NCBI RefSeq assembly: GCF_000143415.4
Contig: NW_003314318.1
Coordinates: 248,001-312,000, forward strand
Direction: 5' to 3'
DNA: 64,000 nucleotides
Origin: Selaginella moellendorffii
Taxonomy: Eukaryota > Plantae > Lycopodiophyta
Shown: positions 1 to 64,000 of the stretch, piece by piece
How positions within the stretch are numbered: the first letter of the stretch is position 1
Layout of the letters: each line of letters starts with the position of its first letter
The notes under the pieces: model-generated
What the model was told of the DNA's origin: nothing
The model's input: only the letters and a program-made list of their open reading frames with translations
Database searches by the model: none
Program-made: the position numbers and the translations under genes

Positions 1-748
1 CCCTAATCTGGTAGTATCCTGACCTTAGGTCAATCTTCAAGAAGTATTTTGCCTTTCCCAACCTATCGAACAGGTCCTCAATTCTTGGCAAAGGGTACTT
101 GTTCTTCTTTGTATACTTGTTGAGCAACCGGTAGTCTATGCACATGCACATAGAACCATCTTTCTTTTTCACAAATAACACCGGCGCCCCATACAACAAC
201 TTGCTCAACCTAACATACCCTTTGTCCACCAACTCCTCTAGTTGGCACCTGAGCTCCTTGAGTTCTTTTTCGTTCAAATGATAGGGGGGACGAACCACCG
301 CCTCAGCACCCTCGACCAGCTCAATCTTATGTTCTATCGGTCGTGCGGGGGGCAACCCCGCCGGTAGCTCCTCCGGCATGGTATCCTGGAATTGGTCCAA
401 CACCCGCTGGATCACCAAAGGTACTTCTTCCGTTCCTGTCTTTTTGTCACTCTTCACCGAGAGTAAGCACAAAAAGGCTGCCTTAATTCCTTTGGTGAGT
501 TGTCCTCTCATGGACACCAGGTTTAAGCAGGAATCTTTGGCCTTGCTTTGCCCTACCTTTAGATCCTAGGCCTCCACCCTAGATCTTCTTCCTTGGGCAT
601 TCGCCAGTACCACAAGGTTCCTATCTTGTCCATGCAGGGCTACCACGAATCGATTAAATCAATCCATTCCGAAGATCACGTTAAATCCCGCCATGTCCAA
701 CACGGTGAAATCCATGTCCACTTTCCATGTCCCTACTTCGACTCTCGC
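1..748 (-). pseudogene. pol: pol remnant of family A (protease C-terminus and RT N-terminus)
   Basis: [13 protein letters not shown] and RT motifs downstream of in-frame stops. Confidence 0.85.
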
Positions 749-2206
749 TTATCGAAGTACCTCATCGGTGCTTTGGCTACCTTGAACAAACTCTATAGTC
801 CTTGGTTTGCCTAGCCGCTGCACCGTTAGTCCGGCTTGCCGGACTATGTCTGCAGCCACAAAATTATCCGAAGCACCCGTGTCAATAAGGATCTTAACAA
901 AGTTACCTCCGAGCTTCCCTCGGAGGGCTAGTAGATGTCGCGAATGACTCTCTACCAAAGTTGCTCGTGTAATGAGTAACTTTGAGTTAGGGACTGGATC
1001 ACATACCTCATTTTGGACTTCACCCGACTTGATGGCCATATTGGCTCTGGCCTTCTTCGGGTAGGGACATTCCCTCGAAAAGTGTCCCGCTTCACCGCAG
1101 TTGTAGCATACGTTGTTTCCCACGCTGCTATATGACTTGACCTTCTTATCCGTGGGTTTGTCTCTTTTCGCTTGACTCCCCCACGTACTCGCTCGTTGGC
1201 CACCGGATTTGCCTTTCTGGAACCCCGAGGACTCATTCTTAGAGAAACTCTTCTTGAATTTCCCCCTGCTATATGTTCCCCTTGGTTTGGCCCCTTTGCT
1301 AAACGTGGATCCCGACCCCGTCGTGTTCCCCTTTCGCAGGTTATCGTTGAAATGCACCTTGATGGCCGCATCCAACGCTTCCTTGTAGTTGGTTGGGTTC
1401 CACCGCATCACTTCACCGCGAGCCCAGGTTTGCAAACCTGATATGAAGGCATGGAACGCATCCATATCCCCCATGTCCATGACCAGTATCTTCTTTGCCA
1501 TGAACCAATTCACATATTCTTGGATGGTTCCAGTCTGCTTCAACCTACTCAGCTCATCTCTCAGATGCAGAGTGGCATTCGGAGGAACGTATGTTGCGCG
1601 AATCCTCGCCTTCATCATGTCCCAAGTGGCCACCGGTCCTTCGTTGGCCTCCGTCGTTCTCCACCAAGACTTGGCATTATCTGCCAAGTATGGTTTTGCA
1701 CATGGGACCTTCTCCGAGCTCGGTAATCGCAACGCTCGGAAGTAGTCCTCCATATCGTAAAACCAATCCTCCACCACCTTATAGTCATTCACTCCCTTGA
1801 AGACCGGTGGGGGCTTTGGTTTGTACTTGGGAATTGCCTGAGGCACTGATTCTACTTCGGTCTGTTTGACCTTGTTTGGTTCTGCCTCAGTCCCTGCCGA
1901 AGGGTCCGCACCTTCTGCGCTGCCAGCATCCGCAGTCTTTCTCTTTTTCTTCCGCTTCTCGTCACGCTTTAGCTTGCGTACAAGAGTCTCCAGCAGGGCA
2001 TTGGTCTGTGCCAACTGTCCTTCTAGCACGTCCAATCGAGCCTTGGACGACTGAACCTCGCCACCGGACTCCTGTTTGGAAGTTTCCTCACTAGAGCCCT
2101 CCTCATGCAAGGATTCCTCATCCATAGCCTTTTGTTCGACCGGAGGCTCCAGCTCTGGTAGAGGTTCCGTCTCCGCCTGGGTTCGCTTACGCCCTGCCCT
2201 TGCCAT
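749..2206 (-). CDS. gag: gag-aspartic protease of family A, ending at a premature stop inside the protease
   Basis: Retrotransposon gag core, CCHC knuckle CYNCGEAGHFSRECP, protease motif ILIDTGASDNF. The frame continues past the stop (ARVEVGTWK..VIFGMD*). Confidence 0.9.
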   Translation of the reverse strand: MARAGRKRTQAETEPLPELEPPVEQKAMDEESLHEEGSSEETSKQESGGEVQSSKARLDVLEGQLAQTNALLETLVRKLKRDEKRKKKRKTADAGSAEGADPSAGTEAEPNKVKQTEVESVPQAIPKYKPKPPPVFKGVNDYKVVEDWFYDMEDYFRALRLPSSEKVPCAKPYLADNAKSWWRTTEANEGPVATWDMMKARIRATYVPPNATLHLRDELSRLKQTGTIQEYVNWFMAKKILVMDMGDMDAFHAFISGLQTWARGEVMRWNPTNYKEALDAAIKVHFNDNLRKGNTTGSGSTFSKGAKPRGTYSRGKFKKSFSKNESSGFQKGKSGGQRASTWGSQAKRDKPTDKKVKSYSSVGNNVCYNCGEAGHFSRECPYPKKARANMAIKSGEVQNEVCDPVPNSKLLITRATLVESHSRHLLALRGKLGGNFVKILIDTGASDNFVAADIVRQAGLTVQRLGKPRTIEFVQGSQSTDEVLR

Positions 2207-2249
2207 CTCCCAGCAATCCGCCTCTATCCTTCGCTAGAACTGAGGAAAA

Positions 2250-2262
2250 GGCTCCAATATCA
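2250..2262 (-). promoter_or_regulatory. Degenerate primer-binding site (tRNA-iMet)
   Basis: Minus strand reads CTTACA-ATT-TGATATTGGAGC versus canonical TGGTATCAGAGC. Confidence 0.75.
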
Positions 2263-2265
2263 AAT

Positions 2266-2699
2266 TGTAAGCCACAAATTTTTCCTTTCCAATTTGCCAG
2301 CTTACCTCATCTATCCGACCAACGCTGCCTTGGCTTGTGCTAAGTTCCCTTGCCAAGGTTCTCGCCTATTGTACCAGCTCCTACTTGGTCCTACTTGGTT
2401 TCAGCTGGACTCGATCTCGGACTCGATCTCGGACCTGATCTCAGACCCGATCTCGGACTCGACCTCGGACTCGGTCTCGGACCCGATTTCGGATCTCGGA
2501 CTCCGTCTCGAACTCGGTCTCGAACTCGGTCCCTGAGTCGGCCTCAGACTCGATTCCGGACTCTATCTTGAACTCGGTCTCCGAGTCGGTCTTGGACTCG
2601 ATCTTCGAATTTGGTCCCATCTGATGAACTCTTTGTCATTTTGGTCATTCTTTCGGGGTTCCTTTAGCCTATGACACCTCAGCGAGTTGGTTCCTTACA
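2266..2699 (-). repeat. 5' LTR of family A (434 bp) containing a 12-bp tandem array
   Basis: Termini TGTAAG...CTTACA. (CTCGGACTCGAT)-like units at ~2407-2610. Reverse complement matches the LTR starting at 63419. Confidence 0.92.
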
Positions 2700-5600
2700 C
2701 ACTCTACACCCTTGTGACATAGGCATACCAAAGAGACAGCAAATAACCATCCCAATCCAAATGCTGAAAGTTCACATACTTCGCAATCATCCCTTTGAAT
2801 GTCCGAATGAGCTGTTCCACCATACCGTCTGATTGTGGATGATAAGCACTCGTGAAAGTGTGGCATATCCCCAACCGAGACGTCAAAACATGAAATGCCT
2901 CAGCTATAAATGCAGGACCATTATCCGAAAGAATCCGCTCTGGACAAGAATGCTGGAACACCACTCGATTGAGGAGGAAGTATCCAACAGTAGTTGCAGA
3001 GGCGTTAGCAAGAGCACCAACTTCCACCCAATGAGTCAAGTAGTCAGAAGCAATAATAACATACTCATTGCCAGCAGTCAACCGTGGAAAAGGTCCCATA
3101 AGATCAAGCGCCACCAACTCAAACGGATGGGAAACTGCAATTGACTCCAACCGTCCTTCCGCAGCACAAGGGGGAGTATTACGAGCTTGGCACCAGATGC
3201 AACTACACACATACTGGATAACATCACGTTGCATCTCTGGCCAATAGAAAGACCTACGCAGCTTCTCAGTCACACGACGATGTCCCATATGCCAACCTAG
3301 AATATGAGAATCATGGTAGGCATGGAGAAATTGCGGAATAAAGACAAAAGGCACCACCAGCTGTAAATAATCATTAGGATCCGTCCCCACAAAATAAAGA
3401 AGGCCATCTTCAAGGTGATATTGAGAATGTAAATGCCGGAAAGGCAAGTCATCAGCAAGTGATGCAGGATTCTCAAACGCATCTCGAAGCCTTTGAATCC
3501 ACAGCTCAATTTTTTGAGCCTCGCGAACCTCATCAAGAGAAGGTAGATCTTGCTCTGCTCCTTGTGGACACTGAACGTCAAGTACAGCAACCGCCAACGG
3601 CATAGAATCCTCGCCTAGAAAATCCACAAATGCTGGAAAAATAGGCTCATCAGAAATATAGGAAGAGAGTGGAGAAGGAAGAGGAGCTCGAGAAAGGGCA
3701 TCAGCATTAGCCAAACAACTCCCTGGGCAATGAACAACATCAAAATCATATATCTGAAGCTTCAAAACTCACCGAGCAGTACGATTAACCAGGTTCTTCC
3801 ACTTCAATAATGAAGAAACAACAGTATGGTCACCTTCAAGTAACGTCCGAGAACCATGTAGATATGCATAAAGTTTCTCGAAACCCCAAACTATCGCTAA
3901 ACACTCCTTCTTAATTGTGGAGTAGTTCAACTCTGATAGTTGTAACGTACGGTTTATATATGCAATGGGATGACGCTAACCAGGCACACTCAGGCTTTCT
4001 TGCATTAACACACCTCCAAAACTAATATCAGAAGCATCTACACACAAAATAAAAGGTCGAGTGTAGTCAGGATATGCCAAAACCAAAGGAGTTGTTAACA
4101 GTTATTTGAGTTCCACAAACGCCCGCTCACAATCTGAAGACCAAATGAAAGATGATGTTGATGACTTCAGCAACGCTTGCAATGGTGCAAAGCGATCAAA
4201 AAGATGATCCACAGAAAGACCGAGATACTACACCTTGCTCAGGAAGCGTTGCACATCATTAACACACTTCGGAGTAGGGAACTTTAGAACGGCTACAAGT
4301 TTGTCATGATCAACTTGCAAACCCTCACGAGAAATATGGTACCCAAGATAGGTTGTGTCCTTGGACCCAAACACACACTTCGACCGCTTCAGCTTTAAAC
4401 CAACATCTTGTAGCCGATCCAACACTTTACACACATCATGAATGTGCTCCTCCCATGTCCCCTCCGAGTGAATCAAGACATTATCAATGAAGTCAGTAGT
4501 CACCTCTGGCATATCACAAAGAACCTCATCCATCATCCGCCAGAAAGTTGCTAGAGCATTGTTCAAACTAAACGGCATCACTAAGAACTCGTACAAACCA
4601 AACGGTGTACGAAAAGTAGTCTTAGGAATATCTTCTTCGGCCATCAGTACTTGCCAGTACCCAGAAGCAAGATCTAGCTTGGTGAACCAACGACTTCGCC
4701 CCAAACGATCCAAAAGATCAACAGTGTGAGGAAGAGGGTACATATCCGGGATCGTCACTTCATTTAATGGACGATAGTCAATGCAGAAATGAATACTCCC
4801 ATCAGGCTTCGTCACAAGATGAGGTTCACATGCCCAAGGACTTCGCAACTTCCGAAAAACACCCTTCTCCAACATCTCCTTGATGTTTGCACGTAAAATC
4901 TTGATTTTCTTGGGTGACCGACGACGAACAAAAACCTTGATTAAACGAGCATCCCCGGTTGGAATGGGATGACGTGTGGCAATCTTGGCCCCAGAGGATA
5001 GGTCAAATTCAAAGAGATCACAATACTCCTTCATGAGCTGGTTAACAGTTGCAACACAAAAATCGTCAAAGGGATCGAAAAAGGGAAGAGCAAAACAAGA
5101 TGGAAACACAGGAGGTAATAATAGGGGAACAAAAGTAATGGAAGCAGAGGTAGAAGTAGAGGGATGAAGAGGTACGGAAGTGAGAGGAATGGATAAAACA
5201 TAAGGAAGTATGAGACAAGGGGGAGAAGCCTCAAAGTCACACTTGGCATGATTGCACTGCAACCAATCCATACCAAGAATAAGGTCAAAAGTTTGACTCG
5301 GCACCACTTGCAACGACTGCAACTCAAGCTCGAGATTGCCCACATGCACAACCAGGTCCACCTCATCTCGTGCACATGCATGTGTACGGCCGTTGCCATA
5401 AAGAATGAAAACTAGGTCCATTGCATGACACAAGTGTAGACGACAACGTGTGGCAACAAGTCGAGAAATAGAAGATAAACTCGAACCTGTATCAACCAAC
5501 ACGAAGAGAATAATAGGAGACCTCTTGTTATAAAAACGAGCTTGGAAAGTAAACACTGGATGAACCGGTGCCGCATGAACCTCTTGATGATACTCCCGAA

Positions 5601-6578
5601 AGAAAGATGGAGGGGTCACTAACTTATTTGCACAAGGTCCCTCCATTACTCATGTGACTCCTCGTTTCCCTAATGCACTGTGGTGTCCAAACCTTCCACT
5701 GCAACAGCACCAACGGGACATTGCTGACGCCAAGGTCTTCACCCAGGAAATGGAGGTTGCCAATCCGGGAAACGCAAACAACACCGATAAGTATGACCAA
5801 CTTCATCACACGCCCAACAACGAACATCACGGCCTCGACCACATCTTTACCCTTGTCTTTGGACTCGAGTAGCAGCAGCATCAACCTCCATTGGAACAGG
5901 ACCATCACTCATAGGAAGTGGAGTTGAAGGACGTGCAACGAAAAGTGGAAAAGGTGACGTCTCATAATGTTGTGCCAAGCAAAGAGCATCGTCAAGGGTG
6001 GCAGGAGCAAGTGCATGCACAAGTCCGACAAGATCTTGACGAAGTGTTGGCCACAACATTCCTAGCTTGATCCGCTCTGACATATTAGACTCTGCACAAA
6101 GCAAAAGACTTCGGAAACGAACGCCAAATTGCATCACCGACTCAAATGGCCCTTGGCGAAGACGATGCAATTGTTCGAAGGCATCATCACAATCGTCGGC
6201 ATGTCCGAAGGCGCATTTGAAGACGTCCGGAAGAACACTCCAATCCTCACGAGTGGCCGCGCTCAATCCATTATACCACTGCAATGCCGTCCCTTGGAGA
6301 CACGTGGGAAACTCATGCAAACATCGAACATCATCCCAAAAATGATATGTGGCAATCACTATGAAGTAATCAAACTAATAGTACACATCATCCCCAAGAT
6401 TCCCACGAAAGAACTCCGACCAAACGCAAGGATTGGCACCAAGAGCTAAATCTAAACCAAAATCCTAAAAAGGAAGAACAAAAGAAAGGAAATGGAAAAA
6501 ACTAAATCTAGATGATGCAAAAGCTAGATATAAACCAAAATCTCAAATCTAAACACCCTTTAGGGACAATCAAAGGTG

Positions 6579-6594
6579 CCCCTCATCTCCACCA
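6579..6594 (-). promoter_or_regulatory. PBS complementary to tRNA-Ala
   Basis: Minus strand TGGTGGAGATGAGGGG versus the complement of the tRNA-Ala 3' end (TGGTGGAGATGCGGGG, recalled). A degenerate copy lies at ~11412-11427. Confidence 0.75.
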
Positions 6595-6595
6595 A

Positions 6596-6770
6596 TGTGA
6601 GTGCATGAAATATGGAAAGGGAATATAAAAATGTGCATATTAATTAGCCCAAAAACCCTAGCTTATATATAGGAGCGAGTGGTCCGGATTGAAACCAATT
6701 CGACGGCTACCAAAATCCCACTACGCTAATATTAGTATATGGCATCGTAGCCGTACACTTAGCCCTCACA
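6596..6770 (-). repeat. Family B LTR shared by both copies
   Basis: TGTGAG...CTCACA; PBS of copy 1 on the left and PPT of copy 2 on the right. Confidence 0.92.
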
Positions 6771-9700
6771 TCATCCCCTCCTCTCGGAATAATGGAAGGC
6801 CGTTAGGGTTCTCTGGTAGACGGGCTGGGATCTGGAGGAACATTAGGAGGAGGCATCGGCGGATCTATAGATGGTATTAACTGCTCCTGATCCCTTTGTA
6901 TGAAGCGTTTCAACTGCTGCACATGCACAACCTCCGGAGGATTGGCCTACTAGACGTCATGCCAAACCTCATAAACTTGCAGTCCAAATTGCCGCAACAC
7001 CCGATATGATCCTTTCCACTGCGCAAGGAGCCCCTTAGATAAACCACATACCGTAAAATGGGGAAAACAGACTAACACCAAATCATCCACTTTGTACTTT
7101 GTAGGTGGACGATGATGGGAGTTGTAACGCCGTTGTTGTCCCACTTGTATGCAGCCTAAGTGTTCGGCAGATTTTGCTCGGACAAGTGGAAGAATGCTTG
7201 TCAAATATTGATCCCACGACCTAGCAACGGGAGCTCGTGGCAATCGTGAAGGTAAACCCAGCTCCGTTGGTAATATTGGATCATGACCATATAGAAGTTT
7301 ATATGGTGAAGCACCAACAACACTCTACACCCCTGTGACATAGGCATACCAAAGAGACAGCAAATAACCATCCCAATCCAAATGCTGAAAGTTCACATAC
7401 TTCGCAATCATCCCTTTGAATGTCCGAATGAGCCGTTCCACCATACCGTCTGATTGTGGATGATAAGCACTCGTGAAAGTGTGGCATATCCCCAACCGAG
7501 ACGTCAAAACATGAAATGCCTCAGCTATAAATGCAGGACCATTATTCGAAAGAATCCGCTCTAGACAAGAATGCTGGAACACCACTCGATTGAGGAGGAA
7601 GTATCCAACAGCAGTTGCAGAGGCGTTAGCAAGAGCACCAACTTCCACCCAATGAGTCAAGTAGTCAGAAGCAATAATAACATACTCACTGCCAGCAGTC
7701 GACCGTGGAAAAGGTCCCATAAGATCAAACGCCACCAACTCAAACAGACGGGAAACTGCAATTGACTCCAACCGTCCTTCCACAATACAAGGGGGAGTAT
7801 TACGAGCTTGGCACCAAACATAGCTACGCACATACTAGATAATATCACGTTGCATCTCCGGCTAATAGAAAGACCTGCACAGCTTCTCGGTCACACGATG
7901 ATGTCCCATATGCCCACCTAGAACATGAGAATCATGGTAGGCATGGAAAAACCGCGGAATAAAGACAAAAGGCACCACCAGCCGTAAATGATCATCAGGA
8001 TCCGTCCCCACAAAATAAAGAAGGCCATTTTCAAGGTGATATTGAGAATGTAAATGCCGGAAAGGCAAGTCATCAGCAAGTGATGCAGGATTTTCAAACG
8101 CATCTCGAAGCCTTCGAATCCACGGCTCAATCTTTTGAGCCTCGCGAACCTCATCAAGAGAAGGTAGATCTTGCTCTGCGCCTTGTGGACACTGAACGTC
8201 AAGTATAGCAACCGCCAACGGCACAGAATCCTTGTTTTGAAAATCCACAGATGCTAGAATAACAAGCTCATCAGAAATATGAGAAGAGAGTGGAGAAGGA
8301 AGAGGAGCTCGAGAAAGAGCATCAGCATCAGCCATAGAACTCCCTGGGCGATGAATAACATCAAAATCATATATCTGAAGTTTCAAAGCCCACCAAGCAA
8401 TACGACTAACCAAGTTTTTCCGTTTCTATAATGAAGTAACGGCAGCATGGTCACCTTCAAGTAATGTCCGAGAACCATGTAGATATGCATGAAGTTTCTC
8501 AAAACCCTAAACTGCCGCTAAACACTCATTCTCTGTCGTGGAGTAGTTCACCTCTGCTAGTTGTAACATATGGCTTATATATGCAATGGGATGACATTGA
8601 CTAGGCACACTCGGGTTTTCTTGCATTAACACACCTCCAAGACCAATATCAGAAGCATCTACGCACAAAATAAAAGGTCGAGTGTAGTCAGGATATGCCA
8701 AAACTGGAGGAGTCGTCAACAGCTCTTTGAGATCCACAAATGCCCACTCACAATCTAAAGACCAGATGAAAGATGACGTTGATGACTTAAACAATGCTCG
8801 CAACGGTGCAGTGCGATCAGAAAGATGATCCACAAAACGACCGAGATACTGCATCTTGCCTAGGAAGCGCTGCACATCATTCACACACTTCGGAGTAGGG
8901 AACTTTAGAATGGCTACAAGTTTGTCAGGATCAACTTGCAAACCCTCACGAAAAATATGGTACCCAAGATAAGTTCTGTCCTTGGACCCAAATATGCACT
9001 TCGACCGCTTCAACTTTAAACCAACGTCCCATAGCCAATCCAACACTTTGCACACATCACGAATGTGCTCCTCCCATGTCCCCTCTGAATGAATCAAGAC
9101 ATCATCAATGAAGTCAGTAGTCACTTTTGGCATATCATAAAGAACCTCGTCCATCATCTGCTGGAAAGTTGCTAGAGCATTGTTCAAACCAAATGGCATC
9201 ACCAAAAACTCGTACAAACCAAACGGTGTACGAAAAACAGTCTTAGGAACATCTTTTTCAGCCATTGGTACTTGCCAGTACCAAACAAGATCTAGCTTGG
9301 TGAACCAACGACTTCACCCCAAACGATCCAAAAGATCAACAGTGTGAGGAAGAGGGTACACATCCGGGATCGTCACTTCATTTAACGGACGATAGTCGAT
9401 GCAGAAACAAATGCTCCCATCAGGCTTCGTCACAAGATGAGGTTCACATGCCCAAGGACTTCGCAACTTCCGAATAACACCCTTCTCCAACATCTCCTTG
9501 ACGTTTGCACGTAAAATCCTGATCTCCTTGGGTGACCGACAATGAACAGAAACCTTGATTGGACGAGCATCCCCGGTTGGAATGGGATGACGTGTGGCAA
9601 TCTTGGCCCCAGAGGATAGGTCAAATTCAAAGAGATCACAATACTCCTTCATGAGCCGGTTAACAACTGCAACACAAAGATCGTTGGAGGGATCGAAAAA

Positions 9701-11428
9701 GGGAAGAGCAAAACAAGATGGAAACACAGGAGGAAATAGTAGGGGAACAAAAGTAATAGAAGCAGAGGTAAAAGTAAAGGGACGAAGAAGTATGGAAGTG
9801 AGAGGAATGGATAAAACATAAAGAAGTATGAGACAAGGGGGAGAAGCCTCAAAGTCACACTTGGCATGATTGTGCTGCAACCAATCCATACCAAGAATAA
9901 AGTCAAAAGTTTGACTCGGCACCACCCGCAACGACTGCAACTCAAGCTCAAGATCGCCCACACGCACAACCAAGTCCACCTCATCTCGTGCACATGCATG
10001 TGTACGGCCGTTGCCATAAAGAATGAAAACTAGGTCTACCGCATGACGCAAGTGTAGATGAAAATGTGTGGCAACAGGTCGAGCAATAGAAGATAAACTC
10101 GAACCTGTATCAACCACCACAGCGAGAATAATAAGAGACCTCTTGTTATAAAAACAAGTTTGGAAAGTAAACACTAGATGAACTGGTGCCGAGTGAACCC
10201 TTTGATGATACTCCCGAAAGAAAGATGGGGGGGTCACTAACTTATTCGCGCAAGGTCGCTCTGTTACTCGTGCGACTCCTCATTTTCCAGATACACCGTA
10301 GTGTCCAAACCTTCCACTGCAACAGCACCAACGGGACGTTGTTGATGCCAAGGTCTCCACCCAGGAAATGGAGGTTGCCAATCCGGAAAACGCCAACAAC
10401 ACTGATAAGTATGACCAACTTCATCACACGCCCAGCAACGAACATCACGGCCTCGACCACATCTTTACCCTTGTCTTTGGACTTGAGTAGCAGCAGCATC
10501 AACCTCCATTGGAACAGGACCATCACTCATAGGAAGTGGAGTTGAAGGACGTGCAACGAAAAGTGGAAAAGGTGACGTCTCATAATGTTGTGCCAAGCAA
10601 AGAGCATCGTCAAGGGTGGCAGGAGCAAGTGCATGCACAAGTCCGACAAGATCTTGACGAAGTGTTGGCCACAACATTCCTAGCTTGATCCGCTCCGACA
10701 TATTAGACTCCGCATGATGCAAAAGACTTCGGAAACAAACGCCAAATTGCATTACTGACTCAGATGGCCCTTGGCGAAGACGATGCAATTGTTGGAAGGC
10801 ATCATCACAATTGTTGGCATGTCCGAAGGCGCATTTGAAAACGTCCGGAAGAACACTCCAATCCCCACGAGTGGCCGCGCTCAATCCATTATACCACTGC
10901 AATGCCATCCCTTGGAGACACGTAGGAAACTCATGCAAACATTGAGCATCATCCCAAGAATGATATGTGGCAATCACTATGGAGTAATCAAACCAATGGT
11001 ACATATCATCCCTAGGATTCCCACAAAAGAACTCCGGCCAAATACAAAGATTGGCACAAAGAGTAGGAAGAGTTGGACCACGTGCCGTAAATGCCGCCAT
11101 CAATTGAGTTTGATTGTTCAATTGCAAGTATATAGCATTAAGCAATTGGACCAACTACTACTCTAGAGTCAAAGGAGGAGATTGCTAATTTGCCATGAAG
11201 ATGAATGAAAAAGAAAAAGCAAAAGAAAAAAAATGACAAAAAGCCAGAAGGAAATGATAAATCTAGACAATGCAAAAAGCTAGATCTGAACCAAAATCCT
11301 AAAAAGGAAGAACAAAAGAAAGGAAATGGAAAAAATTAGATCTAGACAATGCAAAAGCTAGATCTAACCAAAATCCCAAATCTAAACACTCTTCAGGGAC
11401 AATCAAAAGTGCCCTTTATCTCCACTAA

Positions 11429-11603
11429 TGTGAGTGCATGGAATATAAAAAGGCAATATAGAAATGTGCATATCAATTAGCCCAAAAACTCTAGCTTATA
11501 TACAAGAGCGAGTGGTCCAGATTGAAACAAATCCGACAGCTACCAAAATCCCACTATGCTAATATTAGTATACGGCATCGTAGCTGTATACTTGGCCCTT
11601 ACA
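11429..11603 (-). repeat. 5' LTR of family B copy 2
   Basis: TGTGAG...CTTACA, 175 bp, colinear with 6596-6770. Confidence 0.92.
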
Positions 11604-11900
11604 GCATTTGTTTAGTTTTTTTTTTGTTTTCCTAAATTGTTGAATACACCCAAATATATACCCACTTGGATCATTATTTTTATTTTTACATATGTAATGA
11701 AATTAATTACCCAATTTCATTGGATAATACTTGTTAAAACTCATCCTTTCATAAGATGCTCTTCCACCCAGATGCAGTAGAGTTAAAGTGGAGCTAAAAA
11801 AACCTTTGGGTCTGTATATCTAAAAAGAAGAACAAGCAATAAACACTCCTCCATTTCTCACCTACCTAAGACATTACATTTAAACTTATATGATTAGGAC

Positions 11901-12480
11901 CCCCGCAACAAACTTGCAAACTTAATTGCAGAATCTCATGCTTCTTGTTAGGCACCGCAAGACTGGCAAAACAGAATGTAAATAGATAAACAAAGCAAAA
12001 CGAATGAAACTGAGAGCTGCATTGGGAATTCACAAAGTTCAGTAGCAAATCCTTGACTCAAATTCATCAAACCACATGTACTGTTCATGAGCATGATTTT
12101 CAAAGTCTTGTGACGTGAACTGAACTCACGGGTGGTCTTCCAAGAAACATATTTAAGTATTAAACAAAATATACATTTTTGTTCTGTTTTTCTTTTTCTT
12201 AAATTGTTAAAACACTTATCTAAAACAGTACTTATACGATTGCGATGGAAAACACCCACAACAAGCTTGCAAACTTAATTGCAGAGTTTCATGGCACCAC
12301 AAGACTGCCAAAACAGAATATAGGATAGACAAAGCAAAACGAATGAAACTGAACAAAGTTCAGCAGCAAATCCTTGACTCAAATTCATCAAACCACATGT
12401 ACTGTTCATGAGCATGATTTTCAAAGTCTTGTGGCGCGAAGGAAATTTCTCACTTACCGAACTCACGGGTGGTGTTCAAC
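11901..12480 (+). repeat. Direct duplication (~230 bp units) in the thaumatin-like gene promoter
   Basis: 11901-12141 and 12255-12480 share long identical stretches (e.g. CAAATCCTTGACTCAAATTCATCAAACCACATGTACTGTTCATGAGCATGATTTTCAAAGTCTTGTG). TATA-like TATATAAA at ~12513. Confidence 0.9.
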
Positions 12481-12572
12481 GTTGTGTGGTCCACAACCTC
12501 TTTCCCCTGGACTATATAAATCCGTGTAGAAACTTGAAATATTATTAGAGAGGTATAGCATACACAGTTCCA

Positions 12573-13145
12573 ATGGCAAGCTCTACTGCCATCCTCGTTG
12601 CTCTTGTTGCTCTTGTTGCTCTAACCCATTGTTTTGTACCAATCCCACTCGCAGCAGCCACTTCCTTCAACGTTGTCAATCGCTGCGGGCGCTCGCAGAA
12701 CATCATCGTCCGCGAGAACGCCGGGGGCCCCTCGATCGGAACCTCCGGATTCACTCTCGCCCCCGGCGCATCTCGTGGACTAAATCCTCCGAATCGCTGG
12801 GCGGGAAACATCGGCACTGGAACTCCCGGCCTCCTGGCCGAGTTCTCGATCAACCGCAACAGCAACAATGACTTCTACGACGTGAGCGCCGTGGATGGCT
12901 TCTTCATCGACACTGGGATGAGCATCACTGGATCTGGCAGAGGTCTAATTTGCCGACCGGAGGCAGCGACTTGTCCGAACAGGAATGGGAATACTTGTGC
13001 CAGTCCCAACCGGAACGATCCAAACTCTCAGTACGCGAAGAACGTCCGTGCCAGATGCCCGGATGCCTATAGCTGGTCTGGTGATAACACCAAGACTTTT
13101 GGCACTGGAACCGGAGGAGCTTTCACCATTACGTTCTGCCCGTAA
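12573..13145 (+). CDS. Secreted thaumatin-like (PR-5 family) protein, intronless, reduced form
   Basis: Hydrophobic signal peptide; FNVVNRC, GFTLAPG, LAEFS, DFYDVSAVDGF, CPDAYSW, FTITFCP. Confidence 0.92.
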   Translation: MASSTAILVALVALVALTHCFVPIPLAAATSFNVVNRCGRSQNIIVRENAGGPSIGTSGFTLAPGASRGLNPPNRWAGNIGTGTPGLLAEFSINRNSNNDFYDVSAVDGFFIDTGMSITGSGRGLICRPEAATCPNRNGNTCASPNRNDPNSQYAKNVRARCPDAYSWSGDNTKTFGTGTGGAFTITFCP

Positions 13146-13532
13146 GCGATGATATATCAATCAATTACTATGCAGTTAATAACTTGACTTGCCCACGTTT
13201 AAGGGTAAATAACAAATAAAGAAAACTCTCAAACTGGTAGCATGAGAAAGAGTTGCGAGTCCCATCGCCTTACGAAATGAGCCCGGAGCTGTAAAAAGAA
13301 GCTCTCAAGATCATTGACGCCTAGATTTTCTGATGGAAGACCTCTCATCCCATTTGTCACACGCTGTGCTATGTGAGAAAATTGGAAAGCTTTTGTGATT
13401 GATCCGTTTTCCTTCGCCCAAATCATCAACTGGATTGACTATTCTAATGGATTTTCCATGCCTCTGTGCGACGTCTTCCTCCCCAAAATTATCATTCATA
13501 TATATTAAAGGTGTGGCAGGAGGCGGTCCCAG

Positions 13533-13603
13533 GTAAAGGAATGCGAGCTAACTTCAGCGACAGTGGCTGCTTTGGATTTAGCATCCAGAAACACATTGAT
13601 CTC
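13533..13603 (+). pseudogene. RPL11: Short fragment of a 60S ribosomal protein L11 (uL5) gene
   Basis: VKECEL, a frame-shifting gap, then NFSDSGCFGFSIQKHIDL, versus plant RPL11 [27 protein letters not shown] (recalled). Confidence 0.75.
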
Positions 13604-13942
13604 ACGATGTCTCGAGAAGGGGTTGCAGATCCTCTTGAAATTTCGTCAACGTCTTGACCATTTAATTGAAGCCATGAACCGATCAGCTGGAGGCTATGGC
13701 GTACAGCAGGTGCTTGCTAGGTCATGCCATCCTAAGATCCTAAAAACAACGTGCCGGGTTCGAATCATTGTCGTGTTTACTTGTAGATAAAATAAAACAA
13801 AGAATGTCCCACTGGAAGGAAGAAGAAGAGTAGATTCGCAAGGCCAATCCCGAGTAAAATGATACAATGTGGAGCAACTTTTCTACTTCCGTCTCTCGGA
13901 TTATTCCGGGCCGAACAAAAAAAGAGAGAACCAAACACAAAC

Positions 13943-15610
13943 TCAAACACGGATGTTGTGGCTTGCGATTCTGTAGAGGTTCCTGTCGAGCGAAGATCTG
14001 TGTGCTTTTGCCTCGGAAGCCATTGATGCCACCTGTTGTTTTGCACACGAATGAATCATGAGAAACTTAGCAAGGAAAACAAGCTCTACCTCCGCTCGCA
14101 GATGAAAGGCGGGTTTGCCAGACATGTCTCTCAGCTTCTCCAAGAGTCCTGAAACAAAATCATAAGAGAATAGAAGTGGAGTGATTCGTGCACCAACCTT
14201 GCGCATGGTTCTCTGTTTTGTACATGCTCTTGACAAGCGAACGAATCTGACTTCCAGCATTCCTGCGCGTTACAAACAACCAATAAAAACCAGGGCATAA
14301 CCACACAAAAAACCTACGCCATTTTCGACTGGCCCCTCAGAAATTCATCTTCCGCAAGCCTGAACCTCTCCTGAAAAGGATGTGCGTAAGAACGAGAGAG
14401 TTGGAAATCAGCCGCGCGAACCTCGAGTTTTCTCTTTTCGTTCTTCTGTAGCTCAAGAGCTTCACGCAGCTCCACCACCTTCTTCTGCGCGCTTGCTGCC
14501 ATCGCCTGGAAAGAAGAAGCGATTTAAACCAACAAAACATAAGAACATGCAAACCTCTTGGCTCCGGAAACGTCCCAGCGTGTACTTAAACAGTAGCCTT
14601 CTGGGGCCTGTTCCAGGTATTTAAGGTCGCACTAACTCACTTGCAAAGATCAATACTTACGTCGTAAGAACAGAAATGCCGCACCCGTTGCCACCATTGC
14701 AGCCATTCCAGGACTAGCAGTAGCAGCTTTCACACCATCTGAGAAGAGTAAACATATAAATCATCGAGCAAAAGACCAGAACAAAAGAGAAAAAAACCTT
14801 TCAAAGTTGAGAAGAAAACGTTCTCGTACTCCCGGTACTCCCGCTTGAATCTCCAAAACATGTCCTGCAAGATACGTCCTGCACGACGTCAAAAGAAAAA
14901 TCCCTGTAGAAAAAAATCCATGGCGCTACACAGAAGCTTGTACGTACTTTCGCGTAGTAGTACTGAGTGGTGGACGAGTCCTGGAGCTCGCTAAGCTGGT
15001 TGCATGCCGCTCTCACGGCAACGTCCGTCGTCTCCGACATGCCATTCTTCAAAAACTGTGCTTGAGCCACCGCGAATTCCACAAAAGGAGCCGCCACCGC
15101 CATCACCGAGTCCACAACTGGGTCTTTGCGATCGTGATCCTTGTCCTTCTTCCCGTCCGAGTGAGCGCTCGCCACGGCCGAGCTCATCCTCTCATACAAT
15201 GCGTTCACCACGTCCTCACTGCTCTCCTTCTCCATTTCTCCATTCTTCTCCTCCTGTTTTTCCTTGAGGAGATCCTCCTCGTGGCCTTCTTTCTCAGCTC
15301 CTTGCACTCGATCCGACGTTAGCTCCGGCCCCTGGACTTCCTCCGCCGCCCATTTCGATTCCTCTGGCACCTCCGGCTGCGCGATATTCTCCGCAGCGCT
15401 CTCATCGACCTCCTTGGGAGCGTCGGCACCATTCTCTGTCGCCTCAATGCTCTCGCTGCTTTTCTCCTCGGTGGCGCTCTCCTTCTCTCCTGAATCTACC
15501 TCGGAAGATCGCTCTCCGGCTGGCGCAGCAGGAGAATCATCCATGACAGCCGGCGGCGAATCCAGCGCCTCCTCCAGAGCTTCCGCAGGGATGTCCTCCG
15601 CGACAGGCAT
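13943..15610 (-). CDS. RHIP1: RGS1-HXK1-interacting protein 1-like (multi-exon) with acidic low-complexity N-terminus
   Basis: Spliced product includes EYREYENVFFSTLK, PRRLLFKYTLGRFRSQE, AEDEFLRG and LRAEVASMAS..NIRV*. Exon 1 15610-14948, exon 2 14864-14798, further short GT-AG introns. Confidence 0.8.
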
Positions 15611-15725
15611 TGCGCTAGAACCCTAAAACTCCAAAAGCCCTAAAATGTAAACGCCCTTTTACACCTCGCACAAACCGGGGAAGATCCGTGCCGTCCACTT
15701 GTCGTGCAATTCTTTCTTCCCATCT

Positions 15726-17009
<1,284 letters not shown>

Positions 17010-17382
17010 TAGGGTTTCTCGGGTGGTTTTAATTTTTAGGGCGATAGGAGGAAATGCGTGAAGCCGGACGATAGCGCTTGAGATCGCGATCGCTGTCTGT
17101 CTACTGCCACTGCGGATCACGCAAAGATTCAATCGCTTTGAAAATAATATTACATCTCAGGTAAGCCAATTCCTCTCGAAATTCTCAGCTCGAATCGTTG
17201 AAATCTCGCTCAACGCGCATTCTCGATGCGGAGGTTCTTGGATCGCTGCCGAAGAGATCGCTGTCGATCGAAGTGATAACAGATTTATTCTCTAGTCTAG
17301 GATGAATCAATCAACCAAAAGCTTGGATTTTGCCAGTCTCGTAATTATATAGAGCCCCCCCGAGCCGATGGATCGATGATGA

Positions 17383-19861
17383 TCAAGAACACTCCCAAGA
17401 TTTTCCTGGCGAGCCGCTGTTCCCAGCTCCAGCTCCAACCCCGGCCGAGGAGGATTTCATCGAGTTGTTGTCCCGCTGGCCACTGCTGTTACTGAAATCC
17501 ACCATGTTTGGAGGCATCCTTCCCATAATCCCAGGTACGTTCGTCGCTGCGCTCACTCCCAGGAAATCCCGCGTCATTCTATCGCTTCCTTCCTCCACCT
17601 TGGGCATCAATCTTCCTTGGAGTCCCGCTGCCAGCATTGCTTGCTCGCTGAAAGGATTGTTCTTCTTCCCGGCCATGCTGCGTACTAAACCATCCTCCGC
17701 AGACACCATCATTTGAGCGGATGGATTCTCCAGCGCCGCCGCGTTCACACCTCCCAGAAGCGATGAGTACTGGCTCATGTTTGCCGCTCCAAACACGTTG
17801 TATGAGCTCTGATCCGGCATCATGTTCATGTGCTCGTTAGATGATCGCGGGACATGGTCGCCGTAAGCCGAGGACGATCCGGAGCCGGACACCTCCGCCG
17901 AGACGTCGCTGGGTCGTCTCAGGAGCAGCTGCTGGGGTGGCGGCTGGGAAGAACTCGGCATGTTTCCTGGCGAAGACGATGACCTCCCACCAGGTTGGTC
18001 CTGCTGCCTACTGTTTGCATGCTGCCAGAGAGCCCCCAGGTTGAAAGAGTTGCTCGACTCCGATCCAGCCAGTCCGAATCCTCTGAGTAGAGAAGTGTTG
18101 CTCGCGGTTGCTCCCATCTGTGCTGCCTTTTGGAGCAGTGCCGTGGCGGACATCTGCGCCGCGGCCGATGCCGAGGGTCCTTGTTGCCGAGGAACTCCAA
18201 AGCTGGTCGCGTTGCTTCCGCTGGCTGACGAGAGTGAGAGACCCGCTGTTGCCGAGCCACCAGCCCCGCGAGCTTCCATCCTATTGTTAAACGCTGCTAT
18301 CATGTCTGCAATGTTGCCACCTCCCATCTGCTGCTGCTGTGTCGGCGAGTGGAATCCCTGTGCCGAGAGTCCCGAGTTTCCAAACGGACTGTTCGAGTAT
18401 AAGTGTCCTCCCGGTGCCTGTCTCGGCATGTCCATCTCGAGCTGTCCGAGAATGCCCGCCATCCCGACCCCGTTGTGAATGCCTGCATTGTTCTTGAGAG
18501 AAAACGGTGAGCCTCCGGTTGGCGACGACTCGAAGCCTCCCATGCTGCTGTCAGCTCCCGGGTCGACCCACAGCGAGAGTCGGGGTGCCGCTCCTCCCGG
18601 ACCGGCTGAGCCCCCGGCAGCCGCTCCCCATCGTTGCATTTGTTGGAAGTCGTCGCTTGGTACTAAGTGCTGCATTGCTCCCATTGCAGAAAGCTCGTCG
18701 CTGAATCCCACGCCGGCTGCTCCCGGAGGCATGCGGATCGCGTACTGACCGTGCGGAGAAGGTGGCATGTTGTTGTTGATGACTCCCTCCGGCAGCGGTG
18801 GCTTGCTCGTCCTGGCGCTCTCCTCCGCGAGCGCATCGCAGAAGGCACGATGCGTGATGAAGCTGTCCCTCCTGAGATAAGATGCCAACAATGGTCAGTA
18901 AGTACTCTAACCATATCTCTAGCGCTGCCTTCTTCCATCTAGCTATAAGCCTACTTCAGGTAGCATGCGAAAAAACTCGGATTTTTTGTCCTTTCCTTCT
19001 GGTACTCATTCGAGTTTTTGCAGGAATGTAGAGCCAAGCAAATTCATGGATTCATCCGCAGATATATCAAAGATGCGAGAGGGGCCGAGAATTGTTACCT
19101 GGAGAAGAGAGTTCCACAGTCACATCGATACTCTCGGGTGCCGCAAGTCTTCGAGTGCGCTTTCCAATCCGATTGCACAGCATACCGCTTGTTGCACTTA
19201 TCGCATTTCCACTTCTTCTCGCCATGCTTACGACAAAAATGCTTCTTGATGCCGGTCAGGTCCCCGAGCGCTCTGGATGGATCATGATGGACACAGCTGA
19301 CTTCTGGGCATATATACACTCGCTTGCGGGGCTCCTTGCTCGTCCTTTGCTTGAGCTTCCATGGGAGATTGTGGCCCCTCCGGTGGAGCTGCAGGTTCTG
19401 GTCTCGCTGGAAGCCCTTTCCACAAATTTCGCAGACAAATCGGTTTGTGGCCATGAGGGTCTTGGGTGATAATGCGATGACCTCCGCATCTGGGTCTGCA
19501 AAATTCGGCTGAGGTAAGAAGAAGAAAGCACTCAAAGGACTCGACTGACAACTTTATGGATTTGTTATGATCTAGGTCCCTTCGTGTGCATGCAAGATCA
19601 ATCAAACAACGAGAATTTAGAGATTTACGAATCACGAGAGTAATAAAGACCGAGACTTGTACCTGGAGTTCCTGGCAGATTTCTCTTCTTTTTGGCGGGC
19701 GGCTGCTGCGGCTGCTGCTGCTGCTGCTGTTCCCCTTGAGCAGCACCACCTGAGATAAACCCCGGGTTGAAGGAGCCGTGGAGATGAGCCTGCTGAACTC
19801 CAGAACTGTCTGCTCGAGTGCCGGAATCGCCAGACGCGGTTGTTATATTGGACAGCGTCAT
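17383..19861 (-). CDS. IDD: INDETERMINATE DOMAIN (IDD/BIRD) C2H2 zinc-finger transcription factor, 3 coding exons
   Basis: KKKRNLPGTP|DPDAEVIALSP..FVCEICGKGFQRDQNLQLHRRGHNLPW..CDCGTLFS|RRDSFITHRAFCDALAEE, plus MSATALLQKAAQMG and TRDFLG motifs. Exons ~19861-19663, ~19496-19099, ~18872-17383. Confidence 0.97.
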
Positions 19862-22800
19862 ATCTTCGCTCCGGCTGATGAACTCGAGCTCAATTTTGCT
19901 GCCTGGCCGATATACGGCCTCTCGAGGTAGAATTCTACTGTTGCTCCAGAAACCTTCTTTGCAATTGCTGCAGCTCTCGAGAGCACGATCTTCAGCACCG
20001 CAACATTACGCGTTCTGAGCTCTAGCCGCCCGGAGCCCGCTACCTAGAGACTCTTTGGAACCGACAAGGTGATTTTCCTGCAATTATCAAGGTTGGAGCT
20101 CGATAATTGTGTGCTTCTTGCTCACGGGAGAATCCTTGCGTTTGCAGATCGCTGGCGGCACATCTACCTCTCTCCTACAACTGGTCGGTACTGCTGTGAT
20201 CTCCAAATCCCGATACTGTGGATGCCAAAGAGAGGGAGATGACAATCTCTGGCTGCGCTGCCAAGAAACCGAAGAACTTCGCTGGAGCTGCTTAACAACG
20301 AAGAGAGATGGGAGAGAGAGAGGCGAAGAAAGAGATTGAGGCGGGGGAGGCTGTAAGGAACATGCCTTTCCCATGCGCTTGAGAAGATGCAAGTGTTAAC
20401 ATAGTCACATCCTTGTGCAATCTTCCTGTTGATCCAGCCAGCCAAGAGAAGGGACCACTGATGCTCTAATCGGAACAGCAGAGCCCATCTCGGAGCATTT
20501 ACAAAGGGACCACTTGATCAGCTCAACCAAACGGAAAGAGGAGGAGGAAGAGGAGCAGGAGTAAGAGCAAAAGCGAAAACAATGAACGACGAATCTCCAG
20601 GTAAACACCAAACTGTTTTTAACTTCTTTATCCTTGCGCTGGCTACGAGCAGCGTGTATGTGTGTGTTGTGTGTTGTGCGCCAGTGAGTGAGTGAGAGAG
20701 GAGAAGAGAGGATTGATCTTTTTCTGCTTCCTTGCGGGTGCTAACTATCGGCAAACTGCTCTCCACAGCCCTCGAGACGACGGAGACGACGAGGACAAAA
20801 CAAAGGAACGCCGTGTTATGTGCAAGCCAACAAGCAGATGGAAGCAAGCGGAGCTTTCAGCAGCAGCGCAAAAAACGCATTCGAGGAGGAGGCGAATGCA
20901 ACAACAACAAAGGTAGATCTACTTCTCTAGATCTGTTTGCTGCTGCTTTGCTGCTAGCTGCCGCTGGCTCATGCTGCTGCTGCTACTCTCCATTTTTCTT
21001 CCTCTCGCAACACTCTCTCTCCTTGAATTCGTTCCTTCCTTCTCCCAGAATAACACCACTAGTAGACACAGCACATTCTCTCTAGTCTATCCTGTGTGTG
21101 TAATATTTCTTCCTTTTTTTTTTGATTACTCCCTTATTCGTCTTTCTTTTGCTTTGCAGTGATTTAAAAGAGCAAACCAGTCTGTTCCAAGGTGGTCTGG
21201 AGTTCGAATCCTGTGTGAGTCCGCTCTGGCCTCCCCAAAAAAGATTTTCCCTCCTGGAGGAGGAATAGTTACTTATTCCCTTTGGCTGTTTGGGTGGGGG
21301 CTGAATGGATGTGTGCTACTCATGGATGGATGAATGAATGGCAAAAAAGCTTGCGTTTTGCAAACTGTTGAATGTGGTGGTGGTGGTGGTGGTACCAGTT
21401 GCTTTCATTTTCAAGCCCCTGCATTTCTCTCTTACATCACTTTGTGAGCTCCTCCTCCTCCTCTTCCTCTTCCTCCTCCTGTGATTGCTCTTTATGGGGA
21501 CAAAAGGCTTGTTAAATACCAAGCTAGAATAGAACAGAATAGAATAGTTGCATTGGCTGAGCCAGGAGCAGGAGCAGTAGCAGGAGGAGCAGCACAAGCA
21601 GATATTTTCATTCTTTTTTTCTAAAAAAGAAAACATCTCAAATAACTCTCATGTTTTCCGTGTATATTAACTGCCTTATTTTTCTTCCTGCTACTGGCTC
21701 CTTCTCAGGGGAATCTTGAGGAGAGCGGGGCCAGCATATGCTCTCCAAAATAGGAATGGAGCCTGTTTCAAGGACAATAATTTGGAAAAAAACACAGGGG
21801 CTACAGCCCCCAAAGAAATAATTAAGCAGCCAGCCTCTCCTCCATAACCAACTCTTCTAACAGGAATAACAAACTGCCTCTTCGTTTTGGCCATGGAATG
21901 AAGGAATCTCTGCTGCTGCCAAATTAAGGGCATGCAACCCCACAATAATACAACTTTGTTTCTTCCCCACATTTATGGGTGCAATTCTAGATTTGGAAAG
22001 AAAGGCTGTGCTGCTGGGGTGGTTTGAATTTGTAAGCACCAGGTTCAGATTTGTTGAACAATTCAATTCCACCCAAGAAAATGTCACTGTTGGACTTGTT
22101 TGAATGTGCATAAGAAAGTGAAAGTGAAAGGTGGTGCAATATTGCTACCCCTAATCATATTCAAATGTGAAATCTACACTACATGATCCTCTCCCTCACC
22201 CTTTTGCCCTCAATCAGCTTCAATCAACACACGACACTGAATGTACCCCGCAATGCGCACTGGAAGCTGATTGATACTGTCAAGGTTTTCTAGCTCTTTA
22301 GCTTAACTGTTATATAAGGCCCGGCCTCTCTTGGGAGCTTCAACTCTCCCTTCCTGCATTGGTGAAAGAACCAGGCAAAAAAGAATGACAGTACCCACAA
22401 AGCCAATAACAATGGAGAAAATGACTAGAGTTCAGAAGCTGGTGAAGCACTATCAAATTATAGTGATGTATGTTCTTTACGATTATGTATCGAAACCCAG
22501 GCTCAGCAGAGGTATATAAATTGAAACTTATCAAAATTTAAGCTTCGGGCACATGTCTGTTCAGCAGAATTTCCAGGGCTTAAAGAGAGAAAGATATAAT
22601 ATTTTCTTAATATGTAATGCATGTCTGTCTGTCACAGGTTTTACAGACACCATAACAAATGAAGTTAAAAGGTAACTTTCCAGGTGATATCAACTTTGTC
22701 AGGCTTAAAAATTACCTTTTGTTTTTCTCCTCTCCTCTAATATATGTTTAGCGGCTGATGAAATCTACTTCTGTCAATCTCAATGCACTTATGTAAAAGA

Positions 22801-25800
22801 GATCACTCGAGATCAATGGGGTTGCAATGCGCGCTCCAAAAGTAATGTGCGGCTCCATACAAATCCTTCCAAAACAAAGACCTCCCTTTCCCTTGTTCGC
22901 TTGCGCCACAAGTATATATACTAATAACACTAGCCAACATTCTTGAGATTTTTCGCTTGTATCCCTAGTTTGTTTGTTTTTGTCCCTCCGCAAAACACCA
23001 GAAGAATTGATTGATCCCAGCCCCTCCGGTGTTGGGACGTGAAAATGCACACATTCCCCTTCTTTGGAGCTATGTTTGGTGACGAGATCGTGGCATTATA
23101 GTTATGTACGCATGGCAAAACTATAAAAGTTAAGCAACTAGTATCATTAGAGCACTAGTTTAATCATGGTTTAAAAGTTTCCATTGAGTTCCGGGCCCGG
23201 TCAGCTTATGATTTTGGAATTGATTTTCGTGGGTCATGAGCAGCAACATGGCTGGACGACTGGCCAACAATCTGATCGATGCTGCGACTGCGGGGGCCAA
23301 AAGAAATCCTAGAAAAAAACTCTTGATTCACTGGAAGAAAGAGAGTAGACTACACACTACCACCACCACCACCACCACCCAAGAAGACGTGTTTCTACGG
23401 CCAAAACAATTTGCCCTCCATCCTTTTTCTCTAAAAAAAAGTCCTTTCCATAGTCAGGTATCTAACGAGGAGCCGTTCCTTGCGTTGGAGGCTTTCTGTT
23501 GGACACAAGCTGCTGGCGTTTTCTTGGTGAGAAGATTCCCCCCTTTCTTTTCTCGCAAGGGCCCAGGCAAATGCGAATATGCCACGCGAAGAGGCATAGG
23601 AATGGGTAGTAAAATCAAGGAAAATATTTCCTGTCATAGCTTATACGCGCCTCAAAATGTTATGAATTTTTGTGATATTGGTATGCGTTTGGTGGTGGGT
23701 AGCTGGCCTGGCCAGCGTGGCATGGTGACGTGTGCCATGGCCCGCGCGATGCCGACATCCACGAACGTGGCAAAGACGCCTGGGTGTCGGGGATGGCTTT
23801 GCATGGCCCCATCGCTGGCCATGACACGTCAGCGAGCTGGCATGCTGACGCGGCGCTTGCCGTGAATTGGAATTTCTGGTCATGTGTTGTACAGTGCAAA
23901 CCATTTGCATACGAGTCTAGGGTCAAGATTTTGAATCGATCTCGCGCTTTTGAAGTGTACAATCCGGAAGATCACAGGGACGCATTCTTGTGTATCGGGT
24001 GGTCCCGGCTCTACTCCTAACTCTAGGTTATGCAAAAAAAATGACCAGGACTCCAAAGTCATGGTTTCTACCTAGGATATCGACTTTTGCAGTTTGATCG
24101 AGCTGAGATCGCAATATGGATATAAAATTGGAGACAACAACGTGAACACCAAATATAATGAGAAAACAAATGTTATGAAGTTGGTCGTCCATTGGCATCC
24201 AGCTCTCCTGTTTGTTTGCAAACATCCCTCGGGAGGGGATGGGCCCCTGTTGGGAATATAACAGGTAATGCTGCTGTGTGAGACCGTCCGTATCATGGAT
24301 TGCTGTACCACTACAGTGGTGACATGCACGTAGCTATATACGTATGCATCCCCAGCGCACCGTACTTGAAAGTTGTGGAATGCACAGGGACATGAAAGCT
24401 TCACAGGAGGGTTTCCTTCCTTCATGATCTTATTATTTAAACAAAAACCTCTTTCTTTTTCTGTTTTCTCATTTGCAACTTGCTGGGCTGGGCTGGGCTG
24501 GAAAAGAGGGTGGTGCATTTTTCATATTGAATGCAACACAGAGCAGAGAGGAGTTAGGGAGTGAGTCTGATGTATGTGTGTTGTGGTCATATGCAGAGGT
24601 GGTGATACTTTTTGTTGCAGGACCCCTCCTGTTGCTGTTCCAACTTTCAGCTGCTTCTGTAAAAACTTCACTAAATGTGCCCTTTTCTTCACTGCCACCC
24701 TCCCTTCTGGCTTGAGAGATGTATATGGGCTGCCAAACAAAATGCCAACTTCTCTCTTACAAGAATAACAACAGCTCCATGGCTGCAACTTACTCATGCA
24801 GTGCAGGTCAGGTTGATATATATATATATACAAGAAAAAAGTATAAAAAAAAAGGAAATAAAGGCCAAAAGAGATGACGTGGCCTGTACGCACGTTGGCA
24901 TTCCGCTTGTCTCTCCGTACATGTGTGAATGTTTGCGGGGGTTTAATCATTTAATGCCGCGAGCGATGCCTAACCCAAGTACTTAGTTCTTCGTACGTTT
25001 TCTCTCCGCGTTACGTAACTGTGCCTGGAAAAGAACCGGTACGGCGTGGCCAAGTTCACGTGTGTGCCTGAGTTGAGGGGATCTTTGTATATCTTTCTTT
25101 TCACACTGTTGTTTTATAAGGAACTCTTTGGTGGAACTTTCACGAGAGTTCGCTCTCGTGTTGATCGAAGTTTCTTCTCTGTATGTTACAGCTTGATCAA
25201 TGAGAAGGGCTGGATCAAGATGGCACCCCAGGTTACAGAGAGTCATTCTTCTCTCGTGCAACGTAAAGGAGCAGCCATTTGTGACAAAAGCTTTGGAGCC
25301 CCACAGCGTTTGTCTCCTTCCTTTGGCTACAAACAAACGAAACAACGGGTGTGTGGTGCTGCACCCTCTCAAAAAACCAAAAACCAAAATCAGGAAAACT
25401 AGAAAATCTCTCCAAGAAAAGAGGTGGAAAAAGAAAAACGGGGTCAAGTCCCGAGCGTAAAAGATCACAACAGACGTGGGGATTTAAAAACGGTTGACAA
25501 ACGCCATTTTGACCCGCGAGCGATTGCTGAATTCGCGGGCATTATAGTAATTTATTCATACATATATATTCGGGTGAGATATTCCCTTCCATCTATATCT
25601 ATCTATCTGAAAGGTAAGAAAGACGAATACTTTTTCATGTCCATCTGTGTTTGCACTTGCATTCAATGACAGGAAACAAATCCCCAATTTCGCGCTGCCC
25701 TCTCGCAAAACAACAATCCATCGCAGGGGGAAGAAAACACACAAGCACACAAATCCGGGGACGGGGGACGAGCGGGCGATCGGGCGGGGCACGCATTCCC

Positions 25801-27875
25801 ATGACCCGACCTCGAAAATATATTAAAAGATTCCGAGGAATATAGAGAGCATAAATGTTGTCTACAAGTTGGTTAAGTTGCCAAACGCGGGCAACCTTCT
25901 CATGGGGTTGCGTGTAACTCCTGACAAGCCCATGCATTTGATAGAGGAATTCCATATGATGGAGCGAGTGATTGATTGATTGATGGGGTGATTGATTGAT
26001 TGGGATCTCCTCGACCCTTTCTCTCCCCCGGGCTTTTTACTCGCTTTTCATCGTGATCTCGGATCGAGTTTGAGTTTCATCAGAGCACAAACTTCTTTTC
26101 TGATTAAATCCTTGCGATGCTGCAAATGCCAAGCAAACCGCCAAAGCATATCTGACTCTTGTTCGAATCCCTGCAACCAAATTACGAGTGCCGACGCGGG
26201 ATGGGATGAAAATGTGTCGTCTAGGATGAAAGAAAGAGACCCTAGGATTGTTCAAATATAAAAACTATACACGCCCAAAAGAAAAACAATAAATTGGATG
26301 GATCGATCCACCGCTCCCCTGCATTACATTACATGCTCAAACAAAGCAACAAAACAAAAGCCGGAATCTTTGATCCTACGTAGTTTCTTTCTTCTCCAAG
26401 GCCGCGCAGCTTTTATGAGGTGCGGCTCGGGACATATCCAAAGCTTCTGTTGTGTGTTGACAAAAAAGACGCCCCCAAAAAAAGCGTCTTTATTTCCTTA
26501 AAATATTCCATATGATATCAAAAATTTATCTAATTTTTGGCATTCCTTTTGGGCCCCATACCGACATACGATTTACGCGTTGTGTTACGGCCGCGAGCAA
26601 CACGGAGGCCATGGATTCCTGACATTCTTGACGATCCAATCAAGGCCGGAGTGGACGGCCGCGATCCCCCCATGCAGATCCGATGGCCCAGCCGCGCCCC
26701 GCATTTGGGTCCCAGTCCGCCACACGGCGACAAAGCTCGCAACGCGCGCGGCTTTCGTCCTCTTGCGGCTACGCTGACGTGTAGCGCGGGGACCAGTTAT
26801 CCTCCGCCACTTGTGTGCCGGGGAGATCTGGGCCGTCGGATCGACACCCCTTCCCCCAAGCTCTTGGATTGGATCTCTTGCAAAACCCTCTCTCTTTTCT
26901 TTAATCTAGACCTCGACTGCGATGTCTCACCACCCTTCCATCAATCCTCGTTTTCCCTCTTATTCACGAAGTTAAAAGCGATGAGATCTTGTCCATCCAA
27001 GATCCAACCAATATCACGCTCAACATTCCGGCGACAAATCCAATTCCCCCTCCGGCAGCTAAAACTTCGCAATCGCAGCCCCAAATGCCGAGATATAGAT
27101 CGCTCGGCTTAACATTATTGAGTTGGATCCATCGCTTCACATGGACCCAGCGCAAAAAAAATTGGCATTCATCTCGGCCCCTTAAACAAAAGCCCGCACC
27201 ACCCTCAAACAAGCGACATACGTATTTATACATTTTTCTATCTATACTGTTTGTATTACCTACGAGGATGAGGGTCAACAGATCATGGACACGAAAAACA
27301 CGGGTAACGAGACTTTCGTCCTTGTCCGGACACAAACCACTTCTTCTCGTTCGTCGTCTCCGTGTTTTTCCATGGCGGCATGAAGCCATGGACGATTATA
27401 GGCCGAGTTTTGGGAGAGCAAGAAAGAACAAGCTAGTGAAGCACTCGTAGACAAGGAACTCGATCTTGCTGACAATGTCATCCTTGATGAGAGCTTGTCA
27501 AAGTTTTTTTGTTGTTTTGGCTGCTGCTAGAAAAGGAAAATCTAGTCTATTAAGCTATGTGCATTGAGACGAGGAAACTCAAAGAAAAACCACACTCGCC
27601 TTGTAACCAGCGACTCGTAACGATGCACTAGAAAACACAAACAATGCAATCGTCTCATCATCTTCTTCGTCAATTGAAAAACGATTGTCCGAGGCAACCT
27701 TGTGGTTCTTTACCACTGTAGAAGCGAAAACAAAACAGACAAACTAATACCCCACAAGAAGCTTACGTATTTACTTTCTCTTTTTTCACGGGCTTCGAGA
27801 ACTCGGGACTTAAAAAACTCGCTGCATCAACTTTCGGTATCGATGATGGATCGAACTAGTGAGATTGACGAGAAA

Positions 27876-27883
27876 AGAGAGCG

Positions 27884-27921
<38 letters not shown>
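27876..27921 (+). repeat. (GA)n microsatellite
   Basis: Direct reading. A second (GA)n at 28351-28384 lies in the last intron of the phosphate carrier gene. Confidence 0.95.
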
Positions 27922-27923
<2 letters not shown>

Positions 27924-28249
27924 TAAAAAAACTCAAAGTCAAATGCGAGCTTCATGATGCTAGTATGATATAACTCTCTCTTTTCGAGTACATTGCACCT
28001 GTGACTCGATTAAACAAGTGAAAAAAACGAGCCAGAGGATCGCTGCTGCTTAAATTCCTAATGCATCTCTCAAATCTTAAGCACGGCGTCAGACGGATCG
28101 ACAGATGGACTGCTGCACTGAATTTCTCTGGCGATGCGTCACAAAAATATGTACAGAAGAAAAAATGATTATGCGTTATTTTCTCTCTTGACTAGCTATC
28201 ATCACTATCGACCCCCTCCATGCGTCAACAAGCAACATACCTCTGTGAA

Positions 28250-28348
28250 TCATGATGCCGAAGATTCCTCCTCTACGTAAGTTCCTCCACTGGTTGGCCT
28301 GTCCAAGCAAAAGAAGAGAAAAAAAAATTGTTAAGCGTTAAGGTCGTC

Positions 28349-28387
<39 letters not shown>

Positions 28388-29589
28388 CACTTACAAACCA
28401 ATGGAGACCTTCACGGAATCATAGATGAACCACTGCATTGTGACAACAGGACCCACGAGCGCGATGCGAAGCGGTAAGCTTCTCGTGAACAGCCCCACCA
28501 GACCGATTCTCTTGATCGCCTGGAAAACATCCATTAAAAAAGAGGAGAAGACGATTAAGAACCAGGAGACAAGGACACGACGAAACGATGAACAGGGATG
28601 GATGAGGCTTACTTGCACAACAGTCCCTCCCTTGTTATACAAAGAGCTTATTACGTTGTCAGCTGGATTCGACACGACTGTGCCGGTGATCCCCGAAATG
28701 TAAGCCGCTCCACAGGTGACGAGCAACGTGGTCGTCGTAGAGCATTCGCTCCTGGGCTTTTTCACGACGTTACGGTAGATCAAATCGACCGAGTGCTCGA
28801 AAGACGTGAACATGAGCATGGCAACTGCGAGAGAAACGGAAAAAGTGACCAACTGTTTGCGTGAGTTCTGCGTAGAATCTTTACGTCTGCTTACATGGAA
28901 TGTTGCGACTCCACAATGGCAAGAGTCCTCTGTAAAGCCTGGAAAAACACTGTTGATACTAAGTCCTGGAAGAGAAAAGAAAACTAGAAAGAAAGCCCAC
29001 CCTGGAAGCCTCTCGGCCGAGTAGACCTTTGGAAATCCATCGATCAATCCTTTGGCAAAGCCCGGCTGCGCTTGGAGACGAACTTTGATCGATTCGAAGG
29101 GGCAGAGAACAACGTCGGCGATCATCTGTGCGCAGGCGCTGGCGGCGAAGTAGATTGGCGTCCGATACGTGGCCGAGTTCTCGGGGCCAGCGGCATCGCA
29201 GTAGCGATGCTTGAAAAACTCGTAGAGACTAAACTTGCAAGCTCCTTGAGCTCCATAGCCATAGAGCTTCCCTCCCCAGCCTCTCCAAAGCCCAGTAGGA
29301 CCGCGTTCCTTCCACAAGACGCCAAACCCAGAGAGAATTCCTCCGCTATACTTCGCTGGATGGACCTGGAAGAATGGGGAAAGGAGAAAACTCCCGGTGA
29401 ATCTCTACATTCTACAACGATTCTTTGATCGATCTGCCGCCATACCTGCATGTTTACTTTGAGATTGTCGAATGGAGTGACGAGAAAATGCGTCGTCCCC
29501 GCCGAGAGCAATCCTCCTGCGAAGCACGCCGCGTAGTATTTGCTGCTGAAGAGCGCGATTTCTTCCGGGCCCCATTGAATCGCATCCAT
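28250..29589 (-). CDS. PHT3: Mitochondrial phosphate carrier (PHT3/MPT family), 6 exons
   Basis: YYAACFAGGLLSAGTTHFLVTPFDNLKVNMQ, GYGAQGACKFSLYEFFK, LCPFESIKVRLQAQP, QWFIYDSVKV..GLPTSGG; three carrier repeats. Confidence 0.95.
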
Positions 29590-30585
29590 CACCACTATCT
29601 CGCCCTGTCGCTCCTTTCACCCCATTTCTCCCTTAAACCCTAGTGCTAGCCCTAAAGTGGTAGGGTTCTTCGAGATCCAGGCCCTTGAAAACAAACGGTG
29701 GCTTTGCGTATTACGTGGCACCTCCCTTTTTCTTCGTCGCCGCGTCCCACGTGGCGTCTGCTTAGCGAACCATTCAGAATGGAGATACGCCATTGTACTT
29801 TTATTTTTCAGAGCACTGTTTTGAGATTTTTGCAAAAAGTTCATAGTGACATTGCTTTGGAGCCAAATTAACACTTTCAGGATATTCCTTAATAAATATT
29901 TTAAAATATATATGATATATATAATGCATATATGTAAATATGTACTTTTATTTACTTATATAATTTCAGATTTGCTGTTTTTGAAGACTAATAAACATTT
30001 TTGAGTAATACAAATTATTTGACAAGATAACTTCCTTTATATAAATATATTACAAGTTTTTTATTATTTAGTAGTTTTAAAACTATTAAAATTAATACTT
30101 ATTAGGGTACTAAATTACATCTAGATTTTAATAATAAAATACTTTTTCTAATATTTTTTTAATAATTGTGCCTTATACAAAATTTGACTATTTATATAAC
30201 TACTTTCACATATACTATCTGAAAGATCACAATATTTTATATTTTGAGTTATTATATTACATAACAATAGTGGGGACACTACTGCCATGATATTGTATTT
30301 GATAGCTATATAATGTGATTTTACCTGAGCTTTCATGGTGTAAAACCATAGTGGATGATTTTTTTGAATTAATGGATTTAAGTGTTGAATTAAGTATTTA
30401 TTTAGTCATTGTATTATTGATATTACCTATTCCACACATGACCATACCAAAAAAAAACTTTCCGCACATGTTTGTAACTCTTGAAAATTTTCAAATTTTA
30501 CATAAAAATGAGATGAATGGAACTTTCTGAGAAACTCTTTTCCAAAAACTATTCAAATTAACACTTTTTAATGGGAACTCTATTA

Positions 30586-30932
30586 GGATCCTATCCCTTA
30601 CACCTAAAAGTAGGTTATATATGTTCATAAAGTAGGCATAAAGTAGGTTATATATGTTCATTTTGGAGTAACAACAGAGCCCAAAACATTAGAAAGGTTA
30701 TATGTGGTGTGGAGTAAAGTGCCATGTCAATCAAATGCTAAACCAAATTAAAAATTATAAAATTAAAAAAAATTCAAGTGGTAGAATTTAAATAGATTAC
30801 TCCAAAAGGGAACTTCACTATATGTTTACATATTACCATGGGTTTAGTAAAGAACCAAGAGTAAAGATTGGTTCAAATTGAAAACAAAAGGGAAGGATAT
30901 GACTTGACTCTTAGGGTGTAAGGATAAGATTT
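30586..30932. mobile_element. Foldback MITE-like element (~350 bp)
   Basis: Imperfect ~25-bp terminal inverted repeats (GGATCCTATCCCTTACACCTAAAAG / CTCTTAGGGTGTAAGGATAAGATTT), inner inverted pair TTTTGGAGTAA / TTACTCCAAAA, TTA/TAA flanks. Confidence 0.65.
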
Positions 30933-31547
30933 TAACAAACTCAATAAATATAGATTTAGAGAATGATTTGCCCAGTTACTGATAAATAAATTTATTTCAA
31001 ACTTAAAAAATGTATAATTTTTACACTTTGAGGATTATAAGATAGTATTTTCCTTTTTCAAGTTTCTTTGGAAGGATTTTAATTTGTTAGCTTATACCAG
31101 AAATAATCTACAAGAATAGAATATTAAATATTTAAATTTCTCTTAGAATATCCAGATATGTCCATCATTATAAAACATATTTGAAAATTAGTGTTAAGTC
31201 ATCAGTTCTACAGTTTTGCCAAACTTGATTTGTTTGTTTGCTTGTAGGGGACAGAGGTGGTAGTTAATATATGGTTAGATATTCTAGGATATTCTACCAT
31301 CTAATGGTTGTTATTAATTTAGAATAATCTTGTATTTATAAATTATAAACTTTTCAAAATACTTTTTAGTATATTCTAGTTTATTTTATCATCTAAGTTT
31401 TGATATGTAATAATATTAATTTTGTGTTGATAAATTATAAATATAATTATACTGATATACTATTTATTAATATATTATATTAATAAATAATAAGTACTAC
31501 TATTTAAAAACCCAAGTTGTTGATACATAAAATGTATAATAATCGAT

Positions 31548-31647
31548 NNNNNNNNNNNNNNNNNNNNNNNNNNNNNNNNNNNNNNNNNNNNNNNNNNNNN
31601 NNNNNNNNNNNNNNNNNNNNNNNNNNNNNNNNNNNNNNNNNNNNNNN
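31548..31647. other. Assembly gap (100 N)
   Basis: Run of N. Confidence 1.
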
Positions 31648-34600
31648 TAGGGTTCTTTGGTCAATAAGAGGAATATTAAGACAAGGCACTAATGGATCCA
31701 TATGTGGTGCAGTGTTTTGGATCCTATGAAATGTTTCAATCACTACATAATTAAAATATAGACAATTTCTAAAAGATTAGCATGTTGAATGTTATGTTGA
31801 ACTTGTGGCACAATTTACCACAATATGTAAGATAATCCCTTCTTTTGAGCAATGAGCCCTGTGAACAAACTGTATAGGAAAGATAAATTAACACTAGGTA
31901 ATCTACTTTGTATTTTATGTGTGGATGATGATAAAAGCTATAATGCTATTGTTGTCCTATTTGTATGCAACCCAAGTGTTTTGCTAATTTTACCTAGATC
32001 AAATATTAATCTCAAACTCATGGCAATTGTGAAGGCAAACTCAATTATATTGACAATGTAGGATCATAATTATATTGATCTCAAGACATAATATTTACAA
32101 ATCATGGCAATTGAATATAGGATCATGGTGAAGCATTAATATAACTCTATATCTCCATCATGACCATTCTACTAAACAATCCATTTACAAATGATAATCT
32201 CTTGAATTTAGACTTTTTAGAAGGTCACCCAATCTAATACTACTCTAAATATCTTAAAACCCTTAATCAATTAAAAAGAGAGTGCACTTTTCTTCATTGG
32301 ACCTAAATTAATCATCTCTCAAGTTTTTTTCTTTAGTTGTTTATATGCTTGTGAAATTATGGTGTATCCCTAACCAAGCTGTCAAAATATAAAATGATTG
32401 TCCAAGAGAATCTACTTTAGATAAGAATGTTGCAACACTATCGATTGAAAAAGAAGTATCCAATAGTAGTCTCAAGCACACTAGCAAGAGAATTGACTTC
32501 CATTTAACAAGTTAAATAGTTGGACATAATAATGATATACTCATTGTCGATTGTGGAAAATGGTCTATCAAATTAAATCTTACTAACTCAAATGGATGGG
32601 AAATTATAATAAAATTCAACTGTCCTTCTGTAGCATATGGGGGAGTATTACAAATATGAGACCAAATGCAGTTATACACATACTAGATAATATCATATTT
32701 CATTTCTAACTTAATGCACTATGATTAGAAAGATGATAAATAAAACAATTAATATATTGCACCTTGTTGAAGAGACCAAACACACACTTAGATTAATTTA
32801 CCTTTAAACTAATGTCCTATAACCAATTTTGAACCTTGTGTATATCATAAATATGGTCCTCCCTCTAAGTGGATCAAAGTATCATTAATGAAATTGCTAG
32901 TTACCTTAAACATATCATAAAAAACATTGTCCATTATATATTGAAAAGTTTCTAGGCTATTATTCAAACTAAGTGGCATCACAAAGCACTTTTACAAACC
33001 AAATGGTATATAAAAAGTAGTATTAGAAATTTAATATCCTTCTCAATCATCAATATTTGCTAGTATGTAGAGGCAATATCCAACTTCATGAACAAATGGC
33101 TTTGCCCTAGATGAAGATTTATAGTATAAAGAATTGAGTATATATCCATAATTGTCACATCATTCAATGGATGATAATTGATATAAAATTGAATGCTCCT
33201 ATGAGGTTTTATCATAAAATGAGGTTCAAAAGCTTAAGGATATTAAAATTTCTAGATAACACTCTTCTCTAATATCTCTTTGACATTGGCCTATAAAATT
33301 TTTATTTTCTTCAATGACTAATACCAAACAGAAATGTTGATTGAACAATCATCCTCAATAGGAATAGAATGATTTATTGCAATCTTAACCCCAAAAAATA
33401 AGTTAAAGGTGAAGAAATTAGTATATTTCTTGAGTTGATCAAGTATATCTTATAAAGATCATTTGAAGGAACTATAGAAGAGCATAAAGGAAAAACAATT
33501 ATAACATAAAAGTGTTTGAAGTAGAGGTAAAAGTAAAAGGATGGAGTGAAATAAAAGAGAGAGAAGAATGGAAGATTTATAAGGAATTATAAGACAATGA
33601 GGGGAAATCTCAAAATCATATTTGATATGATTATCCTTTAATCAATTTTTATTAATAATAAGGTGATTTGATATTACTTATAAAGACTAAAGCTCAAGCT
33701 CGTGATCACTAATACACATAGTCAAGTTCATTTCATCCCATACATATTCATATGACTAGCTATTGTTATAAAAAATGAAGACTAGCACTACCATACAACT
33801 CAAACATAAATGACAATATATGGCATTAAAATTGAACAATTGAAGACAAACTCAAACTCATATTTGCCAAGACCTTCTATTATAAAAATAAGATTGGAAA
33901 GTAAACACAAAGTGAATTAGTGTTAAGTGAACCTTGATAATACTCAAAAGAAGGATGAAGGAGTCACTAATTTATTCAAGTAAAGATCCTTCACTATTTG
34001 CATAATTCCTTGTTTCCTGAAAAAAACATTTATGTTAAGTCCTTCCACCATAGCAACAATAGAATGTTGCTGATACCAAGATCTCCACGTAAAAAATAGA
34101 AGATGTTAATTTGAGAAACATTAACAATACTGATACAAAACTCCATTAGAACAAGCCTGTCCACCATAGGAAATGGAGCTCAAGTATATGTAACTATAAA
34201 TAAGAAAGGTGATGCCTTATAATGTTATGCCAATTAAAGAGTATTGTCTAGGGTTGTTAGAACAAATTCAAGCAAAAGCCCTAGATAAGATTTTGACAAA
34301 GCCCTAGCCACAACATGCCTAAATTCATTCACTCTAATATATTTAGCTTAAGGTTTCAAAAGCAAATGTCAAATTGTATAACTAACAAAAAAAATGATAT
34401 ATTTTACTAAAAGGTATTGTTATAGTCACTAGCATGTCTAAATGCATGGACAAAGACATTCAAAAAAAGGCTCTAATCCACACAAGTGGTTGCACTTAAA
34501 ATATTGTATATCATCCTTTGAAGATAATTGGGAAACTCATGCAAACAAAGCATCACCTTATGAATGATAAGTGACAATCACTATAAAGTAATTGAACAAA

Positions 34601-34700
34601 TAGTATACATCATCCTTGGGTTTAACCATAGAAGACATTTAACTAGACACAACTATTAGCAAAAGGGATTGAACTACATGCTACAAATGCTACCAATGTA
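31648..34700 (-). mobile_element. Ancient AT-eroded copy of family B (INT, RT, PR and gag remnants)
   Basis: Colinear with the B copies: 32591-32710 with 3121-3240, 32950-33400 with 4530-5010, 33890-34600 with the gag/PR region. Probable 5' LTR remnant at 46196-46336. Confidence 0.8.
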
Positions 34701-35528
34701 GAGAGGCAATTGTAAGTAATCGATAGCCTTAATCCATCCAATAAGAAGGATGAACTTAAAAAAATGGGATATGGCTTTTTACTATTTGGGAATAAGAAAG
34801 GAATAAATGGCATGTGGCCTCATCCTATCTACAATATTCTTAACAAACAAATGGTGTGTAGCCTTACACTATATAGAATATTTTTGGTATCTAATGATCT
34901 TATAATCAAAGATGATTTAGACAATAATTAAGCTAGATATAGTAGGATAGAGCTAAAAAACCTTTGTGAGTGCTCATGATATAGGAATAAATATATTAAT
35001 TGGGGTTTAGACCTATATATAAGAATGGATGGACCAAATTTAATCCCAAATGAATGGTCCATATACTATAGTACTTCAATTAGTGTATTATTTAGCCAGA
35101 GTAATACATGCATATACTTTATGTATTTACAAACTTACACTATCCTCCCCTCTGAAAAATGAAAAGGTGATAACAATAAGTCAAGTGGAACATCTAGAGT
35201 TTATGCTAAGTGATTATAATATTACCATAAGAATCTGAAGTTCCAACAAAACCACCAACAAAGTTGCTAATAACCATGATTAGAACAAAACCCAAAGCCA
35301 TGGCATAAGCATCAATTAACTACAAAATCCCAACACACCAATTGCAACTCTGTGTAAGTGATTAATTTTTCCATTCTACTTTAGTCAATTAACCCCACCT
35401 TTAACCACTTGGAAGAATCTCACTCACAACCTTTATAAATTCTATTCTTGAGGTAGTCCTGTGAATGGCCTCTATGCCATACAACCTTTGCACTAGATCC
35501 AAGTGCTCCACATGTCCAATCCCATTGT

Positions 35529-38500
35529 TGTAGCGCACGTGGTTTTGACCCTTTATCCTATGGTGATTTACCATAGGATAACACCACGAAGCGGAACCTA
35601 AACCCTCTTTGTGCCACGTGACAGATGCCACGTGTCCATGCCACGTGTCCATAGGAACCCGAGGTTCAGGGCCTTGGGCCACTGAACGAAAGAACGGTGC
35701 CAAACTCCCAAGCATGGAGCTAAGGAGTGACGGAACCATACCACGGAGCAACTCCCGAGCATAAAGCCCCAAGGAGCGAAGGGACAGGGGCCCGGAGCGA
35801 CTTGGAACAGTCCTGGAGCAACCAGCATCCCAATGCCAGGACTAGCACGCAAAACGGAGCCAAACGGAGTTTGGCGCTATTTCGGCATACCGGTGGCCTA
35901 ACGTGAGGATATGGGTACTCCACCAACTAGCATGGAATGGAACTTGGGCTTAGACCCAAGCCGGACGCAGAACAAGGACAGGCACGCAAGCGGGAGCTAG
36001 ACTATGCCTCAGGTTGGTCGGCCATGCCCGACCTACCCACTATCCCTACTATACATTTGGAACCCCCCACAGCCCCCCCCCCTTGAGGAACACACGCTTT
36101 GGGCTTTCACCCCAAGCCTCCCTTAGTATCAGGAGTTAGTCTCTGGGACAAGCTTGAAACTTACTAAATATGGAATGTCCTTAGATTGCGAATTTGGACA
36201 CGGGACGAACACCATTGTGTTCAGGACGATCTCTACATTCCGTAGATATGCCAAATGAGCAAATTTGGACACTTTCCATAAATAGCATTTGGGACCAAAA
36301 TGAGACTAACACAAAGGGTATGATAGTGAGGGTGTTTGGCAGACACGGTAAGCTATCATCTAGCAATATTGAGGGACCAATCTCAATATTGCGGGGGTTC
36401 TTGATACTAGCAAGTGCAAGCCAATGACAGGAGTTTCTCAAACCAGGCCGAGTATGCTCAGCAAGAAACACATAGGGTTCCTACCTTATGTTTATCCGAT
36501 CTAAGTACACGGTCATTGACCAGTTTCTCAACTAGCTCAAGTGGGAAACTGATAACGGGTCCAGCAATACCGACCTCCTGCCATCGTGGCAGTAAGGTAA
36601 GAGTGTCCGTAAGGACTAGCCGACAGGTAACTTTCGATACCCGAAGTCACATTCGCGACACTCTCCCCCCCTTGGGAAGATCGACGTCCTCGTCGATGCA
36701 TACTCGAGTCTAGAATACCGCCAAGGAAACAACTCCAGAAAAAGTTCACGGTACTCACACTATGTGAGAAATGCACCAACTTAAATGAGTTAGGGGTAAC
36801 CTCTTTGTCTAACGCGGATGCGCTACCAGCTCAGACACCTTCCGGCCGTCGCTGACAAGGAAATGACCAACAGAATTAGCCACCCTTGCTGCTCTAGTTG
36901 TCACCCAGCTTACAAAAGTGTGATATGCCCTGCCCGCAGAGACATAGAGAGAGGAGCCAGGGGCCCCAACCCTCCTGAGCAAAGAAACCAAACCCGTCGG
37001 TAAGGTTTAGATAGACTACTGTAAACAGGCAGTTAGAGTTGTTTACACGGTCACGCCCTTTTAACGGAACAAGGAACATCGACAAAGAGGCGGGTTATGT
37101 GACCAGTCGACAGTAGCTACCCCATGACTAGAGATTTCACCATGCACACGAAGTGCCGAAGCCAGTCTGCCTATTACTGGCCCAAACTCAAAGATCAATA
37201 GATGGACAATATCAAAGTCAGGGACAATGATATCTTAGAAGCTTAATTATCAGTGAATAAATCTTAGATTAGAACACAAAAGTATTCCAAGTAAGTTATC
37301 ATCCGATAAACCAGTATTATAGTAGATAGGAACCACCAAGATCATCATAATTTGGCAAACACAGGAATGACCATCCAACAAAATTCAAAAGCAAGGGTAT
37401 CATCAAGAAAACTTAATGACCAAACTTAACTATCAAAGATTGCAGATAGAATGCCAAACAACTTACCAAAGAAAACTCAAAGAACACAAAGCATCATCCA
37501 CTGGCAAGCAAAATGCTCGCGAATGTATCACCTAAAGGAAATAACATCCCAATCTATCAGAACTAACTCGAGTAACAACCAACAAAACAGAATGAATGTG
37601 GCAAGACCAACAAACACTCGTTTATGCCAACTATCACGCTAGCTAATCCGAATAGATCCCAGCCAACAACACCAAAGAACTCAAGTTGCCTAAGTAAGTG
37701 TCAGCAACATCCTATCAATGTCTCAAACCCAAGAGACCAATCCAGAGCAAACCACAAAGAACATGTGGTATTGCAAAAAGCCAAAAGCTATCAAAGAGAA
37801 CAACCAACTATCATGAAAGATTGTCAATCATCCCATCAATAAAGAGATGCATAATCATTGTCAAAGAAAGAATCCACCATCCCGCAGAATGGCAAATCAT
37901 TCTATATCAACAATAATCAAGCAAAACCCTTGACAAAGATAATCAACTATCTTATATAATAATCAATCATCACCAATGATTGCTAGATGCAAATACTGAC
38001 TTCAACATCGAAGCTAATGAGCCAAAATGCATTCTCCAATAACTTCTAACAAATGGAACAATGAGCATAAAACTCAAAGAACCAAAAGTTCGAAGAAGTC
38101 TATAGCCAAGTCTTGCCTAATAATGATCACGAGTCTTGCATGGACTAACGTCAATGCTAAAGAAGAAATCATGGTACAACACACAATATCCTCCTCAACA
38201 CATCTATAAATTAAACTTCATAATGTAAAGCTAATGAAGAGCATGTCTGCATCAATCCAAAAGCTAAGCATAATAAAGCTATGCTCAACAAGTGATCATC
38301 AAACGATCCTCCATGAATCCATCTATAGCAAGACGTAACTCACATCATAACAAGCACAAGAAGAATCATCAATGATCGATATATTCCAACTCAAATCCAA
38401 TAAGGATTCAAATATTCCAATATCAATCACTAACTCTTCATCTCGTAAAGTTAGTGTTATCCACAACTAAATCACTTTTCAAGGAAAAGCCAAAGCTCAA

Positions 38501-41500
38501 CCCCTACTAAATAATCTCGTCTAGAACACAACTAACTCAAACTTGCCACTCAGCTCATTTGAATGCTAACATAGTTGCTAACTAGCAAATGTACGAATGC
38601 CAATAACACAAAGCCATAGCCAAATCATCAACACTATTTTCATTGAGACTAATGACACTCAATATCAATCCTATGGAGAGATATTTCATTTCACTTGAAT
38701 ATCAACTTCAACAATGTCAATGAAAAGGCATCGCTTCAATGCCATTAACACTAGAACAAAGCTAAAAGAAAGCACAAGTGTATCACCACTCAAAGCTCTC
38801 TAACAACCAAGCTAACCAAGGTCGAAGATACTTTAGTTAGTATCCGAGACCAATCCTTTAGCAAAACTCAGTTATAGATAACACTTCTTCAAGGAGTGAA
38901 TCACCACGTCCAAGACTCAATGAAATCCAACACTATGAACTAAACGCAACCAAATGATATCAACAGAGGTAGAGTCGATATGCCAACATGGAAAACCCAT
39001 GTAAGTCTAACGACACGATCCTCCGCAACCCCATTCGGTAAAGCAAGCCCATCACTGCTAAATCTTTATCGAGTGAAGCAAGTATCAATAGTCTTTTGAC
39101 AAAGTCTACAAGTAATCACTAGTCGCCAAGCAACTAACAATCACCCTTCAACTTGCCTTCACAAGACCCGAACACCAACTCATGTCATCGAGTCACATAC
39201 TTGTCCAACACGAACATAATACCCCAAGTATGAGATAAAAGTTCATAGACAAGCACAAACTAAATGACCACTCGAATCCAACTCAACCATGATAAACTCA
39301 CCAATGCGTTTAGCCAATAGCTCTGAGCATGCCTTTTTGAAGAGGCTAGCTATGCATAATCAACACTCAGTCGAAACTAAAGTGAAGACCATGAGATGAA
39401 CTCATATCGGTACACAACCTCCTTATAGACAAAGCCATAATATGGGTACTAACACCTCAACTTCAAACAACTAAGTTGGACATCACCATCCTCAGCCAAG
39501 GCGTAGGGACACCAAGACCAAGTCAAGATCAGTGAGAGCTCACTACTCTCATAGAGTCTAACGAAATGCAAAGTGCAACCTGCCACCAAGCATAACGCTG
39601 CAAAAGAAAGGCACAAGGGTCACCTTTCTAGAAAAGTGCAACCGCCACTTTTCTACACTAACTCCAGACTCTATCCAACTCAATTGCCTTAGCCCCAAAA
39701 GTCAATATCCCTTTCGGGCTGCTTCATACAAACTACTTGCCAAGGTCTAAGTTAACCGAGGTCAACTCCAACCCTTTCACTAGTTTGTACTGGCTTACGA
39801 AAACGGAAAGGTTTTTGGACAAAGTGATAACAGATCAGCCATTGGAAAAGTCTAAGAAAATTTGTGGAAAATCTTCCAATCCTAGAGAAAGAATGACTCT
39901 AAATCTAAGAATGCAAATTTTTAAAACTCAACCAACTTCCTCCTACTTACAACTTCACATAGGTTCACCTCAACACAAATTCTCATGACCTATAGTATGC
40001 TTAAGCCTCGAACATCTTTCTGCCCATTCTTTCGACATCCAACACCGACATCCGTAAAGTGCAAAGTGAACATCCAAGGCTTGATCACGAAGACCACATC
40101 TTCGGATATCTATATTGCACTAACACTCTTCTTCAACCACTTTCAAGATCCAATGTGAAGCTAAAACACTAACAAGAAAAATGACATGGAAAATCAAGCT
40201 CTAAGGAAAATTCCTTATCACTCGAAGTAACAATGCCACTTCCACTAACACAAGTGCTAGTGATGTCAATGCCCCAACTACACATCTTCTCCATCCAACA
40301 ATCTACTCCAAGTGTTAACGAATCAACTAATGAGCTATAGCAACTAAATGCTACAACCCTTTTCCAACACCTTAGTGGGCAAACTCAAGGAAACAAGGAA
40401 CAACATACCAACTTAAGCTTAGCATAATGGACCACTATCGAGAATTCAGTCAAAGCTACTACAATGCTACTTCGTGCAAGTAGACTGGCATCACTATCAA
40501 CCACTTTGGGGTTGATCATCATTTAACCAAGCAACTTCGTAAACACATTGCTCATTAACACATGGATATGATACAAAATCACAATGATTTGATCATCAAT
40601 TGAGCAACACCACGAGCAACACCCATGTCATTACTTCAAAGGTTTATGTGAGTATCAAGTGCCAACTCGATTTGATAAAATGCAACATAAATGTCACACT
40701 CCACCGATAGAGATTTACAACACTCAGCACCACTAACTTTTGTTCACAACATGGACAAACTCATGCCACTCTCTTTTCGACCAAACTCAACACTAATCCA
40801 ACACCAAGCTACTCAAGGAGCAATAGCAAGATTCCCCGGAAAAGAATTGAGCATTGCAATCCAAGTCTTTCAACAGCAAGCCTAGACAAAATGGTATAAC
40901 GTTTCACTGCTATCCATCCCACAACTCACCATTTGTAAGACCATCATCTCCAAGATGCATCAAGGTAGGGACTCTTGATTGCATGATGTGAACACGAGCA
41001 ATGAGTTAACACATCGTTGCAAATCATCTCTCCAAGAAGAGAAGATGATTTACGTGTTTGATCCTTCGTCCCTGATGACTCTCTTTTCAGTCTCATCTTT
41101 GACTAAACCTCAAGCTTGCTTTCGCACTGCCTTCAATCCAATCCAAGAAAAGTTTATGAGAGAGCACAGCAATGATTACTTGAGCCAATAGACTAATCCC
41201 TATAGTCTTGATTAATCCACTTGTAATCATGTCTAGGAAGGATCCACTAGTGCCGTGCTAAACAGCTACGGACCAGCCTATTTGCCACTCATAGCAAACT
41301 CAAGGAGGTTTGCTTTTACCCACGGTACATGGAACAACTCATGGAACCACAGATAGGCTAACATTAATCCTGCCAACTCAAAGTTTAATCTCGAGTTGCT
41401 AATGTGCCTCACTCACGAGCCCAAGCGTAAACTCGTGTTAATGGAGCATCTCAAATCCATCCTATGAGCCCAAGAGCAAGCTCACCCTATTAGGTACAAA

Positions 41501-42786
41501 AGGTAACCAAAACCATACCCAAGGAACGAATGCGAACCCATTGCACCAAACGTGTACCCACTCGGATCATCGTTTTCATCTCTGCGTATGCAACGAAACT
41601 AGTTGCCCAATCTCATTGAATAGTACTCGCTGAGACTCATCCTCTGATACCAAATGTAGCGCACGTGGTTTTGACCCTTTATCCTATGGTGATTTACCAT
41701 AGGATAACACCACGAAGCGGAACCTAAACCCTCTTTGTGCCACGTGACAGATGCCACGTGTCCATGCCACGTGTCCATAGGAACCCGAGGTTCAGGGCCT
41801 TGGGCCACTGAACGAAAGAACGGTGCCAAACTCCCAAGCATGGAGCTAAGGAGTGACGGAACCATACCACGGAGCAACTCCCGAGCATAAAGCCCCAAGG
41901 AGCGAAGGGACAGGGGCCCGGAGCGACTTGGAACAGTCCTGGAGCAACCAGCATCCCAATGCCAGGACTAGCACGTAAAACGGAGCCAAACGGAGTTTGG
42001 CGCTATTTCGGCATACCGGTGGCCTAACGTGAGGATATGGGTACTCCACCAACTAGCATGGAATGGAACTTGGGCTTAGACCCAAGCCGGACGCAGAACA
42101 AGGACAGGCACGCAAGCGGGAGCTAGACTATGCCTCAGGTTGGTCGGCCATGCCCGACCTACCCACTATCCCTACTATACATTTGGAACCCCCCACAGCC
42201 CCCCCCCCTTGAGGAACACACGCTTTGGGCTTTCACCCCAAGCCTCCCTTAGTATCAGGAGTTAGTCTCTGGGACAAGCTTGAAACTTACTAAATATGGA
42301 ATGTCCTTAGATTGCGAATTTGGACACGGGACGAACACCATTGTGTTCAGGACGATCCCTACATTCCGTAGATATGCCAAATGAGCAAATTTGGACACTT
42401 TCCATAAATAGCATTTGGGACCAAAATGAGACTAACACAAAGGGTATGATAGCGAGGGTGTTTGGCAGACACGGTAAGCTATCATCTAGCAATATTGAGG
42501 GACCAATCTCAATATTGCGGGGGTTCTTGATACTAGCAAGTGCAAGCCAATGACAGGAGTTTCTCAAACCAGGCCGAGTATGCTCAGCAAGAAACACATA
42601 GGGTTCCTACCTTATGTTTATCCGATCTAAGTACACGGTCATTGACCAGTTTCTCAACTAGCTCAAGTGGGAAACTGATAACGGGTCCAGCAATACCGAC
42701 CTCCTGCCATCGTGGCAGTAAGGTAAGAGTGTCCGTAAGGACTAGCCGACAGGTAACTTTCGATACCCGAAGTCACATTCGCGACA
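35529..42786 (-). mobile_element. Very young non-autonomous LTR retrotransposon (LARD-like, family E)
   Basis: LTRs 35529-36660 and 41655-42786 (1132 bp each; three substitutions seen), TSD ATTGT on both sides, PBS TGGTATCAGAG, PPT at 36661-36677, ~5 kb interior without long ORFs. Confidence 0.95.
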
Positions 42787-43296
42787 ATTGTAAACATTCA
42801 AAAGTATCACTAACATATTAGCCTATTACACAAAGGCCATGTGCATTCACCTTTGTCTCATTGGTAGTCCAAGACAACCTGTACCATAGTCTCGCCTCTT
42901 AAAAACTGGGCCATCTGTCTATAAGTGGTCATCCCATGACCACATATTAGCATCCTTAAGATGTTTAGAGACATGAAGAATACCCTTCCCCAATATTGTT
43001 ACTTCTATCTTCACTAAGTCTTTCTCTATTCAAGACTATACTTGTGAACGCCACTACACGGTTAGGGCAAAGGCCTGACCACTAAGTCTTATTGACCACT
43101 AGGACTTCCTCACCACATGATTGTATCTTTGTTCACTACATAAGAGGACTATTTTTCCTTTTCACAATCCAAAAGTTTTGAATGACATTTCAAAACACTA
43201 TGGCCCAACATAAGTCTCATGGATACTCCCCCCACTTTCTACCTCTGGTTGCTCTAGCCATGTGGCTAGAGCAAGGTTCCAATAAGCTATACCAAA

Positions 43297-44096
43297 TATC
43301 TAAGTAGGTAGTGCCACCTATACTTGGATTAGGAGTATTGACCATTTGATCTCTTAAGGGAGCTAGAGTTGACTATTGAATACTTCACTAAACTACCTTA
43401 CTTGTCTATCTGTATTCACTTTAACTTTAGACTCCTCAGTGGTTATATTATCACCCACCACGTAAGTATAACCTTCCTAAGTCACCCCTAGAGGGAACCA
43501 GTGCTTTGGGTTTTTACCTCTTAAACTATATTACTATTTAGACTCGGATTTAGACTCGGATTTAGACTTACGCTTAGACTCAGATTCAGTCTCAATTTTG
43601 GTCTTGGCCTTGATCTCGCACCCGATCTTAGTCTCCATTTAGACTTGACCTTGGGCTCCCTCTTAGACTCCTTTTTGGACTTCATCTCGAACTCTTTCTT
43701 GAACTCCATCTTAAAATCCATTTTAAACTCCTTCTCAAACTCCTTTTTGGACTCCACCTCAGAGTTCTTCTCGGACTCCACCTCAAACTCCACCTTAGAC
43801 TCCATCTTAGACTCCATCTCAGGCTCAGATTCCATCTTGGACTCATTCTTGACACTTTTATGTGTCACGACATTTGCCATGTGTTAACTTTTTTTATGTC
43901 CCTTTCTAGAGACTCATTCATTGATTGCTTTGTGCTCTTTCCTCGAGCACTTCATTTGGAGTTTTACTCCCACTTTCGACTTTTCAAGTTAGAGCTTTTG
44001 GTTTAAACATGTTACGCTTGTTAGACTTCCACTTCAACCATTGCCATATAGCACACTTTCAACTCTACTTTGGGGTCTAGGGATTTGTGTGTCACA
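43297..44096 (-). repeat. Degenerate LTR with a 12-bp tandem array, resembling the family A LTR
   Basis: Preceded by PBS-like GCTATACCA; (TTAGACTCCATC)-like units at ~43537-43850. Boundaries are approximate. Confidence 0.55.
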
Positions 44097-46489
44097 CTCC
44101 ATATGTAGTTGCTAAATGCTCAAATCAATTTTGAAGTTATAACTTTGAACCAAAATAAGGGACTTTGAGAACTATTGTAGTCCATGAAATGCCATTGCAA
44201 CAAACAATATATTCTAAGTTTAAATTTGTTTGCCAATAATCCTTTGAGACCATTATTAATTCAAACTTATGACCATAAATAGAACCTGCCTTTACATTTT
44301 CCCTTTAATCAATATCTAATTAACTCTAACTTATGATCTTTGTCTTTATCTAGCACCGCATATGGGAGATTAAACTCACTCTATTTGTTCTCCACATCCT
44401 TTTTATCCCCTCCTCAAAGAAAAAAAAATTTATGAAACACTGGTTTTATTTAGACTTATTGCATTAATCTTCACTCCACCATTTATGTTTAGATTCACTC
44501 CACTATTGCATTCGTTTAACTTCACTAAGTTAGAGTTAGATGTTCCTTTCAAACTCACTATACTTCTCACTTTATAATCCATGTCATTCATTCTCCTTCT
44601 ACTATCATATCCACTCATCCTCACTCCATTGTCAGGGCTGAACTCCCATTCATCCCCTTTATTGCCTTTTTTGAAGAAAAAAAAGTTTAAAGTGTCAAAG
44701 CTGAAAAGAGAAAGTGATAAAAAGGGAAGAAGAAATATTGTGGAAGAAGAAAACATAAACAAAGAAGTATTGAAAAATAAATTTTCAGCAATTATCAAAA
44801 TAAAAATAGGGAGAAAAGAAGGAAATATGATCTTGGAGAATCGTGGAGAACAAAAGATCTATTGTGATAAAATATTTTAGTTAATACGCAATAAACAAGA
44901 AATTCATATTGCTCAACCTCTTCAACACACAATTCAACATTTGAGATAAGAAAATCAATAGAAAAGTCCACACTCTCAAAGGAACACATAAACCCCTTAG
45001 TAGCAATAATAAAGCAAGCACTCACAACCAAGGATATGCACTCAAGTTAAAACTTTGGCCAAAATAATTCAACTCTAGGAATAGAGGAATACTTAATACT
45101 AAAATTGATCAAAAACTTTGCCAAAAAAGTAAAAACAAGATTCTCAAATTTTTGCACACACTCAAGATCCAGATTAGTATAAGAAGGATGAAAAACAATC
45201 AATTCAATACTGAATTGAGAATGAGAATCATAAGAGTTAGAAATGATTGATATGCCAGAAAAAGGAAATATTGTAGACAAGGAAGGAACATTAAGAACAT
45301 GAGAAAATGGCTCAAACTGAGAAATAAGAAAAAGGTTGGGAAAGAATAAAAGTTAAAAAGAAAGGATTAAATGGCAAATTAAAGGTAAAGAGAAAGGATT
45401 AGATGGTAGATTAAAACTTCAATTTATTTCCAAAGTTATCTCCATAATAATCAAGTTTCTTATCACAATCTGGAATTAATTCAAGCTTGTAAACATCGTC
45501 TTCCTATAAATTTGATCCTTGAACATTTGCCAAGAATCAGAATGCATTATCCATAGCTCACCAATTGATGTCACGACTAAGCTCCACACTAATGGGAGAT
45601 GGTAGAGCACCAAGAACAAGACAAGCCATGTAATTATGTCTCACATAAGTTGAAGATAGCAACATACCAAGGATGGGTGCAACACCAATATGATCACACC
45701 TCACAATATCAAAAGTTTAATTCAATAAAGTAGCATTAGCAGCCTCAAGTGAAATATTTCTTGATTGATAACAATATAATATGGTAAAAGAAAAGAATGC
45801 AATGAAGATGAGAAGAAAGAAAAAATCTAAATATAGCGATAGCTAAAGTTCTAGATCTTGCAAAAAGCTAATATAAATTTAGATTTAAAAGAGAATGAAG
45901 AAATATAAAAAAAAAGCACAATCCTGAATACTAAAGCAACGCACTGCTAAAAAAATTTGCATTTTAAGGACAAATTGCAATGCCATCAACATGATTGCTT
46001 GGGATATAAGAATAAAGGTTTAAACCCTTTATTATATATAAGAATGGATAAATTAAATTTAGTCTCAAGGGATGATCTGTATGCTATAGTACTATAATTA
46101 ATATATTACTGAGCCAAAGTAATGCATATATATACATACATATATTTACAAACTTTACAACACAAATTCAATCACTTCTGAAGTACATCCCATTATGAGA
46201 GTGCATGTGTATATTCCTAAAAGCCTAACTTATATATAGAGTGAGTGGTCCTTGAATATAATATGATGCTATTAAAACATCATTACACTATAATAGTATT
46301 GTAATTGTATATTACACTAATATAATAAACTCAACATGTTTTTAAAAAGAGTTATTTAGTAATAAAATTCATCACTATATTAAATTTTCTATAACAAGTC
46401 TAATCACAAACCAGATTAAGAATATTATATTTAATCCATTTAAAAGCTTAACTTTTTTTTTGTCACTAGGAAAAGGTTTTGTGCACATA

Positions 46490-49400
46490 CTACATTTCCA
46501 TGGGATCCCTTGGATTTTCATCCACTCCACTTTGATCCACCACGGTCTCCCTTGGATTTTCATCCACCACCATTTGGCTTATAGGATTTCCATCCTCTTC
46601 AATCTCTCCTTGCGCTGGATTATTTGTTGGGGCTTCCAATTGCTTCAAAACTGTACCAGCTCCATACATCTGTAAAACAGTTCCGACATTAAATGGACAA
46701 AATCTTTTCACTGACAAGTTCGCTCACCTGCATGAACTTGTTGTTGACAATCTCAGCCATTTCCTGTACCCCATTTTGCACGAGGTATGCGTTGCCAGTC
46801 TCCTCCACACGCCGGGATGTTGGATGCACGCTCTCGTCTAGCACCAGAGCCAGCTTGTCCGGGCGCTGGAGCAGCTTTTGGAACGTTGGCCGCAGCTCAT
46901 AACACTGCTCGAAGAGCGAACGCCGGCAAAAGACGTAGAGCCCCAGCCTTGCTCGCGACATGGCCACAACCAGCCTTCTCACGTCACGCAAATGCCCGAC
47001 GACGCGAGTGCGAACGAGAGACAGTAGTACGTAGTCGTTCTGCTGGCCTTGAAACCTGTCAGCCGTTGTTACCTGCGCAAAAACAGCTTTTAGATTCAAG
47101 CTCACGCTCAAACTTAGATCTGCTTGGTACCTTGCTCGGACGGCCAAAGAGTGGATGCTTGGCGCATCTGCTCTCGATCACGTCCCGAATCAAGTGCTTC
47201 TGCCCGTTGTAAGTCGTCAGGATGGAGATTTTGTTGGCAGGGTATCCCAGAAGTCGCATGTACTGGTAGACGCTCACCACGTACTCTGCCTCGCCCAGAT
47301 TCTGATAGAACCAGTGACTTGGTTCTTTCTCCCCTCGTCCGAGGTAGTCAGGCACGTCGATAAGCTGGTAGTCATACGCGAAGCCAGCATTCCCAAGAAG
47401 AAAGGACTGCTCCTCCTGTACGTCTGGCAAGTCACCCAAGTCTTTGTATCTCCAGTTGTAGAGCTTAGCGATGCTTGGCCTGGCCCTTCCCTGTGCGTTG
47501 AGCTCCACATGAGGCACTCCCAGGCGTACGAACCTTGCGAATAAGCTCTGATCGAGGTGGCTAAACTTTTGGTACGCCATGTTCTTCACGACTGGAGGCA
47601 GCTGGTGATGATCACCGATCAAGATACACCTCTTCAACCTGGCTCGTCCGTCCTCTTGTCTTTGCAGCAGCATCGGGATAAACGTCTCGATCTCCAGAAT
47701 CTGAGCACTTTCTTCCATCAAGAGGTTGTCATACTTGAAACCAATCCGCAGGAAGTCACGCCTCTTGAGTGCCGCATGAGTACAAGTCATGGCCACGATC
47801 TTTGCCTGCTTCGTCATGAGATAGTTTGCTCTGTCGGCTGTTGTCTTGAGCAGCTCAAAGGCTCGACACTCCTCGAGCTCTTGGAACATCGTCTTCAAGT
47901 GCTTGAAGCAGCCAGTTGCAGCACGCATGTCTTCTGCGTATGATAGCCCGGAGAAAAGCAGGTGGGGAGTGTCTGAAAAGAAGTCCATGAAAGGAAACTT
48001 CTCCATGACGATGCCTGGATTGTCCTCTGTAGCCTCGCAAGCGGCAACAAATTCCTCCCACCGTGCCAGGACATGGAGGAGCCAAAAGTGAGCGGCAGTC
48101 TCGCAAGTGTAGGCCACATCATCTGGCACGCTCAAAGTTCTCGCTAGGCGCTCTACTTCTGCTAGAAGTTCCAAACGCCGTGTCAACATGGCATTTACTC
48201 GCCCCTGACGACTAAAGTCAAGCTCGGTTTCGAGTTCCTGCTCACCCTGACCCAGACGTAGCAAGTACCGAGCCGGAACATCTCGCTGTAAGCGCAGAGT
48301 TAGAAATCCGAAGACAATTACAGGAAAGACTTCGTTACCTGCATGATCTTTTCAAAGAGATCGTTCAGAGCTTGATTAGAATGCGTTATGAGGAGTGTCC
48401 TCTGCGATGGACAATTATGATATAGCACGTTCAAGATTTGCACGGCCGTATCAGTTTTTCCTGTACCGGGTGGTCCTACGACCATCGTCAACCCCGGTTG
48501 CACACCCGACTTGATAGCTTCAATCTGACAATAAGAAAAAGTATTAATGGGCACACACTAAATACCGGAAGAATGCAAACCTGGACTGGTGTGAATCTAA
48601 CGGAATTCTGCTTTGGCTGGTCTTGTGGATATGGACCTGGATCCGGAGGCACGTAGCTCTCCACAATGATAGCCTCCTGAACTGCAGTTTCACTGTCTGT
48701 GGTGCCATTTCCAGACGAGGCTTTCCTTTTTCTGCTTCGCTTAACTTTGGTATCGTTTCCATCTGCAATCTGAAAGCACGTAAATCCGTGAGGATCTACG
48801 ACAAAACAAAAACCGTCAGCAGCGATACCTCCTCGATGGCTGTCTTGGTGTTCAACTTGGGGAACGTTACACGGAATGGTGGTGCTGGAGATTCGTCAAC
48901 GTCGCCATCCGGAGTCACAAACTTAACCTGCATCCAACTTGTTAATACAGCAACGTGAAAGAAGAATCAGTGATACCTCGCCAGGGAAACTTTCACGCAG
49001 GTGCTGTGCATCCAAAAAAGTATCCTTGAAGTCTACGGTATGAAGCTGCTTGTGCTTCTGCAGCTTCACTGGATTGAAATATCCCAGAACCAAGTCCTGA
49101 AGCCAGTCCGGAACTATGCAATCCTCGTTGGTGAGGTCCCGGATGGACTCCAAAATAGCTTTGAAGTTGTTCTCTTTCGGCTTCCTTCTCATAAGAAGAT
49201 TGAAGGAGCTGTACGGGTCTTCTTCACCTTCAGCCTTTGCGTCCATATCAATCTGGTATTGTGCACAGTCCAGAGCTAAAACAACTGTCCGTTGGTCCCC
49301 TTGTGGAGGTTTCCATTCTTCCCTCTTGACCCGCCCAGTGAAGTCGTTCATTAGATGGTTTACTTCATCACGAATCTCCACGATTTCACATCCTCGTACG

Positions 49401-51546
49401 TACTTGAGCCCGTATTTCTCCGGCACAGTCATGTGCTGAGCTATCTCGGACGATGGTGGCTTCAAATGCGGCATCACTGTGAGTAGAAACAGAACGTCAT
49501 GCTCCTTCAAGTCATCCCACTCGGCTCTTAGCTGCGGATCACACCTCGCTATGCTGAACGTAACCTCGGCAGTCACGGATGACGGCTTGATGTCACCAAT
49601 ATTCGGCTCTTTCACTTGAGTTATCTTGAATGACTTGACCGGAGTTGCCATCCGAGCCCAGCCCCGAAACTTTGTGCGGCCCTCGTCACCGACAGACGCT
49701 GCAACTTTCTCCAACACTTCCTGGATGTTCTCTCTGATCTCGTAAGTAGACTCTAGCCGAAACAGGTGGAAGTTCCGCAAAAGGTAATCGTTGAGCGTCA
49801 GGAACTGCAAGTTTAGCTTGTGAAGCGCCAGGCTTGCCTCGCCGGTGTAGTTGACGCTTGGCACCAAACTTTCATCCCACATCACGGTCTCGGTAGGATA
49901 AAGTGGAAGACCATTGATGAAATCCCTCTGAGATTGGCGTTTCTCAAAGGCTGAGATTAGAACTTCTTTTAGGAAATCCACCCTGTCTGCCCAAGTATCT
50001 GATGCCGGAATTAGCATCAACTGTGCACGAAAATGTCAGAAACGAAATCCACGTACAGTGCTTTATATATACCTTGTTGCAGACCAAATCTTTTAATTCT
50101 TGAACGCTCAGCTTCGATAACCACTTCGTCAATTCCTTGCGATTGTTCAACGCCCCGACATTCGACAGTGCCATCTCTTTAAGCTGCACATAAAGCCAGT
50201 CTCAAATTGACTAATACTCCTCGTACAAACCTTCGGCTCCTGGTTAAATGCTAAGAGTTGAAACGAGTGAATAAAATTGCAGTGCCTCTTCAAGACGTTA
50301 ACTTCGAGACCTTTCTGATCGTCAAGCTCAAAATCAGCATAGAACTGAAGTAACTCCACGAGTTTCCGGAAGAGCGCTCCTTGAGGATGTTCGTGCAAAG
50401 GACTCAACTTGCATTTTACAACAACCGCCAGATCATTGACAACAGCTTTTCCAAATCTGCAGAATACAGGGGTGAGTGACAGCACCGATGACTACGAAAA
50501 CCCAAAGTTTACCTCCGTGTTGGCATCTGGCTAAGAAGATCAATTAAAAACTCTACAAAGCGCTCACAAAACAGAACAGCCGATGCGTCAGCCTCACTTC
50601 CCACAACAGCACCATCGAGAACCTTGAAAGCACCGGTTTAGGACGTAAAATCATACCATCGATCCACTTTACCTGAAGAAAATCTTTCATCAAAGATGGC
50701 AGAAAACGTACTTCCAGTTTTTCCTGGATATTTGCAGAGCTGGCTGCAGCTTTCTTCTGCAGCTTCAGCCATGGCTTAAGAAGCTTTTCGTCGTGAAAGA
50801 GCTCCAGCTAGTGCAGAATCAAATCAGAAAATGTCACGCAGATGCCTGATTAAACGCGTACCTTTACACGACCAGGAGACAAGCTGTGCCAAAGCTCCAT
50901 TGAGACCAGTCGTAGAACCGAGTCCGCCACCAAGGGATCTTCCAAGCTCTACATTACAAAAAACCGATTAAACCGTTGCAAAGAAGAGCAAAGCAAGTAT
51001 AACCTGGAAACTGTGTATAAGAAAAAGCAAGTAGTTTGTCTTCTCTTTCAGATTTAGAGACCGCTCTCCCTGAGAATCACGGAGAGAAACTATGTTAAAA
51101 CATGGTCACTGCAAAAACTTGACTTCTTACCTGGAGGGTGAAAACCCGGTGCAAGAACAGTGAAAAAACTTGTTTTCTCCCATGGAAACAATTCCAGGCG
51201 GGCACATTTTCTCGAAACTAGAGAAAAAATTCATCAGAGCCATCCACATTTCCAGGAGAAAATAACAACAACTCACCTTCTCATTCACCATCAACACAAT
51301 CGACATGACATGCTCGAATGAGGCGGCCTGGTGATCGAAATGCGGCCACAGATAGTTCTCCAAATACTGGCCAATCTCGAGCAATGCAACCCTCTGGAGT
51401 GGCACGGATTTGCTACCTTCAGCCGACGCGAGCTCCATCCTGTAGATTTGCTCCACCCGCGCGGGATCGAAGCGCTCGCTCGTCCAGCTCGCTGGGAAAG
51501 GAGCGGACCGAGCGCCGGCGGCATCGACCTCCTGCCCGGGCGCCAT
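46490..51546 (-). CDS. AQR: RNA helicase Aquarius (intron-binding protein; MAC7/EMB2765 homolog), multi-exon
   Basis: [36 protein letters not shown], Walker [56 protein letters not shown]. Confidence 0.96.
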
Positions 51547-52699
51547 CGCCAAAATCCCAAACCCTAGTAAAGAACCCCTGACCTAATTCTATTGAGGCGC
51601 TCCAGACGCGCCAATCGAACGATTTCCCGCCATCGCTAGATTTCGCGAGAGGTACGAGGCAAAGCTGGAGCTCCACAGGGGGCGAGACCTATGGATCCAT
51701 CCAGGGCTTCCTCTTAGGATCGAGCAACAAGGCTACGAAGGCTTCGATCTCACGCGTGCGCGGCGGCAAGCAGGCCATCATCGACCAAGATCCCGGGATT
51801 CAGCGTCGCACGAGATTCTGCTGGCGACGTCCAAGCTCGAGATCACTGGGAGGATTCGAGGCGAGGATGCGTACTAGCGGATGTTCCGGCGGCCCGCCAG
51901 TGTGGCGTCCGAGCTGGCGGAACTCGTGCGTGATTCTTCTCAATCCATCTCTCAGGGATGGAATGGGAGGATTGGGAGGATTCTTTTGGTGGCAGCAGTA
52001 AGGAGCATCGGGCCTCCACATCCAAATGTTTTGCTCGAAGAAAGAAATGGGGATGCGAATGATGTTGTGGATCCACCGTTTGTGGATCGAGAGAATTACG
52101 TTCACTGCTTTGAGCGTGCGCATCATAGGTGGACACGCTCCACAATCTTCTGGTGTTCTACTTGGACAAGCTGGGAAGCCTAGATGATCGCACTGCCAGG
52201 ATTTATGTGTCATAGAAGAGAATGTAGTGTATCTAGAATATGCTTAGATATTCTAGCATATTCTATCATTTAACATTTCATTACATCAAAAACTCCATCA
52301 ATGAAATAAAAATAAAAGTATGATTCTAAGCTTCACACATGCACTCAACATCCAAATTAGTATGTGGAGGACATAAAGCATTATATTTAACATTGAACTC
52401 TCATAAAAGTCACAAATAATCAATATACTAGAAAAAGAAAATATTGTATATGAGGAAATATTAGGAATATAAAAAGGTGATTTATGCCAAGAAATAAAAA
52501 AAAGTTAGAAAAGAGCAAAATGTAAAAAAGAAGTACTAGATAGCAAATTGAAAGATTAACACTTATCCCATTGTAGCACACTTTATCTATTTCCCTTTTA
52601 ACTAACTGGAAAAGGGGTAATTGCTTAATAAAAAAAATCATTAATAATTATTTTATCCTTATTTATCCCCCAAGGTTTCAAAAATCCATGATAATAATA

Positions 52700-52865
52700 T
52701 ATCTAAATCTCATCCTATGATCACTCGTAAAATCTTTAATTCATCTCTAAATAAAGACAAGTTTTTATAATAATTAAGCTTATTAGCACAATCTAGAATC
52801 CACTGGAACTTATATACATTATCTTCCCATAAATTTGATCCTTGAACATTCTCTAAAAATTAGAC

Positions 52866-52905
<40 letters not shown>

Positions 52906-53115
52906 CTCATCAATCAATATCAAGTCAATATCTAGATCACACTCCACAACAAAGGGAAATAGTAGAACACCAAAATGGTAAAACACCAAGAACAAAATAA
53001 GCTATGTAATCACATCCTATTAAAGCTAGAAATGGGAACACACTAAGGATGGGCATACCACCAACATAATCAAGCTTCACTGTACCAAATAGAGTAGTGT
53101 TAGCAACCTTAAGTG
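52700..53115 (-). mobile_element. Fragment of the same gag-like debris as 45430-45760, with (TA)n at 52868-52904
   Basis: Shared strings such as ATAAATTTGATCCTTGAACATT and CACCAAGAACAA.A.AAGC.ATGTAAT. Confidence 0.6.
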
Positions 53116-53569
53116 ATATTTTAAACTAGTGCTTTATATAAAAATATTTTAAAATGTGTATTTTAATTTTTGTGACTGTTGCATTTGCATTTCAGTAGTT
53201 TTTAGGTTGTTTTAAGCTTTAAGTATGCATTTTAAAACATTTTCATTCCCGCCTGCATAGGTTTGTGTGGTAAAAATTTAATGTAAAACACTAGTGACTT
53301 CGCACCTGACTTACTTTAAAATGTCTTCAAAATAGCATTTGAACATGTTTTAAAATATTTTAAAATTTCAAATTCAAATCAAATTCAAAATGCTAACCCT
53401 AAATTTCAATTTCAAATTTCAAATATTAAACTTGAACATAGCAATCACACAGTTCTACGATGGCACAAACATAGGAAGTCAGTTAGGTTCTCTTGGACCT
53501 CCTGTGCATCCTCCGGCCCATGCAAGTCTTCCTATGGTTCTCCCTCAGCCACAACAGAATCCCCATAAT

Positions 53570-54226
53570 CTTAAAAAATCTCTTGGGGATAAATGGGGAT
53601 AAAATAGCCATTAAAGGGCTCTCTCATCAAACAATTACTTTTTTTCTAATTGGCTTAAGGGGAGAGAGATAAGGTGTGTTACAGTTGGTATCGGAGCAAA
53701 TGGCACGAGTTCGATTCTCATTGATTAGTACCTTAAAAATATAATATATTTTGAACAAGGTATTGTACATATTGCCCTTGAGCAAGGTATTGCATACATC
53801 CTTCCTCTTGTGTAGGCTCAGTAGGGGTTGCTAGTTATTGTATGTATTGGGCAATGTGTACGTCCTTCCTCTTGTGAGCTTGTATTGTATGTATTGGGCA
53901 ATGCGTACGTCCTTCCTCTTGTGTAGGCTTAGTAAGAGTTGCTAGTTAATAGTTAATAAGGACATTAACATCTCTGAAGGGGGNNNNNNNNNNNNNNNNN
54001 NNNNNNNNNNNNNNNNNNNNNNNNNNNNNNNNNNNNNNNNNNNNNNNNNNNNNNNNNNNNNNNNNNNNNNNNNNNNNNNNNNNGGGGGGGGGGGGTGAGT
54101 GTAGCGCATGTAATCACTGTGGATTTTTAGAACCTTGGGGAATAAATGGGCATAAAATAGCTATTAAGGGCTCTGTCATGCCCCTTTTCCAGTTTGTTTA
54201 AGAGGAGAGAGATAATGTGTGTTATA
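53570..54226 (+). mobile_element. Small-LTR element (TRIM-like) spanning an assembly gap; related solo LTR at ~52572-52690 (minus)
   Basis: 5' LTR ends GTGTTACA at 53683, then PBS TGGTATCGGAGC; G-rich PPT precedes the 3' LTR 54100-54226. True length is unknown because of the gap. Confidence 0.7.
53984..54083. other. Assembly gap (100 N)
   Basis: Run of N. Confidence 1.
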
Positions 54227-55060
54227 TGCTACCAATTTGCTTTTTGAAACTGTTGTATGACATTAAATTTAGCAGAAACAAAACTTTTTATTTGTTCTTT
54301 TTTAGATACAACGTCCATTCTGAGTTCATCGTCAAGCTCAGGTGGTTTAGAGGAAGGAGGAGAAGCTGTTTTTAGTGAATCAGAGTATGTGGAGTTCAAG
54401 GACAATGTTAGGGATGATGCTATTGCTCATATGGTGGAAGAATTGTCATTAGATGGAGATCAAGATGCAAAGAAGCTTATTTTCAGCCTTAAGGAGATAT
54501 TTGGTTTCAGCCATATCCCACTAAAGAAGCAATCTTGAATTCTGAATAAAGAAGAACAGTATTTTTATGTACTACAAGCAATGCTTCAGTGAGGGATGCA
54601 AGTCATCCAACTTCCCAACTTCAACAATTTCAAGCAATACACTGTTATAACCTTGCACTAAATAACAAAGACAAAGAGGTTTAGCCTTGCCTCTTGAGGT
54701 TTTTTTAATTATTCCACATATAGTTGGGTTAATAAATAGTGATTAAAAGTCTCTTGTTGCAAATTTTGCAACTTTTTAGTATTTAACTTACCATTAAAAG
54801 AAGATTAACCATTCTTCTTGCTTTGTTACTTACTCTTCAATTGTGAATTCTTTGTTCTTGAGTTGTTTCAGCTTCGAGGCCGCCATGTCCATGGCTTCTG
54901 GGTGAACCTTGTTGTTGCCCTTGCGCGCCTTTTTTGGTCAAAAGAGAGACCACAAACCCATAGCTTGCCCTTTGCAAAATAACCCTTACTAAATCTATTT
55001 CACATGAATGTCTTTGTTTAATTTAGTCCCATAGTCTCTCTCAAAAACAATTACAGAATT

Positions 55061-55790
55061 TTAGGGTGATACCAGGCCGGTTGGCTTTAGTAAAGGATTC
55101 CTTCGATTTGGAGCAGCCACAATGCCACCAGAAGGCATGGGCTGAAAAACAGTGATGAAAGGGCTGAAGCTGGAAGTCAGTAAAACTTCTTCGAGTGTGT
55201 TGGCTCCACTCACGCACGTCTGCATATCAACAGAGTCTTTGAAGTAGTTAAAGGTGACTTGAGGATTATCATCAGCATTCAGAGTTAAAAGTCGGATCTC
55301 TCCACTTGAACGAGGCTTAGCGACCTTCTGCGTGACCACAACGATTGGACTCTTCTGCGGACTGCTTAACCCTTCGAAGTATGTTCCAGATGGATCGATC
55401 CCCACACTTTGAATGAGGGAAACTTCAACTGGGGATGGTGAGCTGATGTAGACTCTGGTGGATGGATTTTCAACTATGTGTTTTCCAACATCGGGGGAAT
55501 CTGCAACCACTTTGATTTTCTTAGCTTGAAGGTGGTCTCTGGGGCCAATTCCACTAAGCATGAGCAGCTGAGGAGTGCCTATTGCACCTGCTGTGAGTAT
55601 CACTTCACTTTTGGATGAATTCTGGAGAAGAACAGTATACGTTTTCCCAGATAAACGGCCTGTGACTTGAACACCTACAGCTCTTGGAGTACCAGAACCT
55701 ATTTAAGAGAAACGAAAACACGTCAAACTTATAAAAACTGAATAATTCTCAAAGCTCAGACACCTCGGACTTGCAGGAATCAACTCACAG
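55061..55790 (-). pseudogene. Internal fragment of a GMC oxidoreductase (HOTHEAD / mandelonitrile lyase-like)
   Basis: EVILTAGAIGTPQLLMLSGIGP..VGKHIVENP..SSGEIRL..DDNPQVTFNYF. One intron retained (~55698-55763); FAD-binding N-terminus and catalytic-His C-terminus not seen. Confidence 0.85.
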
Positions 55791-57437
55791 GCTCCATCCC
55801 GGAAGATGTTTGCACGCTAATTATCTAGACTTAAGTAGAAACCAGCTCCATGGACTCCTTCAATCTGGCCTCGAGAATTTGAGAGTGCTTGGCCTCGGAT
55901 CCAGCTATGGAGCCAGATACCAGCTGAGATTAGACAACTTTCTAGCCTACACCAGCACAAGTTTGCTAGACGGAAGAAAACAAAGAAATGAGATTATAGC
56001 TGTGGTAAGTCAATAGTGTTTATGCATTTTGTTTGTTGGTGAATGTCTACCATTGAATTCATGAGGTAAATGCTCTCTATCATTCTCCTTAAAGCTTATC
56101 CTCCAAATAGCTTTCTGTCATGCAGGAAAATGTCAAGTCAGTTTGTTCATGTTAGCATACATGTTTTTGCCACTGTGAAGGCCATTAGAACTTGTTCTAA
56201 TTTAGATTTTTCATTATAACACAGTTAATCAGGTGAGTAAGTTTTTCAATATAGTCCTTCATTGTTTTGTTGAAAATATCAAAGTTCCATATGATCATTC
56301 TTCAAGATAATGGAATTGTGTATTCATTGTGAAGTAGGTTGCTTGCAAGCAAGTATGAGCAAGGTTGTCTGTTGCCATTTCTTGTCTGATGCTCCATGTT
56401 ATGATGAGGGGCAATAAAAGCAACCTCAAACTCATCTATGATAGACATTAATAGTTTTTTATTCGCAATGCATATAAGACTCTTTAAGCCAATTCCACTA
56501 TCAAAGACTTACATTATGTAAAACCATTGGAATAATCATTAAAATCTTTGCATCTAAGGTTCTTTTAGCAACCAAGAAATTCTTCACAATAATAATTAAA
56601 TTAGACACTTGTCCACACTACCATCACCCAAAAATGTAGTGTTTTGAGTTGATTTATCAAAGAAGTTTACTTGGAGCATATATCATAGCCATTATACCAT
56701 CCATCTCTTTTTGCATTTCCTCTTGCATTTTTTATTGATTTTTATTGAGGGGTTGCAACTCATGAATAACAATCTACATTGAGTTATTCTTCTTTATGAC
56801 AAAAATTGTTGCACCAAATAAAGACTTACTTAGCTAAATAAATCCAAACTTAATTAGCTTTTTTGATTTATTGTTGAATTTTTTGCTTACCTTGGTAGAT
56901 TTGCCTCATTCCTAGCTCTAGTATAATTTTATATTCTACATCTTGTAATGGAAGAATGAGGAAATTCAGATAGAAAGACATTGGCAAACTCTTTAAATTT
57001 GGTGCATTCGAGCACTATGCTGCCACTGTAGCGCTGCTAACACCTCTACTGCCTAAGAACGTGAAGAGCACACCGCCATCACCACCACATTGCAAAATCC
57101 CGGGACACTTTCCATGGATGGATGTGGTATCATCATCATCCATCGCAACATGGTAACCTATGCTCATATCACATCTTGCATTACTGTCTTTCCTCCTACA
57201 TGTGCTTTGTTCCCCTTAAGTCACGAATAAATAATAAGTAAGTGCAGTTCTATAACAAAAAACCCACTTCAAATATATAGCAAAGAGTATAACAATTGGA
57301 GGTTGAACTCCATCTTGAAATCATATATCCTTGATGCTACCGTACTATAGTGAGACATGTTTAATGCTCTACTTTATTTCCGGATCCACCTTCACCAACC
57401 ATAGCATTCTAAAAATGAGATCCACATAATAGATATC

Positions 57438-58559
57438 TATTGTGAATGTGATTTCGGTATCAAAAGTTACTTGTCGGCCAATTCTTACAGACACTCTTTC
57501 TTTACTGCCACGACGGCAGGAGGTCGGTATTGTTAGACCCTTTATTAGTCCCTATTGTGCTAGTGGAGTTAATTGGGCATTTCGAGTGTACTTAGACTAG
57601 ACGAGCATAAGGACAGAATTTCTATGTGTTATTAGCTAAGCATATTTAGCATAGTAAGGAGTTCCCGTTTCATTATATCTTGCATTGGCTAGTGACAAGA
57701 ACCCTCATATATTGAGACTAGTCCTTCAATATTGCTAGATGATAGCTTACCGTGTTTACTAAACACCCTCACTATCATGCACTTTGTGTTAGTCTCACTT
57801 CGGTCTTAAATGCTATTTATGGAGAGTGTCTAGATTTACTCATTTGGTATATCTATAGAATGTAGAGATTGTCTTGAACACAATGGTGTTCATCCCATGT
57901 CCAATTTCGCAATTTAAGGATATTCCATATTTAGTAAGTTTCAAGCTTGTCCCAGAGACTAACTCTTGGTACTAAGGGAGGCTTGGGGTGAAAGCCCAAA
58001 GTGTCTGTTCCTCAATAAACAATGGGGGGGAGGGGATATGGGGGGTTCCAAATGGATAGGTTGGGCATGGCTAACTAACGTGAGGTATAGCTAGCTTTTG
58101 CTTGCGTGTTTGCCCTTGTTTTGTGTCCAGTTTGGGTTTAAGCTCAAGTTCCACACCATGCTAGCTAGTGGAGTATTCATATCCTTGCATTAGGCCACTG
58201 ATATGTCGAAATAGCACTAGACTCCATTTGGCTTTGTTTTGCATGTTGGTACTTGCATTAGGATATTGAATGCTCTAGGACTATTCCATGTCACTCTGTG
58301 CTACTATCCCTTCGCTCCTTAGGCTATATGCTTAGGAATTGCTCTGTGGTCCTATTCTGCAGCTCCTTGGCTCCATGCTTAGGAGTTTGGCTCTGTACCT
58401 TCATTCAATGGCCCAAGGCCTTGAAACTTGGGTTTCACACCACTGTCCTTGGATACGTGGCATGTGTCACGTGGCATAAAGAGGGTTTATGTTCCTCTTC
58501 GTGGTGTTATCTTATGGTAAATCATCATAGGATAAAGGGTCAAAACCACATACGCTACA
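57438..58559 (+). repeat. Older solo LTR of family E, opposite orientation
   Basis: Colinear with the reverse complement of 35529-36660; TSD ATATC at 57433-57437 and 58560-58564. Confidence 0.92.
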
Positions 58560-58899
58560 ATATCCAAAAAATAAAAAGTATTTAAGAATATGGTTTTGCC
58601 AAAGAACACTTATAGCCCTATAACACAAGTATTAAAATATTATGTAGAAGTAGTTACACCTTCTACTATGTATGGAAAAACTCTACACTATACTCTTTAA
58701 TAAACTTTACTAAAACAAAGTTGTTATCCTTCCCATTGTCTAATAAAATCACACTACATTGCCATAGAATACACTTTTTAGCATTGAATCTTGTGGAGTA
58801 ATAATAATCTATATATGAGTAAAAGTTGTTTTCCATTATAAGCAAGAGTTATGGTCGTATGTATTTGCTATAGATAGAAGAAAATATAGGAGTTGATTA

Positions 58900-60577
58900 G
58901 CAGCAATTTTTATTGAAGGGATTTGAAGCTTGATATTCTCAACTATTGTAAGTTATACAAACTTTATTAGCAGGTAAATAGGAAAAGTTAGGGGCTTTTG
59001 TAACATTTATCTATTCCTCAAAGCCATTAATGTAGTATTTTTATGAACTTCATCACTTATTTGCCACAAATACATGGGTTATAGTGGATCAATTAATAAA
59101 GTATATGCAGTCATTGGTTCTTCAAAAAACTTTCACTACCTAAAACTTGGCTATAGTTTATTTGGAGGTTTTTTCTAATTTTAATTTGTTAAAGGATATT
59201 GTCAGCGATTGAAACTCAAAGTTCACTAGTGGATTTTGGAAGAGCTTTGTGAAGGCTTGGTAGAGGATATACTATACTATAGCATTAACTAAAGACAAGG
59301 ATAATGGAATTTATATATTTCATTAGTGCACTTATAATAATAGTCAGCATAATGGAACCAAGCTAAGGCTTTACTTTACCATTTTTAAAAGGCATTCTCA
59401 AATAGCATTGCATTTAAGCAAGGATGTTTAGGATAAATTTGATTTAGAGGCAATTAATCAAGCCATAAAACTTGATAAGATTTTGGTGGTATTTAAGTAT
59501 AGGGTAAAGAAGTTTGGTGCCACTTCTAGGAATATAAATGTAAGAAACCAAAGGGAATGACTTGAGAGACAATCCGTTGGGGTTCAAATATAGAGGGAAA
59601 GGGCCCATGAATAAGAGTGCACCCCCTTTTTCAATCAATTAAGGGTCTTGAGATATTTAGGGTTAAATGTCCTTGAGTGTGAATAGTACTGGGTTGGGTG
59701 ACCTCCCGAAAAGTCTAAACTCACAAGCTTACATTTGGTATATTAGAGGGTCCAACTTGGGTCCAACTCTATTAGTTGGCTAAGGGAATCACACCACATA
59801 TTGATTGACATTTGGCTGGTCTAGTTTACTCTTGTTCTAGTTTACTCTTGTTGGGCTCGACCGAGGGGTAGGGTGTCAAGAACCACATATTGATTGACAT
59901 TTGGCTGGTCTAGTTTACTCCCGCTGGGCTCGACTTGAGGGGAAGGGTGTCAAGAAAGCGGGGCTCTCGGGAAAGTTGCGGCTCTCAACTTCTGTTCACG
60001 AGGGCGTGAACTTGTAGGAAAGTATGATGGATTGTAAGCAACCAAAGGGAATGATTTGAGAGACAATCTGTTGGGATTCAAATATAAAGGGAAAGGGCTC
60101 ATGAATAAAAATGCACCCCTTTTTCCAATCGGTTAAGGGTCTTGGGATATTTGGGGTTAAACATCTTTAGGTGTGAATAGTACTGGGTTGGATGACCTCC
60201 CGGGAAGTCCAAACTCAAGAGTTTATAATAAAGTGGAAGATTTTATTTTTATGCAAGTGATTTTTTTGTCAAGTCACCAATAGAACATTTTAGTGCTTTT
60301 GTGGAGTGATAAACTTTCTCATAGATATACTAGTTTATATGAAATGTCAAGGTATATAGGTAAGATGGCTTATCAATTGCAATTGCCAGCTAAGGTGAAA
60401 ATTCATTTGGCATTTTATGTCAACCAATTGAAAGGTGAATTGTTTTAAAGTGAAGAGTTTGATATATACAATTGTGGATGCTAGACCAGGAGCTTCTATA
60501 GTGTTCTTCAAAAAAAGTGATTACCTATAGAACTCATTATTGGGATAAAGACTTTATTTGGTGGGAGGAAGAATTGG
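58900..60577 (+). pseudogene. Eroded Ty3/gypsy integrase 3' end, host of the first Cassandra-like TRIM
   Basis: DIVSD*NSKFTSGFWKSF at ~59195; KLSHRY..IGKMAYQLQLPAKVKIH at ~60310-60410; PPT-like GGGAGGAAGAA near 60565. Confidence 0.7.
59539..60227 (+). mobile_element. Complete Cassandra-like TRIM (689 bp) with 5S rRNA-derived LTR segments
   Basis: LTRs 59539-59733 and 60033-60227 (195 bp each), TSD ATAAA, PBS-like TGGTATATTAGAG, purine-rich tract before the 3' LTR, 5S-like core AATAGTACTGGGTTGG(G/A)TGACCTCCCGGGAAGTCC. Confidence 0.92.
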
Positions 60578-60992
60578 TAGGCACAAACTTTAACCATATT
60601 TAAGTTGATCTTAATAAATTTATGGCTGTTTCAAAGTTTTTTACTTTGAAGTGTGTGAACAATATACATTACTGCAAATATTATTGAAGTTGTCAACATC
60701 ATCTTTCATCTTCTCTGAAGACTATGAAAGAGCATTTATGAATCTCAAATAATTATTAACATATGCATGGATGCTTTTAATATTATGTTGATGCAAGAGC
60801 ATAAGTGTATTTAGTTAGTGTTATCCTATGTCATATGTACATTGCAATTAGTAGAGGTGAACTATTCCATGACAAAAGAATATTTAGCAGTAATTTAGAG
60901 TTTCAAGAAGTTTGATTCATACTTGCATGGTTTTTGAACATTGCTAGAAGGTGATCATTATTGAAGCAGAAGAATTTAGTTGGTCGTATTGT

Positions 60993-62537
60993 TTAGCAAG
61001 CTTTAAAGTTCTCCCATGCTTTGAACTCGGCATTGATGTTTGTCTCACCAACATCAATCAAGAAGTTGTGCAAGATGCAACAACTTTTGATGATGTTCGG
61101 CAAGTACTTTGGCTTGATCCTTTGTTTTTGATCCAAACATTTGAATTTTATTTTCAAGAGTCCAAATGCTTGTTCAATAACAATCCGGGCTAGATGGTGT
61201 TGCTGGTTGTACTCCGCCTCAATCATCGTCAATTGGGAACCTGTTTCAAATGAATAATTGAAAAAAAAAAACAATCAGCTTACCTAAGTGAGGGACCATC
61301 AAGTGCTACTACAGCTGGTAGCCCTTGTCTCTCACCAGATATGGCTCAATCCACTCGTCAAAAGCAAACCCTTGAGGAACTATAAATAATTCCCTTGCTT
61401 GGATCTTGTGGCATAGCCTGGAGTTCCAAAAAACCCTCATGTCATGAACACTCCCTAGGAAAAAAAAAACCAATTAGATGATAGAAGAAAAAAATTAAAA
61501 GTAATTACCTGGCCAGCCTACATAGATACTCAAGAATCTTTTCTAAGCATCGCAAACCCCCTGCAAGATCACCGAGTACCACTGCTTTCAATCAAGGAAG
61601 CCCTCACCATCTGGGCCAACTGGTTGGATAATCTCGAAATGTGTACAGTCGATTGCCCCAGCCACATTAGGGAGATGGGTATAACCTCCACTACTGTCTC
61701 CGGGAATCAAATCTTGTACTCGAGGCATTTGACAATTGCAGCAGTTGTCTACACCACAATATCATGTGTAGTGGCTCCCCCGATCCCAAACTTGTCAGAT
61801 AGGTCAGAGTAGTTGGTATTCTTGAACAACTTGTACAAGGTGACCCCCAAACGAACATCCACTGGCACCGCTCTCCTAAAATTTGTATCTTGCTTGCAGA
61901 TTTCAGCCTCCAAAATGCCACAAAGCCCGAAGAATGTCGTCTTCTCCATCCTCAACTTCTGCTTCCATTGACCAGGGTCATACAACTCCATGAAGAACTT
62001 TCTCCATGTTGTTATACACTGTGGCTTCACCCACCAGATACCGGTGTCAAGTCACTTGGACAAGACTACTCGACAAAGCTTGTCTTCGTCCTCCTCCTCA
62101 TCTGAAAGAATTTGTGCCACCAGGGTCTTATCATTGATAATGGATCGAAAAGCCTCCACGATGAGAAACAAAACTTGTAGAATAAACAAGATTACCTCAT
62201 TCCTCAATAAGGTATCGATGACTACTGCCTGATTGTTGAAAGAATCATGTTCCTCCCAATCTCTTTGGTTTTCCCCGGAAGCATCTTCTATTTCCTCGGG
62301 TTGAACTGTTATAAGATCCTGAAAAAAAAATGGTTAAAAAAAATCTAGAATATCAAGGGCTGGGTCACGTACTGTGTGACATACCGCGTTACATACTGCG
62401 GTACATTGAACTCGCACCATCTCCTCATCAAACCCTATAGCTCCTCCTTCCCCAAAATCGGCTGCTCCTCCTTCCTCCACCGAATCCCCAACATGATCTA
62501 ACCCTAGGGTGATGATTGCTATCGGCTCCCCCGCCAT
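60993..62537 (-). pseudogene. PIF/Harbinger DDE nuclease (HARBI1-like), intron-containing, with stops
   Basis: LRMEKTTFFGLC..RLGVTLYKL..DKFGIG, YSVILQGVCDA, GWP|GSVHD.RVF.NS, DKGY, YNQQH..ARIVIEQAFGLLKIKFKCL, SCCILHNF. Confidence 0.9.
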
Positions 62538-62941
62538 CAATGCTTGAGCTTGTGGCAATCCCAGCTCATGGCAAAAAACTGAAACACCCTAATTAGGGTG
62601 CTGGAATCTTTGGGGAATCTTGGAGATTCCTTTTAAAAATATTTTAAGTTTAAAAGAAACCCCCCCCATCTTTTAAAATCAATTTTTTTTTGGTCTAAAT
62701 GTTTTAAAAAGTGAAAACATTGTGTTAAAGTTAGCATTATGTGTGAATGAAAATGTTTTAAAAAAATATCCTAAATTTTAATGTAAAGTAATTTCCTTTA
62801 TTTTAAAACATAGTGCGAGTGTATTTTTCACTTAAATTTAACACATTTCAAGAATAAAGAGCAAATGCAAATGGCTCCAATGGATTATTCTTTAATTGAT
62901 AATAGCATGGCATAACAAAAGAAGGGAATAATGGATGGTTC

Positions 62942-63418
62942 TATAAACAACCAAAGAAAATGACTTGAGAGGCAATTTATAAGGGTTTTAAAATAAAAGT
63001 ATGGGCCCATGAATAAGAGTGCACCCTTTTTTCCAATCGGTTAAAGGTTTTGAGATATTTGGGTTTAAACGTCCTTGGGTTTGAATAGTACTAAGTTGGG
63101 TGACTTCTTGGGAAATCCAAACTTATGAATTTACATTTGGTATTAGAAGGGTCTCGAGTCTAACTTTATTGGGGAATCACACCACATGTTGATTAACATT
63201 TGGCAAGGGTTCAGTATGCTCTAGCTGAGCTTGATCCGAGGAGTAAGTGTAAGCAACCAAAGGGAACGACTCGAGAGACAATCCATGAGATTCAAATATA
63301 AAGGGAAAGGGCCCATGAATAAAAGTGCACCCCTTTTCCCAATCAGTTAAGGGTCTTGGGATATTTAGGGTTAAGTGTTCTTGGGTTTGAATAGTACTGG
63401 GCTGGGTGACCTCCCGAG
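62942..63418 (+). mobile_element. Second Cassandra-like TRIM; 3' LTR interrupted by a family A element
   Basis: 5' LTR 62942-63135, PBS-like TGGTATTAGA, 112-bp interior, 3' LTR from 63248 broken at 63418 just after GGGTGACCTCCCGAG. Confidence 0.9.
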
Positions 63419-64000
63419 TGTAAGGAACCAACTCGCCGAGGTGTCGTAGGCTAAAGGAACCCCGAAAGCATGACCAAAATGACAAAGAGTTCATCGGATG
63501 GGACCAAGTCGAAGATCGAGTCCAAGACCGACTCTAGGACCGAGTTCGAGATAGAGTCCGGAATCGAGTCCGAGACCGACTCGGGGACCGAGTTCGAGTC
63601 CGAAGTTCGAGACCGAGTTCGAGACGGAGTCCGAGATCCGAAATCGGGTTCGAGACCGAGTCCGAGGTGGAGTCCGAGGTCGGGTCCGAGATCGAGTCCG
63701 AGATCAAGTCCGAACCTGAATCCGAAGTCGGATCCAAAATCGGGTCCGAGATCGAGCTAGAGACTAAGTCCAAATACTAATACGGGTCAAGGGGTGAAAG
63801 CCCAAAGCGTGCGTCTCCTAGGGGGGGGAGGCTGCAGGGGGTTCCAAAAGTATAGTAGGGATAGTGAGGTCCAGGAACCAGTTTAGAAGGGACTCTCCAG
63901 TGGGGCTCCCAAACTGACTTGAGGTTGGGACTGGGACCGAGGGGCCTTGGGTGGGAGTGAGCATGGACTTGGTTGGTGCCGGAGGGGCCATCCAAGGAAG
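63419..64000 (+). mobile_element. Start of a family A Ty3/gypsy LTR (runs off the window)
   Basis: TGTAAGGAACCAACTCGC.GAGGTGTC.TAGGCTAAAGGAACCCCGAAAG matches the reverse complement of 2699 leftwards; 12-bp GAGTCCGAGATC-like array at ~63510-63760. Confidence 0.92.

Follow-up and report, generated by a model that had tools for sequence, protein, structure and literature searches.

The element that mobilises the widespread Cassandra group is called unknown in two accounts (Kojima 2024, PMC10886601; Kalendar 2020, PMC7215508), in keeping with an initial annotation of the DNA described here (the first-pass annotation), according to which no partner had been firmly assigned. The nearest described systems are each informative in a different respect. 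For retrozymes and Ty3/gypsy elements the helper was likewise inferred from just two boxes, the PPT with the LTR 5' end and the LTR 3' end with the PBS (PMC4918200); both boxes match in that case, whereas in the pair considered here, a Cassandra-like TRIM and a Ty3/gypsy family that we call family A, the 3' box is weak and the TRIM has a 5S-type promoter and no ribozyme. SmoRetroS4 and its putative Ty3-gypsy partner SmoLTRA4 come from the same species as our pair (PMC4717578), but they share whole LTRs of 104 bp, as a deletion derivative would, while the TRIM (689 bp, with 195-bp LTRs) and family A share their ends only. In BARE1/BARE2 the RNA pools for translation and packaging are separate, the packaged RNA is uncapped and the parasite is packaged in trans (PMC3735527), which resembles what we propose below, although that system is Ty1/copia and its parasite is a close coding relative, unlike a TRIM transcribed by Pol III.

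A Cassandra-like TRIM in a lycophyte

The window analysed is a stretch of 64,000 nucleotides from Selaginella moellendorffii, in which the TRIM, a high-copy, non-coding element, is represented by the following features.

59539..60227, plus strand: TRIM1, a whole Cassandra-like element of 689 bp, with the 5-bp target duplication ATAAA on both sides
59539..59733, plus strand: 5' LTR of TRIM1, 195 bp; near its 3' end it carries 5S-like motifs (box A, IE, box C)
59736..59748, plus strand: PBS of TRIM1, tRNA-iMet-type, degraded, 2 nt past the LTR
60017..60032, plus strand: PPT of TRIM1
60033..60227, plus strand: 3' LTR of TRIM1, 195 bp
62942..63247, plus strand: older TRIM copy, with a 5' LTR (62942-63135), a PBS and a truncated interior without a PPT
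63248..63418, plus strand: TRIM LTR interrupted by a family A insertion, the break lying 7 bp past box C
32195..32304, minus strand: fifth TRIM LTR fragment, heavily decayed

TRIM1 is a real TRIM, as its size, its paired LTRs, its target duplication and the 18-bp interval between boxes A and C demonstrate, and it has the layout of a Cassandra element: under 1 kb, with no ORF reaching 150 aa. The box spacing is 18 nt in all four TRIM LTRs of the 59.5-63.4 kb region, with 1-3 mismatches per box, and a degraded iMet PBS is present in both of the TRIM copies that reach it. Rfam 5S matches fall on three of the four LTRs at E values of 0.0055-0.2, every one under the gathering score, and the z-scores for a 5S-like RNA fold (-0.52, -1.34 and +0.39) were computed on decayed copies. 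The LTR at 63248 probably inserted separately or marks a deletion junction, since no PPT stands ahead of it and its distance from the LTRs of TRIM1 (K 0.12-0.14) is smaller than its distance from the one at 62942 (K 0.29); the 62942/63248 pair was rejected as an age estimate.

Set against published descriptions rather than by alignment, the TRIM agrees with fern and angiosperm Cassandras in size, layout and PPT type and differs in its tips. It is Cassandra-like in being non-coding and shorter than 1 kb, with a 5-bp duplication, an iMet PBS and an 18-bp box A-C interval (PMC7215508; PMC10853983 and its supplement table 2); its 195-bp LTR, with the 5S domain near the PBS, resembles those of ferns (LTRs of 187-208 bp), and the PPT ending is that of Rosaceae-type Cassandras. 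The differences from the elements covered by these descriptions are that the host is a lycophyte, that the tip is TGTAAGCAACCAA and not TGTAACATCCC, and that every TRIM copy departs from the published box patterns, at 1-3 positions in box A and at 1-2 in box C. We found no paper on Cassandra in a lycophyte; Repbase may already contain the TRIM, and two Selaginella TRIM subfamilies have been described as common to other plant families (Gao 2016). A lycophyte Cassandra would make the lineage older than the common ancestor of ferns and angiosperms, or would show that a 5S promoter was captured independently. A search with a fern-type Cassandra pattern gave two metagenome matches, which we rejected as chance; they lie in apparently bacterial coding DNA and show no repeat and no 5S match.

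Family A and the comparator families

The helper comparison covers few families, namely family A and the three comparators in the window, of which B and C are detailed here; it is a comparison of LTR ends local to the window.

63419..64000, plus strand: family A LTR, its first base exactly at the insertion point inside the TRIM LTR, with tandem repeats and a G tract; runs off the window end
2266..2699, minus strand: family A 5' LTR, 434 bp, with an internal deletion near 2406/2407; inserted within a family C integrase gene
2234..2305, minus strand: candidate GT-AG intron, called from motif alone; the donor, AG|GTAAG, is at 2305 and the acceptors end at 2240 or 2234
1..2233, minus strand: coding part of family A, comprising gag with its CCHC knuckle, the protease and the first part of RT, broken by stop codons; runs off the window start
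35529..42786, minus strand: family B, a 7.26-kb non-coding LARD-like element with 1132-bp LTRs, another U3 tip, another PPT and a 2-nt PBS spacer
2700..11603, minus strand: family C, a tandem pair of Ty3/gypsy units with distant RT, whose LTRs start TGTAAGGGCCAAG (11603) and TGTGAGGGCTAAG (6770)

Family A is a Ty3/gypsy element, with domains in the order Retrotrans_gag, zf-CCHC, aspartyl protease and RVT_1. It is probably Galadriel-like: in a tree built without REXdb references its RT fragment (136 aa) is sister to a clade of six proteins, which includes polyproteins bearing a chromodomain, at a node with support 91/77 that is not starred, and this clade is presumably Galadriel, judging by a motif. 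As a proxy for family A itself, whose own chromodomain region lies outside the window, a Chromo domain was found in 5 of 12 scanned relatives, the remaining seven having no match to the integrase core. A search with a Galadriel-like polyprotein confirmed none of 93 stretches as related loci, and the REXdb supplementary text has no Selaginella rows. By description rather than sequence comparison, family A resembles SM1-Galahad and SM2-Galahad, Galadriel-clade chromoviruses of S. moellendorffii (PMC3350952, Table 1), in its CCHC Gag, iMet PBS, long LTR with a G tract, high copy number, deleted copies and an RT near the Galadriel-type clade; the LTR length, integrase and chromodomain of family A lie beyond the window. 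Its autonomy is putative: the window copy is interrupted by stop codons, and the search yielded neither an intact family A protein nor a close one.

An alternative reading of the LTR at 2699, that it closes family C at the 3' side, was rejected, the second C unit running on through that site. The opposite LTR end, at 2266, is real, for 25-51 contigs per run exit there into unrelated flanks. Read contigs were recruited in thousands by the TRIM and by family A alike, the start of the family A gag being covered as well as its LTR, though summed contig depth was not taken as copy number.

Termini of the TRIM and of family A

The first-pass annotation had reported that the LTR tips of the TRIM (TGTAAGCAACCAA at 60033 and 63248) and of family A (TGTAAGGAACCAA at 63419, and at 2699 on the minus strand) are identical at 12 of 13 positions, and that family B lacks this tip. 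Both statements hold, and a third TRIM LTR (59539, tip TGTAAGAAACCAA) likewise matches family A at 12/13. The string TGTAAGNAACCAA has five exact matches in the window, each an LTR start of the TRIM or of family A. The likeness ends sharply at base 13, identity at positions 14-60 being 10/47, and this is about the length of terminus that an integrase reads. Beyond the tip, local alignment of the TRIM with families A, B and C stayed at shuffle level (top score 25, against a maximum of 24 in 60 shuffles). Read inward, the two ends of family A agree with each other at 10/13, and the TRIM U3 tip matches A-U3 at 12/13 and A-U5 at 11/13, compared with 5-6/13 for family B (5/13 at its U3 tip) and 6-8/13 for family C, in which one LTR copy of two starts TGTAAGG and that copy accounts for the 8/13. 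Estimated post hoc and from base composition only, the chance per family is about 5e-5 for at least 9 of the next 10 bases given TGT, or about 2e-3 for at least 6 of 7 given TGTAAG; on this basis the U3-tip match exceeds chance.

The other junctions agree less well. It had been claimed that LTRs of both elements end GCTTACA, which is true of family A (2266) but of only one of the three TRIM U5 ends (GCTTACA, GTTTATA and ATTTACA), and TRIM U5 ends match family A at only 5-8/13. The PBS does begin 2-3 nt past the LTR, as also claimed, but this range conceals a difference, the spacer being 2 nt in the TRIM, 3 nt in family A and 2 nt in family B; relative to the TRIM, family A carries an extra base at each of two junctions, PPT/U3 and U5/PBS.

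The PPT, read from loose-end letters ahead of the LTRs, ends GGGTGGTGGAGT in family A (3/4 runs) and GTGGTGGAT in the TRIM (2/3 among the runs listed), with letter agreement of 0.4-0.64 and three of the runs representing one sample. These read contigs give a PPT core common to the TRIM and family A, unlike the PPTs of families B and C, which are of a purine-only type. The GTGGAT ending of the TRIM PPT is found, by eye count, in eight published angiosperm Cassandras as well (supplement table 2A, PMC10853983) and is therefore not specific to family A. The shared PPT-tip motif had no match in the metagenome and viral contigs scanned.

A candidate helper and its alternatives

We put at roughly one in two the probability that proteins encoded by family A, or by a sister family that has these same ends, carry out the copying and insertion of the TRIM. 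The tip match, its sharp end and the PPT core speak for the helper relationship suggested by the first-pass annotation; the poor U5 match and the spacers that are off by one base speak against it. Under this reading RNA polymerase III would transcribe the TRIM from its 5S boxes, the RNA would enter helper particles and be primed by tRNA-iMet at the PBS, the helper RNase H would leave a matching PPT primer, and the integrase would read an end motif of about 13 bp that is present at both ends of family A. That only cis signals stay alike, the rest having no homology, would be expected under selection for enzyme recognition. A weaker suggestion comes from the candidate intron, whose motifs place the family A U5 tip and PBS inside it: if it is spliced, the protein-coding RNA could not be copied, and packaging by family A would have to draw on other RNA molecules, to the advantage of parasites. 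Among the matches listed (15/558 and 15/23), in contigs from runs not recorded as RNA, there was neither a joint between the TRIM and family A nor one skipping the candidate intron.

If family A only resembles the real helper, and that helper is another unsampled family, be it a chromovirus or Ty1/copia, whose spacers are 2 nt and whose U5 agrees better, this would also account for the weak U5 agreement and for the one-base offset at each junction. This genome has at least six chromovirus families, among them SM-Cranky with a 2-nt PBS spacer (PMC3350952), and family C too starts TGTAAGG in one copy; we nevertheless think such a helper unlikely, given that a 12/13 tip and a PPT core would need to arise twice, at a chance of 5e-5 to 2e-3 per family. 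The asymmetry, in which U3 matches and U5 does not, could instead mark the tip as a relic of descent from, or past recombination with, an LTR of the A lineage, the TRIM having since been moved by any active machinery. The age of the TRIM copies in the window fits this, and so does an account of sugar beet TRIMs, in which terminal motifs track superfamily unclearly and generalist mobilisation is favoured, a view that counts against family A as helper; but the preservation of exactly 13 bases next to sequence at background identity is not what a relic would predict, and we hold this explanation, too, to be rather improbable. Mere chance likeness of generic TGTAA-type tips is very improbable: terminal TGTA is common, angiosperm Cassandras start TGTAAC in the published descriptions and the comparison was post hoc, but the chance estimates are low, the PPT core is additional and the TRIM tip matches both ends of family A.

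If mobilisation by family A is correct, it would be the first named helper for Cassandra, and having a named candidate, in a genome that is small and sequenced, opens Cassandra mobilisation to testing. Because angiosperm Cassandra tips differ (TGTAACATCCC), any helper assignment would be local to Selaginella and the result is not directly transferable to the Cassandras of crops. A broader and doubtful reading is that Cassandra arose before lycophytes and euphyllophytes separated and adjusts its LTR tips to the chromovirus that happens to move it. The carrier in Selaginella would then be family A, an SM1-Galahad-like element, from whose protein-coding RNA splicing would remove the U5 tip and primer site; family A would therefore have to package RNA in trans, leaving it exposed to an uncapped parasite transcribed by Pol III.

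A further point concerns age. The LTR pair of TRIM1, the one datable TRIM (n=1), differs by K 0.16 (25 transitions and 2 transversions) and is old beside the two family A copies, which are 0.076 apart, an order of ages that tells against family A as its helper.

Copies of the TRIM and of family A

The comparisons made here draw on the window, on contigs of four public runs, three of which are one sample, and on published papers. The short, non-coding Cassandra-like LTR element (TRIM), the Ty3/gypsy family proposed as its helper (family A) and two comparator families (B and C) are represented as follows.

2234-2305 (-): candidate GT-AG intron in family A, spanning its U5 tip and PBS; donor AG/GTAAG at 2305, acceptor at 2240 or 2234; motif evidence only
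2699 to 2266 (-): family A LTR; downstream lie the PBS, a gag bearing a CCHC knuckle, protease and the first part of RT; coding interrupted by stops, integrase and chromodomain beyond the window
2700-11603 (-): family C, two tandem gypsy units with a common internal LTR; distant RT
32195-32304: fifth TRIM LTR, decayed
35529-42786 (-): family B, a non-coding LARD-like element of 7.26 kb, very young, its LTRs being 99.7% identical, and flanked by the target duplication ACAAT
57444-58560: family B solo LTR
59539-60227 (+): TRIM1, a complete element with 195-bp LTRs, ATAAA target duplication, PBS and PPT
62942: start of an older TRIM copy
63419: exact first base of a second family A LTR, placed 7 bp downstream of box C in a TRIM LTR

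The TRIM is likely a lycophyte Cassandra, which is the second point of note in this analysis. In each of the four LTR copies at 59.5-63.4 kb, boxes A and C lie 18 nt apart and depart from the published patterns at 1-3 and 1-2 positions, respectively; three of these LTRs match Rfam 5S rRNA, albeit below the gathering score (E 0.0055-0.2). The LTR length falls within the 187-208 bp given for fern Cassandras in the excerpted supplement table 2A of PMC10853983, and the excerpts consulted from papers on Cassandra with Selaginella or lycophytes place none in a lycophyte. With no PPT, and nearer in sequence to TRIM1 than to the copy at 62942, the TRIM LTR at 63248 probably represents a separate insertion or a deletion junction. 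A family A LTR begins at 63419 inside a TRIM LTR, so its integration postdates that TRIM; this insertion close to a 5S-type promoter is a single event.

The other family A copy interrupts a family C element within its integrase gene. The contigs bear out 2266 as a genuine LTR end and reveal an internal deletion in this LTR; no common variant is listed among them for positions 2261-2308. No intact family A protein was found in protein searches. In a 34-row tree (28 single-stretch matches out of 150, four of five from a second search, and families A and C), the 136 aa family A RT fragment forms the sister branch of a clade that includes polyproteins with a chromodomain (support 91/77); a motif suggests that this clade may be Galadriel. 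The G tract and copy behaviour of family A also fit SM1-Galahad as described in part of PMC3350952, a comparison by description rather than sequence. Family C has no chromodomain match at its integrase end and no clear tRNA PBS.

Family A as a candidate helper

The first-pass annotation proposed that family A, or a close relative, mobilises the TRIM in a two-component system; the observation behind this proposal is confirmed in part, and the interpretation is upheld in part. The reported 12/13 identity of the LTR starts was recovered on recomputation; the TRIM U3 tip matches the family A U5 end at 11/13, and family A's own ends, read inward, agree at 10/13. Family B, as had been claimed, does not share this tip (5-6/13), and family C scores 6-8/13. 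Estimated from base composition, such a match would arise by chance with a probability of 5e-5 per family if TGT is taken as given, or 2e-3 if TGTAAG is. Contig loose ends ahead of the LTRs read ...GGGTGGTGGAGT for family A in 3/4 runs and ...GTGGTGGAT for the TRIM in two of the three runs listed, both with low agreement values, and the PPTs of families B and C differ from that of the TRIM and A. Beyond the tip, identity at positions 14-60 is at background (10/47), and alignment found no further TRIM-A homology.

Against a helper role, TRIM U5 ends match family A at only 5-8/13, and GCTTACA, said to end the LTRs of both, occurs in one of three TRIM ends. The iMet-type PBS is present as described, degraded in TRIM1 and 2 nt after its 5' LTR, but family A has one more base than the TRIM at both the PPT/U3 and U5/PBS junctions, and the 2-nt spacer is common to the TRIM and family B. 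A PPT ending GTGGAT is known from eight angiosperm Cassandras in the excerpted PMC10853983, and thus is as good an argument for kinship with Cassandra as for a partnership with A. Data from sugar beet argue that superfamily is not clearly reflected in the terminal motifs. Pear and sugarcane Cassandra LTRs, unlike those of the Selaginella TRIM, begin TGTAACATCCC, and the helper question may therefore have different answers by lineage. The divergences available (K 0.16, mostly transitions, for the TRIM1 LTR pair; 0.076 between the two family A copies; 0.003 for the family B LTR pair) are too few to show age overlap.

We put at about one in two the probability that the TRIM is mobilised by family A or a sister family. 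Pol III would transcribe it, as the boxes suggest; the helper would package the RNA, tRNA-iMet would prime reverse transcription, and an integrase recognising the 13-bp end motif would insert the product. The 5S-like stem in the Rfam alignment ends 2-3 nt short of the LTR terminus, a position that may restrict how closely U5 can mimic the helper. The pair is of a known type, a TRIM with a putative Ty3/gypsy helper, and provides a testable candidate for the Cassandra partner that sections of PMC10886601 and PMC7215508 call unknown.

A candidate intron in family A

A donor of the AG/GTAAG type is expected about 0.007 times per 60 nt, and none occurs in the two TRIM copies or in the family B PBS region. 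If the candidate intron is spliced, family A would translate from RNA that it could not itself copy and would have to package in trans, a parallel to the separate RNA pools described for BARE in part of PMC3735527.

Surrounding sequences

An old, decayed gypsy integrase remnant surrounds TRIM1 (58990-60450 (+)), whose interior contains a tandem duplication of about 75-90 bp (59782-59956). Between the TRIM copies lies a PIF/Harbinger-type DDE transposase-like gene (60996-62460 (-); DDE_Tnp_4, E 6e-14 for one piece). Two contigs of run X14, filed under another organism code, match at 63291-63416 and run on from the 5S-like portion of the TRIM LTR into a brief segment that finishes with a series of Ts, resembling a Pol III terminator; they could represent a 5S gene or a SINE-like form. 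The family B LTR and the family A LTR (at 63759-63866) have in common a 109-bp segment with the G tract (83%). One protein of the window groups with a thaumatin-like protein named from Selaginella moellendorffii, which identifies this lycophyte as the host. Host genes between 12549 and 56000 include thaumatin-like, IDD/BIRD zinc finger, mitochondrial carrier, Aquarius helicase and GMC oxidoreductase genes.
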